Part shown: positions 1 to 64,000 of the stretch, one piece after another | Layout of the letters: each line of letters begins with the position of its first letter | How positions within the stretch are numbered: position 1 is the first letter of the stretch | Source of the DNA: Candidatus Aenigmatarchaeota archaeon | GTDB taxonomy: Archaea; Aenigmatarchaeota; Aenigmatarchaeia; CG10238-14; SCSR01 | DNA length: 64,000 bases | Direction of reading: 5' to 3' | Assembly: GCA_030615205.1 (NCBI GenBank) | Contig: JAUWZS010000002.1 | Span: 200,082-264,081 of the forward strand | Made by a program: the position numbers and the translations under genes | The notes under the pieces: model-generated | The model's database searches: none | The model's input: only the letters and a program-made list of their open reading frames with translations | Told to the model about the DNA's origin: nothing

Positions 1-609
1 ACCACTTATACCACATTCCCCTTCATCCCATACTTCAATTTCTATTTCTGTGTCTTGAGTTATCCAAGTTTCTCCGTTTTCAATTTTTGGTTCACCTAAA
101 GTTTTAATTATAACAGGTGCTTTATCGTCAACGCTTGTAGTGTCATATAAATATGTCCAGTGATCTTGAGTATCTCTTGTTTCAAATTGCCATTGTAAAT
201 TACAGTATTGTGGACCTGGACTGTCAGCTGAAAATGTAAAGTTTTCACATTCTCCATCAATATCAAGATAATAAGAAGAATCAGTAGCTACATAGAAACA
301 AGCTGGATAAGTTGAAATGTATAATTTTTCCCAGCCAGGTTTGTCATCACATTGAAAATTACTATATAAATTATTTCTATATATTCTAACTTCATTAATT
401 GATTGTCCACTTACCTTACAGAACTGCACAGTAAAATCCACATGAGCGTTTGCAGGTGACCATTCTGGATAAAGTTCAGCTGTACTAACATGAGAATTGG
501 CAAAAACAGGAACTGCGTAATTAAAAACAAAAACTCCAAGAACTGTGGCTACTACAAGTAACAAAGAAATTGTAGCGATTCCTTTTGCATATCCTTTTTT
601 CTCTATCAT
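1..609 (-). CDS. Secreted/surface protein, 5' part only (runs off the window start)
   Basis: Read manually because it is not in the ORF track: ATG at 609, MIEKKGYAKGIATISLLLVVATVLGVFVFNYAVPVFA... It has a charged N-terminus, a hydrophobic signal segment, a Cys-containing beta-rich body, and stays open to position 1. Confidence 0.8.
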   Translation of the reverse strand, partial: MIEKKGYAKGIATISLLLVVATVLGVFVFNYAVPVFANSHVSTAELYPEWSPANAHVDFTVQFCKVSGQSINEVRIYRNNLYSNFQCDDKPGWEKLYISTYPACFYVATDSSYYLDIDGECENFTFSADSPGPQYCNLQWQFETRDTQDHWTYLYDTTSVDDKAPVIIKTLGEPKIENGETWITQDTEIEIEVWDEGECGISG

Positions 610-683
610 TGTTATTCACTAAAGAGCTATAATTAATATATTGATTAAGCAAGTGAAAATTGATAAATAGATACTGCGCCAGA

Positions 684-750
684 AGTTAGCCAGATTATTA
701 GCTCAAAATTAAGCCGCATTTAGTCCATGATTGAGCCATGATTGAGCCAA
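684..750. repeat. Short direct-repeat cluster (TTAGCC/TTGAGCC variants; exact tandem CCATGATTGAG x2 at 725-746) upstream of the surface-protein gene
   Basis: Seen directly in the sequence. Confidence 0.55.
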
Positions 751-779
751 GATGCAGCTTAGAGAACCACGAGATAAGA

Positions 780-1214
780 TTATTTCCTCGTGCTCTTGTT
801 TATGCTGCACATTGTATTGAGTTCTTTCTGGGTAAAGAATAATTTCAATATACGCGAATAGACTTCTCTTATTAAATTCGGGTATTCTAAATTCAAACCC
901 CAGATACTTCTCTTTTCAGTATTGCCGTATCTGACAGACTTGACAACTTTGACAACTTTCCAATTTGATAAACGCTCCAGGTGATATATTACAATAGAGT
1001 GCCTTTTGCCGATCCTGCGTGCGATATCTTCCACTTGCATTGTATGACCCAATTCTCTGTTGTTTATAAACATATGCATTATGCAAGCTCTTACAGGATT
1101 CGAACAGATGTAATTCAGCTCTGGCCTTAGCGAAGTTATAAAAAATTCTTCTGATTGACTGCCAACTAAATTTTCATCTTCTGTTACGCTTTCGCTCGAA
1201 GATAATTCCCTCAT
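780..1214 (-). CDS. Winged-helix (ArsR-like) transcription regulator
   Basis: SNPVRACIM...VEDIARRIGKRHSIVIYHLERL matches the HTH pattern. Confidence 0.75.
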   Translation of the reverse strand: MRELSSSESVTEDENLVGSQSEEFFITSLRPELNYICSNPVRACIMHMFINNRELGHTMQVEDIARRIGKRHSIVIYHLERLSNWKVVKVVKSVRYGNTEKRSIWGLNLEYPNLIREVYSRILKLFFTQKELNTMCSINKSTRK

Positions 1215-1379
1215 AAAACCTAAGTTAAAATAACGGTTGAAAGATTTATAAGTATCGTTCGAGCGAATAGCTTTTGTGTTTTATGGGGTTGAAATTTGTG
1301 TTTGTTTTCCATTCGTCATGTTTTGTCGCATTAAAGGTTGTTTTACATAATTTTATTGTATTTTGTCACAATCGGTTGT

Positions 1380-2036
1380 TTATGAAAAAAGTAATGGTGT
1401 TCTATACTTTAAAATCGCACAAATTCGCTCATAGATGTTTTCAGCTATTCTTTCTATGTCATCATTTGATAACTCAAAACTAACAGATAATGGTATTATC
1501 CAATCAAAATGTCTACCATGTCTTAACTGCTTTTCTATACTACTGTCAGGGTTGTTAATTAAAACTATGCAATATGTCGTATCGGGATTTTTGTCTTTTA
1601 TCTGCTGAGATATTGCTGAATAGTTAGTTAGTGTGTGAGTAATTACTTTACCATATTTTATTTCAAAAATAATTAATGGTATAATAACATAATTAAAATG
1701 TTTAATACTTTTATTAGGGAAACTTCTTCTTGCTTTTTGAATATACTTAGAATCAAATGGAATTTCTATTTTTGCATCTTTAAAATAAACTACTATATCT
1801 TGTTCTGCGTCTCCAAAAGTTAGGACAAAACGAGGGTCGTTGCTTTTACGTTTTCTTATATTAGGCATTATAGTTATATCTTTCAAGACATTTACATGAC
1901 TGTCTATAACTATCTTTTTACTTAGTTTTTGGTTTTGAGACAACTTCTGTTTTAATTTTTGAGTAATCTTTTCTACAATAATATCTTCTTTGTTCATAAT
2001 TAATCCCTCAAACTCAGTCTTAATAAACTTAGCCAT
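1380..2036 (-). CDS. PD-(D/E)XK nuclease, restriction-endonuclease-like
   Basis: EQDIVVY ... IIFEIKY fits the catalytic D and E-x-K motifs. The gene is very AT-rich and has no adjacent methyltransferase. Confidence 0.6.
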   Translation of the reverse strand: MAKFIKTEFEGLIMNKEDIIVEKITQKLKQKLSQNQKLSKKIVIDSHVNVLKDITIMPNIRKRKSNDPRFVLTFGDAEQDIVVYFKDAKIEIPFDSKYIQKARRSFPNKSIKHFNYVIIPLIIFEIKYGKVITHTLTNYSAISQQIKDKNPDTTYCIVLINNPDSSIEKQLRHGRHFDWIIPLSVSFELSNDDIERIAENIYERICAILKYRTPLLFS

Positions 2037-2059
2037 CTATTTCTATTCAACTGCAAACC

Positions 2060-2137
2060 TATGTTGGTTGGAAAGCTGGCATAGAACTTCACGCTGAGGT
2101 TAAGAATAAGAAGATTGTTCTGAAACCTAAGAAATAG
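2060..2137 (+). pseudogene. Remnant 3' half of an AbrB/MazE/SpoVT-type DNA-binding protein
   Basis: Translates as YVGWKAGIELHAEVKNKKIVLKPKK*, typical of an AbrB C-terminal half. No start codon or N-terminal half is present. Confidence 0.5.
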
Positions 2138-2140
2138 CTG

Positions 2141-2224
2141 TTACCAATCCCATATTGATTTTTTCTTCCTTCTTCTTCTCGGCTTTCTTATTCTAATTGT
2201 TCTCTTTCTTTTTCTCCTTACCAT
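2141..2224 (-). CDS. Small Arg/Lys-rich peptide (27 aa)
   Basis: MVRRKRKRTIRIRKPRRRRKKKSIWDW*; its ATG overlaps the end of the upstream protease gene. Confidence 0.4.
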   Translation of the reverse strand: MVRRKRKRTIRIRKPRRRRKKKSIWDW

Positions 2225-3015
2225 AATGACAACTTTGAAACTCTTTCCATAGATTCTTTTTCTATAGGTTTAATTAATTTTTCTTTTTCTTCGAATATAT
2301 TCTTTAACTGTTCTTTACTTTTATCTGAAAGTTTATGGATGCCATTTTTATCAATGTGGTATATATCAGTTTCCTCTCCTACACCTGGAGCTACTTCGGC
2401 TCGTCTCTTAGCTTCGTATGCTAAACAAACTGCTTTATTAAATGGAAACTCAGTATAATATCCACCAGATATAAACGTATAATCTGCGTGTGGAGAACCT
2501 GTTCCTATGCTACCCCACCCTACAGTATCAAGTGGAGTTGACATTCCTGGATTATCTACTAAATAAATATGGGCTTCATCGTCTACACCTATTACTAATA
2601 TCTGTAATCCGCCAGGAAATTCAAAATCTTGGAGTGCCCTAACCAAACCCCCCATAATTCTATCGTCAAGGTTTGATTGTTCACGATTAAATTGGTTTAT
2701 TGTGAGTCCCATAGGTCTGAAATAGAAATCTTCTATTTTTTTCATTCTTATTTCAGCATATGAATTTTTTATCTCTTCAACAATTTTTGATATTTTTGGT
2801 GATTCGTTCTTGTATTTTTTAATTATGGGTTCGAGTATTTCTTGGAAGAAAAAGGCAGAACCAGAGGTCATAGCTAAACAGTTTTTTGATATAGTCAAAA
2901 TTTTTGTTTCTCGGTGTTCAAATTGTATGGATAACTCATCGTCGGTTATCATTCTATCGGCAACCGCTATTGCCTTTTCTCTGTTTTCACAAATTATTCC
3001 TGTACAAATTGTCAA
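2218..3015 (-). CDS. Proteasome-beta-like Ntn-hydrolase (stand-alone proteasome-type protease)
   Basis: Probable TTG start at 3015 gives M-T-ICTGII (N-terminal Thr nucleophile). Also AVADRM, TKI, ILVIGVD, SIGTGS and APGVG motifs. Confidence 0.75.
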   Translation of the reverse strand: MTICTGIICENREKAIAVADRMITDDELSIQFEHRETKILTISKNCLAMTSGSAFFFQEILEPIIKKYKNESPKISKIVEEIKNSYAEIRMKKIEDFYFRPMGLTINQFNREQSNLDDRIMGGLVRALQDFEFPGGLQILVIGVDDEAHIYLVDNPGMSTPLDTVGWGSIGTGSPHADYTFISGGYYTEFPFNKAVCLAYEAKRRAEVAPGVGEETDIYHIDKNGIHKLSDKSKEQLKNIFEEKEKLIKPIEKESMERVSKLSLW

Positions 3016-3713
3016 TGGTATCAACCTATTTCGGTACCTTTTTCTTTTCTTCTTTTTGTGATTTATAAAGTTATTGCTAATGGGCGTTAAACTTGGGCAA
3101 ACCGTATCCCTGTTTTTGCGATAAATATGATGACTAATAAGTCAAGACCTCTGAAGAAACAGATTAAATACTCGCAATAACCTAATAAATTATAGTGATT
3201 TTGTGGGAGTTTTAGAAGAAGGTTATCATAGGCTGACATCAAGGCCACTTTCCTTAGCTGTTTTTGTTGCATTAATATATTTGTCACATAAAGCAAAGAT
3301 GAGTGTTTATCAATCTTTAGCCATAGGGATTGCTGGTGCAATTCTTTATGCATTATTAACACCTCTCCCTTTTTGACAGCCAAAGTAGTAGCAATTATCA
3401 GACGGGTTCAGAACGTATTACAACTTCATAAGACCACACAACGCATTAGACGGGTTAACACGAGTCAAGTTGCGGGTATAGATTTGAGGTTAGATAGGAA
3501 TAGATGGCTGAGTTTAATTAGAAAGAGTAAACAAAAACCACTTATCCAACACCTTTAAATATCATATGAAACAAATAATGAAATAGATTCACAAATTTAC
3601 AAGTGTATAAATTGTTGGGAATGAGACGACATAAGACCGTTAACGTGAATCTCGGCAGTCGGGCTCGCCCTCTTATTATCCTTTTAAGTATATACAAATA
3701 GATTCTTACTATT

Positions 3714-4286
3714 ATGCCAGATGAGAAGCGAGGAATGGCTTTTATCGATTTTGATAATATCAATATCACAGCAAGGAATCAACATAATATAAAATACTTG
3801 AATTTTAACAAGTTAAGAGAAATATTGTTAAAAGACTTAAGATGTGTTGGTTGTATCGTATATCTTCCTAACAAAATGAGCAGTATGATTTCACATATTC
3901 AAAAAAGCGGATTAGAAGTAAAAGTTGTGAGTCCTGGGAAAAGTGTTGATGGAAAATTAATATTTGACTTGATTACTAATGCACACAATGATTCTTTTGA
4001 CGTCGCTGTAATTGCAAGCGGAGATAAAGATTATATATCTGTTGTACAAGAAGTTAAAAAAATGAAAAAAGATGTTATTATAGGTTCATTTTCAAGCGCT
4101 CTTGCTCATGGTATGACTTCTGTGAGTGACGGAATAATAAATTTGGATGAATATCTTCATGACATAACTCAAAAAACATATGAGTATAAATGCACTAACT
4201 GTGGAAGCGATTTTGAACTTCCGTTTAAGCTGTTTGCAAATCAAAACCCATTATGTAGAAAATGCTTTAGAGCACAAAAACAATAA
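3714..4286 (+). CDS. NYN (LabA/DUF88, PIN-like) nuclease with C-terminal CxxC-x17-CxxC zinc ribbon
   Basis: FIDFDN, KSVD and ASGDKDY motifs; C-terminal CTNCG...PF...PLCRKCF. Confidence 0.85.
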   Translation: MPDEKRGMAFIDFDNINITARNQHNIKYLNFNKLREILLKDLRCVGCIVYLPNKMSSMISHIQKSGLEVKVVSPGKSVDGKLIFDLITNAHNDSFDVAVIASGDKDYISVVQEVKKMKKDVIIGSFSSALAHGMTSVSDGIINLDEYLHDITQKTYEYKCTNCGSDFELPFKLFANQNPLCRKCFRAQKQ

Positions 4287-4296
4287 GTTTTTTTCT

Positions 4297-4397
4297 ATCA
4301 ATAAACTGCGACATCAAATTAAATCAATAAACTATGCGACAACACCTGAATATTTCTTTTATCAACAAAATGCGACACTCCTAATTATCAATAAACT
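4297..4397 (+). repeat. Four direct repeats ATCAATAAAC(TA)TGCGACA (4297, 4323, 4361, partial at 4387)
   Basis: Seen directly. Inverted counterparts TGTC(G/A)CA occur at 1324 and 1364. Confidence 0.75.
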
Positions 4398-4461
4398 TTA
4401 AGACAGAACCATTCGTCAAAAGACTTTAATATTTAACTATCCATCTGAAAATTAGATCACT

Positions 4462-4623
4462 ATGAGGCAAAAGAAGATAAAAAGTAAGATAAAAAAACAA
4501 AAGAAAACAAAAGGACAACGCTACAAGTGTTCGGGCTGCAACAAAGAAATGGTAAGGACTACTAGAGAATACTTTTGTCCAAAATGTGGTTTAACTGAAG
4601 ACATAGTATATGATGGCCCTTAA
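4462..4623 (+). CDS. Small basic zinc-ribbon protein (53 aa)
   Basis: MRQKKIKSK...YKCSGC...YFCPKCG; an AT-rich TATA-like box lies near 4425. Confidence 0.7.
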   Translation: MRQKKIKSKIKKQKKTKGQRYKCSGCNKEMVRTTREYFCPKCGLTEDIVYDGP

Positions 4624-4650
4624 AAAAATTGAAAAAGAACATGCGCGAAA

Positions 4651-7101
4651 TTACGACGAATCTTCTTTCTGAGAGATAAACCTCGGTAGTACTTTGAATC
4701 TGATTAAACCTAATGCAATGGCTATCAAAATCAAAAGGATCATCAAAGCACTAGCTGTTGTTCCGCCAATAGCTCCGAACATACCAGTTATGTAATTAAG
4801 AGCTGGACCGGTTTCTTCAAATTCGGGTTCACAATCTTCAGGACAATTTACAAAGTCTTCTCCTTCTTCACATTCACCATTTCCACAAATCGCAGCAGGA
4901 GTTGGTATTGTTGTTGTGGTTGTAGTTGTTGTAGTAGCTTCTAAGATTTCTCTCGGACAATCGCTTGGACAGCTCTCAGGCGTTTCCCATTCATCGCATA
5001 CACCGTTCAATTCACATGGTGTTATGAAGGGGCCTCCACTTCCGGGACCACTGAATGAACTTACTGCAGGAGCTGGACTTGGCGCGCTTGGACCTGGACT
5101 CGGTGGAATAGTAGTTGTTGTGGTTGGTATTGTTGTCGTAGTGGTTGTAGTTGTTGTTGTCGTTGTGGTTGTTGTGGTTGTCGGTGTTGGTCCTTCTATT
5201 GTAAAAGTAAAAGTGCCAAAGTTGCCCCAATTACCAGCTGCATTTCTTCCGTGCACATAGACTGTATGTTCGCCTGGCTCTAAAGCTGTTAAGTTTATTG
5301 TTGCATTAACATCTTCAATATATTCATCAAAGTCACCGTCTGATGCATCCATAGATTGTCCGCCGCCTACAGGTGTGTTTGTATCTATAAAGTACTCTGC
5401 AGCTATGATATTGCTCATCATCTCACTGCTGTCTGCAGTTGCTGTAACTATGCCATCATCGCCTTCACCACTCACCATTACATTGTATGTTAAAGGCGGG
5501 ACATTTGCAAGTATTGTGTACGATACACACTCGCCCCAATTGTCTTCACTGTCCCTAGCACGCACCCAGAAGTTGTAAGCACTTGTTGGGCAGATTTGGA
5601 TTAGTGCACTCACATTCTCCTCAGTTTCATCAAAACTACCATCCACTGCTGTCATTGCTGTACCTGTGCCTGGCTCGCCGCACTCTGCCTCTTGATTTAT
5701 GAAATATTCTGCGTACGCGATGTTATGGCAATCTGAAAGTGTTGCATTGCCAATTATTTCTCCACAATAAGCTGGTGGGTTAGGCGTCACGAATATGTCG
5801 GTTACAACGGGTCCTTCCAAATCTTCTTTGTATCTTGTTTCGCCAGTGTCCGCCCATTGCGTATCAGTTTCTTCGTATAAACATTGGACTTCACCACAAT
5901 CTGAAAAGCAAAAATAATCGCTATAAACTTGCATCACTTGTTCTTTTTCATTGCATATATCCAGCTCGATCCATCTGTATTCGTCAGTATCATACCAGTC
6001 GTCAAAGTCATCGCAGTCTTGCGTTGTGTAACTGCATTCGCAATCTTCTCCGCAAACGCCATTGTAATATCTTATGTCATCTTCACAAAAACTTGGGCAG
6101 TCGCTATCTTCATCGCACTCCGCATCACAACCGCCCAAAAGAACAGAATCGTCCAAATCATTATCAGCGCATGTATGCGTGAATGTGTACGAGCCTTCTG
6201 TACAAGCGTCCGAGTCTTCATCGCAAACACTTGTAAAACCAGCTGCATAATCCCACGTATAATGATAATTGTCCGGATTATAATCGCACGTTTCTATTTC
6301 TTCTAGATTGTAACCGCTACAATCTACAGGTGTTCCGGATTGGCAATCGTTTATTGGATCACACCACTCCACGCCGTTGCAGTATAAACCATCGTCACAA
6401 TAAGAATCATCAGGAGTGTGAACACATACATCATCTACTTCGTCACAAGTGTCAACAGTACAACTCACACCATCATCACAATCCGCATCCTCAAGACATT
6501 CAGGTACTATATAGTCAACAGTGAGTTCAATCCAATCATGATAAGTGTACCCGCCATAACCACCATCATGCGCTTGGAACTTTACTTTGATGCTGTTCAC
6601 ATCAGCTGGGCTGTTGATGTAAGAAAACAGATTAATTATGTCCATGCGGTCTGAAGTTGGTGCTGTTGGCAAGCTTTCGGTCACCCAATTCCCAGCGCTC
6701 TCGTCCCATATAAGCAGCCTTGCATAAACGACATTAGAACATTGCACGTGCCACTCAAAGTGCAATGTCACATCGCTTATAACAGCCGATGATGTTATGC
6801 CTGGCGAAAAAATAAACTCCAAATATTCGTCCGGGTCGTATGAATGTGAATATCCCCAAACCGTTTGTGTTCGGTACCAGTCGTCGTCACTTGCTTCCAG
6901 TTTGTCTAAATCAGATGCTGTTAATGTATAATCAGCACCAGTCCTATCCAATCCGCTCGTGGGATGGTAGTTTGAAATATCTGCAAGCGCCTGCGTGCTG
7001 TATAGCAATAAACCCATCGAAAAAATGATAGACAAAATTACAAAAGACAATTTCAAAGTCCCAAACTTGGATTTTAAAATTTTCGAATCGATATGAATCA
7101 C
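4651..7101 (-). CDS. Cys/Asp-rich cell-surface protein with Ig-like domains, Thr-rich linker and C-terminal TM anchor
   Basis: Signal peptide, C-D-D-G repeats, poly-Thr tract, CGNGxCE modules and a hydrophobic C-terminus. Confidence 0.8.
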
Positions 7102-7212
7102 TCATTTTTACACATTAATCTCTTGATAGAATAAAAGATTCAAAATTTAATAATGGATATTACGCCAAGCTTATGCCAAATTATTTTAAGAAAAATAGAT
7201 TTATTAAAAAAA

Positions 7213-7325
7213 TGGGTCCGGAGAGATTCGAACTCCCGACCTTCGCCATTTTGAGTTTTCACACAACATTATTCGTTAATGGATTACTCGTCAAGGCGAC
7301 GTCATGCCAACTAGACCACGGACCC
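7213..7325 (-). tRNA. tRNA-Val(GAC) with a 40-nt BHB intron at 37/38 (intron 7249-7288)
   Basis: Cloverleaf GGGTCCG/CGGACCC with anticodon stem TCGCC/GGCGA. The BHB has central helix TTGA/TCAA and bulges CGA and AAT. Confidence 0.93.
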
Positions 7326-7335
7326 GTATATTGAA

Positions 7336-8088
7336 CTACCATTTTTTCATTAATTTCCCAAGAATATAAATGGAAGCTATCATCGATGCTGTAATAACAT
7401 AAAGCATCTCGAAATTGACTCCTGCAATCTCTGCTGTTGGAAGCGGGGAGAATCCTGTCGGCAATCCGATAAATCCTGCGGTCTGCATACCGCCTATTAT
7501 CCTAAGGCTGACGAACCCAAGACCTAGAATAAGTATAAGCATAACGGATTTAACCACTGTTGCCTGTGGTTTCATTTTTTCTAACTTTGTAAGAAGCTCT
7601 GGCTCAACATCGTGCATTTCGTATAATCTATTTAATATCTCTCCGCTCTTTCGAATGTCATCAGTCAAATCTTTAGTTTCTTCTAACTCGCCTGTGATTT
7701 TATCTTTCCAATGTTTTCGAAGCCTGCTTGATCTGTATTTGTCAATCTCTAACGCAAGTTTGTAGACGTTGTCCTCCAAAAATCTTCGAGTACTTTTTAA
7801 CCAGCCTTTTGCTGCTACCAGGCTTCTAATGTCTTTGCAATACTCATCAAACTCACGCAGATATTTTCCACAAAGTCCCGCTACCTCTTCCAATTCTTTG
7901 TATTTTGGAAAGTTTTTCAATGACCTGTTTACTATAAGTTCCAAATCCAATCCTATCAGATCAGTCCAAATTTCAGAAAGATAATTGTTCAATCGTATAA
8001 CTTCTTTCTCTGTAGGAGTGAATTTAACTTCTTTATATACTGCCATTAAATAGACAATACACTTTATATAATTTAATTTTTCGGTCAT
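7336..8088 (-). CDS. Hypothetical protein with helical N-terminus and two C-terminal TM helices
   Basis: 250-aa ORF with hydrophobic C-terminal segments. Confidence 0.7.
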   Translation of the reverse strand: MTEKLNYIKCIVYLMAVYKEVKFTPTEKEVIRLNNYLSEIWTDLIGLDLELIVNRSLKNFPKYKELEEVAGLCGKYLREFDEYCKDIRSLVAAKGWLKSTRRFLEDNVYKLALEIDKYRSSRLRKHWKDKITGELEETKDLTDDIRKSGEILNRLYEMHDVEPELLTKLEKMKPQATVVKSVMLILILGLGFVSLRIIGGMQTAGFIGLPTGFSPLPTAEIAGVNFEMLYVITASMIASIYILGKLMKKW

Positions 8089-8115
8089 GAAGTTATGAAG
8101 TAGAAAAGAACGCGA

Positions 8116-8150
8116 ACATCCAGGGTAAGTGTTTAACTAATTGTTAAGAA
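8116..8150 (-). repeat. Most degenerate tRNA-Ser 3'-end-like copy, sharing its tail with the copy at 12955
   Basis: ACATCCAGGGTAAGTGTTTAACTAATTGTTAAGAA compared with ACGCCCAGGGTTGGTGTTTAACTAATGGTTAAGAA at 12955. Confidence 0.65.
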
Positions 8151-8393
8151 GTATATAATAGCAGCAAAATTTGAGGTCCAAATCTTTCAACGCTCAAAAT
8201 CCCGAAGGAAATCAAACATCTAGAGACCTGAATTTTCCCATTCACTGCTAAGCTAAATATAGTTTTATCATACTAAATAGTTATCGTTTCTGATTAACTT
8301 GTCTCGTCTCTAAAATTCTTTTGAGTCACACAGAAACATTTATCGTTCTGTAAATCTGACGTGAATTATAATATGATGAAATAATGTGGTAAA

Positions 8394-8930
8394 ATGAAAC
8401 CGAAAATTGAAGTCAGAAACATGGTAATCACAGTTACCTTTTCCGATCAGGTGGATCTCAATTATTTAGCAAGTAAGTTAGAGGGTGCTGAATACGCTCC
8501 CCAGCAATTTCCCGGTTTGGTGTATAGGATGAAAAAACCAAAGACAAGCTTTCTGATATTTTCTTCAGGGGTAATGAATTGTACTGGTGCAAGAAGTATA
8601 AAAGAAGCGAAAAAAGCGATATCACAGATGTTAAATATACTAAAGAAGCTGGGGGTCAAGGTGAGAAAGCCAAAGATGGAGATTCAAAACATAGTCGCAA
8701 CATATGACTTTGGAAGACGGATATATCTCGATAAGGCTCTACAACTAGAGAATACAGAGTACGAGCCAGAACAGTTTCCAGGCCTTGTCTACAGAACGAA
8801 AAAAAGCGTCGTCTTTCTAGTGTTTGGTAGTGGAAAAATAGTTTGCGTTGGAGCGAGGAACGTAAAACAAACTGAAGAAGCAATTGAGAATCTCATCAAA
8901 AAATTTAAGCGAATCCGTGCTTTAAAGTGA
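8394..8930 (+). CDS. tbp: TATA-box-binding protein
   Basis: Two repeats with EY(A/E)P(Q/E)QFPGLVYR, LIFSSG and LVFGSGKIVCVGA. Confidence 0.97.
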   Translation: MKPKIEVRNMVITVTFSDQVDLNYLASKLEGAEYAPQQFPGLVYRMKKPKTSFLIFSSGVMNCTGARSIKEAKKAISQMLNILKKLGVKVRKPKMEIQNIVATYDFGRRIYLDKALQLENTEYEPEQFPGLVYRTKKSVVFLVFGSGKIVCVGARNVKQTEEAIENLIKKFKRIRALK

Positions 8931-8952
8931 GTTATGGCCTAACTTTTTCTGG

Positions 8953-8966
8953 ACGCCCAGAGTGAA
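8953..8966 (-). repeat. Degenerate tRNA-Ser 3'-end copy
   Basis: ACGCCCAGAGTGAA compared with tRNA ACGCCCAGGGTGGG. Confidence 0.6.
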
Positions 8967-9038
8967 TATCCAAACTATAATTCAAATACAGTATGGAATC
9001 TTTATATGAATAGTTTGAGAAATTATTATTAGGTATAG

Positions 9039-11657
9039 ATGAAAAAGTTAATATTTTTAGGCTTGTTGGTAGCGTTTTTGCTGATTCAAGCTGCAGTAGA
9101 AGCTACGGAAATTTCTTATTGCTCAGTCAACCCTCAAGAGGTTGATTTGTCTGTTTCTGATCAAATTGAAGTTATAGTTTACTTAAACAATACGCAGAAT
9201 GTAACGGCTGAAGATACTGTTGAAATAAGTTTTCCTACAACTTACCTGTCATGTGTTGGAGATTGTGTAGAGCAAGTTACAACATTACCTTATTCCATTG
9301 AGACTGTTAATTTTACTTTACAAGCATTGAGTGAAACAACTGAAGAACAATCTATCACAGTTACCCAACCAGCCTCTTATGCTTGTCCATCAATTATAAA
9401 AATAACTGCTGCTACAACGACGACTTCAACTACAACGAGTACTACTGAGCCAACTACAACAACTATTGCCACAACGACAACAAGTACAATTCCTCCAACT
9501 ACTACAACTTTAAAACAACAACTATCAGCTAGTATAACTCTACCTAAAACGACTTATTATCCGGCTGAAAGTTTTGAGCCAAGAGTTACGGTTAGAGATC
9601 CTTATGGAGAAATTGTTATTGATGCGTCTGTAGCTGGTACTTTAACTTATGGAACCGAACATACGTATCTAAGGTTCTTTTACTCTACTTTATGTGACTG
9701 CTATAAAGCATGGCACTGGTTTGGTGAAGGAACCCTACCGAATGATTATACCCTAAATGTAACTGCTTCTCATCCTAGCTATGACTCAGCAACCGCAACT
9801 ACCAGTTTTTCTTTAATTAAACCTACTTTGCAAATGACGATGTCGACTGATAAAACTGAATACAATCCAGGAGATTCAATCAAAACAACTGTTGAAGTAA
9901 AAGATAGTCTAGGTAATGCTATAACTGATGCCTATGTGACAGGTGATATTAGAGATGCCGATACTGGTGATTTGATCACAATAATCTACCCATGGCTAAG
10001 GGAAGGCGTTTATTATTATGAATATTATGTTGGGTCAGAAAGTGTAGGAAAAAGTTATACTATATCCATCAGTGTAAGCTGGAAAGAGCAATCTGCATCT
10101 GATTCTAAAACGGTTTCAGTCACAAAAAGAGGGTTAAATGCTGACATAGTTTTGGAAAAAGATGTTCTAATGTCTGGAGATACTTTGCAAGGAAAGATAA
10201 AAGTTTTTGATAAAGATGGCAATATAATTACAGATGCATGGGTTGATGTAAGGATTAAAGATCCGGATGACAACTTCTTTAGATTCTTGTCCACTGAGTA
10301 TAAGGATGGATTTTATGAGATTGAAAAATATAAAATACAAGAATGGGCCTCAATGGGGACTTACAGTTTAAATGTTAGAATAGAAAAAGCTGGGGAAAGT
10401 ATAACTTTAAAGAAGACAATTGAAATAACTAAAGAAAAATTAAATGTTCAAGTAATTCTCGATCAAACCAGCTACGCCCCAGGCGATAGAATTTATATTA
10501 AAATTTTGGTAACACATCCAGATGGTTCTATTGTTTCTGATGCTTATATCGGTGGTGAAATATTTCCATTAACACAGGAAGTAATTAATCAAACAGTGGG
10601 AATAACTGGCGCAGCCATACTAATAAGCCCAATTGGCCTTCCAGTAATGATTGGAGAACCAACACACGTTTGTAGAGTTCACATTTCACCAGAAGGTCCG
10701 CTTTATTACAAAGGTGAATATATCCAGAGGTATTATATAGATGATGCCTATATCCCTAATTGGTGTCCTACTGGAACGTATGTTCTACGATTAAGAATTA
10801 GTGCATCTGGGTATGTAGATACGGAATTTACCAGAGAATTCAGTGTTGCCTTGTACAAACTTTTGCTAGAAACTGGGTTTAAGATTTATAGCACTCCTAA
10901 TAGAGTTGATATGGGTATATATGCTGAAGTAAAAGATGAACAAGGAATAGTCGTTCCATATGTACACATAAAAGGCTATTTACATCCGTTTGAAGAGGAC
11001 GTTGAAGGCTGCATAAAAAGAGTATATTTGGGTTATGATGAATTTACAAGCAGATACTCATCCAGGTTACATTTAAACAAATACGAATGTCCGGCTGGCG
11101 AGTATTTATTAGAGATAACCGCTTCTCAACCATCTTATGAAACTGCTTCTATCGAACAATTGGTAGAAATAAATTATTCAGAAGGTTATGAATATAATGT
11201 AATAATCCCTTCGGTCATTGGCAGACCTGTATGTAGAGAAGTTTCATGTGGACCTAATTGTTTTACTAGAATATGTGAAACACCTACATCCCCAGAAGAA
11301 TGTTATGAAGAGGTTTCTGATAAAGAATGTGTAAAAGATTGTACTGATAGAGCAGCTGCCATAGAACAGGTTATTACTAGAGGGGGAGATGCTGCTGAAC
11401 TTGATGTAAAGGCGTGTATAGAAAATTGTGTTAAAAGGATACCATGTAAAGGTTCTGCTGTCACACCACCACAAAGTCAGGATATGCTTGACAAATTAGA
11501 AGCAATTCATGCAGATATTAGAGAAACACAAGAACAAGTCAATGTAATAGAGGGATTGATAAGGTCTATAATTGATTTTATTAATTCAGTAGTTGCAGCT
11601 TTTGGTAACGCCTTTGGTGGAGGTCAAGTTACACCAATAAACACAACAGGACCTTAA
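9039..11657 (+). CDS. Secreted protein with tandem Ig-like (MG2/macroglobulin-type) repeats
   Basis: Signal peptide, Thr-rich linker, repeated TDKTEYNPGD / LDQTSYAPGD-type motifs and a Cys-rich C-terminal part. Confidence 0.75.
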   Translation: MKKLIFLGLLVAFLLIQAAVEATEISYCSVNPQEVDLSVSDQIEVIVYLNNTQNVTAEDTVEISFPTTYLSCVGDCVEQVTTLPYSIETVNFTLQALSETTEEQSITVTQPASYACPSIIKITAATTTTSTTTSTTEPTTTTIATTTTSTIPPTTTTLKQQLSASITLPKTTYYPAESFEPRVTVRDPYGEIVIDASVAGTLTYGTEHTYLRFFYSTLCDCYKAWHWFGEGTLPNDYTLNVTASHPSYDSATATTSFSLIKPTLQMTMSTDKTEYNPGDSIKTTVEVKDSLGNAITDAYVTGDIRDADTGDLITIIYPWLREGVYYYEYYVGSESVGKSYTISISVSWKEQSASDSKTVSVTKRGLNADIVLEKDVLMSGDTLQGKIKVFDKDGNIITDAWVDVRIKDPDDNFFRFLSTEYKDGFYEIEKYKIQEWASMGTYSLNVRIEKAGESITLKKTIEITKEKLNVQVILDQTSYAPGDRIYIKILVTHPDGSIVSDAYIGGEIFPLTQEVINQTVGITGAAILISPIGLPVMIGEPTHVCRVHISPEGPLYYKGEYIQRYYIDDAYIPNWCPTGTYVLRLRISASGYVDTEFTREFSVALYKLLLETGFKIYSTPNRVDMGIYAEVKDEQGIVVPYVHIKGYLHPFEEDVEGCIKRVYLGYDEFTSRYSSRLHLNKYECPAGEYLLEITASQPSYETASIEQLVEINYSEGYEYNVIIPSVIGRPVCREVSCGPNCFTRICETPTSPEECYEEVSDKECVKDCTDRAAAIEQVITRGGDAAELDVKACIENCVKRIPCKGSAVTPPQSQDMLDKLEAIHADIRETQEQVNVIEGLIRSIIDFINSVVAAFGNAFGGGQVTPINTTGP

Positions 11658-11682
11658 CTAAAGAAAAAAAGAAATAATATAT

Positions 11683-12108
11683 ATGATAAATTTACAATCG
11701 AAAAATTTCCAACTCATATGGGCAATTTGGATACTCATTCTTGGCCTATCATTGCTTTTTATGCATACTATTGAAAATGTTCACTCATTCTCGGAATATC
11801 TGAACGCATTTGTAACTTTAGATATGCCATCTTCATGGTGCCCAACTTTTCTGATCATTTATGGTATTGCTACATTAGCTGCATATGCTCTGGCCGACTC
11901 TGGATTAAAGAAAGCATTCACTGCTATAGCACTATTTGCAGGTCTTGCTCTTTTACCGATAGGGATTTATGCAATATATGAGTTCACTCTTACCTCTCCT
12001 TTTGGATTCGATTTTATGTACATATATACTCAGGCAATCCATATCTCAGAGATTTTAACTGGACTTGGACCCTTAACTATTTTTCTTTTGGCAAAATTGA
12101 AAAAATAA
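11683..12108 (+). CDS. Hypothetical membrane protein (about 4 TM helices)
   Basis: Hydrophobic segments throughout the ORF. Confidence 0.7.
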   Translation: MINLQSKNFQLIWAIWILILGLSLLFMHTIENVHSFSEYLNAFVTLDMPSSWCPTFLIIYGIATLAAYALADSGLKKAFTAIALFAGLALLPIGIYAIYEFTLTSPFGFDFMYIYTQAIHISEILTGLGPLTIFLLAKLKK

Positions 12109-12118
12109 ATATGAATAG

Positions 12119-12487
12119 ATGTGTATGTTGGCAAAAAATTTGAATGATTGTAAAGAGTTCATTGCTGGGGATAAAACAATAATAAGAGAGGTACTTCATC
12201 CAAAAAATGATGATATTGATTTAAGGTTTAGTATTGCTTATGCAAAAGTCAAGCCAGGAGATGCGTCATTGCCTCACAGGCTCAAAGCAACAGAGATTTA
12301 TTACATCCTGAAAGGACAAGGGATCATACATGTTGATAAAGAGTCAAAAGAAATTAAAGAAGGATGGGTGATACATGTACCACCTAATGCAGTTCAATTC
12401 ATAAAAAATATAGGAGATGAAGAATTGGAATTTCTTTGTATAGTCGATCCAGCGTGGCGCCCAGAAGACGAAGAAATTATTAAATAA
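12119..12487 (+). CDS. Cupin domain protein
   Basis: PHRLKATEIYYILKGQG and IHVPPNAVQFIKNIG motifs. Confidence 0.9.
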   Translation: MCMLAKNLNDCKEFIAGDKTIIREVLHPKNDDIDLRFSIAYAKVKPGDASLPHRLKATEIYYILKGQGIIHVDKESKEIKEGWVIHVPPNAVQFIKNIGDEELEFLCIVDPAWRPEDEEIIK

Positions 12488-12502
12488 TCACTCAAAGGCA
12501 AA

Positions 12503-12916
12503 TTAAGATATGTATTTTAATCTCTCCCTCATCCTCTCCTCTTTTTTTATTCTCTCCTCTTTAATCTTTTTTTTAATTTCCATAACCATTTTTTTCTTAT
12601 CTTCATCTATTAAAAGCTCTTTTGATGCATAGAGCTCTTCACCTTTTTCTGATAGGTAATAATTTCTCTCTTTTAAACGCGACTCTTCATCATGGTCAAT
12701 TAACCTTAAACTAACGCCTCTCTCGAGTCTTATCAACAAACCAGCAGTATTTTCTCTTTTTTTCTCAAGGTATTCTACTATTTTCCCGTAAGTCGCACGA
12801 GATAGTTCATATAAGGAACAAAGAGCCAATGAATAAAGAGCCTCTAATAGTCCTATGTTTCTTTTGACATATTCAAATCTTTTTCTCTTTAATGAGCCGT
12901 TTGTACCTGGATTCAT
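12503..12916 (-). CDS. Hypothetical protein, possibly winged-helix
   Basis: ATYGKIVEYL...LLIRL...YYLSEKGEE resembles a wHTH wing. Confidence 0.55.
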   Translation of the reverse strand: MNPGTNGSLKRKRFEYVKRNIGLLEALYSLALCSLYELSRATYGKIVEYLEKKRENTAGLLIRLERGVSLRLIDHDEESRLKERNYYLSEKGEELYASKELLIDEDKKKMVMEIKKKIKEERIKKEERMRERLKYIS

Positions 12917-12954
12917 AATCTGTTTTTAAAAATTAACTTTAAATTTATTTTGGG

Positions 12955-12989
12955 ACGCCCAGGGTTGGTGTTTAACTAATGGTTAAGAA
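12955..12989 (-). repeat. tRNA-Ser 3'-end copy (att-like)
   Basis: ACGCCCAGGGTTGG followed by the palindromic TTAACTAATGGTTAA. Confidence 0.8.
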
Positions 12990-13003
12990 ATGAATGGGCG
13001 TTT

Positions 13004-16000
13004 TTAAACAACGTTTGATAAATCTGCTTTCCAGACACCGTACTCCGCGAGACCTAAAATTAAATATCTATTATCTGGTGTAAGTGCCAAATTATCTGCA
13101 ACATTGTCCCTTACTTGATTATTTGTGCTCGGCAGCCCGCTGTCTATGCTTTTCCAGCTGTTTCCAGCGTCTCTGCTTATATAAACGCCATTGTTAGTGC
13201 TTAAAAATAATACGTTGTGATCTGGTGGGTAGATTATAAGAGTATAAAATTCACTTCTATCATCAAGGCCATTCATGATTCTAAACCAGTTCTCTCCACC
13301 GTCTGTTGATTTCATTACAACTCCGCAAAAATCGTTTCTATGACAGAAGCCCTTGTTTTGTCCGTTCTTGGTCGAAGTGTACATTATATTCGTATTGTTA
13401 TCATCAATCGCCACTGTGTAAGGCCACTGCTCTGATGGCATTCCGGTGCTTATCATTTCCCATGTTCTCCCTCTGTCAACAGATTTTACAATCCCGTTGT
13501 ATGTTCCTGCAAACAATATGTCGTGGTTGTGTGGATGCATGCTCAAAGAGAACATACCGTCATTTCCAAGACGCAGACTTGAGTCTTTCCATGTATGTCC
13601 GTTGTCTTCGCTTATGAAAAATCCGCTTGGGAAATGCCCGTAATATACTTTGCCGGGCACGTCTGAATCGAACAATATCGAGCTGAACTGGTACATCCTC
13701 CTCTCCCACGCGCTCCAAAAACCGCCGCCAAATGTCCTTCCCAGATTCTGCCATTCGTTACTCGCTTGGTTAAACCTGTATATCCCGTATCCGCCAGTTC
13801 CTGCATAGAGTACAGACTCTGTTGTAACTGTCTTTCTTACACTGACATCGTCTACATAAACCTTGGAGTCATCCAATGTTTCAAATGCGACAGCCCCGCC
13901 AGCTAAAGGTTCAGAATCAATGTAATCAATTTTCAGCGTATCGTCAACATAGACTTTTATATTACTGCCGCTTAACTCTATTCTAAAATCATACCATTGA
14001 CCTAAATTATAAGATTCTCGAGTATCTGTCAATTCAGCAAGTTCGCTCCATTTATTAAATTGTCTGGTTAAATACAATCCTCCGTCATTGAATCCCAGAA
14101 AATACCTTCCTTCACCGCTTTTTCTAAAGTTGATATGAACTCCGCCTTGAATTAATTTTACTTTGGCCTCAAAGGTGTAATCCGTCCAGCTTTCCGAATC
14201 AGCATTAACCCAGTTATGTCCAATGCCTTGTAAAACATAATTACCGTTTTCCTGTATGACAGACCAATCGTCTTTAAACTCCCATTTATCTGTATTACCA
14301 TCCTCAAAATTATCTTCAAAGGGCGGCCATTCAATGCTTATAATCTTTAGCGATCTTATGTTAAGAGTTTCCAATCCATTATTCATCTCCCCCCAACTTT
14401 TCCCGCCATTTCTCGTAACAAACACCCCCTCCTCACTGGCAACATAAACTGTGTTCGAGTCTGCAGGGTCAATAAGTATGTCGGTTACTGGTTTTCCACG
14501 CATCTCGTTATTGTCCCCAAACAGAGGCATCTGGCTGTCAGCACCATCATTGGATACATAAATTCCTTTATCATAGGTAGCAAAATAGAGTTGGTTTGAA
14601 TCCGTGGGGTCAATTGCGAATCTGTAATATCCCTGCCTGACAGGATCATCCACCTCAAAGCTTGGTAAAAAGAAATTCTTGTCTTTCCATGTTGTTCCAC
14701 CATTCATTGTTTTGAACATGCCTCCAGGATAGGAACTTGCATAAATTACATCAGAATCTGTGGAATCAATCATTATTTGGATGTTATAGATTTCAGGTTT
14801 AGGTCCGTCAGTGGCAGTCCAACTGACGCTATAATCCGCATCGCTGATGTCGCCAACATAGACTCCACCACCACGGGTTCCGGCATATATTTTATTCTCG
14901 CTGACAACTAAAGCACCTGTGCTTTTATAATCAAGTCCGCTATTCTGAGCTGTCCATGTATTGCCGCCATCTGTTGTCAGATAGATGCCACCTGCTCCTC
15001 CGGCATAGATTACCATCGAATTCTCTGGATGAATAGCTAACGCTCTACAAGGTTTGCTTATAACATCTTGATTTATGTTCGTCCATGTTAACCCACCATC
15101 TTCACTCTTATACACCCCATGAGTTCCTATGTCTTCAGCTGGGACATCAGGGAAGAACCGTGGATCCAGTAGCTCTTCAGGGCATCTTCTTCCCATAATC
15201 GCTGCAGCGTACAGAATATTTGGATTAGACGGGTCTATCTCAATATCGAAGGTGCCAACTATTGGCATAGAGTCCAGATTCTGCCAACTTGTTCCTCCAT
15301 CAGTTGTCTTATACACGTTCTCGCCATGCAGTGAAACGTAGATCGTGTCTGAATCTGTGGGATCAACCGCAATGTCGATGATGGCTCTGGGAATGCTGCC
15401 TGTTATATCCGTAGCTTCCCCGTCGCTGATTTTGAACAAACTGCCAAGGATCGCATTATGTTTGAAGGCCGATACATAGATAGTGTTGTGGTCGCTCGGA
15501 TCAAGCTTTATCTTGAACAGTCTGGAGTACATAGAACCTGCATAAAAAATATTTTGCCAAGTCTGTCCACCATCTGCTGATTTATACAAATAAGGATGTG
15601 CTCTGCCCGCAGCATAAACTATGTTTGGATTAGCAGGATCAACAACGATGCTCGCAATCGATAGGGTGGGGATATTCTCTATTTCTGTCCAAGTCTCACC
15701 GCTATCCACAGTCTTAAACAATCCTGCTCCCCAAGGCGCGGCATAAATTATGTCTTCATCAGTTGGATCAATAGCTAGTTGATTCTGGGAGTGTATTGTG
15801 CTGAAGAAGAAGTCCTCATTGAGCCTGCCCCAAGTTTCTCCTTTGTCGTTACTGAAATATATTTTTCCTTCTTCTCCTACCACCCCTGCATAGATTTTAT
15901 TTGGATTTGATTCGTCAAATCTTATGGATGTTATTCCTTTAGAATTTTCTACCCTTAATATCTCACTCCAACCAGAGTTTTCCTCTTGATATTTGGAATA

Positions 16001-17719
16001 TTTCCATATGGATGAATGGTTCTCAAATATTTTTGGCGAATATGTGGCATAGAAAATATTGCTGTTTTCAGGATCAATCTCAATATCATATGTATAATCA
16101 GGAGAGTTTGTGAGATAATGCCATTCCTTTTGGCCCGAATATTCAGATATGCCAACACCAATATTCGATACATAAATTTTGCTAGGATCGTCTTTTGCAA
16201 TTTCAAAATCAAAAATCTTTGCTGATGAAAATTCTTCAGCAATCCTCTGGAAAGTTCTTCCTGAGTCGTATGATTCGTATATGTTGGTCATCTCATCAAT
16301 CAATAGGATATGATTCGGATTGTGCGGGTCAACCCTCACTTCGTCTCCAGCACTGACCGGTGAGAAAGGTTCCCATGTTTCTCCCCAATCTCTTGTAGCA
16401 TATGACTCTTGAATCACATTTCCTGAAGTTAATACAATGTTTGGGTCTGTCGGATGAGTTATAATAATAGTGGGGGATGATGCAACAATATCCCCATCCA
16501 TCTTTTTCCATGTTGCCATGCCGTCTTCTGACTTAAGGATCCCCAAAGCCCATATCCCACCAGTCTTGCCATAGACTATGTTTGGGTTGTCAAAATCGAA
16601 TAAGAGTGTGTCTAACCCAAAGCTCATTTCGCTAAATTCCCTAATTGTAGGCGTATCAAAATATTCATAATTGGCACCATCTATCTTGAGTATGCTTGGA
16701 CCACCGTACGGGTTTAGGAGATAATAAGACGATCCGACAATATCAACATCGGTTATACCGTTAGATTGAAGAGTGAGGTCTGTTACAGGACTCCACGTTC
16801 TTCCTCTGTCATAGGATTCTCTTAAGAGCTCGGATATAGGAGACATAAATTCATGCACGATGTTATGTTTAAACGATATTACTATATGGTCTGGATTGTT
16901 GGGGTTCTGGACAATGTTTGCAATTATAAGGTCGTCCGACATACCAAGATCAACCCTGGACCAGGTATCACCAAGATTTTCTGAAAGATATAGGTGACCA
17001 TTTGTAAATTCCCCGCTGCCGTCTACATGTAAAATAATATTTACTAGGATTCTATTTCCAAGCGCGATAATGTTTGGAACTTTTTTATAGTACCCGAAAC
17101 CAATATCCTCTGGTGGCAAAACTAAATCTCTTAATTCAGACTCAGAGGGAGATATATCCTTCCAATTAAAATTCTCTAAAGCTAAATCAACATATTGTAT
17201 TTTGACATTTGTTTTGTCGTCAGAAGTCACAAAAAGTTTATTGTCACTAACTATCGCTTCATTGCACCATTCATTTAAAATTTTTACAAGATTTTTCTCG
17301 GTATCATAATAATAAGCGCCATCACCACAAGTGAATAATTTATCTTCAAAGGCTGCTACAGAAGACACATGAATATTTTCCAATTCACTTATTACTTGCC
17401 AGCTTTCACCCTTGTCTTCAGATTTGTGTATACCTTTGCTCGTTATTGCATATAATTCATGTGACATAGAAGGATTCTGTATTAGCTGGGTTACACGCCC
17501 TCCTGGAGGGCCATTCATAGACTGCCAGGAAATAGTTAAATCAATACAATCCCCGGGACAATTTTTATTTTCATCTAATTCACATATCCCATTGCCGCAG
17601 ACAGCTTTTTGTACAGATTCTTCAGGCTCTTTTACAGGTTGCTGAATACAGCCGCTAATAAAAATAATTCCAACAATTACCAATGCCAAAACCATCGAAC
17701 TAAGATATTTTGATTTCAT
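13004..17719 (-). CDS. Large lipoprotein with BNR/Asp-box (VPS10/sortilin-like) beta-propellers and an inserted lectin-like (DUF1080-type) domain
   Basis: IISGC lipobox and many S-x-D-x-G-x-T/S-W Asp-boxes. The insert runs FEDNFEDG...WYDFRIEL...VYVDDV. Confidence 0.85.
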   Translation of the reverse strand: MKSKYLSSMVLALVIVGIIFISGCIQQPVKEPEESVQKAVCGNGICELDENKNCPGDCIDLTISWQSMNGPPGGRVTQLIQNPSMSHELYAITSKGIHKSEDKGESWQVISELENIHVSSVAAFEDKLFTCGDGAYYYDTEKNLVKILNEWCNEAIVSDNKLFVTSDDKTNVKIQYVDLALENFNWKDISPSESELRDLVLPPEDIGFGYYKKVPNIIALGNRILVNIILHVDGSGEFTNGHLYLSENLGDTWSRVDLGMSDDLIIANIVQNPNNPDHIVISFKHNIVHEFMSPISELLRESYDRGRTWSPVTDLTLQSNGITDVDIVGSSYYLLNPYGGPSILKIDGANYEYFDTPTIREFSEMSFGLDTLLFDFDNPNIVYGKTGGIWALGILKSEDGMATWKKMDGDIVASSPTIIITHPTDPNIVLTSGNVIQESYATRDWGETWEPFSPVSAGDEVRVDPHNPNHILLIDEMTNIYESYDSGRTFQRIAEEFSSAKIFDFEIAKDDPSKIYVSNIGVGISEYSGQKEWHYLTNSPDYTYDIEIDPENSNIFYATYSPKIFENHSSIWKYSKYQEENSGWSEILRVENSKGITSIRFDESNPNKIYAGVVGEEGKIYFSNDKGETWGRLNEDFFFSTIHSQNQLAIDPTDEDIIYAAPWGAGLFKTVDSGETWTEIENIPTLSIASIVVDPANPNIVYAAGRAHPYLYKSADGGQTWQNIFYAGSMYSRLFKIKLDPSDHNTIYVSAFKHNAILGSLFKISDGEATDITGSIPRAIIDIAVDPTDSDTIYVSLHGENVYKTTDGGTSWQNLDSMPIVGTFDIEIDPSNPNILYAAAIMGRRCPEELLDPRFFPDVPAEDIGTHGVYKSEDGGLTWTNINQDVISKPCRALAIHPENSMVIYAGGAGGIYLTTDGGNTWTAQNSGLDYKSTGALVVSENKIYAGTRGGGVYVGDISDADYSVSWTATDGPKPEIYNIQIMIDSTDSDVIYASSYPGGMFKTMNGGTTWKDKNFFLPSFEVDDPVRQGYYRFAIDPTDSNQLYFATYDKGIYVSNDGADSQMPLFGDNNEMRGKPVTDILIDPADSNTVYVASEEGVFVTRNGGKSWGEMNNGLETLNIRSLKIISIEWPPFEDNFEDGNTDKWEFKDDWSVIQENGNYVLQGIGHNWVNADSESWTDYTFEAKVKLIQGGVHINFRKSGEGRYFLGFNDGGLYLTRQFNKWSELAELTDTRESYNLGQWYDFRIELSGSNIKVYVDDTLKIDYIDSEPLAGGAVAFETLDDSKVYVDDVSVRKTVTTESVLYAGTGGYGIYRFNQASNEWQNLGRTFGGGFWSAWERRMYQFSSILFDSDVPGKVYYGHFPSGFFISEDNGHTWKDSSLRLGNDGMFSLSMHPHNHDILFAGTYNGIVKSVDRGRTWEMISTGMPSEQWPYTVAIDDNNTNIMYTSTKNGQNKGFCHRNDFCGVVMKSTDGGENWFRIMNGLDDRSEFYTLIIYPPDHNVLFLSTNNGVYISRDAGNSWKSIDSGLPSTNNQVRDNVADNLALTPDNRYLILGLAEYGVWKADLSNVV

Positions 17720-17756
17720 TATAATTATAATTGATTTTCATTAGAATAAAATTGAG

Positions 17757-17792
17757 ATGCCTAGAGTAGGATTTGAACCAACATAAGGATTA
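17757..17792 (-). repeat. tRNA-Ser 3'-end copy (att-like)
   Basis: ATGCCTAGAGTAGGATTTGAACCAACATAAGGATTA; the tail is shared with the copy at 17946. Confidence 0.75.
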
Positions 17793-17794
17793 TT

Positions 17795-17896
17795 TTATTC
17801 CATGTTCTTCATGCACTCTTCTGAACAGTAGAATTTGTTTTTGAACTTCAGCTTCGAGAACGGTATTTCCTTGCCACACCAGTCACACTTCTTCAT
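17795..17896 (-). CDS. 33-aa Cys4 zinc-finger (TRASH-like) microprotein, copy 1
   Basis: MKKCDWCGKEIPFSKLKFKNKFYCSEECMKNME*; a near-identical paralog at 20090-20191 differs mostly at synonymous sites. Confidence 0.8.
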   Translation of the reverse strand: MKKCDWCGKEIPFSKLKFKNKFYCSEECMKNME

Positions 17897-17945
17897 ATAA
17901 TCAGTTTGGTCGACAGACTATAATTATCTAAATTAACTCCTTGTT

Positions 17946-17981
17946 ACGCCCAGGGTGGGATTTGAATCTACATAAGGATTA
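17946..17981 (-). repeat. tRNA-Ser 3'-end copy (att-like)
   Basis: ACGCCCAGGGTGGGATTTGAA is identical to 21208-21228. Confidence 0.9.
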
Positions 17982-17983
17982 GT

Positions 17984-18478
17984 CTACCTTTTTAATAATT
18001 TCATAAATTTCTCAGGGTTGGAGGGAGTAATCATATAATGTCTTTTATCATTGGTCGTTATCAGAATGCCATCACTTAGATTTGTCATTATCGTTCTGGT
18101 CCACCCTACATTTGGTATATAAAATATCCCAGAGTAAAGGCTTGCACCTATCCTTAAATGAAATGGAACTAAAGTCCTTTCAACCTTCTTTATATCCTTT
18201 AATTTGAGTTTAATGGTTGTAAAAAGAGACCACGAACTCAGGACATCGTTTTGGATAACATATGTTGTTTTGTACAAGCCATAGGTAGTGACAACCAAAA
18301 GAGATATAACAAAAATTATTGTCCCAAAAAAGAAGATTCGAGCAAGAAAGACTTCTGATGTGATACCTTACCAGAATCCAATTATAATAAAGAGAGCTGC
18401 CGAGAAAACTGTTAACACGACATACATCCCACCAATCCATTCACTAATTCTGGGTTTGTTAATCACATATTTCTTCAT
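17984..18478 (-). pseudogene. Membrane protein with bacterial PH-like domain, interrupted by an in-frame TAA at 18368-18370
   Basis: The ATG at 18478 (MKKYVINKPRISEWIGG...) is in the same frame as ORF 17984-18298 across one stop codon. The C-terminus ends YMITPSNPEKF. Confidence 0.7.
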
Positions 18479-18538
18479 AATCAAATTATGTATTTAATTA
18501 TCAAAAAGGTTTCCCAAAGAAAAAAATGTGAAATATTA

Positions 18539-18580
18539 ACGCCCAAGGTGGGTGTCATCGGCTTGAGGTAGATTTTGGTG
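18539..18580 (-). repeat. tRNA-Ser 3'-end copy within a ~42-bp direct repeat shared with 20257
   Basis: ACGCCCAAGGTGGGTGTCATCGGCTTGAGGTAGATTTTGGTG. Confidence 0.85.
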
Positions 18581-18596
18581 TCACATCATTATCTTA

Positions 18597-19838
18597 TTAA
18601 GAGTATCTGCGGCTTCTCCTATAGTTTGTCCTGTTCATCACTCTTCCACGGTCACCGAATCTCCTACCTCTGCGACCGCCGAATCTCCCGCTGTACATGT
18701 CTGGTCTGCGAACGCCTCTCCTGAACGGCACTCTCCTGAATTGGCCGACATGCATCTTCTCGATTTCGTAGTCGAACAGCCTTATTATCCTGCTGAACGA
18801 AGGGTGGTCGTCCCTGCACAGGAGTGAGATGGCTTTTCCTGTCTTCCCTGCCCTTGCGGTTCGGCCTATTCTGTTCGTGTATTCTTCGGAATACTTCGGT
18901 ATGGAGTAGTTGAAGATATGGCTGACGTCATTGATGTCCAATCCCCTCGCAGCCACGTCTGTGGCCACAAGGAATCTGAACCTGCCGTTGTGGAACATGT
19001 CCATCACTTTTTCGCGCCTGGCTTGGGTCATGCCTCCATGCAGTGATCCGGCATTGATATTGTTGCTTTTCAGGTTGCTCGAGATCGAGTCAACGTCTCT
19101 TCGCGAGTTGCAGAAGATTATGCCGAGCTCTGGGTTCTCTTTGTCTATCAGATGTACAAGGAGGGAGAACTTCTTGGCACGGTCGACATCGCAGTAGTAC
19201 TGCTTCAGCATGTTGTCCTGCACCTTGTTCGCTGTCCTTATCTTCTTCGCGTCTCTTGTGAAACGATCCCTTATCCTCATCAATGCAGATGGCATGGTCG
19301 CGCTGAACAGCAGAGTCTGCCTGTCCTTCGGCAGGCTACGTGCCACGAACTCTATGTCTTCGACGAAACCCATGTTTATCATCTTGTCAGCTTCGTCGAG
19401 CACGAATATGCGGATGATGTCTGTGCGGAGCGTGCCGCGTCGCATGTGGTCCATTACGCGGCCGGGTGTACCGACCACTATCTCTGCTTTTCTCAGCCCA
19501 CTAACCTGCGGCCCCATCGCAACTCCTCCGTACACTGTCTGCACGAAAAGGCCTTTGCGCTTGGAGAACTTTTTCAGCTCGCCTGCTATCTGCAAAGCCA
19601 GTTCCCTTGTCGGAGCCAACACCATTGCTTGTAGGCCGCGGCCCTTATCGACCCTTTCTATCATAGGTATTCCGAAAGCAGCGGTCTTTCCAGATCCTGT
19701 CTCGGACTGGCCGATCACGTCATGTCCTTGTTTGATAAGAGGTATTGTCTCGTACTGTATCTTCGTGGGTTTTTCATATCCCATGTCATAGATCGCGCCC
19801 AGTACATTCGAATCTATATTCAAGTCTTCAAATTTCAT
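18597..19838 (-). CDS. DEAD-box RNA helicase
   Basis: ETGSGKT, PTRELA, TPGR, DEAD, SAT, ARGLD and NRIGRTAR motifs, plus an Arg/Gly-rich tail. Confidence 0.96.
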   Translation of the reverse strand: MKFEDLNIDSNVLGAIYDMGYEKPTKIQYETIPLIKQGHDVIGQSETGSGKTAAFGIPMIERVDKGRGLQAMVLAPTRELALQIAGELKKFSKRKGLFVQTVYGGVAMGPQVSGLRKAEIVVGTPGRVMDHMRRGTLRTDIIRIFVLDEADKMINMGFVEDIEFVARSLPKDRQTLLFSATMPSALMRIRDRFTRDAKKIRTANKVQDNMLKQYYCDVDRAKKFSLLVHLIDKENPELGIIFCNSRRDVDSISSNLKSNNINAGSLHGGMTQARREKVMDMFHNGRFRFLVATDVAARGLDINDVSHIFNYSIPKYSEEYTNRIGRTARAGKTGKAISLLCRDDHPSFSRIIRLFDYEIEKMHVGQFRRVPFRRGVRRPDMYSGRFGGRRGRRFGDRGRVMNRTNYRRSRRYS

Positions 19839-20089
19839 ATTTTAATCTCACCTATATTTGCTTCTCTTTTTATTTTTTGTTTTCCCAAAGTCACAGAAGC
19901 AACAGAATTAGTATGTCACGCCGAATCAGCATCAACTAACGCTATTTGTCACACGCTTTGTACCTTGTCTTTTCTTTTCTAATCTATCATGAAATGGACA
20001 GTATTTAAACATTTGCATCTGTTTGGATTTGTCCAGCTTTGGTGTCGACCACTAAGCAAGAAAAATTCTTCTTTCAGAAGGATTGATTT

Positions 20090-20191
20090 TCAATCCATAT
20101 TCTTCCTGCACTCTTCTGAACAATAGAAGTAGCCTTTGAACTTGAGTTTGGAAAAAGGTATGTCCTTGCCGCACCAATTGCATTTCTTCAT
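20090..20191 (-). CDS. 33-aa Cys4 zinc-finger microprotein, copy 2
   Basis: MKKCNWCGKDIPFSKLKFKGYFYCSEECRKNMD*. Confidence 0.8.
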   Translation of the reverse strand: MKKCNWCGKDIPFSKLKFKGYFYCSEECRKNMD

Positions 20192-20256
20192 ATAATCATT
20201 TAAGCAGGAAGGCTTTAATTGTCCAGAACCTCTTTGAAAAATTCCTCAAGGAATGA

Positions 20257-20298
20257 ACGCCCAGGGTGGGAGTCATCGGCTTGAGGTGGATTTTGGTG
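20257..20298 (-). repeat. tRNA-Ser 3'-end copy (att-like)
   Basis: ACGCCCAGGGTGGGAGTCATCGGCTTGAGGTGGATTTTGGTG; the first 15 nt are identical to the tRNA end. Confidence 0.88.
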
Positions 20299-20358
20299 GA
20301 ACAACGTTCTTTTACCAAGAAGAATTTTTCAAGGAAATCTACATCAGCAAGAAAAAAG

Positions 20359-21150
20359 TTACATGCTTTTCAACAGAAGTTTTCCTCTCTGCCAATCGTT
20401 TATCAGCGCGAAGTATACACGTTTTTCATCTATCTTCCCACCTTTTTTCAACATGTTCCTGGCTTTTCCTATCTCCTCGATAATATCTTCAAACTCTTTG
20501 TCACCGATTTTAATGCTGTAGAATTCTTCAAGACGTTTTATCCCACTGTCGAGGAAGATCGTGACTATCTCCCTCGCAACCGCTTCAGGATCAGCGATCT
20601 TTGAGGGGTCCAATGTGCCGATTAGCGCGTGCTTGAGTTCGCTGTCTTCCCCTGTTAAAGGAATGATGCCGGGCGTGTCGATGAGTCCCACGTCAGAGCT
20701 GACGCGTACCCATTGGAATCCCCTTGTCTGGCCTGGTCTTGGACCTGTCTTTGCCCTTCTACGGCCGGCCAGTGCATTGATAAGCGATGATTTGCCTGTG
20801 TTCGGATAACCTATGACACCAATTTTCAGGAACTCGCCAGGCCTGGACCGTTTTTTAACTATTTCGAATATCTTCTTTTTCAGGAGAGTTATACCGCGTC
20901 GCTCTCTACTAGAGACAGACACACATGGAAAAGTTTTGTCAAGCGTTTGTCTGTGCTGTTTGACTGTCTTTTCCGAAACTAAATCCGCTTTGTTTATTAC
21001 GAGAATCAGTGGTTTCCCAGCCAGTTTGGCAAGGCGCTCTGCATCCTTGTTCCTTGTAAGTTCAGGCATCCTCGCGTCCAGCACTTCTACAATTACGTCC
21101 GACTCTTCGATAACTTCTTTAACAATGTCCCAAAAATCTCTCATCGACAT
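20359..21150 (-). CDS. Circularly permuted GTPase, RbgA/YlqF family
   Basis: DARMP, NKAD, GYPNTGKSS and DTPG appear in G4-G1-G3 order. Confidence 0.93.
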   Translation of the reverse strand: MSMRDFWDIVKEVIEESDVIVEVLDARMPELTRNKDAERLAKLAGKPLILVINKADLVSEKTVKQHRQTLDKTFPCVSVSSRERRGITLLKKKIFEIVKKRSRPGEFLKIGVIGYPNTGKSSLINALAGRRRAKTGPRPGQTRGFQWVRVSSDVGLIDTPGIIPLTGEDSELKHALIGTLDPSKIADPEAVAREIVTIFLDSGIKRLEEFYSIKIGDKEFEDIIEEIGKARNMLKKGGKIDEKRVYFALINDWQRGKLLLKSM

Positions 21151-21208
21151 AAGAATTGATTAGTATTTCTATGAATAAGGTTTTTGAGTTTCTTTATTGA
21201 GGAATAGA

Positions 21209-21345
21209 CGCCCAGGGTGGGATTTGAACCCACAAGGACCGAAGTCCGCTAGCTCTCTGCGTTTTTTATTTTTAGCAAGAGCTTAGCAGGCTCGCACGGC
21301 TTTACGCAAAAGCCTTAGTGCCCTACCGGGTTAGGCGACCTGGGC
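21209..21345 (-). tRNA. tRNA-Ser(GCT) with two BHB introns (29/30: 21292-21315; 37/38: 21255-21283)
   Basis: Acceptor stem GCCCAGG/CCTGGGC, discriminator G73 and a long variable arm. Removing both introns gives CTAGC-CTGCTAA-GCTAG. Confidence 0.88.
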
Positions 21346-21446
21346 TTGCTTAATTTTAATTGATTGTTGCTTCCTTAAATTCTTTTCACGAATTTTAAAT
21401 ATTAATTCTTACATATTCATATTAAGATTATCGAGGTGAAAATTTA

Positions 21447-21734
21447 ATGCCTATAACTGTAAAAGATATTGGAGATATGTTTGGAAAGGATGTTTTCACT
21501 AATAAAGGATTCTACGCTGGCAAGGTATCGGATATGGAATTCGACCTTTCACGCTTCAAAGTCCGATCAGTCGTTATCGAGGCTGCTAAAGGGGGTATGC
21601 TTGGAAAGCTGGTCGGTGGGAAGAAAGGAATAATCATACCTTATCCAATGATACAAGCAATTGGCGATGTAGTGCTCATAAAGCACATAACTAGCGCGGA
21701 GATATCAGAAGAGACAGAAGCAGTAGAAGCGTAA
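21447..21734 (+). CDS. PRC-barrel protein (CdpB-like)
   Basis: GKDVFTNKG..GKVSD and IIPYPMIQAIGDVVLI motifs; adjacent to ftsZ. Confidence 0.88.
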   Translation: MPITVKDIGDMFGKDVFTNKGFYAGKVSDMEFDLSRFKVRSVVIEAAKGGMLGKLVGGKKGIIIPYPMIQAIGDVVLIKHITSAEISEETEAVEA

Positions 21735-22064
21735 GTGTAGAATTGTAAATAGCAAAAAAACTTTTCAAAACATCCGAAAATTAAGACATCCTTATCCTTA
21801 TTTTACTTAATTCAATGCTGTATTATGTACTAAATTCTAAATAAAATTAAGACTCTTCAAGACTCGACTCCGGGAAAAATAAAAAATCACCAATCTTCTT
21901 CATCATCTAACAATGGGTCCCATATATCCTCGTCCATGAAACCAACCAGTGCTTTTCTTCTCTCTTCTTACCCCTTTGGCTTTTTCTCCAACTTTACGCT
22001 CGTTAAGTTTCCCTTCTCCTCCAAAAAAAAGAAAAATAAGGGAGAGGGCGTCCAAAGATAGCTT

Positions 22065-23213
22065 CTATCTTATGACGTCTATTCCCAAAGTTTGGCTAAT
22101 TTCCTTGACTACAGGCTTCTCAAAGCTAACTGGCCCCAAGATGTATGGAGATTTGACACCAGTTATTATGCTGATGACCTGCACTTTACCCTCGAACTCA
22201 GGCAAAATGCGAGCTCCCCAGAATACCTGTGCAGACGGATCTAGATGCTGTGCTACTGCCTCGCCAATCAAATTGACTTCATCCAAACGCAAGTCTGGCC
22301 CGCCAGTTATGTGTATCAACGCACCTGCCGCGCCTGTGTAATCGACTTCAAGCAGCGGATTAAGTAAAGCTCTTGTTATAGCATCCTTAGCACGATCGCT
22401 ACTGTTGCTTTCGCCAACACCAATCGCGGCCACGCCACCTGCATGCATTACTGCTCGGACATCTGCGTAGTCCAAGTTTACTAAGCTTGGAAGTGTTATT
22501 GTTTCTGTAATGCCTTTTACCATGCTTGCTATGAGCTCGTCTGCTACTGCAAATGCATTCTGGATGGTCATGTTGCCTGCATATTTCAACAGCTTGTCGT
22601 TTTCGATAACGATGGCTGTATCGCATACTTGTCTCAATGCAGCCAAACCGTCCTCCGCTTTTGCAATACGAGAGCCTTCGAGCTTGAATGGCATTGTAAC
22701 TACTGCTATTACTATTGCGCCTTGCTGTTTAGACATCTCACATACCACAGGTATAGCTCCTGTACCAGTCCCCTTGCCAAGTCCTGCCAAAGCGAATACT
22801 AGATCTGCGTCTTCTATTGCATCTTTGATTTCATTCCTACTTTCTTCAGCACATTTTCTGCCAATCTCTGGGTAACCGCCACATCCCAAACCACGAGTAA
22901 GTTCTTTTCCAATTAATATCTTTTTGTCAGCCTTACCAACAGCAAGATGTTTAGCATCGGAATTTAATGAAATTGTATATGCACCTTCTATGCCCATCTC
23001 TGTCAGCCTAGTGACTGCGTTCTGTCCAGCACCACCGCAACCGACCACGATTATCTTCGCCTTTTTGACTGAAAAACCGAACTCTTGCTCGGCCAGCTTG
23101 TAGTAATCTACATTAGCATAGGTAGCACCAGAAGTGCTTTCTAGTTTGAACCTCGTTTCTGGAGAATCTTTGCCAAGGGTTTTGTTGAGAGCGCCCTTTA
23201 TTATTGAATCCAT
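22065..23213 (-). CDS. ftsZ: Cell division protein FtsZ
   Basis: VGCGGAGQN, GLGKGTGTG, PFKLEG and NLDYADVR motifs. Confidence 0.96.
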   Translation of the reverse strand: MDSIIKGALNKTLGKDSPETRFKLESTSGATYANVDYYKLAEQEFGFSVKKAKIIVVGCGGAGQNAVTRLTEMGIEGAYTISLNSDAKHLAVGKADKKILIGKELTRGLGCGGYPEIGRKCAEESRNEIKDAIEDADLVFALAGLGKGTGTGAIPVVCEMSKQQGAIVIAVVTMPFKLEGSRIAKAEDGLAALRQVCDTAIVIENDKLLKYAGNMTIQNAFAVADELIASMVKGITETITLPSLVNLDYADVRAVMHAGGVAAIGVGESNSSDRAKDAITRALLNPLLEVDYTGAAGALIHITGGPDLRLDEVNLIGEAVAQHLDPSAQVFWGARILPEFEGKVQVISIITGVKSPYILGPVSFEKPVVKEISQTLGIDVIR

Positions 23214-23667
23214 GTTCTTTCCTCCTTTTCATTTTCTCCTTTCATTCCTCTCATTTCCTCAATTTCATTTGGTGCAAAATATGTTTTGCACAATCGAAAA
23301 CTGTTTATAAAGTCTTCGACTAATCTATGTTTACAAAGAATTAGTGGTATAGAACCATCTGTACCCAAAACCTAAACCTAAAACCTAATACTTCTTTGTT
23401 CTAACCCTAATAAATCGTTTTATATACTGTCTCCTATATTTCGTCGTATTGTAATCCATATTAATAACAATATGGTATATCGCTTTGTATACTGTATCGA
23501 CTACAGGATTTAACGCCTAATCGTGATAATTTTTCCACTAATTTGCAATAACATAGGGCTTTGTTTAATAAGTGTAGAAATTAGCTGACTTTTTAAACAG
23601 AATGCTTAGTTTTAAACAAAAATATAATCTTTAAATAGATGATTTCATTTTTATTGACTAGATTGAA

Positions 23668-24138
23668 ATGTTGAGAGAATATAATTTAGAAGCTATTGCT
23701 CACTATGCCATAGGTCTTAGTATACTTCCTATGTCAATACATTTTGGTGAAAATGCAGTTAAAAGAGAATTGTTGAAAATGTATCATCTAGCTTGGGCAG
23801 CAGAATATGGAGAAGAGAGTATGCGAAATATTAATACGGCGATGGGCTTCGCTGAAACATACAGATGTGGTGAAATATACAAATTCGATGAAGGGGAAGA
23901 GGAAGTGTGGAAAAGAGTAGTAAGGGCAATTGATCTTGCTGTACACATGTCAAAAGTTGAAGATACAGTCTCACGTTTTTGGTTGTCATGGGGGCCTTTT
24001 GAAATTTTAACGGGTCAGTATGAAGAAGGACTTGAAAGAAAGTTGAGGTTTTCCAAAGCACTAAAAGAAATTGGATTTGACAAAATGTTGGAAGAAGAAC
24101 TAAAGAGTGGACGAAGGAAAATAGATGACTTTTTTTAA
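23668..24138 (+). CDS. Hypothetical protein
   Basis: 156-aa ORF with a TATA-like box upstream; no motif recognised. Confidence 0.65.
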   Translation: MLREYNLEAIAHYAIGLSILPMSIHFGENAVKRELLKMYHLAWAAEYGEESMRNINTAMGFAETYRCGEIYKFDEGEEEVWKRVVRAIDLAVHMSKVEDTVSRFWLSWGPFEILTGQYEEGLERKLRFSKALKEIGFDKMLEEELKSGRRKIDDFF

Positions 24139-24324
24139 ACAAACACGACTTATTAAACAAAGCCATAACATAGCAAAGATTTAAATATTCCTTATTAGAA
24201 ATTTAACAAAGGTGTAAAAAGTGAAGGGTGAATGTTTTAATATCCGCTGATTCTGACTTTTATTTAGCCCTTATTTTAATTCCTAGAACAATACATAAAC
24301 AAATTAGAGATAGGAGGAGTTATT

Positions 24325-25689
24325 ATGAGCGATGCTTCAAAGAAAGATAAAATTACAAAGAAAGATAAGACTATGGACAAAGCGATCGAAAAAGGCGATT
24401 TCATAGAAATTGGAGAGATTCTGCACGGCAAAAAGACCGGCAGCGTAAGTTTGCGTGGCTGGCTGGCGCACAAGCGATCGAGCGGCGGTATACAGTTCAT
24501 TATACTCCGCGATCCGAGTGGGTTTATTCAATGCACGCTCAGCAAGGACATTGATCCGAAAGTATTTGATGAAATTGAGGCACTGCCAATAGAATCTGTT
24601 ATTGCAATCGATGGTGAAGCAAGAGCAGACAAGCGTGCGCCGAGCGGGCATGAAGTTTCGATTAAAAAAGTAGATATCCTTTTCAAAGCTGAGCCGGATT
24701 GGCCGATTGTAAAGAAAAAACACGGACCTGAGTTTTTACTTGACAAGCGACACTTATGGCTGCGCAGCGACAAAATGCAAGCTATGCTTCGCGTGCGGTC
24801 AAAGCTTATTGAAATCGCTCGCCAGTGGCTTTTAGAGCACGGATATATAGAATTCCAATCACCGATATTTATCACAGCTGCATGCGAAGGCGGTTCCACA
24901 CTTTTCCCTGTTGAATATTTCGGCCGACAAGCCTATTTGACGCAAAGCTGGCAGCTGCATGCAGAAGCAGCCATATCAAGCATAGGCAAGATTTTCACAC
25001 TTGCACCAAGTTTTCGTGCAGAAAAGTCGCGCACACGCAGGCATCTGGCTGAATATTGGCATTTGGAGGCTGAAGAGCCTTTTTGTGATTTAGAAGGAAC
25101 TATGAAGATGCAAGAGCAGTTTGTATCGCATATATGCCAGCACTTGGCAAAAGAAATGCCAGAGCAACTCAAACTTTTCGGCCGCGATCCGAAAGAGATG
25201 TTAGCTGTAAAGCATCCTCTTCAGCGAATAACGTATGATGAAGCCATTGAAATAATAAAGAAAGGAGGCGGTGATATCAAGTGGGGAGACGATCTGACTT
25301 GGGTGCACGAGAAGATACTTACAAAAAAGCATAAAGTGCCGTTTTTCGTTTACAAATACCCGAAAGGTGTAAAAGCATTTTATCATATGCCAGATCCAAA
25401 AGATCCGCGAGTCACGCTCTCAGCAGACCTTATGGCACCCGAAGGGTACGGCGAACTCACTGGCGGTGGGCAGAGAATACACGATTTTAAACAGATGATG
25501 AAAAGGTTGAAGGAAGAAAAACTGGATCCGAAAGCGTATGAGTGGTATATCGACCTGCGTAAGTGGGGGAGCGTACCGCATTCAGGATTTGGTATGGGTA
25601 TCGAGCGTATGCTAATGTGGATACTAAAACTCGAACATATCCGAGATGCTATTGCATTCCCACGCACGCTCACAAGACACTATCCATAA
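24325..25689 (+). CDS. asnS: Asparaginyl-tRNA synthetase
   Basis: OB fold, YLTQSWQL, FRAEKSRTRRHL and PHSGFGMGIER motifs; followed by tRNA-Asn. Confidence 0.93.
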   Translation: MSDASKKDKITKKDKTMDKAIEKGDFIEIGEILHGKKTGSVSLRGWLAHKRSSGGIQFIILRDPSGFIQCTLSKDIDPKVFDEIEALPIESVIAIDGEARADKRAPSGHEVSIKKVDILFKAEPDWPIVKKKHGPEFLLDKRHLWLRSDKMQAMLRVRSKLIEIARQWLLEHGYIEFQSPIFITAACEGGSTLFPVEYFGRQAYLTQSWQLHAEAAISSIGKIFTLAPSFRAEKSRTRRHLAEYWHLEAEEPFCDLEGTMKMQEQFVSHICQHLAKEMPEQLKLFGRDPKEMLAVKHPLQRITYDEAIEIIKKGGGDIKWGDDLTWVHEKILTKKHKVPFFVYKYPKGVKAFYHMPDPKDPRVTLSADLMAPEGYGELTGGGQRIHDFKQMMKRLKEEKLDPKAYEWYIDLRKWGSVPHSGFGMGIERMLMWILKLEHIRDAIAFPRTLTRHYP

Positions 25690-25759
25690 AATTAAAACAA
25701 AACAAGATAAGAATTTAAACAACGTAAGAAATAGTGTATAATAAAAAATGTAATGGGAT

Positions 25760-25831
25760 GCCTCGGTAGCTTAGTGGTAGAGCAACTGGCTGTTAACCAG
25801 TAGGTCATGCGTTCAAATCGCATCCGAGGCG
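25760..25831 (+). tRNA. tRNA-Asn(GTT)
   Basis: Acceptor GCCTCGG/CCGAGGC; anticodon arm ACTGG-CTGTTAA-CCAGT. Confidence 0.95.
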
Positions 25832-25907
25832 TTTTTTAATTTTTTAAATTTAGAAATTTCAATAAAACTAATATTTTTATATAGCAGGAACTGAATCTTT
25901 ACATCGG

Positions 25908-25981
25908 GGGCCCGTGGTATAACTTGGATAACACACCTGGCTTCGGACCAGGAATTGCGCGTTCAAATCGCGTCGGGCTCA
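25908..25981 (+). tRNA. tRNA-Arg(TCG)
   Basis: Acceptor GGGCCCG/CGGGCTC; anticodon arm CCTGG-CTTCGGA-CCAGG. Confidence 0.92.
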
Positions 25982-26172
25982 CTTTTTAAGCTAATCTTAG
26001 AAAAAAAGATGCATTATATGGCGAGGTTCTAATATATAAATATTTTTCAAATCTATTCTGAACGATAACAATAAAAATAACTAAAAAACACTATAATAGG
26101 ATTCACCCAGCATATGAAGACTTATATGCTTAACATATAGAGATAGTTGAGGTAGTTCAAAGAGGAAATAAT

Positions 26173-26865
26173 ATGAAATACTCGAAAGGTATAACCAAAT
26201 CGGACAGAATAAAAGGCTTTATAAGCGATGCTATAAAGGACCCGAAAGGTATCGTCGAGTCTGTAAAGTTTGGTTTAAGACTAAGACTAAGATCTTTTAA
26301 TAATCCTGTGTTTGCAAAAAAAATCGAAGGTCTATTCTTACCCAGCAACGCAATAATAATGTGCATACTCGCGCTTGCTTCGTATATTTTCATATTCGGT
26401 CCTGGCGCGCATCCAACCTTTAGCACAATAGTCTTGTTTATGGCATTTTCCTCTTTGAGTTTTGTTGTAATGGAATTCATAAGCAAGCATGTGACTGACC
26501 CTGAAAAATTCAACATAACCTCACTAAGGTTGACTATAGTATCCCTAATAATACCTTTAATGCTTATGCATACGGTCGGTATGCCACAGATGTTCGTATT
26601 TGGCATAATAACTTTTCTGATAATGTCGCCATTGGTTTTTGTCATACGCTCAAAATGGAAGATAAGCGGACATACGTGTACCTTTACAGCTATAACTACA
26701 ATTATGTCTATGGCAAACGGTTGGTTTGCCGCATTATATCTTATAATACCGGTAATAAGCTGGTCCAGATTGAAACTGAAAGCACATACAAAAGCGCAAG
26801 TAATCGTTGGCATGTTGATCGGCTTTTTCACACCATTGACTTTTTCTGTAGTGCTCCTGGCGTAA
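26173..26865 (+). CDS. Membrane protein, PAP2-like superfamily
   Basis: Multiple TM helices with KISGH and WSRLKLKAHT..QV..G motifs. Confidence 0.75.
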   Translation: MKYSKGITKSDRIKGFISDAIKDPKGIVESVKFGLRLRLRSFNNPVFAKKIEGLFLPSNAIIMCILALASYIFIFGPGAHPTFSTIVLFMAFSSLSFVVMEFISKHVTDPEKFNITSLRLTIVSLIIPLMLMHTVGMPQMFVFGIITFLIMSPLVFVIRSKWKISGHTCTFTAITTIMSMANGWFAALYLIIPVISWSRLKLKAHTKAQVIVGMLIGFFTPLTFSVVLLA

Positions 26866-26930
26866 ATTACTTCCAGTGTAAAAAGCTTATTTTTATAAAT
26901 AGAAAAGAAAGAATTTTCTATACATCATCA

Positions 26931-27005
26931 GCTCCCTTAGTCTAGCCCGGTCAAGGATTTCGGTTTCTCGAACCGACGACGGGGGTTCAAATCCCCCAGG
27001 GAGCA
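26931..27005 (+). tRNA. tRNA-Glu(CTC)
   Basis: Acceptor GCTCCCT/AGGGAGC; anticodon arm TCGGT-TTCTCGA-ACCGA. Confidence 0.95.
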
Positions 27006-27018
27006 TTTTGATTTTATT

Positions 27019-27104
27019 GCAGGGGTCCCGTAGTCTGGTCAATCGGGCGAGGCTTAGGACCTCGTGGCTTAGTGCCTTCGTGAGTTCAAATCTCACCCCC
27101 TGCA
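27019..27104 (+). tRNA. tRNA-Leu(TAG)
   Basis: Acceptor GCAGGGG/CCCCTGC; anticodon arm CGAGG-CTTAGGA-CCTCG; variable arm present. Confidence 0.95.
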
Positions 27105-27205
27105 TCATTTTTGTAGAAAAATCCTTCTTAATCGTTAGCAGACCAAACCGAAGGCGAAGCGTTGAGCAAGTATCGCTGAATTTTTATAATATTCAAGTTT
27201 ACTAA

Positions 27206-27745
27206 ATGTATATGAACAAAATAAATCATTTTATGTTTGCTGTAGGTTTGTGCTTGATTTTTTTTGAATTAAATTTTATATTAAATTTTATCAATCTGGC
27301 TTTCATAATCATATTTTCATTAATATTTGGAGTTTTGATTGACTATGATTACAAATTTAATAGAAAAGCTCCATGGTATCATAAGAGAACATGGATACAA
27401 GAGCCATTAGGATTTATTTTGGTTGGTCTGCCTCTCGCATTTATTTTAAGTTTATTTAACAAAAACTTCTTTATTTTAGTTTTGGCTCCATATTTTTCTC
27501 ATGTACTTCTAGATTATCTATGCATTTTTGGAACATACCCGCTCGCGCCTTTTTCAAAAATAAAGAAAAAGGAAGGTTTTGGCATTTTTATTCCAGATGA
27601 TTTGTTTATTAAATCTGAAAATCCGAGAAATTGGACAAGAAGAGTTAAAGTTAAGAAGATTAAAGGAATTTCAGAAAATTATTTTACAATATTTAATTTA
27701 ATTTTACTTATTACTATTCTTCTTTTCAAACTCAAAATTTTCTAA
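27206..27745 (+). CDS. Membrane-bound metal-dependent hydrolase (YdjM/DUF457-like)
   Basis: N-terminal His, LIDYD, RTWIQEP and SHVLLD motifs. Confidence 0.75.
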   Translation: MYMNKINHFMFAVGLCLIFFELNFILNFINLAFIIIFSLIFGVLIDYDYKFNRKAPWYHKRTWIQEPLGFILVGLPLAFILSLFNKNFFILVLAPYFSHVLLDYLCIFGTYPLAPFSKIKKKEGFGIFIPDDLFIKSENPRNWTRRVKVKKIKGISENYFTIFNLILLITILLFKLKIF

Positions 27746-27796
27746 TGTGATCCTAGATATAAGAAAAGTCCATGATTTAACTACAACTAGTATGCA

Positions 27797-27810
27797 CACC
27801 CCCTGCATTA
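27797..27810 (+). repeat. tRNA-Leu 3'-end copy
   Basis: CACCCCCTGCATTA compared with tRNA end CACCCCCTGCATCA. Confidence 0.75.
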
Positions 27811-27877
27811 CACCTTTAGTGAGTTTTCAGTGACACAAATTGCATCTCTTTTTAAGTTTTTCTCATAAAATAATATC

Positions 27878-28522
27878 ATGATAATAAAAGCAGTCATATT
27901 CGATTGGGGAGATGTTTATCTCAATTGGAAAAGAGAATTTTGGAATGTTATAGCTGAAAGAATAAATGTGGGAATAGACGCTTTGGAAGAAGAAGTTAAG
28001 AAATATTGGGATTTATTGGGTAAGGGAACTATTGACGATAAAGAATTTTGGAACAGATTGGGAGAAAGTTTAAAAATAAAGATTCCTGATAATTCGGAGA
28101 TGTGGGTTGAAGAAAGATTTAGAGAAGATTTTTCGGTGAACAAAGGTGTAGAAGCTATTGCAAGAAATATGGCGAAATTTGGGTACAAAACAGCTTTACT
28201 TTCTAACACTGAAAAGACTAGTCTTAGTTATGGAAAAAGAAATGGGTGGACAAAATACTTCGATATAATAATAGCCTCTTGTGATTTCGGTATAATGAAA
28301 CCAGATGAAAAGATATATAAAATAGCTTTAAATAAAATTGGAGAAAGCCCAGAACATTGTATTTTTATAGAAAATGATATCAGATACACAGAGGTGGCGA
28401 AAAAATTAGGAATGAACACCATTTTATTCGACAATAGAAAGCAGGATATAAATTATCTAAAGACAGAATTGATTAAGCTTGGTGTAAAGAGAGAAATTTT
28501 TGAAAATTTGAGTAAGTCTTAA
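27878..28522 (+). CDS. HAD-family hydrolase
   Basis: VIFDWGDV, LLSN, KPD and FIEND motifs. Confidence 0.9.
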   Translation: MIIKAVIFDWGDVYLNWKREFWNVIAERINVGIDALEEEVKKYWDLLGKGTIDDKEFWNRLGESLKIKIPDNSEMWVEERFREDFSVNKGVEAIARNMAKFGYKTALLSNTEKTSLSYGKRNGWTKYFDIIIASCDFGIMKPDEKIYKIALNKIGESPEHCIFIENDIRYTEVAKKLGMNTILFDNRKQDINYLKTELIKLGVKREIFENLSKS

Positions 28523-28606
28523 TGATTTCAAATTTCCAGTGTTACGATTGTAAGTGCACTGGATTAACATTCTGTGCATTGTGTGTATAAGAATAATAAT
28601 CGCATG

Positions 28607-28622
28607 CACCCTCTGCATCATT
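28607..28622 (+). repeat. tRNA-Leu 3'-end copy
   Basis: CACCCTCTGCATCATT compared with CACCCCCTGCATCATT (15/16 identical). Confidence 0.75.
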
Positions 28623-28696
28623 GTCTTTCAACCAGAAAAGATACTTATTTCTTTTATCAATAATTATTCACATCCTTCGTATCCTTCTTATCTTTT

Positions 28697-30259
28697 TTAT
28701 CTCTTTGACGTCCTTCTTTTTGGCTTTATTTTTAGTTTTATTTTTGGTCGTGTTATTCCGAATGTTCTACCAGCAATTTTTATCATTTTAAGATCTTCAC
28801 GCGTTAGATAGCCAGTCAAACGCAGCAAAGCAGTAAACAGCACTATGCTGACAACAACCCCAAGCAGTATGAAAAGTAGGTTCGATTTTGGCACAAGGAA
28901 AAGTACGAATGCCATTATTGCTGTGGGCAGCAAAACCTTTGGGAGATTGTTGTAAACAGATACCTTCAATTCTTTTTTAAGGAAATATGGAACTAGTAGC
29001 ATTGATGTGAAACCTGTAAGCGTCAGGGCAAGAGCAGCGCCGGTGAACCCAAACAAAGGTACGAGTACGAACAGCGATAAACTGTATTGTATAGCGGCTG
29101 CAGACATCAATAGCCCAGAAAGTTTTGGTTTGCCCATTCCTACAAGTACTGATGATAGGTTGTAGCTGAACATAAGCATAAAGGTACCGATTATCAGAAT
29201 CTGCAACGGTATTACGGCTCCTGCAAAAGCGGCTCCGTATACTACAAGAATAAGCGGTTGTGCCATTGATAAAATAATCAAGGTTAAAGGTATCCCTATG
29301 AGCAAAGGATATTTTATTGCTATTTTTACATATTTTCCCAGCAACTGCTTGTCTCTTTTTGCGTAAGCTTCTGCTATGGCCGGGATTATTGGTAATGAGA
29401 AAGAAGTCATATAAAATAGTATGCTCGATGTTGTGTCAGCCACGCTGTATACACCCACATCTGCATAATCAAAAAACATCTTTATCACAACTATATCTAA
29501 ACTCTTCATAACATTGAAAGATATCATGGCGAGAGATACGAAAAAGCCAAAACCAAAAATTTTAGCGAACTGCCTAAAATCCTTTGACATCCCAACTCTT
29601 TTGCTACGAAAGAGCTCGCCTATGCTAAATGGGAACAGCTTCCCCAAGCGCGATCTAAGAAAATAAGCAGAAATTGCGAGCTGCCAAACAGTACCAACAA
29701 CTAATAACACAGGTAACGTGTAAGATGGAAAGCCAAACGATATTAGCATGACTCCAACAACGAGTATTATTATGATTTTACTAGAATCTATAATCGAGAG
29801 ATAATTGCTCTTCTGGAAAGAGCCCAGCACAGAAGCCAAAGCATCTTTGGTTCCTGAAAAAAGAAAAGATACGCCAATTGAGAGCACCGTTATCTTCATT
29901 ATCGGGTCAGGTATATGAAAAGCGAGGACTACCAATATAAGAAACACAATAACGCCAATTGCGGTCAGGTATTTTAAAGCAGTTGAGAAATAGCTGCCGA
30001 GTTCCCATCCTCTTTTTACAACATATTCAGAACCATATTTTATCAAACCTCCAAACAGTCCGCCAAAAATGAAGGCCCATGCAAAAGTGTACAGAGATTG
30101 CGCAGTATTAAATATACCATATCCAACCGGCCCGTAAGTTCTGCTTACTATAACGCTCCAAACCCAGCCAAAAATACCACAAAGCACCATAAGCGTTAAA
30201 AACCACACGCCACCTGCAACGAGTCGTTCTGGTCCAGATTGATCAAAAACATCTTTCAT
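28697..30259 (-). CDS. Flippase (Wzx/MOP superfamily)
   Basis: About 14 TM helices; SRTYGPVGYG and DIVVIKMF..ADVGVYSVA motifs. Confidence 0.9.
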   Translation of the reverse strand: MKDVFDQSGPERLVAGGVWFLTLMVLCGIFGWVWSVIVSRTYGPVGYGIFNTAQSLYTFAWAFIFGGLFGGLIKYGSEYVVKRGWELGSYFSTALKYLTAIGVIVFLILVVLAFHIPDPIMKITVLSIGVSFLFSGTKDALASVLGSFQKSNYLSIIDSSKIIIILVVGVMLISFGFPSYTLPVLLVVGTVWQLAISAYFLRSRLGKLFPFSIGELFRSKRVGMSKDFRQFAKIFGFGFFVSLAMISFNVMKSLDIVVIKMFFDYADVGVYSVADTTSSILFYMTSFSLPIIPAIAEAYAKRDKQLLGKYVKIAIKYPLLIGIPLTLIILSMAQPLILVVYGAAFAGAVIPLQILIIGTFMLMFSYNLSSVLVGMGKPKLSGLLMSAAAIQYSLSLFVLVPLFGFTGAALALTLTGFTSMLLVPYFLKKELKVSVYNNLPKVLLPTAIMAFVLFLVPKSNLLFILLGVVVSIVLFTALLRLTGYLTREDLKMIKIAGRTFGITRPKIKLKIKPKRRTSKR

Positions 30260-30337
30260 ATATTATTATTATTTTTGGAAGAATTATTATTCTTTAGAAA
30301 GTATTTTTATCCAACTGATTAATATTATTCAGGTGAT

Positions 30338-30634
30338 TTGTTGAAGACATTGAGAAAAATTGATCCGATGTCTACCGCAAAAGTATCAGCTATAGGAGGA
30401 GTTATCTGGGGACTAATAGTCGGGATACTAATGGTCGTCGGTACAGGTGTCACAGAATACATGGGAAGATTTTTCATGGGTTATCAAAGATTGATGCCCA
30501 TAGGAGGAACTGTTGCCCTGATAGCATTGCCGATAGCATACGGGATAACAGGCCTCATAGGCGGTTACATCGTTGCTTTAGTGTATAACTTCATTGCAGA
30601 GAAATTCGGCGGCATAAAAATTGATCTAAAATAA
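30338..30634 (+). CDS. Small membrane protein (DUF3566-like)
   Basis: LRKIDPMS.AK ... YNFIAEKFGGIKIDL. Confidence 0.75.
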   Translation: MLKTLRKIDPMSTAKVSAIGGVIWGLIVGILMVVGTGVTEYMGRFFMGYQRLMPIGGTVALIALPIAYGITGLIGGYIVALVYNFIAEKFGGIKIDLK

Positions 30635-30688
30635 ATCTTTTAAATTTTTTTCTTTTTTATTTTGATTTCAGGTCGTGCGTGGCTAATT

Positions 30689-31039
30689 ATGAAACATAAA
30701 ATTTACACAGATGGTTCTGGTGACGGTCGGATGGCTTGGTACAATGAAACTACAAACAAAAGCTGGTCTGGCCAACAACAAGGCTTGACAAATAATGAAG
30801 CGGAATACACCGCGGTGTATAAAGCATTAGAAGCGGTGCAAACGAAGGGCTCTGAAATCGAAATCCTCTCAGATTCGAAACTTGTTGTGAACCAGTTGAA
30901 GCGGCAGTGGCATATAAAGGATGATAGGATGCGTGAATTCTTTGATAAGATACACAAGCTCATTCAAGAAAAAGGACTAAAGGTCGAATTCAATTGGGTG
31001 GCCAGAAAAGATAATCCTGCAGGCAAATATCTAGGCTAA
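30689..31039 (+). CDS. rnhA: Ribonuclease HI family protein
   Basis: IYTDGS, TNNEAEY, DSKLVVNQ and WVARKDN motifs; the ATG at 30689 is the preferred start. Confidence 0.88.
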   Translation: MKHKIYTDGSGDGRMAWYNETTNKSWSGQQQGLTNNEAEYTAVYKALEAVQTKGSEIEILSDSKLVVNQLKRQWHIKDDRMREFFDKIHKLIQEKGLKVEFNWVARKDNPAGKYLG

Positions 31040-31058
31040 TGTATAACATAAATTGAGC

Positions 31059-31589
31059 TCAACAGTAATCTTCTCCTGATTCTTGTTTGATCCTTGCTAT
31101 TGCTGTTCCTTTTTCTATCTTTTTGTGGATCTCTTCAAGCTCAGGCGGTATTTCTATGCCCTGCTTCTTGTAGAATTTGTAGATTGCTTCATACAATGCA
31201 TCAGTTGAAAGAAGCGAGCAGTGGACCTTGATTTTCGGCAGACCCCCAAGCGCGCCATTGACATTGTGCCTTGTTATTTTCAGTGCTTCCTTTAGTGTCT
31301 TCCCTTTAGCAAGCTCGGTAATCATACTGCCTGTAGCAACAGCTGCTGCGCATCCAAAACTCTGGAATTTTATGTCTTTTATGTAAAATTCGTTATTCTC
31401 GTTTTTATCGATCTTGAGATAGACCCAAAGTTCATCCCCGCAGATTGGACTGCCTACTTTGGCTACAGAGTCCGCATCCTCGATCTCGCCCATATTATTC
31501 GGATTACGGAAATGTTTTATAACTTCCTCTGTGTACGGGCCGTACCTGCTTTTCTTTATTTTTGCTTTTGTCTTTTCTTCAGGCATCAT
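31059..31589 (-). CDS. iscU: Fe-S scaffold protein IscU/NifU
   Basis: HFRNPNNMG, CGD, FGCAAA and KVHCS motifs. Confidence 0.93.
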   Translation of the reverse strand: MMPEEKTKAKIKKSRYGPYTEEVIKHFRNPNNMGEIEDADSVAKVGSPICGDELWVYLKIDKNENNEFYIKDIKFQSFGCAAAVATGSMITELAKGKTLKEALKITRHNVNGALGGLPKIKVHCSLLSTDALYEAIYKFYKKQGIEIPPELEEIHKKIEKGTAIARIKQESGEDYC

Positions 31590-31594
31590 AAATA

Positions 31595-31616
31595 TATAAC
31601 AGTGTTATAATTTAAA
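31595..31616. promoter_or_regulatory. Palindromic operator TATAACAGTGTTATA next to the iscU TATA box
   Basis: An identical 22-mer occurs at the sufS promoter (48637-48658). Confidence 0.8.
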
Positions 31617-31633
31617 TGTTATTGCAACAAGAT

Positions 31634-31701
31634 TTATTAAACGCTAAAACTTATTAAACGCATCAAACATTTAACTCATAGATGCATTTAACTCATAGAT
31701 G
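31634..31701. repeat. Tandem duplications (TTATTAAACGC x2; CATTTAACTCATAGATG x2) in the aIF2a promoter region
   Basis: Seen directly in the sequence. Confidence 0.6.
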
Positions 31702-31743
31702 GAATAATTAATTGAGTGTAATGATTAATTGGATATGTTTCAA

Positions 31744-32574
31744 ATGGTAAAGAAAAAAGGATTACCGAAATGGGGCGAACATGTGCTTTGCACGGCCACT
31801 CGTATTACGCCTTTTGCTGCTTGGTGTACGCTGGATGAGTACGAGGGAGAAGATGGCTCTCGCATAGAATGCATGATACATATTTCTGAGGTTGCTGGAA
31901 AATGGGTCAAGGATATACGCGATTTTGTAAAGCCCAACAAACGATATATAGCAAAAGTAATCCGCATCGATTATCAGAAAGGCCATTTGAATCTTAGCCT
32001 GAAGCGAGTCAGCAAATTCGACAAAAAAGAAGCTATGGAAAAATATCGACGAACGAAGCGGGCAGCTGGAATGCTTATGCGAGCTACGAAACGTGTTGGA
32101 AAAACAGAAAGTGATGCGCACGATGAGGTCGTAGCCAAACTAGAAAAAATATTTTACGAAAAAAGGCCTGAAGCTGAGGGTAAGTTCGCTGAGAAGTTCG
32201 ATTTATTTTATGCATTCGAGGAAACAAATGAAGACCCAAGCACACTGACAGAAGCTGGAATAACAAAAGAATGGGCTGATGCGCTTGTAGAAATTATAAA
32301 GAAAAACTTCCGTGTGAAAGAAAGAACGCTCAAAGCAGTCTTAAACTTGACCAGCATAGCTCCAGATGGTGTGAAAATAATAAAGAAAGTTTTGTCAAAT
32401 TTGGAAAAGACAACTGGCATGAATGTGAAATATATATCAGCACCAAGATACAGCGTGGATATAAAATCGAAAAATCCTAAAGAAGCTGAAAAGAGATTGA
32501 AAGAAGGATTAGAAGGAGCAATTAAGGAAATCAAAGCAGCAGGCGGCGATGGAAGTTATAAGTTGATGAAATAA
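31744..32574 (+). CDS. eif2a: Translation initiation factor aIF2 alpha
   Basis: S1 domain IHISEVAGKWVKDIRD, LSLKRV and YISAPRY. The exact start (31729, 31735 or 31744) is uncertain. Confidence 0.93.
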   Translation: MVKKKGLPKWGEHVLCTATRITPFAAWCTLDEYEGEDGSRIECMIHISEVAGKWVKDIRDFVKPNKRYIAKVIRIDYQKGHLNLSLKRVSKFDKKEAMEKYRRTKRAAGMLMRATKRVGKTESDAHDEVVAKLEKIFYEKRPEAEGKFAEKFDLFYAFEETNEDPSTLTEAGITKEWADALVEIIKKNFRVKERTLKAVLNLTSIAPDGVKIIKKVLSNLEKTTGMNVKYISAPRYSVDIKSKNPKEAEKRLKEGLEGAIKEIKAAGGDGSYKLMK

Positions 32575-32594
32575 GTTGATGGTAAGCTGGTGAA

Positions 32595-32768
32595 ATGAAA
32601 ATTAAAAAATGCGATTCCTGCGGAACGTATACTATGAAAGACTTATGCCCGAAATGCGACAAACCAACAAAACATCCACAACCACCAAGATTCTCTCCTG
32701 AAGATAAATACGGGAAATGGAGAAGACTAGAAAAGATTAAGCAAATGAGGGAGCACGAAAGAAGGTGA
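32595..32768 (+). CDS. nop10: H/ACA RNP protein Nop10
   Basis: MKIKKCDSCGTYTMKDLCPKC...HPQPPRFSPEDKYGKWR, in its usual position after aIF2a. Confidence 0.93.
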   Translation: MKIKKCDSCGTYTMKDLCPKCDKPTKHPQPPRFSPEDKYGKWRRLEKIKQMREHERR

Positions 32769-32801
32769 AATATTAAATCTCTTTAAAGAGACAGTTTAAT
32801 T

Positions 32802-33333
32802 ATGTTAATTCTTGTTGCAGGATTGCCAGGAGTAGGTAAGACAACTGTCGGGAAGAGTATTGCTGAAAAGTTAAAAGCTGTGTTTTTTGAGGAAGATACA
32901 ATAAAACATAAGCTCGTACCAGAAGTTCTTGGTGAAAGAAAGTTCAGATGGCATATAGAACACTTAAATATTCCCACATTATGTCAGAAAGATGGTCTAT
33001 GAAAAGGTTTGTGATGAGTTAGAAAAATTGCTTAAAGAAAGGAAAGATGTTGTTGTGGAAGCAACCTTCTCTAATAAGGAATTTAGGCAGATGGTTTATG
33101 ATTTGGCCAATAAAGTTAAAGCAAAAACTCACATAGTTAAGATAGTTTGTCCAGAAGACATAGTAAAACAAAGAATGGATAAAAGGCACGAGGAGACTGG
33201 GCATCCGGCAAGATATGGTATACATTTGGAAATAAAGAAAATATGGGAACCAATCGAAGAAGAGCATTTTATAATTAATACAAACAAAAATATAGAAAGT
33301 CAGGTGAGTGAGTTTATTAACTCATTAAAGTGA
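32802..33333 (+). pseudogene. P-loop kinase (AAA_33-like), frameshifted near 32972-32977
   Basis: GLPGVGKTT lies in the first frame and VVVEATF...CPEDIVKQRM in the second. One extra base at ATTCCCACAT separates them. Confidence 0.75.
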
Positions 33334-33376
33334 TATTTTTAACAGATTTTTAACTTATAAGAAACAAAATAATAAT

Positions 33377-34195
33377 ATGACTACTCGCATTGTTGAATTA
33401 AAAAAGCCGAGATTGAAAAATCCTGTTTTTATAGGAGGGCTGCCTGGTGTTGGCAATGTCGGACGGATTGCTGCTGGTTACTTGGTGGAAGAGCTAAAAG
33501 CGGTCAAATTTGCCGAGCTCTATAGTTCTCATTTCATGCCCTTTGTGCTCGTACAACAAGGCTCGACCGTGCACGTCTTGAAGAATGAATTTTATTATTG
33601 GAAACCTAAACGACGCAAGCGCGGCCAGCGGGACTTGGTAATTTTAATCGGAGACTCGCAAAGCATTGACCCAGAAGGGCATTACGAGGTTGTCGAAGAG
33701 ATTTTGAGTTATATAAAGAAGCTTGGCATTAAGCAGATGTTTAATCTTGCCGGGCTTGGCGTAGGCGAGAAAAAAGATAAACCAGAAGTTATCGGTGTTG
33801 TGAATAACCCAAAGCTAATCAAAAAATATAGAAAATATGGAATAAAATTTGATACTGGTGACAGAGTTGGCACTATTGTCGGAGCAGCTGGTCTGCTACT
33901 GGGTCTTGGCGCAGGTATTGGAATTAACGGCCTCTGCCTGCTCGGGGAAACTTCGGGCGCTCCCCTCATACCTGATCCTAAAGCCGCAGAATCTGTATTA
34001 AACACGCTCACAAAAATACTAAAAATCAAAGTCGACACCAGCAAAATACAGAAGAAAGTAAAGGAGATGGAAGGATTCATACAACGCATGGAAAAGATGC
34101 AAAGAAGAGCACTTATGCAGCTGATGAAAGGCCGTATGGGTAAACCGACTGGAAAAGAAAAAGAAGAAGAGGAAGAGCTAAGTTATATTGGATAA
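33377..34195 (+). CDS. Proteasome assembly chaperone (PAC2 family)
   Basis: GLPGVGNVGRIA, GDSQ, IVGAAGLLLG and PDPKAA motifs; conserved aIF2a-nop10 neighbourhood. Confidence 0.9.
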   Translation: MTTRIVELKKPRLKNPVFIGGLPGVGNVGRIAAGYLVEELKAVKFAELYSSHFMPFVLVQQGSTVHVLKNEFYYWKPKRRKRGQRDLVILIGDSQSIDPEGHYEVVEEILSYIKKLGIKQMFNLAGLGVGEKKDKPEVIGVVNNPKLIKKYRKYGIKFDTGDRVGTIVGAAGLLLGLGAGIGINGLCLLGETSGAPLIPDPKAAESVLNTLTKILKIKVDTSKIQKKVKEMEGFIQRMEKMQRRALMQLMKGRMGKPTGKEKEEEEELSYIG

Positions 34196-34243
34196 ACATT
34201 TTCAACTTGCAAAACATGTACAAGTTCTAGAACAGGAAAATTT

Positions 34244-34264
34244 GAACAAAAATCTATCTGATTC
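34244..34264. repeat. GAACAAAAATCTATCTGATTC motif (outlier copy)
   Basis: Matches the copies at 44793 and 45158. Confidence 0.8.
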
Positions 34265-34270
34265 TGCTAG

Positions 34271-34960
34271 CTAGTCTTTTAATCTTCCGGAAAGTTTCAC
34301 TTTTCTCTCAACATATTTCCTAATTTTCTTAATTATCTTTACATCAATGCCCAATCTTTTCGCAATTTCTTCATTCGACAACTTTAATAGCTCTTGCAAC
34401 CCTTTTTCAGAATAAAGTGGGTGTATCCTCTTAATTAATTTTTTAATTTGTTTGTCGTCTCCATCTTTTATGTTTTTAAAGAACGCGTGTGTCAATTCAG
34501 TAAAATCATTTTCAATACCAAGTATTTTATAGAATATACTGTGAGCGTCGAATGCCCTAACACCGATAAATTTTATTCTGTAACCTTTCCCCATAACCTT
34601 CTTGAATATTATTTTAGCTCGCCGTAAATGGTAACCAGATGTAACAAGTGCTATATTCCTCCATTTATTTGGTTTTAATATCCTTTGTTTGATGAAGAAT
34701 GCATTCCCTATAGTGTCTGTGGATGTATCCTCTTTAATGATGTCTCTTTTCTCAATGCCTCTGGAAACAGCATACTGTTTCATCGCTTCTGCTTCAGTTA
34801 TCTTCAGCTTACTATTACTTAGACCACCACACATGATTAGCTTAGATTCAGGGGAATTACTATACAAACTGATGGCAGTGTCAAGTCTGGATTTTAATAC
34901 GCTTGGTAATTTTTTCTTGTCTTTGAGCGTAAAACCCAGTACAATTATGCAGTCGAACAT
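34271..34960 (-). CDS. YdcF/DUF218 family protein
   Basis: IIVLG, SRLD.A, CGG, TEAEAM, STDTIGNA and VTSGYHLRRA motifs. Confidence 0.9.
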   Translation of the reverse strand: MFDCIIVLGFTLKDKKKLPSVLKSRLDTAISLYSNSPESKLIMCGGLSNSKLKITEAEAMKQYAVSRGIEKRDIIKEDTSTDTIGNAFFIKQRILKPNKWRNIALVTSGYHLRRAKIIFKKVMGKGYRIKFIGVRAFDAHSIFYKILGIENDFTELTHAFFKNIKDGDDKQIKKLIKRIHPLYSEKGLQELLKLSNEEIAKRLGIDVKIIKKIRKYVERKVKLSGRLKD

Positions 34961-35014
34961 GCTAAAGCCGCCTCATACCAATATTTATAAAACTACAACA
35001 ACAAATAAAGGACT

Positions 35015-35704
35015 ATGTCAGAAGAATTTCTGGTCCCACAGGAGAGATACTTAGCATCTGGTATACACATCGGGACAAAGCAACGCACAAAGCAAATGCG
35101 GCATTTTGTCTATAAAATAAGACCGGACGGCCTTGCTGTTATGAATTTGCGGATAATAGACGAAAGGATAAGAATCGCAGCTAAATTCTTGGCCCGTGCA
35201 AAGAAAATTCTTGTTGTAAGCAGAAAGAGCGTTGCACATCATGCAATAGAAAAATTTTCAGAGTTAGTTGGAGCGAAAACCGTAAAAGGAAGGTTTATGC
35301 CAGGCATGCTCACAAACCCGCATTATGAAAACTTTTATGAGGCCGATGTTGTTTTGATTATTGATCCTATGTCAGATTATCAAGTTTTGAATGAGGCTGT
35401 TACTGCCCGTGTGCCCATTGTGGCAATATGTGATACACTCAACGAAACAAACGATGTAGATATCGTCATTCCTGCGAACAACAAAGGCATACGCTCTATA
35501 ACATTGCTTTTTTGGCTTCTTGCAAAGGAGATCCTAAAGGAGCGTGGGGAAATAAAAGCAGACGAGGATTTCAAGCATAAAATTGAGGATTTCGCAAAAG
35601 AGGGCGCTTTCAGAGAGTCGCGTGAGCGAGGGAGAGGCTATGAGCGGAGGGAGTACACACGCCCTAGACGAGGTTTTACTAGACCCAGAAGTCGCCGGAA
35701 ATAA
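35015..35704 (+). CDS. rps2: 30S ribosomal protein uS2
   Basis: YLASGIHIGT, GRFMPGMLTNP and IPANNKG motifs. Confidence 0.96.
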   Translation: MSEEFLVPQERYLASGIHIGTKQRTKQMRHFVYKIRPDGLAVMNLRIIDERIRIAAKFLARAKKILVVSRKSVAHHAIEKFSELVGAKTVKGRFMPGMLTNPHYENFYEADVVLIIDPMSDYQVLNEAVTARVPIVAICDTLNETNDVDIVIPANNKGIRSITLLFWLLAKEILKERGEIKADEDFKHKIEDFAKEGAFRESRERGRGYERREYTRPRRGFTRPRSRRK

Positions 35705-35906
35705 ACAATTGAATGTATTTTTTTATAAATTTTTCTAAAATCGCTCAGAACAACCGAGCAGTCATTTCACATTTTTATCATATAATTCGAAGGAACCAAA
35801 TCAATATTTAAAGAGGCGTTAAATTTCTTATCACGCGCTCGGAAAAACATATTTTTCCGTAAGAGATAAAAGACGCGTTTTATTTATTAATCGAAGGTAT
35901 CGATTA

Positions 35907-38021
35907 ATGCTCATTGGTAATTCCATGGCAAAAATTTCTAAGGTAAAAAAACGTGATGGGAGAATAGTCGATTTTGACAAAAGCAAGATAGCAGCTGCAA
36001 TATGGAAAGCTGCAGAATCTGTTGGTGGTAAAGACAGGAAAAGGGCAGACGAGCTGGCGGATATTGTAACTAAAGTTCTTGAGGAAAAGTTTGCAGGAAA
36101 GACCCCAAGCGTGGAAGATGTGCAAGATATTGTAGAAAAGGTACTTATAGACGAAGGTCATGCAGAAGTCGCCAAGGCCTATATTCTATATCGGGACAAA
36201 CGTGCTAGTGTAAGAAAAATAAAGTTGATGCTCGGCGTAGATGACGAGCTGAAGATGAGCCTGAACGCGATAAAAGTCATGGCAAGCAGGTATCTACTTA
36301 AAGACGAAAACTTGAGTGTAGTAGAAAGCACTGGACACCTGTTCAGACGCGTTGCAAAATCAATAGCTGAGCCAGAGAAAAAATATGGCGGGGCGAAGAA
36401 GGCAAAAGAATTCGAAGAAGAATTTTACAATATGATGGTTAATCGAGAGTTTATGCCTAACAGCCCAACGCTTATGAATGCTGGCACAGATTTAGGCCAG
36501 CTCAGTGCGTGCTTCGTCCTTCCGATCGAAGACTCGATAAACGGCATATTCGATTCTATAAAGCAGACCGCGATTATACATAAAACCGGCGGGGGCACAG
36601 GATTCTCTTTCTCCAAGCTCAGACCAAAGGGCGATGTTGTTAAAAGCACCGGTGGCATAGCATCTGGTCCACTGTCCTTTATGCAGGTTTTTAATGCAGC
36701 AACAGAAGTTATTAAGCAGGGCGGAAAACGACGAGGAGCAAACATGGGGATGTTACGTGTAGACCACCCTGACATACTTGAATTTATAACAGCGAAAGAG
36801 CGCGAGGGTATCTTGAGTAATTTCAACATTTCCGTTGCTGCCACAGATTCTTTTATGCGGGCTGTTGAACGCAACGGCGACTATAACATGATAAATCCTC
36901 GAACAGGTAAATCCACCAAAAGACTACCAGCACGTGCTGTTTTCAATCTAATGGTGATGATGTCTTGGAAGAACGGTGAGCCTGGAGTCATCTTTATAGA
37001 CAGAATAAACGCCCACAACCCAACATCGGAAATCGGAGATATAGAATCGACCAATCCATGCGGCGAACAACCTCTTTTGCCTTGGGAATCTTGCAATCTC
37101 GGCTCGATAAATCTTGAGAGGATTATGACAGACGGTAGGATGGATTGGGAAAAACTGCGCAAAACCGTTCGCCTGGCCGTTCGATTTCTTGACAATGTTA
37201 TAGATGTAAACAAGTACCCACTAAAGGAAATAGAAGAGATGACAAAAGCCAACCGCAAAATTGGCCTTGGCGTTATGGGATTCGCTGACATGCTCATAAA
37301 GATGCGTATACCGTACAACTCGGAAAAGGCAATAAAGGTAGCGGAAAAAATTATGAAGTTTATACAGGATGAATCGAAAAAGATGTCCGAAGAGCTAGGA
37401 AAGGAAAAGGCTTCTTTTCCCAATTTCAAAAAAAGTACTTGGGCGAAAAAGTACAAGCATATTCGCAATGCCACAACAACTACAATCGCGCCCACAGGCA
37501 CAATAAGCGTTATTGCCAATTGCTCATCAGGCATAGAGCCTATATTTGCTGTTTCTTATGTCCGCGACGTCAGCGAGAGCTTGGGACATGAGTTAGCAGA
37601 AGTCAATCCTATGTTTGAAATAATGATGATAGAACGTGGCATGTACACAGACGAGCTGATAAAAAAAATTACCCAAAGCGGCAGTATACAAAACATAAAA
37701 GAGATACCAAAAAAAGTCAGGAACATATTTGTCACTGCTTTGGACATAGAACCAGAATGGCACGTAAGGACCCAGGCTGCTTTCCAAAAATATACGGACA
37801 ATGCTGTATCAAAGACGATAAACTTTCCTAATTGGGCAACACCGCATGACGTAGAAAAGGTTTTCATGCTTTCGTGGAAACTTGGTTGCAAAGGAATAAC
37901 TGTTTATCGATACGGTAGCAGGGAAAAACAAATCCTTACGATAAAGGGTAAGGGCATTGAGAACCCGAGGGTAATTAATTCAGACGGTTATAGAGGCGGT
38001 TGCCCACATTGTACTATATAG
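35907..38021 (+). CDS. nrdJ: Class II (B12-dependent) ribonucleotide reductase with N-terminal ATP cone
   Basis: VKKRDG cone, PNSPTLMNAG, SACFV, TNPCGEQ, TIAPTGTIS and a C-terminal CPHC. Confidence 0.95.
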   Translation: MLIGNSMAKISKVKKRDGRIVDFDKSKIAAAIWKAAESVGGKDRKRADELADIVTKVLEEKFAGKTPSVEDVQDIVEKVLIDEGHAEVAKAYILYRDKRASVRKIKLMLGVDDELKMSLNAIKVMASRYLLKDENLSVVESTGHLFRRVAKSIAEPEKKYGGAKKAKEFEEEFYNMMVNREFMPNSPTLMNAGTDLGQLSACFVLPIEDSINGIFDSIKQTAIIHKTGGGTGFSFSKLRPKGDVVKSTGGIASGPLSFMQVFNAATEVIKQGGKRRGANMGMLRVDHPDILEFITAKEREGILSNFNISVAATDSFMRAVERNGDYNMINPRTGKSTKRLPARAVFNLMVMMSWKNGEPGVIFIDRINAHNPTSEIGDIESTNPCGEQPLLPWESCNLGSINLERIMTDGRMDWEKLRKTVRLAVRFLDNVIDVNKYPLKEIEEMTKANRKIGLGVMGFADMLIKMRIPYNSEKAIKVAEKIMKFIQDESKKMSEELGKEKASFPNFKKSTWAKKYKHIRNATTTTIAPTGTISVIANCSSGIEPIFAVSYVRDVSESLGHELAEVNPMFEIMMIERGMYTDELIKKITQSGSIQNIKEIPKKVRNIFVTALDIEPEWHVRTQAAFQKYTDNAVSKTINFPNWATPHDVEKVFMLSWKLGCKGITVYRYGSREKQILTIKGKGIENPRVINSDGYRGGCPHCTI

Positions 38022-38093
38022 AGCGATAGACCTAGAACACTTGATCAAGCAGCGTACCTGCATTTTTAAATTTATGAAAAATTAGTTGATTTT

Positions 38094-38405
38094 ATGAGTC
38101 CGTTGTTTGTGCTGCTTGGTTTTATTGATACGTTGGCTGCAGCTTTGATATTTTTTCCGTTCTCCGAAGCGCTTGTTTTGTATGTTATGGTCTACATGGT
38201 CGCAAAAGGCGGCTTCTTTTTCCTTTCTGGCATAGCGTCTAAAAGTATGAACCCAGTCTGCATGGGATTCTGCGTGATAGACATATTAACTGGAATCGTG
38301 CTGGGTATGATCTCCTTTGGTATTGCCTCAGCTTTCTTACAAACATTTGGTATTGTTGCATTGCTAAAAGGTTTTTATTGCCTAATAACACCAATTTTTA
38401 GTTAA
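38094..38405 (+). CDS. Small membrane protein
   Basis: Hydrophobic 103-aa ORF. Confidence 0.65.
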   Translation: MSPLFVLLGFIDTLAAALIFFPFSEALVLYVMVYMVAKGGFFFLSGIASKSMNPVCMGFCVIDILTGIVLGMISFGIASAFLQTFGIVALLKGFYCLITPIFS

Positions 38406-38443
38406 TTTAGTTAATTTTCAACTATTATATCAGAGGTTGTTGT

Positions 38444-39013
38444 ATGCCGCGAAAAAATAAAAAAAGGAAAAAAATTAAAAAAGAATTTGACGGAAAAAAA
38501 CGCGGCATGGTTTATCTCTACACAGGCACGGGCGCTGGTAAAACAACAAACGCGCTTGGTATAGCAATGCGCTGCGTGGGCCACAGACAGAAAGTAGTCG
38601 TGATCCAGTTTTTGAAATGGTGGAAGAAGACCGGCGAATATAAGATACGCAACCGCTTGAAGCCTTATTACGAAATTTATCAGTTCGGCCGAAAGGGCTG
38701 GATTGGGTTCAAGAATCTGGACGAACGAGATAAAAAACTTTCTGAGCGGGCATTCAAGTTTGCCAAAAAAGTAGTGAAGGAGAAAAAACCGCACGTTCTC
38801 ATTCTCGATGAAATAAACATTGCATTGCATCGCAAACTGCTGGACAAAAAAGAAGTTATTGATTTTCTGATGAATCTGCCGCCGACAACCGATGTCGTGC
38901 TCACTGGCCGTTATGCGCCTGAAGAGCTTTGGGATGCCGCAGATTTTGTGAATGTGATCGTAGATAACAAACATCCGAAAAAGTTAATAGCAAAAAAAGG
39001 AATACAATATTAA
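38444..39013 (+). CDS. cobO: Cob(I)alamin adenosyltransferase (CobO/BtuR)
   Basis: YTGTGAGKTT, VIQFLK, LDEIN and VLTGRYAP motifs. Confidence 0.92.
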   Translation: MPRKNKKRKKIKKEFDGKKRGMVYLYTGTGAGKTTNALGIAMRCVGHRQKVVVIQFLKWWKKTGEYKIRNRLKPYYEIYQFGRKGWIGFKNLDERDKKLSERAFKFAKKVVKEKKPHVLILDEINIALHRKLLDKKEVIDFLMNLPPTTDVVLTGRYAPEELWDAADFVNVIVDNKHPKKLIAKKGIQY

Positions 39014-39031
39014 CAATATTAAATTAAGGGT

Positions 39032-39232
39032 GTGGTAATGTCTTCAGTAAAAATTGATAAAGAGAAATGCATTGGATGTGGACTTTGTGAAAGCATGTGC
39101 CCTGAGGTTTTCGAGCTAAGGAGTGATGGAAAAGCTTATGTTAAAAATCCAAGTGGCTGCAAAAGTGAAAGCTGTAACTGTAAAGATGTTGCAGCAAGCT
39201 GCCCAGTCCAAGCTATAACGTACGAGGAATAA
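39032..39232 (+). CDS. Ferredoxin
   Basis: CIGCGLCESMCP ... CPVQAI. Confidence 0.92.
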   Translation: MVMSSVKIDKEKCIGCGLCESMCPEVFELRSDGKAYVKNPSGCKSESCNCKDVAASCPVQAITYEE

Positions 39233-39253
39233 ACGGCGCGAAGAATAAAACGT

Positions 39254-39976
39254 TTATAATTTGATTTTCCTTTTTTCGCCAGTTAGTTCGATTATCCTTG
39301 CCATTGCTGCAGACTTTTTAACAGTTATAACATCGCCGTTCCTCAGAGGTATCATTGTCGTATTGTTGTCAGCGCACATCAAAGCTGGGCCCCTGTTCAA
39401 TTTTATTTTCACTTTTGCACTTTCAGAAGCAAAGCGGTATTTTATCTTTTTATTGACATTGTTGAAAGCCACACCAATGCCTTTGGAGAACCGTCGGCCG
39501 GTTATAGTTCTAAAGTATGCCGAACTGCCATAAGGTGTAGCAACTATTACACCATCGCCTATCAAATCCGCTGCGATCAATTTGTCGTTGATCGACACGT
39601 CGAACCTTATAGCTTTTGTTGGAACAGCATGTGCAATATTTATTTCATTCAATCCGACAAGCCGTTTCTCTTTGTCTCCGTTAACAACACCTTCAACCTT
39701 TATCTCTTTAACAATCTTATATCGCTTGTTTTTCAATTTGTGAAAGATTTTTGAGAAATCATGAGCTTTACCAACAGCGCATCTTTCGCAGACTTTGCTA
39801 TGTTTTATTGTCAGTCTGGGCACACCTGGATAAAGCTGCTCAGTCATAAGTGCAGAGCCGTCCCCGCCGAACGAGACAACTACATCTGGTTCAAATCTAT
39901 TAATAACAAAGCCACTTTTACGTAATTCCCTTTCTACAATACCTTTATCAAAGCCGACAACAGCTATTTTCTCCAT
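39254..39976 (-). CDS. nadK: NAD kinase
   Basis: GGDGS, LNE and GDGVIVATPYGSSAY motifs. Confidence 0.88.
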   Translation of the reverse strand: MEKIAVVGFDKGIVERELRKSGFVINRFEPDVVVSFGGDGSALMTEQLYPGVPRLTIKHSKVCERCAVGKAHDFSKIFHKLKNKRYKIVKEIKVEGVVNGDKEKRLVGLNEINIAHAVPTKAIRFDVSINDKLIAADLIGDGVIVATPYGSSAYFRTITGRRFSKGIGVAFNNVNKKIKYRFASESAKVKIKLNRGPALMCADNNTTMIPLRNGDVITVKKSAAMARIIELTGEKRKIKL

Positions 39977-40007
39977 GATTAGTAATTCTGGATTTTAAGA
40001 TTTAACT

Positions 40008-40493
40008 TTATTGGATTTTTGTGATTCGCAACTCATGCTTTAACAATTCATTGCCATCTTCGCTGAAAAAGAATTCGCCGTTAAAGCGTTTGCCTTCGAG
40101 CAACAACGGGACCCAGTGGGCATCGTCCTGCCACATTTTGTCAAATGGTAAAGTATCCAAACTGAACCATTCGAGTTTGCCGTCGCTTTCGCTTTCTTTC
40201 AATTCGCCAGTGAATTTATTGGTTGAGAATATATGAGTGACCCAAGTTTTCTCGCCATAAAAGAATCTTAATTTTCCGTGATATATCAGTTCCTCGAGTG
40301 CAAGCCCAGTTTCCTCTAGAACCTCACGCTTCACACATTCAAGCGGAGTCTCGCCATGCTCAACTTTGCCGCCAACAGCATTCCATTTACCTTCGCTTAT
40401 TCCCCTTTTTGCCAATTGCAGTAAGGCTTTTCCATTTTTAAAAATCCAGCAGAGCGTTCCTTCTATAACATTTTTTTCAGAGCCTTCTGCCAA
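40008..40493 (-). CDS. Nudix hydrolase (8-oxo-dGTPase/MTH1-like)
   Basis: Nudix box GGKVEHGETPLECVKREVLEETG; MWQDD. Confidence 0.9.
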   Translation of the reverse strand: MAEGSEKNVIEGTLCWIFKNGKALLQLAKRGISEGKWNAVGGKVEHGETPLECVKREVLEETGLALEELIYHGKLRFFYGEKTWVTHIFSTNKFTGELKESESDGKLEWFSLDTLPFDKMWQDDAHWVPLLLEGKRFNGEFFFSEDGNELLKHELRITKIQ

Positions 40494-40518
40494 TTAAATT
40501 CACCATTTATTCATCAGT

Positions 40519-41625
40519 TTATTTTTTCATCGCTTTTTTCACGCGGTCTTTTGCAATCTCCATCGCAGCATCACGCGGACAAATGTTTTTTTCTTTTGCT
40601 TTTTCTAAAACAAGTTTCGTATTTCTCTTTATTCGCTCCTCTACTTCCTTGAACATCTGCTCTGGTTTGCCGCCGATATACTCCACATAAGATGATATAA
40701 CACCGCCTGCATTCGCCACGAAGTCTGGCACGACCAGCACGCCTTTTTTATGCAGCACTTTTTCGATATCATGCGGAATCGGAATATTAGCGCCTTGAGA
40801 TATTATCTTTGCTTTGACTTTATCCACATTTTTTTCTGTAATCACATCAGGAAGAGCTGCTGGTATTAGCACATCAACTGCAAGTTCGAATATTTTTTCA
40901 TTTGGCAGCACCTCGCCTGGTTTATAATTTTTTACTGCACGTGTTTCATCCTTTACTTTGCGTAATTTTTTAAAGTCGAGGCCGTCTTTGTTATATATCA
41001 CACCTTTGCTGTCACTGACTGCCACGATTTTTGCACCTGCTTCTGAAAGATATTTTGCAACAAAACTCCCAACATTTCCAAAGCCCTCAACAGCGACTGT
41101 GGCGCCTTTTACATCAATCCCAACATGCTCAAGCGCTGCGAGCGTAGCATGATAAACACCGAACCCAGTAGAACCCAGCTCGTGCGGAATCCCTCCCATG
41201 TCAGCCGGCTTACCTGTACATGCTTTCATCGAACCATTGGCTTCAGCAAACCATTTCATCTCTTCTTCTGACATGTTCATATCAGGAGCGGCAACGTACA
41301 TGCTCGGGCACACTGGCTTTAACGCTCGTGCGAAAGCTTCGACAATCGCTTTTTTTTGTTCTTTTGAGATAACTTTATCATCAGCGATTATCCCGGACTT
41401 TGCTCCGCCGAACGGCAATTCTGCTAAAGCGCATTTCCATGTCATTGCGCGTGCGAGGCGGAAAACTTCTTTTACTGTGACTGTTGGTGTCATGCGGATT
41501 CCGCCTTTGCCTGGTCCGAGTGTTATATTGTCAATCACTACAAACCCACGCATTTTAGTTTTTGAATCATAAACATCCAAAATTTTTTTAGGCCCGAATT
41601 CATCATGTTTTATATCATCTTTCAT
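40519..41625 (-). CDS. gdhA: Glu/Leu/Phe/Val dehydrogenase
   Basis: GPGKGGIR, GGAKSG, APD, GFGNVG and PDFVANAGGV motifs. Confidence 0.9.
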   Translation of the reverse strand: MKDDIKHDEFGPKKILDVYDSKTKMRGFVVIDNITLGPGKGGIRMTPTVTVKEVFRLARAMTWKCALAELPFGGAKSGIIADDKVISKEQKKAIVEAFARALKPVCPSMYVAAPDMNMSEEEMKWFAEANGSMKACTGKPADMGGIPHELGSTGFGVYHATLAALEHVGIDVKGATVAVEGFGNVGSFVAKYLSEAGAKIVAVSDSKGVIYNKDGLDFKKLRKVKDETRAVKNYKPGEVLPNEKIFELAVDVLIPAALPDVITEKNVDKVKAKIISQGANIPIPHDIEKVLHKKGVLVVPDFVANAGGVISSYVEYIGGKPEQMFKEVEERIKRNTKLVLEKAKEKNICPRDAAMEIAKDRVKKAMKK

Positions 41626-41641
41626 AAAATCGCTAAAGTTT

Positions 41642-42925
41642 TCATTTTTGTTTGTGCCCGTTCTTGTGCGTATGCTTTGACCAGTCAGTTACATATTTGT
41701 TTTCAAAGCCATGTATGTAATTGTATGCTGCCAGTGCAGCTTTAGAACCTTCTCCTGCTGCAACAATTATCTGTTTGAATGCTGTATCTGTGACATCGCC
41801 AGCTGCAAAAATGCCCAGATGCGATGTTTCTGTGTTTTTATTTGTTTTTATCTGCCTGACTCCGTCCAGCTCTACTAAATGTTTGACAAAGTCCGTAGCC
41901 ACTTCTGAGCCAATCTCGACAAAGACACCGCCAACATCCAATTCTTTGCTCTCCCCGGTTTCTTTATTTTTAACAACAATCGATCTGACAAATTCATCGC
42001 CTTTTATTTGCTCTACAACAGAATCCAGAACAAACTCTATGTTGGCAGTGCTCTTTGCTTCTTCCAACACAGCTTCAAAAGCCCTGAAGCCTTTACGCCT
42101 ATGGATAAGATAAACTTTTTTCGCAATTTTGCTCAACAACAGCGCAGCTTCAAAAGCAGAATTACCGCCACCAACAACAGCCACTGTTTTTTCCCTGAAC
42201 AACGGAGCATCACAAGTTGCACAATAACTCACACCTTTCCCAATGAATTCACTTTCGCCTGGTACGTCCAAACTCCGCGGAGTTTTGCCGATTGCGATTA
42301 TAACAGTCCTGCTTTTATACGCCATGTCACCAGCTTTAACAACAAACATTTTTTTTCCATCACTGTCAATCTCTTCCACAGCTTCAACCTCTTTAATCAA
42401 AATTTCTGCACCAAAGTTTTTCGCCTGTTTTGCAAAAATCCTCACAAGATCAGGGCCTTGTATTTTTTCGATCCCTGAATAATTTTCGATCGATAAAGTC
42501 TTGGCAATCTGGCCGCCAATGTCTTTTGCCAGAACAAGCGTTTTCATCTCCCTTCTGGCTGCATAAAGCGCGGCTGTCAGACCTGCAGCAGAACCGCCGA
42601 TAATTATAACATCATATATTTTTTTTGTTGCTTCTGTTTTCTCTGTTGTTTCTATTTTTTCTGCTTCAGTTTCGCCAGCGCTTTTTTCTTCGCCTTTGCG
42701 TTTCATAACTTCTTCTATTCTTGGAACATCAAAACCGATTATTATTTCTCCGTCAATGTCAATGACCGGCACACCCATCTGTCCGGATTCCTCAATCATC
42801 TCTGTAGCAGCCACGCGATCCTCAGAAACATCTATGTCTTCAAACTCTATTCCTTTGCCCTTGAAATAATCCTTTGCCATGTGACAATATGGACATGCAC
42901 TTGTGCTATAAATTTTAATCTTCAT
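41642..42925 (-). CDS. trxB: Glutaredoxin-thioredoxin reductase fusion
   Basis: N-terminal CPYC glutaredoxin domain; GVSYCATCD, GGGNSA and AAGD motifs. Confidence 0.92.
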   Translation of the reverse strand: MKIKIYSTSACPYCHMAKDYFKGKGIEFEDIDVSEDRVAATEMIEESGQMGVPVIDIDGEIIIGFDVPRIEEVMKRKGEEKSAGETEAEKIETTEKTEATKKIYDVIIIGGSAAGLTAALYAARREMKTLVLAKDIGGQIAKTLSIENYSGIEKIQGPDLVRIFAKQAKNFGAEILIKEVEAVEEIDSDGKKMFVVKAGDMAYKSRTVIIAIGKTPRSLDVPGESEFIGKGVSYCATCDAPLFREKTVAVVGGGNSAFEAALLLSKIAKKVYLIHRRKGFRAFEAVLEEAKSTANIEFVLDSVVEQIKGDEFVRSIVVKNKETGESKELDVGGVFVEIGSEVATDFVKHLVELDGVRQIKTNKNTETSHLGIFAAGDVTDTAFKQIIVAAGEGSKAALAAYNYIHGFENKYVTDWSKHTHKNGHKQK

Positions 42926-43016
42926 TATTCTATCACAGTTAAACCTAATGAGACTCTAAAAAGTTATTGAATATTGTATTATTTGTAATTTATTTTTAAT
43001 GCTGTGCTGCCTTGCA

Positions 43017-43388
43017 TTATTCCATGGGACAGCCAGATCGAAGAGCAAGTGATTCAAGTGAGCGCTCGCCAGAATATAGGGTTCCGCCGATTTTCCAAGT
43101 CGGATATCCTCTTATGCCTTCGCTATTGCAAAGACTAGGATTATCTGGACATTCTACATAATTAATATATTGAAATGAAGACCCAAACATATTTTTCTGA
43201 TTTTTACAATGAGAGCACCATTCTGCACCATACATCACAGCGCCTTTCTCAGTCAGGCATTTCGCAAAATCATCATATTTTCCATCCGCTGTGGCCTGAC
43301 CAGTAAGAGAGACACCAAGAAAATAGATAGCCACTATTGCAATTGCTACAATGCCGATAACCGCTAAATGTTTTGATTTGATTTTCAT
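43017..43388 (-). CDS. Membrane-anchored thioredoxin-fold protein
   Basis: YGAEWCSHC, YVEC and GYPTW motifs. Confidence 0.85.
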   Translation of the reverse strand: MKIKSKHLAVIGIVAIAIVAIYFLGVSLTGQATADGKYDDFAKCLTEKGAVMYGAEWCSHCKNQKNMFGSSFQYINYVECPDNPSLCNSEGIRGYPTWKIGGTLYSGERSLESLALRSGCPME

Positions 43389-43442
43389 TTTTAGAACTCC
43401 GCTTTTACTATATTTAAATTTAACTAATCTAACTAAGCTGCT

Positions 43443-43898
43443 CTAACCACAGACTTCTCGCTGGCAACTGCAATCGCCCTCGCATGCAGCGTACTCTGGG
43501 CTTTGACATGTTTCAACATCGCATACGCAAAGACCTTCACATCCGCAAGCTGGAGCGCCTATATCAAACAGACAATTTTCGCTATATGGGTCGCACGTGC
43601 CATAGACGAAAAGATTGTACAAACCATATGCAGAATAGATCATGCTGGCAAAAAGCACTATAGTGAAAATCCATGATAGCAGCTCGAAACGCTTGTAAAC
43701 AAATCTTGCTGCACGCGGACTTCTTCTGAGCAGTTTGGAAGTGAGCTTGGATTTTATTCTGTTGTCCAAGCCTGTTTCGCAGGCTTTGAGTTGCAAACGC
43801 TGAAAAACGCAACGAAAAGCTTCTTTGGCAATAACGCGATAACGGGCTGAAAATATACCAAGAATACCAAACGTAATCAGTGCAATTATGCAAATCAT
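43443..43898 (-). CDS. Membrane protein with Cys-rich C-terminus
   Basis: Two TM helices and a Cys-rich tail, within the redox gene cluster. Confidence 0.7.
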   Translation of the reverse strand: MICIIALITFGILGIFSARYRVIAKEAFRCVFQRLQLKACETGLDNRIKSKLTSKLLRRSPRAARFVYKRFELLSWIFTIVLFASMIYSAYGLYNLFVYGTCDPYSENCLFDIGAPACGCEGLCVCDVETCQSPEYAACEGDCSCQREVCG

Positions 43899-43919
43899 TC
43901 AATCACTCAAAATAACAGA

Positions 43920-44681
43920 TTAACCACAACCGCCCGTTGAGGACGGATTGCCTTGTTCCACTTCTGCTCCGGATGGAATTTCGCAACTTGTGGCATCTGA
44001 GAATGCTTTAAATGTTATTTGTCCTTGATACCTTTTTCCATTTATAATTATAGTTGGGTAGCCTGTGACGCCTGCGTTATCACATTCTTCTTTTTGTTCC
44101 GTACATTCTACGTATATTGGTTCAACCATGTCAAACCCACCCAACATTGTCACCAGCTTTTTAGTCCACCCGCACCAATTTGCTCCGTATATCTCGAAGC
44201 CAGAATCTTTAAGACAATCTATAAATTCTCTGAGGTCTTCTTCGTCTATATTCAATTCCTGTGGCTGCGTTGTAGTAGTTGTAGTTACAGGTATAGAAGT
44301 ATCGAATACACCACCACCTTGCCCAGTAATTAGTAAATGTTTACCATCTTTCGTGATATACACATCTATTTCAGTACCTCGATAAGAAGTTATAACTTTG
44401 TAAATTCCACTCATTTCTTCTGCAGAGACAAAAGTAAACTCTCCAGTTTGTATTAAATTATTGTTTATGTATTCTACTGCTTTATCTCCAGCCTGCTGTG
44501 CAGTCAACCCGCCAGTAGCCGTTACTTGCCCTGTTACTCCAAGCCCGAACAGCCCAGGCTGTACAATTAACACCAAACATACTACAAGAAGTATAACAGT
44601 GACTATTATCCAAGGATTTATTTTAGGCATACTAGGTAATCGTACTGTTATTTTTTTTCCTTCTGTATTCTCATCAGCCAT
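43920..44681 (-). CDS. Membrane-anchored thioredoxin-fold (DsbA/DsbC-like) protein with CxxT site
   Basis: YGANWCGWT, YVEC and GYPT motifs; likely start MADENTE at 44681. Confidence 0.75.
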   Translation of the reverse strand: MADENTEGKKITVRLPSMPKINPWIIVTVILLVVCLVLIVQPGLFGLGVTGQVTATGGLTAQQAGDKAVEYINNNLIQTGEFTFVSAEEMSGIYKVITSYRGTEIDVYITKDGKHLLITGQGGGVFDTSIPVTTTTTTQPQELNIDEEDLREFIDCLKDSGFEIYGANWCGWTKKLVTMLGGFDMVEPIYVECTEQKEECDNAGVTGYPTIIINGKRYQGQITFKAFSDATSCEIPSGAEVEQGNPSSTGGCG

Positions 44682-44836
44682 GAAACCACTATGTCCACAT
44701 ACAAATTCAGTTTTTATTACTTCTAAGATGTTTAGCAAATCTTATAAAGCTTTAGTTTTGCAGTATAATTTTCTGTTCATTATGAAATCTAAGAACAAAA
44801 AATCTATCTGATTCTTAGATTTGAATCGAATAAAGA

Positions 44837-45124
44837 TTATACTATGGTTATTCTGAAACTAGTTTTAAATTCAGTGATTTTTTCCTCACTCAGTAAATAA
44901 AACGGGCATATGTTAGGATTCGTTGAAAACTCTGTGCATCTCATTTCTGTTAAAACTTTAGCAAGTCCAGGTTGTTCTTTAAATAATTCTTTATAATTAG
45001 GTTCTATAGCATTTTTATAGCATTCTAATTCATGCGGACAAGTTCTTCTACGTAAATATGAATTATGGATTTTTTCTCCAAATGCTTGAAGTAACTCTCT
45101 TTGAAGTTTGTTCATAAAAAACAT
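44837..45124 (-). CDS. Hypothetical protein with Cys motifs
   Basis: 95-aa ORF with CPHELEC...C...CPFY. Confidence 0.6.
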   Translation of the reverse strand: MFFMNKLQRELLQAFGEKIHNSYLRRRTCPHELECYKNAIEPNYKELFKEQPGLAKVLTEMRCTEFSTNPNICPFYLLSEEKITEFKTSFRITIV

Positions 45125-45226
45125 AATATAGTTAGATTTTTAAACTTTCTCTTCCAAGAACAAAAAATCTATCTGATTCTTGAGTTATTTAGAAGGTTAT
45201 AAAAATACTAAATCTTTATTAAAGAT

Positions 45227-46256
45227 TATGGCAAAGAACTTTCCTTTCCAAGTTTTAAGGGTTAGTGGTTCAAACTACGATATCGGGTTTCAGATCGGCA
45301 GTAAGTTTAAGGATAAAATAAAGGATGCGTTGAGTCAAAGCAACAAACTCAAATTCTTGAGAAAGGAGGATGAATCTAACCCAAAAAAATTTAACCAATT
45401 AGAGACGATCGGACAAAAACATTTTCCTCAGTACATAGAGGAAATCAAAGGAATCGCTGAAGGCTCTGGTCTTGAGTACAGGGATATCGCTCTTATGAAT
45501 TTCAAGTACGAGTACCCAGAAGGTTGTACAAGTATAATATTCAAGACAAAAAACAGAATGCTATTAGGACATAATGAAGATGGTGCAAAAGAGAACCTAG
45601 AAAATTCCTTTCTTGTAATTGCTAACCCCAAATCAGGAATTCCATTCTTTTCATTCTGCTATCCTGGCTTATTGCCTGGTGCATTTTCATTCAATTCTAA
45701 AGGTCTAGTCCAGACTGGTAATTGGATGCCAACACCAGACATAAGAATTGGGATACCAAGGCATTTAATCGACAGACATGTAGTCGAAGCTGAGAATGTT
45801 GATGATGCATTGAAAAGAGCATTACTGGATGGGAGAGCATCTGGTTTCAGCTATAACATTGCTTCGATCGAAGGGAGAGCTGTGAACTTGGAAACCACAT
45901 CCCAAAAACATCACGTAACGGAAATCACGGATAAATACATTCATACGAATCATTATGTTTCCACTGGATTGAGAGATATTCAAGAGAAAATATACAAATC
46001 CACTCAAATAAGATATGAACAAGGACTCAAGATGTTAAAGGGTAGAACGACTAAATCTCCTAACGATGTTTTAGAAATGCTATCATCGAGAGAAAATGTA
46101 CCTTATAGTATCTTTTCTCAAGGAGGTGGTGATTGTGCTTACACACTTTGCACTGCTTTATTCGAAATTTCTAATGATGGAGTTATCCTGAGATTGTATC
46201 CACCCAAACCAGAGAAGGATGAGTGCATGAAATTTTCTTTAAACGACTTAAAATAA
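45227..46256 (+). CDS. C45 family peptidase / acyl-CoA:6-APA acyltransferase-like Ntn hydrolase
   Basis: EEIKGIAEG, autocleavage site G-CTS, GHNED and HTNHY; the ATG at 45227 is the preferred start. Confidence 0.88.
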
Positions 46257-46286
46257 ATTATCTGATTCGGGTTGTTATAATATCTC

Positions 46287-46754
46287 TCAAGACGTTAATT
46301 GTTGTAACTTTTTCATGAGTTTAATCGACTCTCTTTTTCCTTTAGGATATAGATTGCGAATTGTGTATTTTTCTCTTTTTAAAAGAACATTGTTATTGGG
46401 TAACTTACTTGCTCTGTAAAGCAATAATCTTGAAGGTGTACCTATAGCAATAAATCTAACTCCTTCTACCTTAACCATTTCATAATATTGTCTCAAATCT
46501 CCTTTTGAAGGTCTCTCTAAAGGGTGAGTATGGTATGAAACTACTTCATATTCTGAAGAAACGCTACTCACAGCATTAAGAATTTTTAAGTCTCTTTCAG
46601 AAACTACATGTATGTTACCTCTTTCTGTTATCAATTTAGAAATTATCACAAAATCTGGATCATATTCTAAACCAAACAAGTAGCCAACTTCTTCTATACC
46701 ATCGTATCTTAGACTTTGCTCTATTTTTTCTGGTATGAAAAACATTTTTATCAA
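46287..46754 (-). CDS. JAB/MPN+ domain metalloprotease-like protein
   Basis: EEVGYLFG ... YHTHP..RPSKGD matches the JAMM motif. Confidence 0.75.
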   Translation of the reverse strand: MIKMFFIPEKIEQSLRYDGIEEVGYLFGLEYDPDFVIISKLITERGNIHVVSERDLKILNAVSSVSSEYEVVSYHTHPLERPSKGDLRQYYEMVKVEGVRFIAIGTPSRLLLYRASKLPNNNVLLKREKYTIRNLYPKGKRESIKLMKKLQQLTS

Positions 46755-46888
46755 TTAAATCGTCTAATACTTAAACTTTTAACTCTTTCCTCGAGAACAA
46801 AAAGTCTATCTGAATCGGGATTATCCTTTAGCACATAAAATGTTTTCTAATTGGTTTAAATATTCCAATAAAGTTTGAGGTGGTGCAT

Positions 46889-47230
46889 TTAAACTATTAA
46901 CTTGCACTGAAGGTTTTCCATGACGGTACTCATTGAACCAAGGTACGTCTGTCCAGCAAATTGTTTTTTTCCTATTGATTTATTGAATTTTTCTGTCAAC
47001 TCATCAATTTGTTTACTAACTTCTTTAGAAATGGGACCACTTTCATACGTTAGACTAACTGTCCAAGGTACTCCATCTTTACGATCAATTTTTGCATATA
47101 TCTTAGTTCGTATTCCTCTTGTTTCGTAAACTCTACTCATTTCGATTTGATGTCTGCCAATTACAGCATGCCCTTCCCTTGCTAATTGTTCTATCATTAA
47201 AGGTGTATAATTTTCTTTCAAAAAATCCAT
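46889..47230 (-). CDS. Hypothetical protein
   Basis: ORF with likely start MDFLKEN. Confidence 0.6.
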   Translation of the reverse strand: MDFLKENYTPLMIEQLAREGHAVIGRHQIEMSRVYETRGIRTKIYAKIDRKDGVPWTVSLTYESGPISKEVSKQIDELTEKFNKSIGKKQFAGQTYLGSMSTVMENLQCKLIV

Positions 47231-47382
47231 TTTAATCACAAAAAATAAATGGAGCGTCAAACTTAAATTCCTTTCGTTATTTTTGGCGAGCCCAAAGTGA
47301 ACCCAGAAAAAAATCTATCTATAAAACTTATGTTTTCGACTAGGCATGAACATTAATCAAGAAGTGAAGTATTTTATATGAG

Positions 47383-48603
47383 TTATGCGAGCTGTGAAAT
47401 TTCTTTTAATTTTTCAATGAACAGTTCAGCCTCTTTTTGTGTGTTATAAAGATAAAGCGATGCACGTACAGATCCGCGGATTGCATGTGCGTTGAACCAT
47501 GAATGCATGCAGTGCGCGCCAGAACGGACCATTATATTAGCAACATCATCAAGCATTATTGCTATGTCATGCGGAAACATCCCCTTTATGTTGAATGATA
47601 TTATGCCACTGCGCAATTTTGGATCAGCCGGTCCGATTATTGACATGCCTTTTATATCCTTTATTCCGTTTGTTATAATTTCATTGAGCTTCGTGTCATG
47701 CTTTTCCACTTTATCCAATCCGATTTTTTCCAGATATTCAGCTGCAGCAGCAAGTCCCATCGCGCTCGCATAGTTTTGCAGTCCAGCCTCGAATTTTTCA
47801 GGCGGAGGCAGTTCAGTATGTTCGTCGTATGTTGTATCTTTTACAGTATCCCCACCGACCATGAACGATCCCAGTTTTTCCAGCACGTCGTATCGCCCGT
47901 AAAGCGCACCAATGCCGCTCGGTCCCAGCATCTTATGCCCAGAAAACGCAAGAAAATCTATACCAAGCTTACGAACATCGACTTTTTTATGCGGCACGCT
48001 TTGCGCACCATCCACAAGCACAACTGCGCCTGCATTATGGGCGATTTCAATAACTTCTTTTATTGGAATAGTGTAGCCGTCCAAGTTTGATGTATGCACG
48101 ATCGCCACAAGTTTCAGCTTGTCCCCAGCAGTTTTCACTTTACACTCAAATTCAGCCAAATCAAATGTCATATCCGGCGCAGAAAAAACAATCTCATGCT
48201 TCACGCCTTTCCGCTTAGCCGCCAATTGCCAAGGCAACAAGTTTGAATTGTGCTCCCGGTCGCTTGTTATAACAACATCACCGGATTTAAAATCAAAAGT
48301 ATTCGCGACAAGGTTTATCCCTTCAGTAGTATTTCGCGTGAAAACAATTTCCTTTTTTTCTTTTGCGCCAATAAACTTTGCTATCCTATTTCTCGCAGCT
48401 TCATAATGCTCACTCACCATTTCGCCGAATTTGTGTATGCTTCTTCCAGCACATCCTGGATATTTGAAATAATATTCGTTCATTGCCTCAACGACACGCG
48501 CAGGCCGCAGGCTCATACATGCATTATCTAAATATACGATCGGTTTTCCCTTCAGCTTTTCCTTCAGCACAGGAAAATCCCCACGAATCTTTTCTACGTC
48601 CAT
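47383..48603 (-). CDS. sufS: Cysteine desulfurase, SufS type
   Basis: YLDNA, REHNSN, DGAQS, SGHKMLGP and RSGAHC motifs. Confidence 0.94.
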   Translation of the reverse strand: MDVEKIRGDFPVLKEKLKGKPIVYLDNACMSLRPARVVEAMNEYYFKYPGCAGRSIHKFGEMVSEHYEAARNRIAKFIGAKEKKEIVFTRNTTEGINLVANTFDFKSGDVVITSDREHNSNLLPWQLAAKRKGVKHEIVFSAPDMTFDLAEFECKVKTAGDKLKLVAIVHTSNLDGYTIPIKEVIEIAHNAGAVVLVDGAQSVPHKKVDVRKLGIDFLAFSGHKMLGPSGIGALYGRYDVLEKLGSFMVGGDTVKDTTYDEHTELPPPEKFEAGLQNYASAMGLAAAAEYLEKIGLDKVEKHDTKLNEIITNGIKDIKGMSIIGPADPKLRSGIISFNIKGMFPHDIAIMLDDVANIMVRSGAHCMHSWFNAHAIRGSVRASLYLYNTQKEAELFIEKLKEISQLA

Positions 48604-48636
48604 TTCATCGCATCTTTGTTATTTTGTTATTAATTT

Positions 48637-48658
48637 TATAACAGTGTTATAATTTAAA
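48637..48658. promoter_or_regulatory. Palindromic operator TATAACAGTGTTATA next to the sufS TATA box
   Basis: Identical to 31595-31616. Confidence 0.8.
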
Positions 48659-48721
48659 GCTTTTTCTATATTGGCAACAACCCCCAAAAATAAGCAGTTT
48701 TTTTAATTCATCAAAACATTT

Positions 48722-49132
48722 CTAACTTCTTTTTAACGATTGACTCGCATTTAATTCTTCTATCATCTTAAAATAGTCAGACCCGTTGCAGAATGAATAT
48801 CTAACTCTATCTCTTGCAGAAACTCTATCTGTATGGGCAACAATATCATTAAAACCTGGCGTATATGGTTCCCTATCTGAGTGATTAGGAAGGGCGTGAA
48901 CCATAGCTAAGTTTTCAGATTTCCTGAAATCTTTAACAAGTTCAATAAATTCTTTTACATCAAACTTCTTGCCTAGTATCTTTCTTATGGACTCGATTGT
49001 TTCTTCATCAGTAGTCGCATACGGTGAGGCCATAAGAGGAAATTTATCATCTAGCAACCATGCTTGAATAAAGAATAAAGTACTGTCATCTGGATATTCG
49101 AAAACACATCCGAATGCATCTTCTTTTTGCAT
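48722..49132 (-). CDS. Hypothetical protein
   Basis: 136-aa ORF; no motif recognised. Confidence 0.6.
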   Translation of the reverse strand: MQKEDAFGCVFEYPDDSTLFFIQAWLLDDKFPLMASPYATTDEETIESIRKILGKKFDVKEFIELVKDFRKSENLAMVHALPNHSDREPYTPGFNDIVAHTDRVSARDRVRYSFCNGSDYFKMIEELNASQSLKRS

Positions 49133-49250
49133 GAGATATATTTAAAATTAAAAATTTAAATAAGGGTTTTGTTTAAATAGAGGAGATGCAGGAGTTGGGG
49201 GTTGAGCCGAGGTTTTATGATTATTCGTTTAGTAATGGAAACGGTTTCAG

Positions 49251-49955
49251 TTAAGGCTTCTTTTTAATTAGTCTATCGATTTGTATTTGAATGTTTCGAA
49301 GTTCTTGTAAATCTTCGTAGAAATTATAATCAATTTTATTCCATAACCAAGTGTAAAATACTTGCGTTCTCTTGTAAGACAAGATTACAACCTTATTTAG
49401 GTCAATCGTTTTACCATAATTCTTTAACATAATCTCATGTTTTTTAAATGAACTATTTTCTAATAAATTTTTTGTTTTTATGACGAAAGTTGCTTTTTCT
49501 TTAATGCCTCCATACTTAGTATCGAAAGTCATGCTATGACCTAAGTTTGTAAATGGTGGTCTGAAATGTTGTATATGATGTCTTAATAGTAAAGCGATTT
49601 TGACATTTGGGTCTGAATCTAGTGATGATAATTGTTTTTCGAGTTTAATCCTAAACTTTGTGCCAAATTTTTTTCTAATAGATTCGATGTTTTTTCTGAA
49701 CGAATATAGAGATGCAAGGTAATTGTGTAGACAAACTATTATATTTTTATGTATTTCATCTATTTTTTTAAATCTTTTTTTATCCCACAACCCTTTAGCA
49801 GTATTTTCATAATCAATAATTTCTTCGGCAAACTCGTTATAATTCGAATCTAATATAACCATGGAATTATGAATAATTCCTTTTAGTTTTGCTATTTCCA
49901 TTCCTCTAGAATTGTCCCTTTTATCTACAAGTTCTCTTAATCTCGGTGATGTCAT
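49251..49955 (-). CDS. Putative HEPN-fold RNase-like protein
   Basis: Helical protein with LHNYLAS and an R-x4-H motif (RHHIQH); very AT-rich. Confidence 0.55.
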   Translation of the reverse strand: MTSPRLRELVDKRDNSRGMEIAKLKGIIHNSMVILDSNYNEFAEEIIDYENTAKGLWDKKRFKKIDEIHKNIIVCLHNYLASLYSFRKNIESIRKKFGTKFRIKLEKQLSSLDSDPNVKIALLLRHHIQHFRPPFTNLGHSMTFDTKYGGIKEKATFVIKTKNLLENSSFKKHEIMLKNYGKTIDLNKVVILSYKRTQVFYTWLWNKIDYNFYEDLQELRNIQIQIDRLIKKKP

Positions 49956-50059
49956 TAATTAAAAATCAGTCTTTAGATGCTTAAAAAGTCTGTGTGGTGA
50001 TACAAGAGATGTTTGAATTAGGGCTCCTTTATTTAAACCTTTTTTTCTAATTAGAAAAC

Positions 50060-51475
50060 ATGGGCAAACTTCTAGAAGGTTACAAAGGTGTAGTTGGATT
50101 TGAGACTAGTTATACACAAAAAGACGATTGGCCAGATTTCGAAAATTTCATAGAAACTTCAGGCCTTCTCAAAGCATTTCAATGGCTTGGTGCAACCCTT
50201 TGTGAGAAAGGTTGGGCTCCAAAGAATGCGGGGAATATAAGCACAGTCATGATGCCTGGTCACCATTGGTTTTACATAACCAGAAGCGGCGGAAACTTGA
50301 GCAATTTAAAGGCTAAAGACATTGTATATGTTGCTGGATTAGAAGTCAAAATTGGAGACAGCGATGTACCATACACAGGCAGAATAATGTTGGCTAGCAC
50401 ATTTCCATATTCGTGTGATTTGTCACTAGCAACCGTTACGGATACATTGATGAAGCAGGGCATTCTTGACAAGGTCATTGAAGGTATGGGATTAGAGAGG
50501 GCTACGCTTGATAGATATAATTTCAATCTCAAAAAAGTTCTGAGATATTTGAGTTCCAGAGATATGGTCAAATGTTTTGCAGAGGTGATAGCCAAAGACG
50601 AGCAAACAAAGCCTTCTTCAGAAACATTCTTACATGGTCTCATTTGTTCAAGAAGAATTGAAGATTGGGTCACTGCGATTGTACACTGCCATGCGAAGGG
50701 AATTGTCAAAAAGCCTTCTGCTTATTTTATGCCTGAAACAGACTCTTCTTTTGAGGAAATCGGTTACGGTAGTCTAGAGCTTGCAGTAGAAGCTGTAGAG
50801 CAGCTAGGCCGTAATAACTTTGTTCTGCTTAGAGGGCATGGACCAGTTGCAGTGTCTACCGAATACCATTTGGAAAAACCCGAAGGCTATATGCACGTTT
50901 TTGAAGACCTTTATAAAACACTACTTGAGTCCGAGAGATACTCTAAGATGATAGAGAGATGGCCAGATAATATCTCTGAGATAGCAAGATTAAGACATAA
51001 AGAATATAGACCGGATTTTCTGGGAGAAAACACACCGCTGACAATTCCCGATGATATTATAATAAGAATGATAAGACAAAATGTTCAGCTAGAGCCCGGG
51101 TATTATAGAGAAAAGAATCTAAGAGGACTAATGGAATTGGAAGAGAGGATGAAGCAAGGCATAAGCACACTCGAATTGGAACTAAACCTACCAGAAGACC
51201 ACCCACCAGAAGACCTCCTAGATATAATAAGTACCCCAGAAGAAGAAAGGACGAGTCTCAAAAACAGAAGCGAGAGAATTTTAAAAGTACTCGAGGTAAT
51301 GAAAGAGGAAAATAGACTAATGATACAGAATGTTGATTTGGACAAAATAGATATAGATGCTTTGAAAGCAAGAGTAAAAAAAATATTACGTATAAAAGAA
51401 TATGTAGATAATATCAATTTTTACTTAAGTCAGTTAGAGAAATCTTCTTCTGATGAAAAACCACAACATTTATAA
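50060..51475 (+). CDS. Class II aldolase/adducin domain protein with an insertion and a C-terminal extension
   Basis: GNIS, ITRSG, PSSE..LH, IVHCH and LLRGHG motifs. Confidence 0.8.
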   Translation: MGKLLEGYKGVVGFETSYTQKDDWPDFENFIETSGLLKAFQWLGATLCEKGWAPKNAGNISTVMMPGHHWFYITRSGGNLSNLKAKDIVYVAGLEVKIGDSDVPYTGRIMLASTFPYSCDLSLATVTDTLMKQGILDKVIEGMGLERATLDRYNFNLKKVLRYLSSRDMVKCFAEVIAKDEQTKPSSETFLHGLICSRRIEDWVTAIVHCHAKGIVKKPSAYFMPETDSSFEEIGYGSLELAVEAVEQLGRNNFVLLRGHGPVAVSTEYHLEKPEGYMHVFEDLYKTLLESERYSKMIERWPDNISEIARLRHKEYRPDFLGENTPLTIPDDIIIRMIRQNVQLEPGYYREKNLRGLMELEERMKQGISTLELELNLPEDHPPEDLLDIISTPEEERTSLKNRSERILKVLEVMKEENRLMIQNVDLDKIDIDALKARVKKILRIKEYVDNINFYLSQLEKSSSDEKPQHL

Positions 51476-51498
51476 GCCACGACCAGCAATAAATTCTT

Positions 51499-51850
51499 GG
51501 TGAGTTAGCCAGGTAGCTTCGGTTTGCTGTAAAAAGTAAACTGAGGAAGTTCCATCCATTAAGGGGAGCTACGAAAGCTGTTCCGTGCAAACGAAAGCAG
51601 TAGAGTAGTAGCATGCTGAGAAGCATTTGGCTGTATCAGAAACGGAACTTTTCTATCTCGCCAACAATGTAGCTGAAGCTCTTTCGAGTTGTCAAAGACC
51701 CGAAAAAGAAAAAGCTGAGTTGAGATAGAATAAGATGAAACGGACAGTCGGTCCCGATGCAATGCAAGTCGAAAAGACGCTTAGACAAATGCTACTTAAG
51801 TTTTTGCGCAAGCGAAAACGAAACAGAAGATGGGCTATAGCTAACACGCC
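51499..51850 (+). ncRNA. rnpB: RNase P RNA
   Basis: GAGGAAGTTCCATC (CR-I) and AACAGAAGATGG (CR-V) form the P4 pairing; P1 is GTGAGTTAGC/GCTAACAC. Confidence 0.93.
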
Positions 51851-51913
51851 ACCTTTTTTAATTTTTTCGACAAAACAGCAAGGATTTAATATTTAGTAGT
51901 CCAAGTGTTATAC

Positions 51914-52072
51914 ATGGCTAAAAAGGATAAAATTTACATGCCAAGTGGATCGGGTGGATTGATCCGCTATGGAGAAGAAGGCAAGACCCTGATCAAACTA
52001 AAGCCTAAGCATGTTGCATATGTTGTTGCTGGTGTTGTTGTTTTTGAGATTGTTTTGAAACTCTTTTTATAA
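51914..52072 (+). CDS. secG: Preprotein translocase subunit Sec61beta
   Basis: MPSGSGGLIRYGEE...IKLKPKHV followed by one TM helix. Confidence 0.88.
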   Translation: MAKKDKIYMPSGSGGLIRYGEEGKTLIKLKPKHVAYVVAGVVVFEIVLKLFL

Positions 52073-52723
52073 ATTTCTATCTTGTCTATCTGAAATATCT
52101 AAAAGTTTCATCAATAACACTTTCCACTTTCTATCCTTTTTAAATATGGACTTGCGGATAGTAGCAATTTGATCTTTTAATGGTAGTTCTTCCAAATCAT
52201 CTACCCTTTTTGACGCAAGTTCATATACGCCGAAATATTCATGTGGACTGCCTAATTTCATTCCATATTTTTTACAGAATAACCTGAAGAAAAATTCACC
52301 CATGGTTTCAGCATCTATTCTGTAATGATATCTACTTATGCGGCGCCGTGTTGCAAGGTACGCTACATCCCCCGCCTCGTGCGCTGCAGCTATCGCATGA
52401 CCGTAAAGAATATGATCTGCAATTTTCTCACATGGTGCTAAGACCTTGGTAATGATTGTTAACTCATCATTATATTCTATCTTTGTTTCTATGCCAAGTT
52501 CTAACCAATCTTTTCTAATTGGAGTATCAACGTATTCAAATTTTCCAAAATTAACTCTTAAGTGAAACCCGGTATAATATGTAACTAAATCTAAGGTTTT
52601 TCTAAATATGTCCTTGTAATCTTCCTCAAACTTTTCAATTACCTCTTTTCTATCCATATTTTTAAGATAGATAATAACATTTAACCATCTTTCTCCAAAA
52701 ATTTCACAAATATATTTAATCAT
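52067..52723 (-). CDS. Hypothetical protein (weak zincin-like AHEAG motif)
   Basis: ORF with likely start MDRKE. Confidence 0.6.
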   Translation of the reverse strand: MIKYICEIFGERWLNVIIYLKNMDRKEVIEKFEEDYKDIFRKTLDLVTYYTGFHLRVNFGKFEYVDTPIRKDWLELGIETKIEYNDELTIITKVLAPCEKIADHILYGHAIAAAHEAGDVAYLATRRRISRYHYRIDAETMGEFFFRLFCKKYGMKLGSPHEYFGVYELASKRVDDLEELPLKDQIATIRKSIFKKDRKWKVLLMKLLDISDRQDRNL

Positions 52724-52757
52724 TTGTTTTTGAACCTAGGCTGCGCAATAATTAATT

Positions 52758-53561
52758 ATGAGCAAATTTAAGATTTTTCTCGGTCCTGCAGGCACACCAG
52801 GCTTTACGCGGGGCGGGACGCTCGAAGGTGTTGGTGATGTAGCTGCCATCGGGCTGAATTGTATGGAAGTCCAGTTCACACACGGCGTACGTATGGGCAC
52901 AGCGTTGGCGAAAAAGTGTGGCGAAGTTGCAAAGGAAAATAACATACATCTTAGTTGTCATGCACCTTATTACGTGAACCTATGCAATCCAAAAAAATTG
53001 AACGCTTCGATGAAACGTATCTTGTTAGCAGCTGATCGAATAAGTGTTATGGGCGGTGGAGTTGTAACTTTTCATCCGGGTTTCTATGGCAAGCTCGAAA
53101 CAGAGGAAGCGTTTAATAGAGTAAAAGCAGCGTGTAAGGAGATGGTGAAACAATTGACGAAGGGCTCCCTGCTCGGCTTGGAAACCACAGGAAAGCACAG
53201 CCAGTTCGGAACACTTGATGAGATTGTTGGAATATGCAAGTCTGTGAGGCGTTGTGTGCCTGTTATTGATTTTGCGCATATCTACGCACGAGCTGTAGGA
53301 AAAATAGACTACAAAAAAGTCTTGGATGCTGTAAAACCGCTGCAGCTAAAGCACGTGCACAGCCATTTTTCAAATATCGAATACAGCGCGAAAGGAGAAC
53401 GCCGTCATCTTGTACTCGACAGCAAGCCGAAATTCAAACCGCTCGCAAAAGAGATCCTGCGGAGAAGACAAAACATAACAATTATCTCCGAGTCGCCTAT
53501 CCTTGAACAGGACTCGTTGAGGATGAAGCGGTGCTTTGAAAGATTAGGTTGCAGATTATAA
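52758..53561 (+). CDS. nfo: Endonuclease IV (AP endonuclease family 2)
   Basis: HAPYYVNL, FHPG, ETTGK..QFG, IDFAH, GERRH and ISESP motifs. Confidence 0.9.
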   Translation: MSKFKIFLGPAGTPGFTRGGTLEGVGDVAAIGLNCMEVQFTHGVRMGTALAKKCGEVAKENNIHLSCHAPYYVNLCNPKKLNASMKRILLAADRISVMGGGVVTFHPGFYGKLETEEAFNRVKAACKEMVKQLTKGSLLGLETTGKHSQFGTLDEIVGICKSVRRCVPVIDFAHIYARAVGKIDYKKVLDAVKPLQLKHVHSHFSNIEYSAKGERRHLVLDSKPKFKPLAKEILRRRQNITIISESPILEQDSLRMKRCFERLGCRL

Positions 53562-53617
53562 GGGCTTGTAGAAAGTCTTATAAAGTTAACTATTCAAAGT
53601 TTGTTTAGCGAAATAGG

Positions 53618-54247
53618 GTGAAAATATTGGACAAACATTGGAATTATGTACATGACAATCTAGGACTAATAACCTTAATTATGGAGAGTCGTCATAATGG
53701 GTCTTTGAGACAAATACATTTTGGTAAAGATGGCAAAATTAATTTTTATTTTAAAAATGAAGAAGTAGAAATGGCTCAAGATCAAATTGTACAAGAGATG
53801 GAAAGAATCAAACCAGATTTTTTGAACCTTGTTAGAAGAATTTATGAAAAGGATATAAGAAGTGTGGAATTAGATGGTGATGATATAAGGCTCGGATACT
53901 CAGACGAGCCATTATCAATTGTTGTTAAAAAAGACGATTTATGCGACTATGTAAGAAATGGCTGTAGGTTGATTATTGAAACTAAATGTACAGTACATGA
54001 TATACCGCTTCACAACGAAGAGTTACTCGAATGTGCAACATTAGAAGAATTGATAACTGCCTATAAACAACTTGAAAATGGTATTAGTCGTTATTGTCCG
54101 AATGGTAAGCAACCCTCTACTCCAGTAAGCTTCGATATAGATGTTGTGGAAGGAACTCAGGAAATTGGAGCAGAACTCGCTGAAATTCCTTTATTTGATG
54201 CTGGAAAAGATCCTGAGCTTCGTCAAGTCTATAAAAGACTTTTTTAA
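53618..54247 (+). CDS. Hypothetical protein
   Basis: 209-aa ORF. Confidence 0.6.
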   Translation: MKILDKHWNYVHDNLGLITLIMESRHNGSLRQIHFGKDGKINFYFKNEEVEMAQDQIVQEMERIKPDFLNLVRRIYEKDIRSVELDGDDIRLGYSDEPLSIVVKKDDLCDYVRNGCRLIIETKCTVHDIPLHNEELLECATLEELITAYKQLENGISRYCPNGKQPSTPVSFDIDVVEGTQEIGAELAEIPLFDAGKDPELRQVYKRLF

Positions 54248-54272
54248 ACCAAGTTTGGAAAAAATTAGTTCT

Positions 54273-55157
54273 TTAAGAAACATAAGTTGGTCTTTCTTTC
54301 ATCGCATTTGGTCGCTCATTTAATTTCATTAGTAATACTTGACGTGCAAAGAGTATATGTAGCATAGTAGGTCCACATACGTAGTCCCACCATTGGTATG
54401 GTTTTCCATTTCTTTTTACTCGTATAGGCCCTTCGTAATTCACATTGCGCATGTAGACATTTTCAATATAGTTAATCAAAGATTGGGTGCCTCTTTTATG
54501 AGTTTCGTTATAAGCTGTTTTCCATGCGTGTGGGTGACCTATTAACACCCTATCAAATATATAACTATCGTCCTCCTTGATTACCGGAGTACATATATTA
54601 AAATAACTCCACGTAAGATTAGCGATTGTACTAGCCCTTTTGTCAGGCAAGTCTCTCCCTTTCGATAAATAAAGATCCGCCCATTTTACCATTTCCCTAG
54701 AGTTTCCATTTAAATCTTCTAGTGTTGTATCACCTTCCATAAGTTTTATTGTGTTATTAATAGCCATAGCCCGATCATCAATTCCACCGAGAAGCAGATG
54801 CAAATCTGCAAAATATACCATACATTCATCTTTTCTAATAGCCCTTCCATTTTCATATTTCCCTATTTTTTCCAAATATCTTGTAGGTATTGCTAAGAGA
54901 GAATTATGATACCCAATTCTTTCGTCTATAGAAAGTGGCCTGAACTCTACCGGAAAATTTTTAACAGCTTGGTCCAATTCTTTTAATGTCTTTTTAAGCT
55001 TCTTCAATCTACCTTTAACTTCCCACAAGTGTTCTTTACTCAAAGGTTTTTTATTTTGCCATGTATCTATACATACTCGTATAGAAGATTTTGCAGTCTT
55101 TGCAGCATTCAGTGTATCTTCCATTTCTAACAGTTCACTAACTGGGTTACTTGCCAT
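54273..55157 (-). CDS. Hypothetical protein
   Basis: 294-aa ORF. Confidence 0.65.
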   Translation of the reverse strand: MASNPVSELLEMEDTLNAAKTAKSSIRVCIDTWQNKKPLSKEHLWEVKGRLKKLKKTLKELDQAVKNFPVEFRPLSIDERIGYHNSLLAIPTRYLEKIGKYENGRAIRKDECMVYFADLHLLLGGIDDRAMAINNTIKLMEGDTTLEDLNGNSREMVKWADLYLSKGRDLPDKRASTIANLTWSYFNICTPVIKEDDSYIFDRVLIGHPHAWKTAYNETHKRGTQSLINYIENVYMRNVNYEGPIRVKRNGKPYQWWDYVCGPTMLHILFARQVLLMKLNERPNAMKERPTYVS

Positions 55158-55276
55158 ATTAAATCTACCTTATTTGAAATTTAAAAGTATAATCTCACTT
55201 AATTTTGGAATTATTATATATCCAAGTATATTTAAGCATTTCTCTAGGCAGTTAGATACGAGGTCTAAAGTTCTTT

Positions 55277-55379
55277 AACCCCGGCGCTTCCGAAGAAGCA
55301 TGGGATTACTGTAGACAAAGCTACTGGAACCCTAAACATCTCCTTTGACTGCAAAGCCTTAACAGTTGCTGCAATCCCA
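55277..55379 (-). ncRNA. Candidate structured non-coding RNA
   Basis: TGGGATTGC/GTAATCCCA closing stem, two internal hairpins, a cUUCGg hairpin, and a TATA box at 55405-55412. Confidence 0.4.
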
Positions 55380-55441
55380 AACAATTATAACATACGACAT
55401 CCTGTTTATAAAGATTTCTTATTCGAGGTGTAAATTGTATT

Positions 55442-55927
55442 ATGAAGAAAGCTAAAAAAACGGGGAAAAAGAGGAAAAGAAAAACAATGGGAAAAACAAA
55501 ACAGAATAAAAAATTCAAGTTTTTGGACATAACAACATCTGATGTTGCTTTTGCTGCTTATGGCAAGAGTTTGAATAAAGTTTTTGCAAATGCTGCGCTG
55601 GCAATGTTCGAAGTGATAGTGAACACTGGGCATGTGAAACCAGCGAGGGAAAAAAAGATAGAAATCAGGGGGCATGATTTGAAATCGCTTTTGTTCAATT
55701 GGTTGAGCGAATTGATATTTTTATCTGGTTCGCAAAACATGGTGTTCTCGAAATTCAAGGTAAAAATCGACGAAGGGGCGCTTGTACTAAATGCTGTGGT
55801 CGCTGGCGAAGAAATGGACGCAAAAAAACACGAGTTGCGAACGGAGGTGAAGGCGGTCACCTATCACTTGATGATGGTTAAAAAAGTTGGAGATGTTTGG
55901 CGAGCGCAAGTTATTCTTGATATTTGA
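55442..55927 (+). CDS. Archease
   Basis: TSDVAF.AYG, LLFNWLSELI and EVKAVTYH motifs. Confidence 0.92.
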   Translation: MKKAKKTGKKRKRKTMGKTKQNKKFKFLDITTSDVAFAAYGKSLNKVFANAALAMFEVIVNTGHVKPAREKKIEIRGHDLKSLLFNWLSELIFLSGSQNMVFSKFKVKIDEGALVLNAVVAGEEMDAKKHELRTEVKAVTYHLMMVKKVGDVWRAQVILDI

Positions 55928-55996
55928 ACCTTCTATCCTTTCACATAGCCACAGAGGACTAAATGCGCAACACGCTTTCATATTCCAGCTTCGTCA

Positions 55997-57445
55997 CTAA
56001 CCCTTCGCAACTGCCAAAGGAATTAAGCGTGCTACTATTTTTGATATCCCAGCATCTTCGCAAACTTTTACGACACTATGCACGTCTTTATACGCTTCAG
56101 GCACCTCTTCGCTGAGAACTTTCCACGAGGCTGATTTTGTAAGAATTCCCTTACTCGCTAATCTCATTTTTACCTCTTCGCCTCTGTAAGTTCGTCGAGC
56201 TTTAGTTCTTGACAACATTCTACCAGCACCATGTACAGTGGAATAAAAAGTTTCCTTTGCAGTCTCCAAACCAACGAGCACGTAGCTAGCTGTACCCATC
56301 GATCCAGGGACGAGCACACACTGCCCTACACTCCTGTGATCTTTCGGTACTCTTGGGTCTCCTGGTGGTAGCGATCGTGTCGCGCCCTTTCTGTGTATAA
56401 ACACCTTTCTCTTCTTTCCGTCTATTTCATGCTCTTCAATTTTCCCCACATTGTGACAAAGTCCATATACTAATTCCAATCCTATATCCTCCAGGTTCAC
56501 CCCCAAAGTTTTAATAAAGCTCTCTCGCACCCAATGGGCGATCATATGCCTATTGGTAAATCCGAAATTTGCAGCGCAACTCATTGCCTTGAAATAATCA
56601 TCGCATTCTTTTGTCCCAGAAGGTGCGTATACAAGCTCGCGGTCGGGTAGCTTGCGGATTTCATCCCTAAACTTATTTTCCAAAATTTTCAAATAATCCG
56701 TACATACTTGGTGCCCGAATCCTCGGCTTCCAGTGTGTATCATCACCGTTACCTGCCCTTCCTTTTCAATCCCAAAGGTCTTCGCCACCTCTGGCAAAAA
56801 TATCTTTTCCACGCGTTGTATTTCCAAGAAATGATTACCAGCGCCCAGACTGCCAAGCTGCGGAGCGCCACGTTTTAACGCTTTCTCAGAAATTTTGCTT
56901 GCGTCAGCCGTTTTCATACATCCTTGCTCTTCTAAATGATCCAAATCTTTTTCAGTTCCATATCCATTTTCAACCGCCCATCCGGCTCCCCGCTCAAGCA
57001 CATCTTTCAACTGCGCTGTTGACAGTTTTATCTTTCCTTTACTGCCCAAACCAGACGGAACGTTTTTAAAAATTGCATCAAGCAGTTGCAACAGCTTTGG
57101 TCTTATATCTGCCTCTGTCAAATTCGTACGCAAAAGACGGACTCCACAATTAATATCAAACCCTATTCCGCCCGGACTCAGCCCGCCGTCCTCGTAATCC
57201 AACGCAGCCACTCCGCCGATTGGAAATCCATAGCCGAAATGCATATCCGGCAACGCTATGCTGTGCTTATGGATGCCCGGCAGGAAGGAAACATTGGCAA
57301 TCTGCTCTATCGCGCCTTCTTCCAGATCATTCAACAGCTTTTTAGACAAGAAGAGCCGCGCGGGCACCAGCATACCACGTTTTGCTGTTTTTGGCAATTC
57401 CCATACGTTTGGCCGGATTTCTTTCAATTGTTCCTTCAAAGTCAT
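55997..57445 (-). CDS. rtcB: tRNA-splicing ligase RtcB
   Basis: PDMHFGYGFPIG, DINCG, GNHFLE, HTGSRG, HRKGAT and HGAGR motifs. Confidence 0.97.
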   Translation of the reverse strand: MTLKEQLKEIRPNVWELPKTAKRGMLVPARLFLSKKLLNDLEEGAIEQIANVSFLPGIHKHSIALPDMHFGYGFPIGGVAALDYEDGGLSPGGIGFDINCGVRLLRTNLTEADIRPKLLQLLDAIFKNVPSGLGSKGKIKLSTAQLKDVLERGAGWAVENGYGTEKDLDHLEEQGCMKTADASKISEKALKRGAPQLGSLGAGNHFLEIQRVEKIFLPEVAKTFGIEKEGQVTVMIHTGSRGFGHQVCTDYLKILENKFRDEIRKLPDRELVYAPSGTKECDDYFKAMSCAANFGFTNRHMIAHWVRESFIKTLGVNLEDIGLELVYGLCHNVGKIEEHEIDGKKRKVFIHRKGATRSLPPGDPRVPKDHRSVGQCVLVPGSMGTASYVLVGLETAKETFYSTVHGAGRMLSRTKARRTYRGEEVKMRLASKGILTKSASWKVLSEEVPEAYKDVHSVVKVCEDAGISKIVARLIPLAVAKG

Positions 57446-57504
57446 ATAATCTCCTTTAATTAATTTAGATTGATTTAAATTATTCTTTTTATATTTTTTG
57501 TAAA

Positions 57505-57837
57505 TTAAGTAGGTACTGCTATTTTTTCTTTTGCTTCCTCAAAGTAACTGGATGCTAATTCTATTCCTATTTTCATCAATATCTTTACTCTTGCATTTTC
57601 TGTGTTTAATTTATATAATTCTGCCTTTCCTATGTTTCTTGTTTTTATTATTATTCTTTTTCTGATCAAATCTTTCCATATCTTACCTATTGTTATTCTA
57701 GATATCCCTGCTTCATTCGCTACTTGAGTTTTTGAGTAGTCAAAGCTTGGAAAGGTAAGGAAAAAATCTAAAACTTTTATTAATGGACTTTCTCCAAAAG
57801 TTTCTAAAAATATCGACTTTTTTGCTTTTATGCTCAT
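57505..57837 (-). CDS. Winged-helix DNA-binding protein
   Basis: DYSKTQVANEAGISRIT...TRNIGKAELYKLN. Confidence 0.8.
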   Translation of the reverse strand: MSIKAKKSIFLETFGESPLIKVLDFFLTFPSFDYSKTQVANEAGISRITIGKIWKDLIRKRIIIKTRNIGKAELYKLNTENARVKILMKIGIELASSYFEEAKEKIAVPT

Positions 57838-57932
57838 GCTATTTGTATATTCTTACCTCTATTTAAAGATTATACATTCACTGTATATTTTTTATACATT
57901 ATATTTATTAAGCCATTTAGCCAATTACTTTT

Positions 57933-58223
57933 ATGGCAATAGACCTTAAGAAGAAAGAAGTTTCTAATGAGGAAATAGAGGTTGCCTTGTTGCATAAGCT
58001 ATTTGTAATGCGTGCTGGAGTTAAGTATCATATTTATGAACCAGATTTACCGAAAGGTTTTCCTCCTCATTTACATAAAAGAGTTTTAAAAGCAGCTAAG
58101 AGTTTATATAAGAAAGGATTATTGGCTAAATTTCCTCATCGTGAAGAAACCGTTTGGCAGTTGAATTTGAACAAAATAAATGAAATTAAAGAAAGGGTAA
58201 AGAGGTTTTATAAAATCCCATAG
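57933..58223 (+). CDS. Small basic protein, probable winged-helix fold
   Basis: DLPKGFPPH...AAKSLYKKGLL...WQLN. Confidence 0.65.
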   Translation: MAIDLKKKEVSNEEIEVALLHKLFVMRAGVKYHIYEPDLPKGFPPHLHKRVLKAAKSLYKKGLLAKFPHREETVWQLNLNKINEIKERVKRFYKIP

Positions 58224-58316
58224 GCTAATAAAAAGGTTTTTCTTCAATTCAGATATTTTGGTAAAGCTGGCATTTTTGGAAATTGGATTATAAAATTTAA
58301 AACATTATTTAACACT

Positions 58317-58482
58317 AATAGTGAACTATAGAAGTGATTACTTGTAGTGATTAGCTATAGTGAACAATAATTAAGATATAAATATTAACAAAAGGTAATA
58401 AATAGTAATAGTGAACAATAAAAGTGAACAAAAAAGATGAAAAGTACGAGTGATGAGTAGAGTTAAATAGCTATAGTGATTA
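58317..58482. repeat. Cluster of (T)AGTGA direct repeats, including TAGCTATAGTGA x2 and ATAGTGAACAATAA x2
   Basis: Seen directly upstream of the wHTH gene. Confidence 0.65.
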
Positions 58483-58485
58483 TTA

Positions 58486-58722
58486 ATGGTAAAAAGAAGT
58501 AATAACCAGATGAAAGAGCTAGTTGTCAAGGCTTTGAGGCGGCATCCTGAAGGCCTAACCATCGCTGAGCTTTCTAAACTTTTAAAAGTGCACAGACAGA
58601 CTGCGACCAAATATCTTTTCGAGCTGATGGGTGCAAGCGTCATACGCAGGAGATGGATTGGCGCTGCTAGTCTGCACTATCTGAAAAAGGACTTTGAAAA
58701 AATTGGAAAGGGTGGATTATGA
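58486..58722 (+). CDS. Winged-helix transcription regulator
   Basis: HPEGLTIAELSKLLKVHRQTATKYL. Confidence 0.85.
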   Translation: MVKRSNNQMKELVVKALRRHPEGLTIAELSKLLKVHRQTATKYLFELMGASVIRRRWIGAASLHYLKKDFEKIGKGGL

Positions 58723-61700
58723 AAATTAATATCGGAGTTAAAATCGGCGGAAGTATTAGGAAAAAATCAATAGGTAAGAAATCTATAATTAAGCTTAGTC
58801 TGATAGGGATTTTCAGTCTAATTATCTCTTCAATGATATTTTTTCTTTTCTCTGTTAGACAAGCAAAAGCACAAACGACAGAAGAGCTATGGGTCGATGG
58901 TTGGACTGCAGTTACAGAAGAATGGGCTACGTCTGGGACAGAACCATGGATTGATGCTTCGGATGCTTCTTACATTGAAGATGACGGGACTCCAGCGTTT
59001 GCTACAATGAAGGAGTTCACCTTTACTGATTCATCATCTGAGTATGATTCTATAGATAAAATTTATGTTAATGTCTCTATGAGAGCAACTTTGTCTGCCC
59101 AGATCTGTGATATTACGGTGTATATTTGGGACGGCGACTCCTGGGAAAGTCCTGGTCAAGTACGTGGTATCTATCAGGGGGCGGAGGCGTGGGGGTGGGA
59201 TTGGAAGGAGATCTCAAGTATCTTGACCACCAAAACACAAGTGGATAGTGCAAAACTATATTTTACAACCTTCTTTCTGGAAGCTGGCACTGCCTGTCAG
59301 ATGGATGCTGCAAAGCTTGATATAACGTGGACAGAAGGATTTCCACAATATTACAATACTACAGGACATTCAACCTGTCAATACGGCTGTGTTAATAATA
59401 CTAACCCTTCTGTGGGAGATGCTGTTAAATGGAATGTGAATTGGACAAGTGAAACAAATAAGCTAATAAATGGTTGGATGTTTGAATATAATCAATCTGG
59501 CAGCCCTGCTAATGTTACTTCTGCTAATTGGTCAGATTTTAGGCCAAATGCATCTGAGGGTTATGTTATCAATGGGACTCAAGCGGATAGCACCACTTAT
59601 GCAAATTTGACTTCTAATGATGATAATTTTTGGAATATATCAGCAGAAGTTGTTGGAGGGACTGGTTCTACAGAACTTTGGGTTGATGATTTCACAAACG
59701 AGTTTACAGACTGGACAGCGAATGCCCCTTCTCCATATCTTGACAGTGTTGACAGTGGTTATATTACAGTAAATTCAGACGATAGCCAATATGAGGGGAA
59801 TTTTAGCTTCACAGATAGTGGTGATTTAGGAGCAATCAGCGATATCAAAATCTGCGTCTATGCCAAGAATGACGCTAATGACAATGGAAAAATTGAAGTA
59901 TACATTACCAATTCTACTGGTGAATATAGTGTTGCCTATTTTGTAGCAAATGATGGTTCGTATGCTTGGGAGAACACATCGATTCTGGCTACTTTACCGA
60001 CCTGGGCTGAAATCAATTCCGCACAGTTGAGAGTAAGGGCTGAGAGGATCGGTGGCGCAGACATACTTTCTGTCGATGCCGCATTACTTAAAGTTGACCA
60101 TGTAGCAAAATATTATACAACTACAAATACGACAACCAATGCAACCTCTTATCCAAATACTCAAATAGCTGAGATAGATATAACAACAGCCTTTGCTTTT
60201 AACGCATCCTCATCAGACAATTGGTACTATGAGCTATGGAATTTTGGAAGTTCTCAATGGGAATCAGGAACAAGTGGAACCCTATCAACAACAGAAACAA
60301 CTCAAACAATAACTAAAACTTCTTCAATAAGCAATTATGTTAATTCTTCCGGTCATTCTATTGTTAGGATAAAAGTTAATGATTCAACAACTTCTCATAA
60401 ATTGGCGATAGATTATTTAGAATTTAATGTAACGCCTTCATGGGCTTGGTCTAATTATACTTATACTATTCAATCTGGAGATGTGGGGAAAGTGATATAT
60501 GGAAAATTCTATGCCAACGATAGTGGTGGAAATTGGAATAGTACCGGTCTTATAAATATTACTGTTAGTGGACCAGACCAAACACCACCAACCTATAGCA
60601 AAAATGTAACAAACACAACAGCTGCAGGACATCCATGTAACTTTAGTTTGGAATGGGATGATAATCAAGCATTGAGTCCAAATGGTGGATATATATTTTC
60701 TACAAACAATTCTGGAACATGGCAGAATGCTAGTTGGACAGCTTTTACTTCTACTCCACAGAATGCTACTAATACTACAACTTTAAATGATATTATTGGA
60801 ACAGTTGTTGCATGGTGTTTTTACGCTAATGATTCTGCAGGTAACTGGAATGGAACATCATGTCAAGCAGGCAATGAATTTACTTTAACAACAATAGCAA
60901 AATGGCTTGAGGTTAATTGGACAATTGGTTCTGAAATAAATGATACTGAATGTACACCTGGTTCGCCATGTGAATTTAATCAATATGAACAGTTTAAAGC
61001 AAATGCTACTGTTATTTGTAAGACTAACCCAGCTGGTTATTCCTGTGGCTCTGTTTCTGGTAGTATAAGATATAATGAGAGTGGAACCGAGCCTAATCAA
61101 TTGATAAATATAACAGAAGGGGCAGAGCCGTTTTATATTGATGATATCATCCACCAAGAAATGCTTCCTACTTATGCAGAAAACAGTACTAATGATGTTA
61201 CAGATAATGTGAATGAATCTGATAATATTTATGGAAGGGAATATTGTGGTACTGCTTCTTGTATTACTCCCTATATCTACATCAACTTTACCACATCTGA
61301 AACCTATGAAAATGTAACAATAGAAGTTGTTGTTCTTACAGCTGGATTTTTGTCTTGTTGGTCTGGTTCAGGTTGGACAACTATAATTTTTAGTTTACCA
61401 ATTACAGAAGGAAACAAAACTGGTTCACTTTCAAGCTGTAGCAATGCGGATGGAAATTACACTTTTAGAGCTTGGGATATTGATACAGGTGGTTTCAGAG
61501 GTGAAGCAGAAATAAAAATAGATTATATATTCCTAAACAGAACAATCGAAGCACAAAACACTGAATCCTGCGGTTCTTTAACAGATGGTTCTTCTTGTCA
61601 GCTAAACTGGACAGTAAATGCAACTGGAACCCCCATTTTGTTGCATGTTCTGGATGTTAATTTCACTTCTCCATCGGTAACAGAAAATACAACAGATGAT

Positions 61701-64000
61701 GCTTATGTTAAAATTATACCTTATGGTTGGTTGAATGCCACCCTGTTAACTCCTACTCCAAATCAATCAACAAACTGGGCACAATATTCTGAACACTGGA
61801 TAAACGCAACAACAGAATGTAAAGGAGATACTGATGCAACTTGTGGGAATGTTGAAGGAACTGCCAGATATGTATTAACAAAATGCTCACCATCTTGTGA
61901 TTGGCCCACTTACGGACAGAACCAGAATCGTACAGGTGTATCTACATCTCCTGCTCCAACAACGAACGAGGTGCTATGGAAAGTCAATGTTACAGGTACA
62001 TTTGATGAGTACTGTGGCCCCATTGTTGTGAATGGTATTGTTTATCATTGTGGTAAGGACCAAGATGATGAAGGAACAACCTATCATGGATGGGAATACT
62101 GTTTTGCATTGAACGCAACAACTGGCGAACAGATTTGGAATTTTTCTACAGGTTCGGTTGATGACACACCAACATATAATAACGATGTACTGTTTGTTAC
62201 TGCTTATGATAAAGATGTTAATAAAACTTGGGCCTTGAATGCTACTAACGGAACAGAAGTCTGGAGTTTTTCAACAGGTTCATCCCGTTCTGGTGGAAGT
62301 CCGGCAGTATACGATGGCAGAGTATTTGTCTTTAGCACAGATGATTGTAAAGTTTTTGCATTGAATGAAACAACAGGAGATGAGATTTGGAATTATCCTA
62401 TACCTGATTGTGATATGTTGGCAAGTTCACCAACTGTGTGGAACAAGACGTTATATGTTGCAATCTATACAACTACGGCTGATGCTGATACTCTTTACGC
62501 CTTTAATGCTACCAGCGACACAGCTCAGATAATTTGGCAAAATAATAAAATGCCCAAGGGAGCATGGGACTCTTCACCTTCAATAGATGAAGATGGTAGA
62601 CTTTTTATTGGTGGTTATACTTACGATACCCTTTATGCATTTTGGGCTATCAATGGTACTCAAATTTGGAATGCTAGCATGTCTGCATCTAGTTTTGATA
62701 GTCACTACTCTACTCCTGCTGTTCATAACGGAGTTGTTTTTGGAGGTGGAGAAAAGAATGTTCTTTATGCTATCAATGCCTCAAATGGTGCTTCTATCTG
62801 GAATTATACGACTTCTGATGATATATACCCTTCTCCAGCAATTGCCGATGGAATAGTATTTTTCGGAAGTCAGGATACTTACATTTATGCAGTAAACGAA
62901 ACTAACGGTAACTTAATATGGAGTTATCAAACAGGAGGCAGGATATATTCTTCTGCAGCGGTCGTAGATTCTATTATGTATATCGCAAGCGATGATTGGT
63001 ATTTATATGCTTTTCGCACCATGAAAAACATTTCGAATGAAACTGGAGACACACCTTTTTACATAACTGGTCAAAACCCAGATTCTTGCGGTTCAATGAG
63101 CTTGGGAAATTCTTGTCAACTAAACTGGACGGCAAATGCAACTGGAAGTATAAATTCTACATATATTATAGATGTTAGTTTTACTTCTGATGAGACTAGA
63201 GTTGATGCGAATGATACCGATGATGCTTATGTTAAAATTATTACAGGAGTAGATAACACACCACCAACCTATAGCAAAAACACTACAAACACAACTGTAG
63301 CAGGTGCTGCTGCAAACTTTACAATAAATGTGACTGATGACAATACTTTGGACTCGACTGCCGGCTACATATTCAGCACGAACAACACTGGCAGCTGGGA
63401 GAATGCAAGCTACGTTGCTTTCACCGGCTCGGGCACAACACTTACAGCTTGGAATGTTACTACACTTAACGATACTACCGGCACGCTCGTGCAGTGGAAG
63501 TTCTATGCGAATGACACGAGTAATAATTGGAATGTGAGTGAGACGTATAATTTGACAACTGTTACTCCTTATCTAGAAGTTACACTCATCAACCCGCCGT
63601 CAAGCTATTCAGCTCCACAAAACCAGACTTTTGCAGTGAACGCATCAGTGTATTGCAGGGGCGGTGAATGCGGCACAGTCAATGGGACAGCTATGTATAA
63701 TTCAACCACATCAGGCATAGACACACTTATACCAACGTCTGCCACAACACCATTCCATGCAACAGAAGGCGACCAGCCACAGACTTGCGGTGCAATGGAA
63801 GCAGACGAGTTCTGCCAGCTGAACTGGACTGTGAATGCCACAGGAGATGAAGGTACTGTATGGGAGATAGGCGTAAATTTCAGCTCTACTGTTAGCAGTG
63901 TTGCAGATAACACTACTGCGAACTCTACAGTCACTATAACAGTATGTACAGTAGATATATCGCTTGGTTGGGACGCTCTTGATTTCGGTTCAGTCGACCC
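58719..64000 (+). CDS. Giant cell-surface glycoprotein (>1750 aa, runs off the window end) with a PQQ-type beta-propeller and repeated Ig-like modules
   Basis: Not in the ORF track. It starts at an ATGA overlap with the wHTH gene and has a signal peptide ending AKA. The frame was spot-checked at 61899 (DWPHYGQNQNRTG) and at 63960. It contains ALNATTGEQIW-type repeats and many N-x-S/T sites. Confidence 0.85.
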   Translation, partial: MKINIGVKIGGSIRKKSIGKKSIIKLSLIGIFSLIISSMIFFLFSVRQAKAQTTEELWVDGWTAVTEEWATSGTEPWIDASDASYIEDDGTPAFATMKEFTFTDSSSEYDSIDKIYVNVSMRATLSAQICDITVYIWDGDSWESPGQVRGIYQGAEAWGWDWKEISSILTTKTQVDSAKLYFTTFFLEAGTACQMDAAKLDITWTEGFPQYYNTTGHSTCQYGCVNNTNPSVGDAVKWNVNWTSETNKLINGWMFEYNQSGSPANVTSANWSDFRPNASEGYVINGTQADSTTYANLTSNDDNFWNISAEVVGGTGSTELWVDDFTNEFTDWTANAPSPYLDSVDSGYITVNSDDSQYEGNFSFTDSGDLGAISDIKICVYAKNDANDNGKIEVYITNSTGEYSVAYFVANDGSYAWENTSILATLPTWAEINSAQLRVRAERIGGADILSVDAALLKVDHVAKYYTTTNTTTNATSYPNTQIAEIDITTAFAFNASSSDNWYYELWNFGSSQWESGTSGTLSTTETTQTITKTSSISNYVNSSGHSIVRIKVNDSTTSHKLAIDYLEFNVTPSWAWSNYTYTIQSGDVGKVIYGKFYANDSGGNWNSTGLINITVSGPDQTPPTYSKNVTNTTAAGHPCNFSLEWDDNQALSPNGGYIFSTNNSGTWQNASWTAFTSTPQNATNTTTLNDIIGTVVAWCFYANDSAGNWNGTSCQAGNEFTLTTIAKWLEVNWTIGSEINDTECTPGSPCEFNQYEQFKANATVICKTNPAGYSCGSVSGSIRYNESGTEPNQLINITEGAEPFYIDDIIHQEMLPTYAENSTNDVTDNVNESDNIYGREYCGTASCITPYIYINFTTSETYENVTIEVVVLTAGFLSCWSGSGWTTIIFSLPITEGNKTGSLSSCSNADGNYTFRAWDIDTGGFRGEAEIKIDYIFLNRTIEAQNTESCGSLTDGSSCQLNWTVNATGTPILLHVLDVNFTSPSVTENTTDDAYVKIIPYGWLNATLLTPTPNQSTNWAQYSEHWINATTECKGDTDATCGNVEGTARYVLTKCSPSCDWPTYGQNQNRTGVSTSPAPTTNEVLWKVNVTGTFDEYCGPIVVNGIVYHCGKDQDDEGTTYHGWEYCFALNATTGEQIWNFSTGSVDDTPTYNNDVLFVTAYDKDVNKTWALNATNGTEVWSFSTGSSRSGGSPAVYDGRVFVFSTDDCKVFALNETTGDEIWNYPIPDCDMLASSPTVWNKTLYVAIYTTTADADTLYAFNATSDTAQIIWQNNKMPKGAWDSSPSIDEDGRLFIGGYTYDTLYAFWAINGTQIWNASMSASSFDSHYSTPAVHNGVVFGGGEKNVLYAINASNGASIWNYTTSDDIYPSPAIADGIVFFGSQDTYIYAVNETNGNLIWSYQTGGRIYSSAAVVDSIMYIASDDWYLYAFRTMKNISNETGDTPFYITGQNPDSCGSMSLGNSCQLNWTANATGSINSTYIIDVSFTSDETRVDANDTDDAYVKIITGVDNTPPTYSKNTTNTTVAGAAANFTINVTDDNTLDSTAGYIFSTNNTGSWENASYVAFTGSGTTLTAWNVTTLNDTTGTLVQWKFYANDTSNNWNVSETYNLTTVTPYLEVTLINPPSSYSAPQNQTFAVNASVYCRGGECGTVNGTAMYNSTTSGIDTLIPTSATTPFHATEGDQPQTCGAMEADEFCQLNWTVNATGDEGTVWEIGVNFSSTVSSVADNTTANSTVTITVCTVDISLGWDALDFGSVD

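Follow-up and report, generated by a model that had tools for sequence, protein, structure and literature searches.

Downstream of tRNA-Ser(GCT) in the window (the whole 64,000-nucleotide stretch of archaeal DNA that was analysed), the last 14–21 nt of the tRNA recur seven times, on a single strand and always between ORFs, and the units that they delimit measure 0.19–4.8 kb. I propose that this array grew by serial, site-specific accretion of integrase-less cassettes at the tRNA, mobilised in trans, a reading that I consider fairly probable. Circular intermediates, the acting enzyme and the route by which the window's own cassettes arrived are parts of this model that I infer. The evidence supports regarding the repeats as what remains of successive insertions at the tRNA end, as opposed to a motif with a function of its own.

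Little is understood about how DPANN archaea, whose genomes are tiny and which rely on hosts, acquire and rearrange their genes. She et al. reportedly described "gene capture" by archaeal integrative elements. For genomes this small, a stack of gene-sized, recombinase-less cassettes behind a tRNA would offer a compact means of exchanging genes, all the more so if strains share cassettes at an identity above that of their chromosomes. It would parallel integrons in function, with tRNA-targeting integrases as its building parts, and would explain why the extra DNA of this genome, relative to same-genus genomes, is marked by copies of one tRNA end. It also provides concrete substrates (three arm types and a core) and two candidate enzymes.

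The anchor of the array is a tRNA gene interrupted by two introns, which appear as insertions of 24 and 29 nt when it is aligned to the intronless tRNA-Ser(GCT) of a same-genus genome, G002; intronless versions that align with it are also found in locus L154 and genome G010. The Rfam tRNA model scores it at 34.9 bits against a gathering score of 29. ARAGORN misses it by default, and in intron mode returns the same coordinates mislabelled as Lys. The tRNA and the repeat copies are as follows.

21209..21345, minus strand: tRNA-Ser(GCT) with two introns, the anchor (attB) of the array
20257..20298, minus strand: copy with 16 of 21 identities to the terminal 21-mer, the first 15 contiguous; arm type A
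18539..18580, minus strand: copy, 14 of 21; arm type A
17946..17966, minus strand: copy, 21 of 21, exact; arm type B
17757..17777, minus strand: copy, 17 of 21; arm type B
12955..12995, minus strand: copy, 17 of 21; arm type C
8953..8973, minus strand: weak copy, 14 of 21 (11 of the first 14 nt), the least certain member
8116..8156, minus strand: decayed copy, 14 of 21; arm type C

An initial annotation of this DNA had described seven same-orientation recurrences, all intergenic, with three pairs sharing tails that lie outside the tRNA sequence, and this description is borne out. ORF positions agree for all seven copies, and the four strongest lie far above chance. When the window was searched with the 21-mer at up to three mismatches, 2 sites were found against 0.00 expected. 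The first 14 nt at up to two mismatches gave 5 sites (21208, 20257, 18539, 17946 and 12955), all on the plus strand, against 0.07 expected, a number reached by none of 100 shuffles; it takes in the tRNA itself and the four strongest copies. Loosening the 14-mer search to at most three mismatches raises the count to 6 sites where 3.73 are expected, a total that 22 of 100 shuffles attain. Because this is near chance, the weak copies (17757, 8953 and 8116) are not callable by similarity alone.

The tails supply further evidence. The copy at 20257–20298 consists of 15 nt of tRNA end and a 27-nt shared tail, and the A pair (20257 and 18539) is identical at 39 of 42 positions; the B pair (17946 and 17757) shares 12 contiguous nt. 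In the C pair (12955 and 8116) the tails agree at 21 of 22 positions, and it is this common tail that supports the weak copy at 8116. The copy at 17757 aligns with a better kept one at the equivalent place in G002: the sequence of locus L001 (4851–4983) is 78% identical to window positions 17778–17649, and 17757 has its ortholog in the first downstream copy of that genome. For 8953 neither a shared tail nor orthology was found, and its similarity by itself is not above chance. The annotation's statement that decay is greatest in the most distant copies is true only in part, since 17757 is as decayed as 8116.

The window derives from a metagenome-assembled bin of 36 contigs, some of the small ones foreign-looking with CCA-encoding tRNAs, and false joins at the repeats would be a trivial explanation for the array. 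The chance of this is negligible. A 113-kb contig built by a second assembler, probably from the source sample, covers positions 7000–22000 with 0 differences and even depth, short contigs from other runs bridge the copies at 18539 (through related strains, in runs X3 and X4) and 8953, and relatives have the same kind of array. No excision joints between copies were seen among assembled contigs, which drop rare forms. Small portions of the stretch in runs X2–X4 belong to short contigs of relatives.

The cargo, with its Pfam domains and two 33-aa zinc-ribbon ORFs, is as the annotation had described it. From the tRNA outwards, and with the distal flank included, the features are:

20359..21150, minus strand: YlqF/RbgA-type GTPase (Pfam MMR_HSR1), cassette 1, with its start codon 57 nt after the tRNA end
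20090..20191, minus strand: first of two 33-aa zinc-ribbon ORFs, with a weak L24e-like match (E 3.5e-4)
18597..19838, minus strand: DEAD-box RNA helicase (Pfam DEAD, Helicase_C), cassette 2
17984..18484, minus strand: broken, multi-frame bacterial-PH-domain gene, cassette 3 (Pfam bPH_5 on 17984–18298)
17795..17896, minus strand: second 33-aa zinc-ribbon ORF, cassette 4, in an interval of ~190 bp
13004..17719, minus strand: 1571-aa BNR/sortilin-type propeller lipoprotein (Pfam), cassette 5
9039..12916, mixed strands: four-gene interval with an MG2-domain protein (plus), a 141-aa ORF (plus), a cupin (plus) and a 137-aa ORF (minus) (Pfam)
8394..8930, plus strand: TBP paralog (Pfam TBP, 1.4e-56)
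7336..8088, minus strand: conserved 250-aa gene, the distal chromosomal flank, filling the ancestral gap between tRNA-Ser and tRNA-Val
7213..7325, minus strand: intron-bearing tRNA-Val(GAC), the distal landmark (Rfam tRNA 53.5 bits; ARAGORN Val(gac))

Genes of the five tRNA-proximal intervals point in the direction of the tRNA, and TBP and three other genes lie on the opposite strand. The two zinc-ribbon ORFs are 82% identical, are the only two in the genome and were absent from the other loci searched. The broken bacterial-PH-domain gene retains an N-terminal membrane piece at 18368–18484 in a different frame. When the propeller lipoprotein is compared with the co-located lipoprotein genes of G002 and G011, only the signal peptide matches. 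Base composition gave no signal for any of the window intervals.

Homologs of three of the cassette genes occupy ordinary chromosomal sites in relatives, a finding that a simple "foreign cassette" model leaves unexplained. The RbgA-type GTPase (175.7 bits against NCBIfam GTPase_YlqF, under the cut-off of 208) has an 81% identical homolog in G002, on a different contig and lacking a repeat copy; the same query was unmatched in three of five relatives and weakly matched in G011. Homologs of the DEAD helicase occur at other loci in G001, G002 and G011, with ~200 nt of upstream leader conserved and similarity ending at the stop codon. The closest homologs of the TBP paralog adjoin other tRNAs in G002 and G011, and the genome has a second TBP at C26:300800. 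No att-like repeats were found around the RbgA, DEAD and TBP homologs in relatives, and the locus that corresponds in the window genome to the RbgA/DEAD locus of relatives (C26:108–126 kb) gave motif matches at 3–4 mismatches only.

The interval between tRNA-Ser(GCT) and tRNA-Val(GAC) differs between relatives, and the invariant gene order that would have spoken against insertion was not seen. G069, G050 and G037, genomes that belong to another genus, have 921–923 bp between the two tRNAs and no further copy on the tRNA strand in this interval. The same-genus genome G002 has 4.2 kb with 2 copies, and the window 14 kb with 7 copies. An interval of 14 kb here and 4.2 kb in a same-genus relative, against ~0.9 kb in other genera, therefore marks an insertion hot spot. 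The 250-aa gene at its distal end, unmatched in Pfam and NCBIfam, has homologs at the equivalent position in G002 and at two further loci, L078 and L083. Across FtsZ-linked tRNA-Ser(GCT) loci with at least 2 kb of downstream sequence, a copy is present downstream on the same strand in 7 of 41 and on the opposite strand in 0 of 41. Cassettes also change by internal deletion or replacement that does not end at a repeat.

Since five of the seven copies stand directly 3′ of the stop codon of a same-strand gene, and the copy at 12955 can form a 7-bp closing stem, the repeats might be thought a functional RNA or regulatory element under selection, such as a tRNA-like 3′ tag, a piece of a split tRNA or a terminator. 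This is highly improbable. A 5′ acceptor partner within 120 nt upstream was exact for 0 of 17 non-tRNA copies and present with one mismatch for 2 of 17, and the split-tRNA or tRNA-like reading was rejected for want of an exact acceptor strand. Rfam at E ≤ 1 returns the two tRNAs only, and the regions of the seven copies (80 nt, folded as DNA) have z-scores from −1.79 to +0.78. The RbgA and DEAD homologs of relatives do without the motif, and copies track each genome's own tRNA sequence.

The best evidence for movement of such units is provided by a sister lineage, whose loci (metagenome contigs) contain exact 20–31-nt copies of their own, different tRNA end. Their cassettes are ~1–2 kb long, carry a nucleotidyltransferase, Fic, PIN with MazE, a cupin or MgtC, and none was found to hold an integrase. 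In L154 the tRNA is followed by the nucleotidyltransferase with a 137-aa ORF, a copy and then Fic; in L083 it is followed by Fic, a copy, the nucleotidyltransferase with the 137-aa ORF, and another copy. Cassette identity across the two loci is 98.7% (1097 nt) and 97.2% (1150 nt), with 91.1% (2804 nt) for the backbone, and the Fic cassette of L154 is 97.1% identical to that of L080 where the backbones are 82–85% identical. Mobile cassettes would be expected to show just this, a swapped position together with an identity above that of the backbone. The short cassettes recur, with unchanged ends at the core, at differing array positions in three or four loci, which may come from related samples and be non-independent. 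The cupins of the window and of the sister lineage are 24–31% identical as proteins, and a cupin cassette common to the two was rejected on that account. No other array was found to contain a cassette of the window, so that the mobility of the window cassettes is suggested by analogy with the sister lineage.

These observations bear on a rather unlikely, more static account, in which the units are decayed stumps of integrase-bearing proviruses or plasmids that are now immobile, with nothing acting in trans. Integrase loss and tandem integration are described for archaeal elements in the excerpts used of PMC8371274 and PMC6563490, and G017 offers a case in point, an integrase broken by 5 stop codons directly beside tRNA-Ser(GGA). 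Several window copies are decayed (14–17 of 21), and 17757 is, by its alignment with G002, older than the split between that genome and the window genome. Such stumps would hardly yield short cassettes that are 97–99% identical over an 82–91% backbone at differing positions in three or four loci; identical short forms are not expected from independent decay, and the cassettes therefore moved in short form. The Ser(GCT) arrays, moreover, yielded no integrase fragment.

The accretion that I favour would proceed by repeated Campbell-type integration, in which small circular DNA modules enter tRNA-Ser(GCT) at its 3′ end. An attP-like site on every module would consist of a module-specific arm and a core identical to the last 14–31 nt of the tRNA, and each integration would restore the tRNA and shift the previous junction (arm and core) one step downstream. 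Because integration would push prior junctions outwards, the newest module should adjoin the tRNA, and older junctions would decay. The recombinase would be supplied in trans, most likely by Xer-like tyrosine integrases of elements residing at other tRNAs.

The annotation had noted the lack of an integrase in the array and suggested a search for tyrosine recombinases elsewhere. A PF00589 profile search gave no match within the window, and two outside it on the archaeal contigs (C26:11264–11755 and C29:397879–398376), both in 400-aa Xer-like integrases adjoining tRNAs. The genes for these integrases occupy C26:10964–12163 and C29:397471–398682. One immediately follows tRNA-Ser(TGA), which over its final 20 nt departs from the Ser(GCT) end at 2 positions, and the other lies at another tRNA. 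Homologs are present in 29 of 61 family genomes, the window genome included, and ARAGORN places a tRNA at 17 of the 30 integrase loci fetched, with tRNA-Ser(GCT) at 0 of 30. Among 125 FtsZ-linked loci, 2 contain such homologs, in both cases outside Ser(GCT) arrays. No homolog at E ≤ 1e-20 was found in G001 and G002, genomes that are 84% and 80% complete; G002 thus has its two-copy array with no integrase homolog detected. Two exact-pattern scans of viral contigs for the two core sequences returned no match and thus gave no helper element with this att. The serial capture by a trans-acting recombinase that the annotation had proposed is upheld in part, by the insertion relics, the variable interval, the integrase-less units, the re-ordering in the sister lineage and the candidate recombinases elsewhere.

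The same traffic could in principle run through host homologous recombination, on the 14–31-nt repeats or between strains. RadA is present in the genome, no tRNA-Ser(GCT)-specific integrase was found, cassettes change at non-repeat places too, and recombination between tandem integrated archaeal elements is discussed in the excerpted part of PMC8371274. I nonetheless regard this as quite improbable. The repeats are short, and the copies keep one orientation throughout and all stop at the same base past the discriminator, as is typical of a defined crossover site. The three conserved arm types beside the core suggest protein-binding sites, and tRNA-adjacent integrases are common in the family.

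Site-specific accretion of this kind is not new in itself: such arrays are already known in bacteria, and the archaeal array is a variant thereof. Tandem accretion at bacterial tRNA and ssrA genes, including units lacking integration genes, is described in the excerpted sections of PMC3146451. The closest match is with the Dehalococcoides ssrA islands, taken together with the concept of cis-mobilizable elements and accretion from Streptococcus ICEs. As those sections describe them, the islands are tandem, have as their boundaries 20-bp direct repeats of the 3′ end of ssrA that extend over up to 100 kbp, and comprise large units, 16 with a serine-recombinase integration module and 15 without one, the latter proposed to be cis-mobilizable (PMC3146451). 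On this partial account, both systems start from an intact small-RNA gene, which is followed downstream by many repeats of its 3′ end in one orientation, and both have strain-variable tandem units and conserved bases beside the repeat. The archaeal arrays examined differ in lacking a recombinase, in the size of their units (0.19–4.8 kb, and ~1–2 kb in the sister lineage), in the tRNA target and DPANN host, and in having as candidate helpers Xer-like tyrosine recombinases at other tRNAs.

As in tandem tRNA/tmRNA islands generally, an intact tRNA is followed by same-strand 3′-end repeats, the copies match their own tRNA and the interval breaks synteny; a recombinase gene in some of the units, the remaining hallmark, was found neither in the window nor in the Ser(GCT) arrays examined. 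Att-flanked units devoid of recombination or transfer genes agree with the structural part of the definition of a cis-mobilizable element (CIME). The other part, excision and integration by the integrase of a helper that uses the same att site, would fall to candidates at tRNA-Ser(TGA) and at another tRNA, no helper having been found at tRNA-Ser(GCT). The tycheposons of Prochlorococcus have their own integrase, often replication genes, and a size of 10–20 kb, according to the portion used of bioRxiv 10.1101/2020.12.28.424599. Their islands, as portrayed there, are likewise tRNA-anchored and variable, with successive integrations pushing older elements inward, scattered partial tRNAs, degenerate remnants and most of the DNA belonging to no recognisable element. 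Unlike a tycheposon, the moving unit here appears to be the small cargo module itself. Archaeal elements with a tyrosine integrase have tRNA 3′ ends as their targets, can accumulate at a single site and can shed the integrase (PMC8371274 and PMC6563490, in excerpt); those described in the excerpts are few, large proviruses and plasmids, unlike the gene-sized units of the window, and no array of at least seven gene-sized, integrase-less units with re-ordering between strains is described in them.

Integrons have been reported in Archaea (PMC9668308, in the excerpt consulted), and the annotation had called the present system integron-like. The term stands only as an analogy: on the model proposed here, small, mostly single-gene cassettes free of a recombinase are captured serially at one site, the newest nearest to it, with toxin-antitoxin-type cargo and a strain-dependent order. 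As a class assignment it fails, and the window array is not an integron. No IntI adjoins it, the two integrases of the genome score 56.5 and 34.6 bits against the integron-integrase model (cut-off 265), and no attC-type hairpins were found, the seven 80-nt copy regions sharing no structure and folding no better than shuffles. The site is a tRNA end, a copy of which closes each cassette.

More tentatively, and on present evidence only as a possibility, Aenigmatarchaeota and perhaps other DPANN archaea may have a tRNA-anchored cassette system equivalent in role to an integron but assembled from different components. Gene-sized modules with an arm-and-tRNA-end site, and no recombinase of their own, might pass from strain to strain and be stacked at tRNA-Ser(GCT) by integrases borrowed from other elements. 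It is likewise conceivable, though doubtful at this stage, that site pairs elsewhere lift chromosomal genes, such as those for the DEAD helicase, RbgA and the TBP paralog, into new cassettes. If so, the system would both import genes and reshuffle a minimal genome.

The initial annotation had reasoned that a motif scattered genome-wide independently of tRNA-Ser would speak against the capture of cassettes at the tRNA. Scatter is indeed present to a degree, with at least nine further copies away from tRNA-Ser(GCT), yet these are found at insertions or breaks of homology, in or at the edge of DNA unmatched in same-genus genomes. For one 16.9-kb insertion (C29:329637–346555), no flanking repeat of at least 10 nt was found between the two 400-nt boundary zones. 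Six of the nine further copies lie in insertions for which G002 has a contiguous empty site.

The recurrence of the 3′ end of tRNA-Ser(GCT) noted in the initial annotation is a real feature of the window: all seven copies are present on the strand of the tRNA, every one lies between ORFs, and the three pairs of shared tails are genuine. The features are listed below from the tRNA onwards, with copies named by position and scored against the 21-mer of the tRNA end.

Features of the array in the window
21209–21345 (−): tRNA-Ser(GCT), from the Rfam tRNA model and alignment with intronless relatives
20359–21150: RbgA/YlqF-type GTPase, cassette cargo
20257 (−): copy, 16/21 identity
20090–20191: 33-aa zinc-ribbon ORF, 82% identical to that at 17795–17896; the only two in the genome
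18597–19838: DEAD-box helicase, cassette cargo
18539 (−): copy, 14/21 identity
17984–18484: broken PH-domain gene, cassette cargo
17946 (−): copy, 21/21 identity
17795–17896: second 33-aa zinc-ribbon ORF
17757 (−): copy, 17/21 identity
13004–17719: 1571-aa BNR propeller lipoprotein, cassette cargo
12955 (−): copy, 17/21 identity
9039–12916: four mixed genes, interval cargo
8953 (−): copy, 14/21 identity
8394–8930: TBP paralog, interval cargo
8116 (−): copy, 14/21 identity

When the first 14 nt are searched with up to two mismatches, five sites are found in the window (the tRNA, 20257, 18539, 17946 and 12955) against 0.07 expected, a number attained in none of 100 shuffles. The weak copies are not significant on similarity alone (14-mer, up to three mismatches, six sites against 3.73 expected). 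For copy 17757, support comes from the same-genus genome G002, where a less decayed copy, in the corresponding position immediately ahead of the lipoprotein gene, aligns with it; for copy 8116, it comes from a tail held in common with 12955 at 21 of 22 positions. Only its position and strand speak for copy 8953. I read the tail pairs as three putative element-side arm types, A (20257/18539), B (17946/17757) and C (12955/8116).

Default ARAGORN does not call the anchor tRNA, and with introns allowed it finds 21209–21345(−) but labels it Lys with a 61-nt intron. The Rfam tRNA model with laxer filters gives 34.9 bits at exactly 21209–21345, and alignment with the intronless tRNA-Ser(GCT) of G002 (L001:4456–4539) and two others identifies the gene as that tRNA, enlarged by 24 and 29 nt inserted to the two sides of the anticodon loop CTGCTAA. 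Judged by model and alignment, the anchor is a real tRNA. One of its insertions falls where the anticodon stem begins, which is not a canonical position. The tRNA-Val(GAC) at 7213–7325(−) is intron-bearing too, and ARAGORN gives a wrong amino acid (Lys, Phe or Ala) for several such tRNAs in this genome and related loci. The window is archaeal and carries an archaeal RNase P RNA (51500–51849(+), 90.7 bits); relatives whose FtsZ is 75–95% identical go under the record title Candidatus Aenigmatarchaeota or uncultured archaeon.

Two other origins for the repeats were considered and rejected. Mis-assembly is excluded by a 113-kb contig built by a second assembler from the probable source run, which matches 7000–22000 with 0 differences, and by short contigs that other runs yielded from related strains and that bridge 18539 and 8953. 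An RNA element is disfavoured: an exact complementary 5′ acceptor strand was found upstream of 0 of the 17 non-tRNA copies tested, no Rfam family matches the copies, their folding energies are ordinary (z −1.79 to +0.78), and the motif is missing from the homologous RbgA and DEAD genes of relatives.

I then compared the interval between tRNA-Ser(GCT) and tRNA-Val(GAC) across relatives. Three genomes of another genus have 921–923 bp between the two tRNAs, and this gap contains no further copy in the orientation of tRNA-Ser(GCT). In G002 and two sister-lineage contigs (L078, L083) the gap is filled by a homolog of the window gene at 7336–8088; the G002 order is FtsZ, PRC-barrel gene, tRNA-Ser, copy, lipoprotein genes, copy, 7336–8088 homolog and tRNA-Val, in 4.2 kb versus 14 kb between both tRNAs in the window. 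Three decayed copies also follow tRNA-Ser in G011, from another genus. Among the 41 FtsZ-linked tRNA-Ser(GCT) loci whose downstream sequence extends for 2 kb or more, a downstream copy occurs on the same strand in seven (one, L167, adjoins masked sequence and is doubtful) and on the opposite strand in none. This comparison marks the interval as a hot spot for insertion. In two sister-lineage loci (L083:17102–18300, L153:4342–5694), moreover, the 3′ end of tRNA-Val(GAC) recurs exactly, over 16 nt, 1.2–1.3 kb downstream of that tRNA, so the process is not limited to one tRNA.

The sister lineage is represented by metagenome contigs L078, L080–L083, L153 and L154, with FtsZ 91–95% identical. Their tRNA-Ser(GCT) has a different 3′ end, and in most loci this end recurs downstream in one to three copies, mostly exact over 20 nt and some reaching 31 nt. 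Units start with a fixed base directly after the core (the tRNA-end part of the copy), and most close with an invariant arm that precedes the following core. Cassette order differs between strains: L154 reads tRNA, nucleotidyltransferase and 137-aa ORF, copy, then 62-aa ORF, Fic, PIN and MazE, copy; L083 reads tRNA, Fic, copy, nucleotidyltransferase and 137-aa ORF, copy. Between these two the backbone is 91.1% identical over 2804 nt and the cassettes 98.7% (1097 nt) and 97.2% (1150 nt). The Fic unit of L154 is 98.7% identical to that of L082 (backbone 91.7%) and 97.1% to that of L080 (backbone 82–85%). The sister-lineage loci as a group may derive from related samples and do not count as independent. 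No sister-lineage unit encodes an integrase, and some were also altered by internal deletion and replacement not ending at a copy. At sequence level, the comparison provides evidence for movement of short integrase-less units.

As had been claimed, no tyrosine recombinase domain was found within the window. The two large archaeal contigs of the genome, C26 and C29, encode two Xer-like tyrosine recombinases, each 400 aa long and with a CxxC...CxxC zinc ribbon at the C-terminus, mutually 39% identical and both below the XerA cut-off; these contigs have no further PF00589 match, and no separate XerA was seen there. At both loci (C26:10964–12342 and C29:397339–398682) the gene lies directly downstream of a tRNA, in one case tRNA-Ser(TGA), which contains an intron and departs from the Ser(GCT) end at two of its last 20 nt. 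Homologs are present in 29 of 61 family genomes, this one included. ARAGORN found a tRNA in 17 of the 30 integrase loci fetched (Leu, Ser, Arg, Val, Thr, Glu and others), tRNA-Ser(GCT) being at none of the 30; a G017 homolog with five stop codons sits beside tRNA-Ser(GGA). Two of 125 FtsZ-linked loci contain a homolog, none inside a Ser(GCT) array. The two recombinases are candidate enzymes.

Published work describes tandem Dehalococcoides islands between direct repeats of the ssrA 3′ end, 15 of whose units lack an integration module and are proposed there to be cis-mobilizable elements that move by accretion (PMC3146451); Prochlorococcus tycheposons, tRNA-anchored islands with scattered partial tRNAs from successive integrations (bioRxiv 10.1101/2020.12.28.424599); archaeal arrays from re-use of one att site, with integrase loss noted (PMC6563490, PMC8371274); and reported archaeal integrons, based on IntI and attC (PMC9668308). 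The serial-capture interpretation of the initial annotation holds in part. Tested as an integron, the array fails, with no adjacent IntI and no attC hairpins; its att repeats agree with those of the accretion family. It differs from that family in its gene-sized units, in that no unit of any array seen here encodes a recombinase, and in its DPANN host; a gene-sized recombinase-less array in DPANN archaea was not found in the literature searched. The best explanation, in which I place moderate confidence, is serial site-specific accretion of integrase-less cassettes at tRNA-Ser(GCT), mobilised in trans.

The window cargo consists partly of ordinary chromosomal genes, which fits either gene capture into cassettes or rearrangement. 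The RbgA and DEAD homologs of G002 are 81–85% identical and lie on other contigs without repeats, among neighbours that map to C26:110–148 kb. With the window RbgA protein as query, a homolog was found in G002 only, plus a weak match in G011, and none in G001, G003 or G009. The closest TBP homologs adjoin tRNA-Leu(TAG) in G002 (L211) and tRNA-Glu(TTC) in G011 (L212), with no flanking repeats found around either; that of G009 (L210) adjoins genes whose counterparts here neighbour tRNA-Ser(GGA). Similarity to relatives ends at the DEAD stop codon, and about 200 nt are conserved upstream of the helicase start (19839–20060(−); this genome, G001, G002 and G011). This leader comprises a TTTAAATACT box and a block GTGTGACAAATAGCGTTAGT...GTACTAATTCT.TTGCTT.TGTGAC, has no Rfam match, and may be a structured leader or regulatory site.

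On C26 and C29 together, the 14-mer with up to two mismatches occurs at 16 sites, against two for the reversed pattern and an average of 1.18 for 60 letter-shuffled patterns. Three are tRNA-Ser genes, and 10 of the other 13 are intergenic on a crude ORF map covering 89.5% of the DNA. Among 55 ARAGORN tRNA calls, the tRNA-Ser(GCT) end has the most near-copies, jointly with those of tRNA-Ser TGA and CGA, which differ from it at two positions. Nine further copies lie within or beside DNA unmatched in the same-genus genomes G001 and G002; for the three on C26 this is loss of homology only, G001 being 84% and G002 80% complete.

Copies outside the array
C29:34135, 35014, 35615: 2035-bp insertion; 64 nt in G002
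C29:170995: left edge of a 1534-bp insertion; 18 nt in G002
C29:330735, 333151: inside a 16.9-kb insertion without counterpart in G001 or G002
C26:92079: 19 nt past the end of homology to G002
C26:146426: 49 nt before a 1.6-kb segment 91% identical to G002, versus 73–79% for neighbouring matches
C26:191609: DNA unmatched in G001 and G002

The first of these (C29:34046–36080) forms a second mini-array of three decayed copies in a 2-kb insertion that G002 lacks, carrying a MazG-like gene, a dual-specificity phosphatase and small ORFs; it is flanked by tRNA-Ala(TGC) and by a 3-kb stretch, probably rRNA, 86–89% identical to G001 and G002. The 16.9-kb insertion (C29:329637–346555), at a site otherwise contiguous and missing from both same-genus genomes, contains a YoeB-like toxin gene and many ORFs without family, with no flanking repeats found. 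The 1.6-kb segment (C26:146495–148094 versus G002 C15:1–1614) encodes 423-aa and 92-aa ORFs without family, and its place and orientation differ between the two genomes. Finally, tRNAs with encoded CCA ends, some repeating anticodons present on the large contigs, occur on small contigs of the assembly (C2, C11, C13, C19, C22, C28), which look foreign and probably bacterial.

Follow-up and report, generated by a model that had tools for sequence, protein, structure and literature searches.

The 1.5 kb behind the tRNA-Leu(TAG) gene described here is probably a tandem island that was formed by two integrations at the end of the tRNA, the first of a HAD-superfamily phosphatase gene and the second of a YdjM-family membrane hydrolase gene, with the integrase and backbone lost afterwards. 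We infer the order of these events, the former presence of an integrase in the units and the loss step. The recombination core is the last ~12 nt of tRNA-Leu(TAG). This site forms a small hotspot of gene capture, and its array belongs to an already known general kind of tRNA-site gene capture, because single genes are closed by copies of the tRNA end, the scar of site-specific integrases. The locus lies within a stretch of 64,000 nucleotides of a Candidatus Aenigmatarchaeota genome, which at its full length is called the window; the features are as follows.

26931..27005, + strand, tRNA-Glu(CTC), called by ARAGORN and Rfam, 12 nt upstream of tRNA-Leu
27018-27106 (ARAGORN) or 27019-27104 (Rfam, 49.9 bits), + strand, tRNA-Leu(TAG), intact, the integration target
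27094..27109, + strand, core copy 1 (attL), CACCCCCTGCATCATT, the last 13 nt of tRNA-Leu and 3 nt beyond
27110..27796, + strand, unit 1, proximal, 687 nt, 27% GC
27206..27745, + strand, YdjM/DUF457-family membrane hydrolase gene, 179 aa, PF04307, GC 25.6%
27797..27808, + strand, core copy 2, CACCCCCTGCAT, 12 exact nt, attR for unit 1, earlier attL for unit 2
27809..28606, + strand, unit 2, distal, 798 nt, 31% GC
27878..28522, + strand, HAD-superfamily phosphatase gene, 214 aa, PF00702/PF13419, GC 31.0%
28607..28622, + strand, core copy 3 (outermost attR), CACCCTCTGCATCATT, 15/16 identical with one C>T change
28697..30259, - strand, polysaccharide flippase gene (Polysacc_synt/MatE), the conserved right-hand neighbour

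Direct repeats of the 3′ end of tRNA-Leu flank both inserts, and the tRNA itself is intact. An independent repeat search recovered the same family at 27094-27109 (the reference), 27797-27812 and 28607-28622, which places three same-strand core copies within 1.5 kb. The earlier note had the 16-mer recurring at both downstream positions; this stands for 28607 (94%, 15/16) and was overstated for 27797 (81%, 13/16), where the continuous exact match is confined to the first 12 bases. The ATGCAC context that it attributed to both copies is present, but the register is offset by 2 nt between them (ATGCA+CACCCCC vs ATG+CACCCTC), and the 5-bp ATGCA/TGCAT palindromes at the two copies are not significant against shuffles (z -1.45, -1.29). 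Core copy 3 has a TCATT flank in common with tRNA-Leu. The motif does not occur at chance frequency, which by the earlier note would have spoken against its inference: with at most one mismatch, the 12-mer has 4 matches in the window compared with 0.18 expected, a number reached in 0/100 shuffles. The fourth of these matches, at 40701, is unrelated. The exact 12-mer is found at three places in the whole 1.17 Mb assembly: besides the tRNA-Leu(TAG) end and the copy at 27797, it closes an intron-containing tRNA-Leu of a different contig. The 16-mer with at most one mismatch is found across the whole assembly only at the tRNA-Leu(TAG) end and at 28607. In the 1591 nt downstream of tRNA-Leu, 2e-6 chance 12-mers are expected. 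A chance origin of the repeats is excluded. Copies of a tRNA's own end were found downstream of 3 of the 55 ARAGORN tRNA calls, which are tRNA-Leu(TAG), tRNA-Lys(TTT) at a distance of 6 kb, and one tRNA-Arg located on a small contig. A scan with Rfam over 25500-29000 returned four tRNAs and nothing else.

Each unit contains one ORF, and in each the gene is intact, with almost no spare DNA. Among 568 long ORFs, the YdjM gene stands at the 0.2 percentile of GC and the HAD gene at the 4.8 percentile, and the flanking flippase and PAP2 genes have 39.7% and 38.1%. A TATA-like box lies 20-26 nt ahead of the start in both units; that of the YdjM gene is TTTTTATAA, ~20 nt before its start. An att site stands at either end of each unit, and neither unit encodes a recombinase. 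A tblastn search of 16000-30500 with 8 integrases gave nothing better than E 0.01 and revealed no integrase or fragment in the units, no match to PF00589 was obtained in the window region, and tblastn detected no SSV-type integrase gene halves flanking the inserts. These results, together with the domain assignments, bear out the statement of the earlier note that each unit holds one gene and no integrase. No conserved arm is common to units 1 and 2. The inverted repeat of unit 1, GATTTAACTACAA / TTGTAGAAAAATC, is weak (63/1000 shuffles as good), no terminal inverted repeat was detected in unit 2 (357/1000 shuffles as good), and, in the reconstructed attP sites, the arms carry no significant inverted repeats.

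The comparison with related genomes that had been proposed yielded both an empty site and different cargo. In a genome of another genus of the same family (G022), the site is empty and 18 nt separate tRNA-Leu from the flippase ORF, compared with 1590 nt here, and in a genome of the same genus (G002) a TBP paralogue occupies the site behind tRNA-Leu. The spacer between tRNA-Glu and tRNA-Leu in relatives measures 1-4.3 kb and holds different genes, and the synteny on both sides of the array agrees with relatives. The two array genes are not kept in synteny in relatives; such conservation would, by the earlier note, have spoken against its inference. Both are absent from both same-genus relatives; 10 of the order's 117 other genomes have YdjM homologues, compared with 0/2 of the same genus, and the best HAD match in the order is 38% identical. 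The nearest HAD homologues are metagenome proteins with 59-74% identity. A HAD search of metagenome contigs found only 3 loci, with 21-residue matches, and an alignment search with HAD against genome contigs found 80 loci, for the most part in Planctomycetota and with identities of 29-36% throughout. Searches of viral contigs, one with YdjM and one with the HAD alignment, found no relatives. Insertion of both genes at the end of the tRNA is supported by the empty site and the different cargo. In 5 of the relatives' 10 YdjM loci, all in one genus, the homologue lies 120-650 nt behind the 3′ end of a tRNA-Val; this association is only a hint, because these loci have no bounding tRNA-end copy of at least 10 nt. 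No integrases were found near YdjM homologues or near other small arrays in the stretches examined.

A family of ~400-aa, zinc-ribbon-tailed tyrosine integrases occurs in 32/70 genomes of the archaeal family. Its members stand directly behind a tRNA in 13/30 loci (Leu, Glu, Arg, Thr, Ser), which fits the use of several recombinases, one of two options that the earlier note had offered. G020 and G094 have a tRNA-Leu(TAG) whose end is the same as here, and a 401-aa integrase (PF00589, E 1.8e-22) begins 78 nt behind it. Three members of the family, 41-43% identical to the G020 integrase, are encoded elsewhere in the source genome (G000); 0/3 are at tRNA-Leu(TAG), and for the two that sit behind tRNAs no attR or bounding repeat was found. 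Of the complete elements in the lineage, two (7.8 kb and 8.6 kb) have a repeat of 15 nt and one (5.2 kb) has a repeat of 11 nt; for 5/8 integrase loci examined, no bounding repeat was found. The cargo of the complete elements consists mostly of ORFans, and that of the present array of ordinary cellular-type enzymes. Remnants without an integrase also occur at tRNA-Leu ends in other genera, two in G007, one in G071 and one in G103. Those in G007 measure 1.2-1.3 kb, and their left arm is an 82-83% match to the G020 integrase element. The remnants range from ORF-less to two small ORFs, and none is a single intact gene. The left arms of both attR copies are unlike the conserved right arm of tRNA-Leu elements in four other genera, the 5′ regions of the units have no similarity to the integrase-upstream regions of 14 elements (280/300 and 298/300 shuffles as good), and no autonomous parent element with matching arms was found. 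The dedicated single-gene capture process that the earlier note envisaged is unsupported by these data. Complete elements are 5-9 kb long with repeats of 11-15 nt and remnants carry from no ORF to two; therefore, integration followed by backbone loss explains the units at least as well.

According to the explanation that we favor, tRNA-end-specific integrases of the ~400-aa, zinc-ribbon-tailed kind would act on the last ~12-16 nt of a tRNA gene, and each integration would rebuild the tRNA end as attL and leave a partial copy, attR, at the far end of the insert. The HAD-bearing element would have entered first and be the older. Its attR would be the outermost copy, which would have kept the native downstream flank and later undergone the C>T change. 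The YdjM-bearing element would have come second, as the younger of the two, displacing the HAD unit from the tRNA; both cores of the YdjM unit are exact. The integrase and the backbone genes would have been lost afterwards in a streamlined genome, and the two cargo genes, both equipped with a promoter-like A/T box of their own, would have been left fixed between att scars, a process that may be called gene capture. In favor of this explanation are the non-chance repeats, the foreign composition of both genes, the empty site and the other cargo in relatives, the patchy occurrence of homologues, the integrase family with members at this target and repeats of matching length, the integrase-less remnants in other genera, and the precedents for tandem integration and integrase loss in archaeal elements. 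Several observations are counted against it: a trace of the integrase or backbone is missing from both units, random decay is not obviously expected to leave one clean intact gene per unit, the cargo is unlike that of complete elements, the arms and 5′ regions lack similarity to those of integrase elements, none of the three integrases of the source genome is at tRNA-Leu(TAG), and bounding repeats were not found for most of the integrase loci examined.

A different reading of the same structures, possible and in our view unlikely, is that the units are integrase-less, promoter-bearing single-gene cassettes bounded by the tRNA-end core and moved in trans by tRNA-specific integrases encoded elsewhere; they would then resemble cis-mobilisable elements, satellites or integron cassettes. 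The compactness of both units, each a single intact gene with a TATA-like box, is in keeping with this reading, as are the three family integrases elsewhere in the source genome. The DNA of the YdjM unit is 98.2-100% identical in contigs of three other studies (X2, 98.2% over 27109-27650; X3, 99.4% over 27421-27747; X4, 100% over 27308-27484), and flanking pieces of PAP2, AsnRS and flippase in X2 and X3 are 85-97% identical; this higher conservation of the unit than of its flanks is a hint in favor of the cassette reading. The X2 contig stops ~4 nt past the left boundary of unit 1. The coverage by X2-X4 excludes 27671-28672, which holds the HAD unit, and is not evidence of its absence. X3 diverges from the window just after the YdjM stop codon (27747), and its loose end resembles diverged intergenic sequence and is not read as a junction. 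Three further single-gene units form a second array at tRNA-Lys, and two of them have in common a 27-nt right arm that is also present in two other genomes beside different tRNA-end-like cores. However, the assembled contigs contain no excised circle, no restored empty site, no second copy of a unit and no joints, and the pieces found in other samples, with lengths of 177-544 nt, are short and may stem from a donor and not from relatives. Moreover, an arm common to both units is lacking and the inverted-repeat tests are weak, the small att-bounded units of other genera are not single intact genes, and no arms shared with an autonomous helper element were found. In a broader version of the same idea, which we consider improbable as well, the tRNA 3′ ends of the family would be docking sites for a pool of minimal single-gene cassettes shuttled by the ~400-aa integrases. 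The YdjM unit would be circulating, because it is near-identical across samples with diverged chromosomal flanks, and the tRNA-Lys array would be a second platform.

It is very unlikely that no insertion took place and that the motifs are RNA processing or termination signals, or local duplications, beside genes that relatives have lost. The copies do lie 51-84 nt after stop codons, and the 5-bp hairpin is possible at both, but these hairpins are no better than those of shuffles, and the motif occurs nowhere else in the 1.17 Mb outside tRNA-Leu genes. Furthermore, the genes are compositional outliers missing from both same-genus relatives, and complete integrase elements in relatives carry the same kind of bounding repeats. 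Even less credible is a transposon-like inserter such as a casposon, of which the repeats would be target-site duplications and the units non-autonomous derivatives. Read as a 14-mer, each copy matches the tRNA end at 13/14, and unit 1 has its weak terminal inverted repeat; however, a search for Cas1 (PF01867) in the assembly, with its completeness of 88.5%, found no match, the repeat length varies (12 vs 16 nt here and 12-21 nt in the tRNA-Lys array), and tyrosine integrases with exactly this target are present in the family. An assembly chimera that joined different organisms at a common tRNA end is equally hard to credit: the source is a metagenome bin of 36 contigs, some with bacterial-looking CCA-encoding tRNAs, and the units deviate in GC, but one 113-kb contig (X1) spans 25500-30500 without differences and at an even depth of 38.7 (not independent support, because X1 is possibly the sample from which the bin came), the 12-16 nt of the repeats are below the usual assembly word size, and the synteny with relatives is two-sided.

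Several known systems share parts of this organization. The CIMEs of bacterial genomic islands are att-flanked, integrase-less units that accrete in tandem at a tRNA-type target and are movable in trans. The present units are likewise att-flanked, integrase-less and in tandem at a tRNA-type target; here, in contrast, the arms could be matched to no autonomous parent element, and mobility through a related integrase is putative. Integron cassettes are single genes stacked in one orientation at one site, each with a short recombination site at its end, and depend on IntI with attI, a common promoter and an attC hairpin. The array resembles them as a same-orientation stack of single genes that each end in a short recombination-site-like sequence, and differs in having no adjacent integrase or attI, no attC-type hairpin, apparently its own promoter per unit, and a tRNA end as the site. 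Casposons leave 14-15-bp duplications at tRNA 3′ ends and may form tandem arrays. The short duplication at a tRNA 3′ end and the tandem arrangement are alike, whereas no Cas1 was found here at that assembly completeness, the repeats vary in length, and the units are <1 kb.

Tandem integration at one locus and loss of the integrase after integration have been described for archaeal elements (review PMC8371274). The elements treated there resemble the array in their tRNA 3′ end target, direct tRNA-end repeats, stacked insertions and the lack of an integrase in the remnant; the present case differs in its small DPANN-type host, very short cores (12-16 nt) and one intact cellular-type gene per remnant. 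Unlike archaeal SSV-kind elements, the array has no split integrase halves. The tycheposon islands of Prochlorococcus (10.1101/2020.12.28.424599) also lie beside tRNA genes with elements parted only by partial tRNA copies. Newcomers there displace older elements outward, the islands contain degenerate remnants as well as additional partial tRNAs, and the cargo includes adaptive, cellular-type genes; the host, however, is bacterial, and the elements have their own integrase and replication module. The units here are <1 kb and without an integrase, and the integrase family of the lineage probably differs from that of tycheposons. Of the papers listed by a full-text literature search on integrase-mediated integration in DPANN archaea, none seemed to treat the topic, judging by title and the start of the abstract.

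The locus shows gain of accessory genes at single-gene resolution in very small, symbiont-type archaeal genomes, probably through integration at a tRNA end and subsequent stripping of all but the useful gene. A widespread tRNA-targeting integrase family that leaves short (11-16 nt) cores has been identified in the lineage, and such short tRNA-end cores can be used for mapping gene flux in these genomes. If the units should prove to be mobile on their own, they would constitute a new gene-cassette system in archaea, and if the tRNA ends of the family do act as docking sites for a cassette pool, this would be a tRNA-based functional analogue of the integron or of tycheposon satellites.

The contig that holds the window is 350 kb long and belongs to an archaeal assembly (G000) of 1.17 Mb in 36 contigs; the genomes of its relatives range from 0.3 to 1.7 Mb. 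The 16-nt end of tRNA-Leu(TAG) was originally described as recurring twice behind the gene. This holds at 28607, and at 27797 it holds for the first 12 nt but not for the full 16-mer.

Features of the tRNA-Leu(TAG) locus (window coordinates)
26931-27005, tRNA-Glu(CTC), ARAGORN and Rfam
27018-27106, tRNA-Leu(TAG), ARAGORN and Rfam
27094-27109, reference copy of the tRNA end (the final 13 nt of the tRNA and 3 nt past it)
27206-27745, ORF of a YdjM/DUF457-family membrane hydrolase (PF04307, E 8e-11)
27797-27812, second tRNA-end copy (13/16 match; first 12 nt continuous and exact)
27878-28522, ORF of a HAD phosphatase (PF00702, E 2e-15; PF13419)
28607-28622, third tRNA-end copy (15/16 match)
28697-30259, polysaccharide flippase gene on the right-hand side, on the opposite strand to the YdjM and HAD ORFs

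A PAP2-like gene, tRNA-Arg, tRNA-Asn and AsnRS lie to the left of the two tRNAs. Each of the two units between the tRNA-end copies consists of one intact gene with a spacer of 51-99 nt on either side.

The tRNA-end motif does not occur at chance frequency. With at most one mismatch, the 12-mer has four matches in the window against 0.18 expected, a number that none of 100 shuffles reached. In the whole assembly, the exact 12-mer is found only at the end of tRNA-Leu(TAG), at 27797 and where an intron-bearing tRNA-Leu of another contig ends, and the 16-mer with at most one mismatch only at the tRNA-Leu(TAG) end and at 28607. By chance, the local base composition would give 2e-6 such 12-mers in the 1591 nt downstream of tRNA-Leu. 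When all 55 ARAGORN tRNA calls of the assembly were scanned downstream for their own last 12 nt, copies were found behind only three: tRNA-Leu(TAG) (two copies), tRNA-Lys(TTT) (three), which lies 6 kb from tRNA-Leu(TAG), and a tRNA-Arg on a small contig (one).

The two genes are foreign in character. The GC content is 27-33% across 27100-28620 vs. 38-46% on both sides, and among 568 ORFs of at least 150 aa on the two large contigs, the YdjM gene (25.6%) ranks at the 0.2 percentile and the HAD gene (31.0%) at the 4.8 percentile; the GC content of the flippase and PAP2-like genes is unremarkable. A YdjM homologue is present in 10 of the order's 117 other genomes and in neither same-genus genome, with a best identity of 58-60%; the next-best protein match overall is 76% identical. 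HAD-family genes occur in 88 of these 117 genomes, the nearest being 38% identical; two paralogues within G000 are 35-40% identical to the 27878-28522 product, and nearer relatives (59-74%) are found only among unbinned metagenome proteins. In one genus, the 3′ end of tRNA-Val is followed after 120-650 nt by a convergently oriented YdjM homologue (L048, L050-L053), and no bounding repeats were found there.

A comparison of the locus across relatives, which the earlier note had proposed, revealed both an empty site and different cargo. The common order is FtsZ, AsnRS, tRNA-Asn, tRNA-Arg, (PAP2), tRNA-Glu, tRNA-Leu(TAG), flippase, RNase H, NifU and eIF2-alpha. In G022, from another genus of the same family, the distance from tRNA-Leu to the end of the flippase ORF is 18 nt vs. 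1590 nt in G000, and this junction is an empty site. In the same-genus genome G002, a TBP gene (PF00352, E 4e-62; identity to the two G000 TBP genes, 66% and 58%) lies between tRNA-Leu and the flippase, and no tRNA-end copy of at least 8 nt was found beside it. The contig of the other same-genus genome, G001, stops at tRNA-Glu.

A family of integrases that targets tRNA genes is present in 32 of the 70 genomes of the taxonomic family and in neither of the two same-genus relatives. The tyrosine-recombinase domain has 14 matches in the G000 assembly, none of them inside the window. On the large contigs, two intact integrases of ~400 aa with a C-terminal zinc ribbon (C26:10964-12342 and C29:397339-398682) stand directly behind tRNA genes, an intron-bearing tRNA-Phe and a tRNA labelled Leu by ARAGORN, and a third is a fragment; for the two intact ones, searches over 11 kb and 3.3 kb, respectively, revealed no far-end repeat. 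In G020, a 401-aa integrase (PF00589, E 1.8e-22; 41-43% identical to the three of G000) starts 78 nt behind a tRNA-Leu(TAG) whose end is identical to that in the window, and G094 shows the same arrangement. At 13 of 30 integrase loci, the gene immediately upstream is a tRNA on the same strand (by ARAGORN labels, Leu 6, Glu 3, Arg 2, Thr 1, Ser 1). The far end of the element was located for three of eight loci on longer contigs, and these complete elements measure 7.8 kb, 8.6 kb and 5.2 kb with repeats of 15, 15 and 11 nt, each of which is the extreme end of the tRNA. Most genes of these elements belong to no family; a winged-helix protein, a TFIIB-type zinc ribbon and ATPases are also encoded. 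Therefore, the 12-16-nt repeats of the window fit this integrase family in kind and length.

Six small G000 contigs (C2, C11, C13, C19, C22 and C28) carry tRNAs that encode CCA, and may be bin contamination or a separate replicon. Bacterial-type integrases (343-365 aa) are encoded on two of them, in one case next to a tRNA-Arg(CCT) with a copy of its end 1461 nt further downstream.

Integrase-less units also occur elsewhere. The exact 11-mer of the tRNA-Leu end has 121 matches in the 70 family genomes vs. four for a reversed control, and five genomes, G000, G003, G007, G071 and G103, contain pairs on the same strand no more than 5 kb apart. The pairs of G003 are three tandem tRNA-Leu genes; at 1666-2247 of its contig C4 (L031), three intron-bearing tRNA-Leu-like genes stand in tandem ~215 nt apart, the third called Ser by ARAGORN. 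G007 carries two integrase-less units of 1.2-1.3 kb at two different tRNA-Leu genes. Over 372 nt, the left ends of these two units are 99% identical, and they match the integrase-proximal end of the G020 element at 82-83% identity. G071 holds a 525-nt unit with two small ORFs, and G103 two attR copies 320 nt apart. A right arm ahead of the core is conserved in G007, G103 and G059 and is missing from both downstream copies in the window. By eye, ~21 nt of this arm (G103, G059; L172/L173) and of the left arm (G020:C8, L025) form near-perfect reverse complements flanking the core, which looks like a putative palindromic integrase-binding layout; a test on the diverged copy of G007 was not significant.

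The most likely mechanism, in our view, is ordinary integration at the tRNA, after which each element was reduced to its cargo gene; the insertion model of the earlier note is right in outline, and the feature is real. Two successive integrations would account for the units. The HAD element would have entered first, pushing the original tRNA end outward as the functionless third copy, because this copy is followed by TCATT, as is the tRNA itself, and carries one C>T change, as expected of a displaced original end. The YdjM element would then have entered the rebuilt tRNA end, with the second copy as the junction, because this copy matches exactly for 12 nt, after which its bases differ from those behind the tRNA. 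The integrase and backbone would have been lost later. Against this course of events, each unit is one intact gene with spacers of 51-99 nt, no integrase traces were found in the units, and their 5′ regions bear no likeness to integrase-upstream regions.

It seems rather unlikely that the single-gene units move on their own. Contigs of four sequencing runs were aligned to 25500-30500, X2-X4 coming from three other studies. In X1, the possible source, one 113-kb contig spans the region with zero differences.

The YdjM unit and its surroundings in the other three runs
X2: 27109-27650, 8 differences and 2 gaps in 544 nt; PAP2, AsnRS and flippase pieces 89.5-96.7% identical
X3: 27421-27747, 2 differences in 327 nt; flanking pieces 85-95% identical
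X4: 27308-27484, 0 differences in 177 nt; flanking sequence, tRNAs only

Across samples, the YdjM unit varies less than the DNA around it, a pattern that suggests recent spread and hints that the unit may still be mobile; the pieces from X2-X4 are short. No excision joints were seen in the aligned contigs, which cannot reveal rare excision. The units differ from integrons in having neither an attC-like hairpin nor an adjacent integrase, and from casposons in that no Cas1 was found in the G000 assembly. Archaeal elements are described as integrating in tandem at a single locus and as losing the integrase once inserted (PMC8371274), and the account of Prochlorococcus tycheposons includes tRNA-adjacent islands, elements separated by partial tRNA copies and degenerate remnants (bioRxiv 10.1101/2020.12.28.424599). 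Judged by title and opening of the abstract, none of the papers listed by one full-text literature search appeared to deal with integrases and attachment sites in DPANN archaea.

A second array in the window (17947-21345) adjoins tRNA-Lys(TTT), which has a 61-nt intron.

Features of the tRNA-Lys array (all on the minus strand)
21209-21345, tRNA-Lys(TTT)
20258-20269, 18540-18551 and 17947-17958, tRNA-Lys end copies
13004-17719, just past the array, a 1571-aa protein with BNR/sortilin-type repeats

Its units hold one gene each, a GTPase (MMR_HSR1, 263 aa), a DEAD-box helicase (413 aa) and a bPH-domain protein (104 aa). The GTPase (46% GC, 98th percentile) and helicase (51%, 99.8th) are high-GC outliers, in contrast to the low-GC genes behind tRNA-Leu. 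A 27-nt left arm is common to the first two end copies; the orthologues in G002 are 81-82% identical, lie on two different contigs and are without the arm. The arm was found again in two other genomes, at L220 (G011:C1, 13280-13930, minus strand as oriented), L221 (G002:C1, 12352) and L222 (G011:C2, 12550-12840), each time followed by a 12-14-nt core that resembles another tRNA's end. Further cores are preceded by a second type of conserved arm, and one arm pair encloses only ~75 nt; ARAGORN called no tRNA within 14-16 kb. The recurring arms may delimit a family of small mobile units in which the core was swapped.

The gene content upstream of tRNA-Leu(TAG) varies as well. The spacer between tRNA-Glu(CTC) and tRNA-Leu(TAG) is 12 nt in G000 vs. 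1-4.3 kb in five relatives (L021, L022, L023, L024 and L028), with unrelated genes in each: a methyltransferase; DUF192 and EamA; ArsR and a cupredoxin; MGMT and HD; and an amino-acid permease and HAD. Neither an integrase nor a tRNA-Glu-end repeat was found in these five spacers. Because both the cargo behind tRNA-Leu and this spacer are variable, the entire tRNA cluster is a hotspot of gene flux.

Follow-up and report, generated by a model that had tools for sequence, protein, structure and literature searches.

Integron attC sites carry the consensus cores R'' (RYYYAAC) and R' (GTTRRRY) at their two ends, and pdif modules alternate in orientation. REP/BIME and Correia elements are bacterial repeats that are short, abundant, intergenic and lineage-specific, can supply terminators or promoters, and are palindromic or carry terminal inverted repeats. 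For DPANN archaea with very small genomes, we know of no experimental work on how transcription starts and stops.

Nine archaeal attC sites have been tested; compared here on the basis of eight complete sequences, they are G+C-rich imperfect palindromes of ~58 to 97 nt that run from ...AAC-AA to GTT(A/G)... (PMC9668308, in part, with its data S9). Clusters of attC sites without an integrase (CALINs) have been reported in Aenigmatarchaeota too, where no IntI accompanies them (PMC9668308, in part). A dif site consists of two 11-bp imperfect inverted arms around a 6-bp spacer and is present once per chromosome, at the terminus (PMC2958812). In M. maripaludis, transcript 3' ends are preceded by U4 tracts, and the median efficiency of termination at a single tract is 43% (PMC8716108, in part); in T. 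kodakarensis promoters the TATA box lies at a median of 23 bp, and the BRE at 33 bp, from the start site (PMC4247193, in part).

This work concerns a 22-nt repeat, GAACAAAAAATCTATCTGATTC, found near a sufS-like gene in 64 kb of DNA from a Candidatus Aenigmatarchaeota archaeon (this whole stretch is referred to as the window). An earlier note had interpreted the repeat as an attC-like or dif-like site for stacking single-gene cassettes, or else as a T-rich minus-strand terminator that has been conserved; the attC/dif part of that interpretation fails the tests applied to it, and the terminator alternative holds up, though incompletely. We lean towards the view, based on sequence, that the motif is a lineage-specific boundary element of transcription units, in which a U-tract terminator is combined with a BRE/TATA-like or promoter-upstream part.

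Copies of the motif in the window

At ≤ 3 mismatches, GAACAAAAAATCTATCTGATTC matches three times in the window, against 0.00 matches expected from 100 shuffles. The two identical copies and the copy with two mismatches that the earlier note listed are thereby confirmed (Table 1), and a further full copy that it had overlooked, with five A in place of six, lies at 34244. The window thus holds at least four full copies, and five copies are clustered within 2.6 kb near sufS. Two of these five are partial copies, placed near 46259 and 47306 in the earlier note: a 79% match to a 19-mer at 46250-46268 (nhmmer E 0.22) and the exact 13-mer AAAAAATCTATCT at 47308-47320 (nhmmer E 2.8), the two belonging to repeat families D1 and D4. 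Both are genuine, though weak.

One copy per intergenic gap was seen around the small genes, and every copy has the same orientation, as the earlier note had observed. The orientation is constant because the plus-strand C45 gene, which has its own TTATAAAA box at 45199-45206, has no copy in its own orientation. The copies that bracket the 92-aa gene are identical over 28/29 nt (family D3) and share a T6 run, a form not seen outside these two copies. The copy at 44793 comes 22 nt after the 92/95-aa gene has ended and precedes the gene for the thioredoxin-like membrane protein. The copy at 45158 is placed between two divergent genes, the 92/95-aa gene (-) and the C45/AAT gene (+), with the TTTAAAAA box of the 92-aa gene 14 nt downstream of it; no minus-strand window ORF ends there and no co-directional gene lies upstream, yet the usual AATAAC(T/C)CAA left flank is present. 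The copy at 46795 follows the stop of the 123-aa ORF by 72 nt and precedes the TTAAAAGTTTAAG boxes of the JAB-like gene by 13-20 nt, and that at 34244 lies 6 nt past the DUF218 stop, in a convergent gap with a PAC2 gene and with no co-directional gene downstream.

The gene identities given in the earlier note largely stood. The AAT family match, which we take to denote the C45 peptidase family, supports the C45 label, and the class-V aminotransferase match supports sufS; a Prok-JAB match was found for the JAB protein, but a weak one under the Pfam cut-off. The 95-aa and 123-aa ORFs have no Pfam family match. The 92-aa and 123-aa proteins are members of very small families and account for 2/4 of the motif-flanked window genes. 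The G+C content at 44-47 kb (0.32-0.35) is lower than in most of the window, and Pfam scans of 64/65 window ORFs detected no integrase, transposase, resolvase or other recombinase family.

Table 1. Motif copies and neighbouring features in the window
Feature	Position	Strand	Evidence or remark
Full copy, T5 run (form seen in other genomes)	34244..34264	-	nhmmer 3.6e-8
DUF218 protein, stop just before copy 34244	34271..34960	-
Membrane protein, weak thioredoxin-like matches; gene downstream of copy 44793	43920..44681	-
Full copy, T6 run	44793..44814	-	nhmmer 5.3e-7
92-aa Cys-rich protein, small rare family (95 aa from first ATG at 45124)	44837..45115	-
TTTAAAAA box with AGAGAAAG upstream	45137..45144	-	21 nt before second ATG of 92-aa gene
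Full copy, T6 run	45158..45179	-	nhmmer 5.9e-10
AAT family (acyl-CoA:6-APA acyltransferase) gene	45228..46256	+	Pfam PF03417, 8e-34
Left-half copy, GAATCAGATAATTTATTTTAAG on minus strand	46251..46268	-	18 nt past JAB-like stop
JAB-like protein	46287..46745	-	Prok-JAB 5.6e-4, weaker than Pfam cut-off
Copy with 2 mismatches	46795..46816	-	nhmmer 3.1e-7
Hypothetical protein (123-aa ORF), uncertain start	46889..47230	-	two homologues found
Right-half copy, AGATAGATTTTTTTC on minus strand, T7	47309..47324	-	~60 nt past sufS stop
Class-V aminotransferase, cysteine desulfurase (sufS/nifS-like)	47383..48603	-	1.3e-118

Distribution and conservation

A pattern scan of species-representative genomes, in which the source genome was not among the hits, returned 29 loci. 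The 20-nt form accounts for 20 occurrences at 16 non-overlapping loci in 7 archaeal assemblies (MAGs), mostly labelled Aenigmatarchaeota. Bacterial DNA accounts for the 8 loci matched over 21 nt and for locus L025, all of which look fortuitous, and a Woesearchaeota hit (L020) was left out of the study. With nhmmer, ~30 further, diverged copies were recovered within the same loci. Relatives carry several copies per 4-kb locus. Seven window proteins match proteins in the motif loci at 43-72% identity (10 window-to-locus pairs).

The genes that border the motif in relatives encode a DEAD-box helicase, a GTPase, a PurQ-type amidotransferase, Alba, a PPIase, an AAA ATPase, aIF5A, a cold-shock protein and tRNAs, and have no obvious common function. 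Motif presence varies between orthologous positions: the 3' ends of the window's helicase and GTPase lack a motif where relatives carry one, which indicates that the motif is dispensable. Copies are numerous and near-identical, and their flanks are unrelated. At three loci (L013, L014 and L017), direct repeats of a tRNA 3' end enclose modules bounded by the motif, and what these repeats have in common is the tRNA end and not the motif; in L014, one copy runs against both of its neighbours and sits within a 54-nt direct repeat. The 22-bp repeat is best read as the local form of an intergenic signal common to a DPANN lineage, represented by the Aenigmatarchaeota-labelled MAGs. A full-text literature search found no published description of such a motif.

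On the window's minus strand, most likely the functional one, the motif reads (G/A)AATCAGATAGATTTTTGTTCT, the functional-strand form being given as (G/A)AATCAGATAGATTTTT(T)GTTCT, with AGATAG preceding the core ATTTTTGT. The conserved part measures 20-22 nt and comprises 17-20 near-invariant bases, among them GAATCAGATAGA, in ~48 copies from 8 genomes. The right half is best conserved, the motif is not a dyad, and every full copy has a T5-T7 run on the strand that matches the gene direction. Some copies consist of the left half alone, GAATCAGATAGAT with degenerate T-rich sequence behind it; these are found exclusively at gene 3' ends, all after stop codons (8 counted by eye).

Position relative to genes

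Of 47 copies, 19 are co-directional with both flanking genes, 11 occupy convergent gaps, 7 occupy divergent gaps and 4 are opposite to both neighbours, two of the latter being artefacts of the 60-aa ORF limit by eye; 6 were not classed. Among the 33 copies that have a co-directional gene upstream, 26 have the start of the matched core between -22 and +34 nt from the end of that gene, and the motif typically starts 0-35 nt past stop codons, with housekeeping genes and tRNAs included. The DEAD-box helicase genes of L011 and L027, and an ORF in L010, use the TAG within the motif as their stop codon. Downstream of the tRNAs of L017 and L021, the T5 of the motif is the first T-run. The RNA genes of the window (6/6) end in T4-T7 runs; T runs ≥ 5 are not enriched downstream of window genes overall (30/70, against A runs ≥ 5 in 29/70).

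On the downstream side, an ATG, GTG or TTG that opens an ORF of ≥ 15 codons is located at +20 to +23 in 15/43 copies, compared to 9.2% of 6366 control positions; one such start belongs to a zinc-ribbon protein in which the Pfam domain extends from residue 1 onwards. An AT-rich box is present at +8 to +26 in 22/43 copies, compared to 9.7% of controls. The window genes' own TTTAAA-type 8-mer lies 20-24 nt ahead of the ATG, and the TTTAAAAA box is a likely TATA box by its geometry, compared with the window's other genes and with PMC4247193 (in part). In L011, the motif precedes the TTTAAATA box of the helicase by 12-14 nt, a box that is kept in L027 and in the window, and the copy at 45158 lies midway between two divergent TATA-like boxes.

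Comparison with recombination sites

The motif resembles integron attC sites and CALINs in that there is one site per small ORF, in constant orientation and 3' of ORFs, with 5 copies in 2.6 kb. The copies cluster where 64/65 window ORFs include no Phage_integrase family, and CALINs likewise lack IntI (PMC9668308, in part). The attC fold criterion is an imperfect palindrome of ~55-140 nt that folds as a single strand; the motif, however, is an A+T-rich sequence of 20-22 nt that lacks both an R' core and a conserved fold, and its neighbours in relatives are tRNAs and housekeeping genes instead of accessory cassettes. By eye against data S9 of PMC9668308 (in part), it has the GAAC-AA of an attC end but finishes in CTGATTC(TT), and its GTT on the other strand is followed by pyrimidines (GTTCTTG). 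The single Aenigmatarchaeota attC in data S9 is unrelated, 72 nt long and G+C-rich, and the motif strings are absent from the PMC9668308 supplement, in the part consulted. The likeness to dif/Xer and pdif sites consists of a short conserved site between discrete genes and of the 11-bp arms at 44785-44822; these arms are 16 nt apart and occur in that copy only, and there are many motif copies per genome, so that arm and spacer geometry excludes a dif-like architecture.

The earlier note had placed the motif core in the loop of inverted repeats. Both are present, AAATCTAAGAA/TTCTTAGATTT at 44785-44822 with 11-bp arms 16 nt apart and CAAGAA/TTCTTG at 45155-45182, but a fold more stable than that of shuffled sequences was obtained for the first alone (-6.9 kcal/mol as single-stranded DNA, z ~ -2). 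Among ten folds at 5 sites, the two that beat shuffles are the two strands of copy 44775-44832, all others having z ≥ 0. Over 48 copies, the fraction of cells in which the outer 7 stem positions of the flanks pair is 0.357, and it is 0.381 when the partners are shuffled, which leaves no excess complementarity for an attC-like hairpin and no conserved hairpin or RNA structure. The comparison with attC and dif sites reveals a geometry unlike either, with no R''/R' cores, no conserved hairpin, no 11-6-11 dif architecture and no recombinase family in 64/65 window ORFs. The extended inverted repeats are peculiar to the two window copies around the 92-aa gene; together with the T6 form, they are left unexplained by the boundary model.

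Several other identities were rejected. Rfam returned nothing beyond RNase P and tRNAs for the whole window at the gathering threshold and no match for 43800-47500 at E up to 1, which speaks against a known RNA family. For a C/D-box sRNA, the plus strand has CTGA near its end, but no upstream C box (TGATGA) was seen by eye in the window copies. One frame through the motif is open, but every codon position is invariant, which is not the pattern of a coding sequence or of read-through. As a Shine-Dalgarno sequence in its main role, GGAAGAG/GGAGG would lie 13-15 nt before starts, compared to 6-11 nt for the clear SD sites of the window. A scan for bacterial-type promoters and terminators is uninformative for an archaeon.

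A probable transcription-unit boundary and its alternatives

As a boundary element, the motif would act on both of its sides. The U5-U6 tract in the RNA, arriving soon after the upstream stop codon, would most likely end that transcript; its position and orientation are observed, and termination itself is deduced from known archaeal U-tract/aCPSF1 termination. AGATAG and the T-run would sit where a leaderless mRNA of the next gene needs its BRE and TATA, 20-23 nt ahead of the start codon in a third of copies; alternatively, a canonical AAAG-TTTAAA box may follow 14 nt after the motif, an arrangement present at the JAB-like gene and the 92-aa gene. Given this geometry, the motif probably also helps to start the next transcript. 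Both roles are assigned from geometry. The array on the sufS side would then represent five consecutive minus-strand gene boundaries.

Known signals match each half incompletely. Archaeal U-tract terminators (aCPSF1/FttA) share the T5-T7 run on the sense strand after stops and tRNAs and the orientation tied to genes (PMC8716108, in part), but the motif's run is embedded in 17-20 invariant bases common across species, and copies also occur in divergent gaps without an arriving transcript and at a fixed distance to the next start. The minus-strand terminator of the earlier note gains from the T-run strand and the position after stop codons and is incomplete in view of the fixed 20-23 nt to start codons in a third of copies. 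Leaderless BRE/TATA promoters likewise have an AT-rich stretch that ends 20-23 nt before the start, with a purine-rich stretch upstream, a geometry that agrees with the window's TTTAAA boxes and T. kodakarensis promoters (PMC4247193, in part) and that 15/43 copies fit, provided that the mRNAs are leaderless. The core (AGATAG ATTTTTGT) is, however, unlike the local TTTAWA consensus (TTTAAA/TTTATA types), a canonical AAAG-TTTAA box that fits the window consensus often follows 14 nt further on, and convergent-gap copies have no gene to drive.

An operator or upstream activating site, at which one protein would control a gene set as a regulator or as a TFB/TBP specific to one paralogue, is an unlikely explanation, in which the position at gene ends would be a by-product of very short intergenic gaps. 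Near-invariance over 17-20 bases in so many copies, the site midway between divergent boxes at 45158, the conserved box beyond the L011 motif and the fixed-distance downstream box in 22/43 copies all suit it; the 11/47 copies in convergent gaps have no gene to regulate, the neighbours share no obvious function, the sequence is no dyad and left-half copies are confined to gene 3' ends. In promoter and operator readings, AGATAGATTTTTGTT would be protein-bound, unlike in a pure terminator reading; a TBP is encoded in the window at 8394-8930. We consider it quite unlikely that the transcribed GAAUCAGAUAGA and its U/GU-rich tail form a 3'-end signal recognised in nascent RNA by a processing or stabilising factor, with a logic like that of a poly(A) signal and the U/GU-rich element downstream of it. 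The 7 divergent-gap copies receive no incoming transcript, the right half is best conserved and stands at a constant spacing from the next start codon, and neither a conserved RNA structure nor an Rfam match was found, which has to be set against the left-half-only GAATCAGATAGAT copies past stop codons, the convergent-gap copies, the copies after tRNAs and the binding of aCPSF1 to U-tract RNA (PMC8716108, in part).

That the motif is, as first proposed, the core of a system which stacks gene-sized modules by site-specific or short-homology recombination is very improbable: attC cores, length and fold and a dif architecture are all absent, recombinase families are missing from the scanned ORFs, the motif adjoins tRNAs and housekeeping genes and in two species shares bases with the stop codon of the helicase, its coupling to gene direction is strict and its distance to start codons fixed, and the tRNA-linked repeats share the tRNA end. 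The earlier note had itself named the occurrence downstream of core genes, now found in related genomes, as one of three observations that would speak against its proposal. Single co-oriented copies per gap beside small genes, the matching T6 copies around the 92-aa gene, the very small protein families, the low G+C, the existence of left-half and right-half copies and the three modules between tRNA 3'-end repeats, with the L014 54-nt repeat containing the motif, are what it has in its favour. We give hardly any credence to a selfish miniature repeat (REP/MITE-like) that spreads in intergenic DNA and is merely tolerated, which would account for near-identical copies with unrelated flanks, for the usual flank without a gene end at 45158 and for differing presence at orthologous positions. 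Unlike REP/BIME and Correia elements, the motif is neither palindromic in its body nor bounded by terminal inverted repeats; its hairpin is not conserved, no target duplications were seen by eye, its length is just 20 nt, its orientation is tied to transcription, and Pfam scans, the only search made for RAYT/IS200, found no transposase-like gene.

Implications

The 17-20 invariant bases go far beyond what a U-tract terminator or a TATA box needs and point to a sequence-specific reader. It is conceivable, though doubtful, that the motif is a lineage-wide punctuation mark read by a dedicated factor, either as a 3'-end signal with the logic of a poly(A) signal and its U/GU-rich element or as a promoter class of a TFB/TBP variant, with mini-modules that may move. 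Such motif-bounded mini-modules of 1-2 genes may move between tRNA-linked sites, as is hinted by the tRNA-end repeats of L013, L014 and L017 and by the identical copies around the 92-aa gene. For searches for gene cassettes, the locus advises caution, as intergenic repeats that recur regularly and in one orientation beside small ORFs can be signals for transcription and not attC sites. An invariant 17-20-nt element at gene boundaries, tied to gene direction in several species, offers a concrete sequence for testing; if a dedicated factor does read it, it would be a kind of sequence-specific boundary signal so far without a description in archaea.

Motif copies and genes in the window

The window is a piece of an A+T-rich archaeal chromosome with an archaeal RNase P RNA and five tRNA matches. 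Gene calls made around sufS in the earlier note, two hypothetical genes among them, were upheld, and the PF03417 (AAT) family member is presumably its C45 peptidase. The 22-mer GAACAAAAAATCTATCTGATTC, for which no match is expected by chance (100 shuffles of the window), was recovered in its two exact, one mismatched and two partial copies; a fourth full copy with one A fewer was found with a shorter probe. All copies have a single orientation, as had been described, which is explained by the plus-strand C45 gene having its own TTATAAAA box and no motif. The inverted repeats reported earlier are present, and the fold of 44775-44832 (-6.9 kcal/mol, z about -2) is the sole one to beat shuffles, the remaining sites having z of at least 0. 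Rfam gave no match to the motif copies when the window and the motif region were searched. On the strand opposite to the copies, AGTTAGATTTTT differs from the motif core at one position and shares bases with the TATA-like box of the 92-aa gene; this may be chance, the expectation being 1.35 matches of this kind per window.

Features of the window and of matched loci (L numbers) in other genomes
Feature	Position	Strand	Remark
Motif, exact	44793; 45158		22-mer
Motif, full	46795		2 mismatches
Motif, full	34244-34264		one A fewer
Motif, partial	46250-46268; 47308-47320
AAT-family protein (PF03417)	45228-46256	+	family match
JAB	46287-46745	-	weak match
sufS	47383-48603	-	as in the earlier note
Archaeal RNase P RNA	51500-51849		RNA family match
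TTATAAAA box	45199-45206		C45 gene
TTTAAAAA box	45137-45144		92-aa gene
AGTTAGATTTTT	45130-45141	+
TTTAAATTATAACACTGTTATA	31595-31616; 48637-48658	-
NifU-like gene	31059-31589
CCCACCCTGGGCGT	12955-12968; 17946-17959; 18539-18552; 20257-20270; 21208-21221	-
Helicase leader	19839-19965	-	also in L011 and L027
AsnRS gene, tRNA-Asn	24325-25832; L013:101-1476
MGIARRKKHKKKRKGK ORF	L013:1540-1590; L027:1605-1655
Zinc-ribbon ORF	L013:3866-4018
tRNA-end repeat spans	L013:1461-1709; L014:1969-2901; L017:561-2049

Anatomy and distribution of the motif

On the T-run strand (the minus strand of the window) the consensus is (G/A)AATCAGATAGATTTTTGTTCT; when 48 copies are aligned, 17 consecutive columns are invariant or reach 90% identity. 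The best-kept portion, AGATAGATTTTTGTTCT, also occurs in right-half-only copies, preceded by unrelated sequence, while left-half-only copies, placed after stop codons by eye, consist of GAATCAGATAGAT and then degenerate T-rich sequence. Invariance of 17-20 bases suggests a sequence-specific reader, which keeps an operator and an RNA signal alive as rival explanations.

Species-representative genomes were scanned with the pattern AACAAAAA-N{0,1}-TCTATCTGAWTC, resulting in 29 loci. Eight loci with 21-nt matches, all bacterial and with unrelated flanks, look like chance, as does the 20-nt match in L025; a Woesearchaeota MAG (L020) has a variant of the motif. The remaining 19 loci (16 once overlaps are merged) come from seven archaeal assemblies, most of them labeled Candidatus Aenigmatarchaeota, and contain the exact 20-nt form 20 times, with both strands represented. 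Seven window proteins have a match in these loci (10 window-to-locus pairs, 43-72% identity; 63-72% for the helicase, AsnRS, PRC-barrel protein and one GTPase pair), so the window derives from a relative. It is not one of the matched genomes itself, since its six-A form is absent from the scan results. A profile built from 24 copies and searched against the same loci and the window identified about 30 further diverged copies in the loci; E-values in the window were 5.9e-10, 3.6e-8, 3.1e-7 and 5.3e-7 for full copies and 0.22 and 2.8 for two partial ones. No earlier description of the motif was found among the titles and abstracts listed for Aenigmarchaeota promoters, and a search of the literature on DPANN leaderless, TATA and intergenic signals matched no paper.

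Neighboring genes

Families were assigned by scanning 78 of 97 ORFs of at least 50 aa, the 19 omitted being short, antisense or duplicated between overlapping loci. Motif neighbors in the relatives are ordinary genes, namely a DEAD-box helicase, MMR_HSR1 GTPase, GATase_5 (PurQ-type), MarC, PPIase, Alba, AAA ATPase, acylphosphatase, asparaginase-like protein, aIF5A, cold-shock protein, thioredoxin and tRNAs. The motif stands at the helicase stop in two species and just downstream of the GTPase in two species; the 3' ends of the window helicase and GTPase are without it.

Three genomes share a conserved leader of about 110 nt between a TTTAAATA box and the DEAD-box helicase, which may be a regulatory 5' UTR. 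An identical 16-codon ORF encoding MGIARRKKHKKKRKGK is present in two species, with motif copies on either side and the ATG 21 nt past the motif; its product may resemble ribosomal protein L41e. In both the window and L013, tRNA-Asn comes directly after the asparaginyl-tRNA synthetase gene (1 nt apart in L013).

Orientation and position relative to genes

Neighbors (ORFs of at least 60 aa and tRNAs) were considered for 47 copies. The T-run strand is co-directional with the genes on both sides in 19 copies, with only the upstream gene in 11 (convergent gaps), with only the downstream gene in seven (divergent gaps) and with neither in four; six could not be classed. Two of these four are artefacts by eye, with small plus-strand ORFs on both sides of the motif in L027; the L014 copy is real and belongs to a 54-nt direct repeat, and the L004 copy is ambiguous. 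For a DNA site indifferent to transcription, the two orientations should be equally frequent in co-directional gaps.

Where the upstream neighbor is co-directional (33 copies), the matched core begins between -22 and +34 nt from the end of that gene in 26. The helicases of L011 and L027 end in RRRFR with their TAG stop inside the motif, where an ORF of L010 likewise stops, and the motif comes after tRNAs in L017 and L021 without any other T-run between. In the window, a T4-T7 run closes each of the six RNA genes, and past the stops of four genes (the DUF218 gene, the 92-aa gene, the 123-aa ORF and sufS) the motif contributes the earliest run of at least five T. In Methanococcus maripaludis, U4 tracts stand before transcript ends, and tract number and aCPSF1 together set termination efficiency (PMC8716108, in part). 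We infer that transcripts terminate at the U-tract of the motif.

Downstream distances were taken for 43 copies with at most one substitution in the core; the two T6 copies and 46795 were missed by the regular expression. An ATG/GTG/TTG that begins an ORF of 15 codons or more lies at +20 to +23 after GTT in 15/43 copies versus 9.2% of 6366 control positions, and a histogram of start-codon distances likewise peaks here (seven at 21 nt, four at 22 nt and two at 23 nt). At least some of these starts are genuine: the zinc-ribbon domain of an L013 ORF starts at residue 1, and first residues are common to three orthologues. A TTTAAA-type 8-mer lies 20-24 nt before the ATG of the window's own genes, and median distances from the start site in Thermococcus kodakarensis are 23 bp for the TATA box and 33 bp for the BRE (PMC4247193, in part). 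By these distances, the T-run and AGATAG of the +20-to-+23 class fall where a leaderless mRNA has its TATA box and BRE, respectively. An AT-rich box, usually purine-preceded (GGAAGAGAAAG-TTTAA), follows the motif by 12-15 nt in 22/43 copies versus 9.7% of controls, and in the window it is this second, downstream box that seems to serve as the TATA box. For the 92-aa gene, TTTAAAAA is placed 21 nt ahead of the second ATG, where a public protein set puts the gene start, and the JAB-like gene has a similar box upstream. The motif itself would have a promoter or promoter-upstream role.

Recombination and transcription readings

The earlier note proposed an attC-like or dif-like recombination site. 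Several features would suit it: the copies around the 92-aa gene share 28/29 nt and a T6 form seen nowhere else, distant relatives among 1.84 billion representatives number only five for the 92-aa protein, relatives of the 123-aa ORF number two, and G+C is 0.32-0.35 at 44-47 kb. Moreover, tRNA 3'-end direct repeats in L013, L014 and L017 (20, 54 and 14 nt, spaced 229, 879 and 1475 bp) enclose motif-bounded genes, and the L014 repeat takes in the motif; their common core, however, is the tRNA end and not the motif. Flank complementarity, as the attC-like hairpin demands, is no family feature. Only 2/48 copies have long stems (44793, 10 bp or more; 45158, 7 bp), and pairing at the outer seven stem positions occurs in 0.357 of cells versus 0.381 with shuffled partners (48 copies); the observed figure is reached by 1788/2000 shuffles. 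The archaeal attCs tested by Ghaly et al. (PMC9668308, data S9; nine sequences, eight used whole, one from Aenigmatarchaeota) are by our count about 58-97 nt long; they are palindromic and G+C-rich and run ...AAC-AA to GTT(A/G)..., and GAAC-AA is the sole feature they share with the motif. A dif site comprises 11 + 6 + 11 bp, with a single copy in each chromosome (PMC2958812, in part). Integrase, transposase and resolvase families were absent from 64 of the 65 window ORFs (the one omitted overlaps tRNA-Leu), and L018 has one Phage_integrase ORF 1.3 kb from a motif copy. In the relatives' loci the motif lies downstream of core genes, one of the three observations listed in the earlier note as refuting its proposal. 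Because those tRNA-linked repeats have the tRNA end as their core and all other tests speak against a recombination site, we consider this reading very improbable.

The tRNA-end repeats themselves look like integration scars without an integrase. Each encloses one or two motif-bounded genes: the 16-codon basic ORF (L013), zinc-ribbon and cold-shock genes (L014), and PPIase and GTPase genes (L017). The tRNA 3'-end-like fragment CCCACCCTGGGCGT occurs five times in the window versus 0.07 expected, at gene boundaries that include the helicase and GTPase 3' ends (motif sites in other species); at 21208 the T-arm is complete, yet no tRNA was detected. Such fragments may be remnants of att sites, halves of split tRNAs or signals for processing.

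Another 22-mer, TTTAAATTATAACACTGTTATA, occurs in identical form upstream of the NifU-like gene and of sufS (2 exact versus 0 expected). As it combines a TATA-like box with the dyad TATAACA-C-TGTTATA, it is probably an operator common to both genes for an Fe-S cluster regulator. What is observed of the motif is its distribution, its orientation and its distances to stops and starts; in the best reading of the sufS-adjacent array, five minus-strand gene boundaries follow one another, each with a lineage-specific boundary element.
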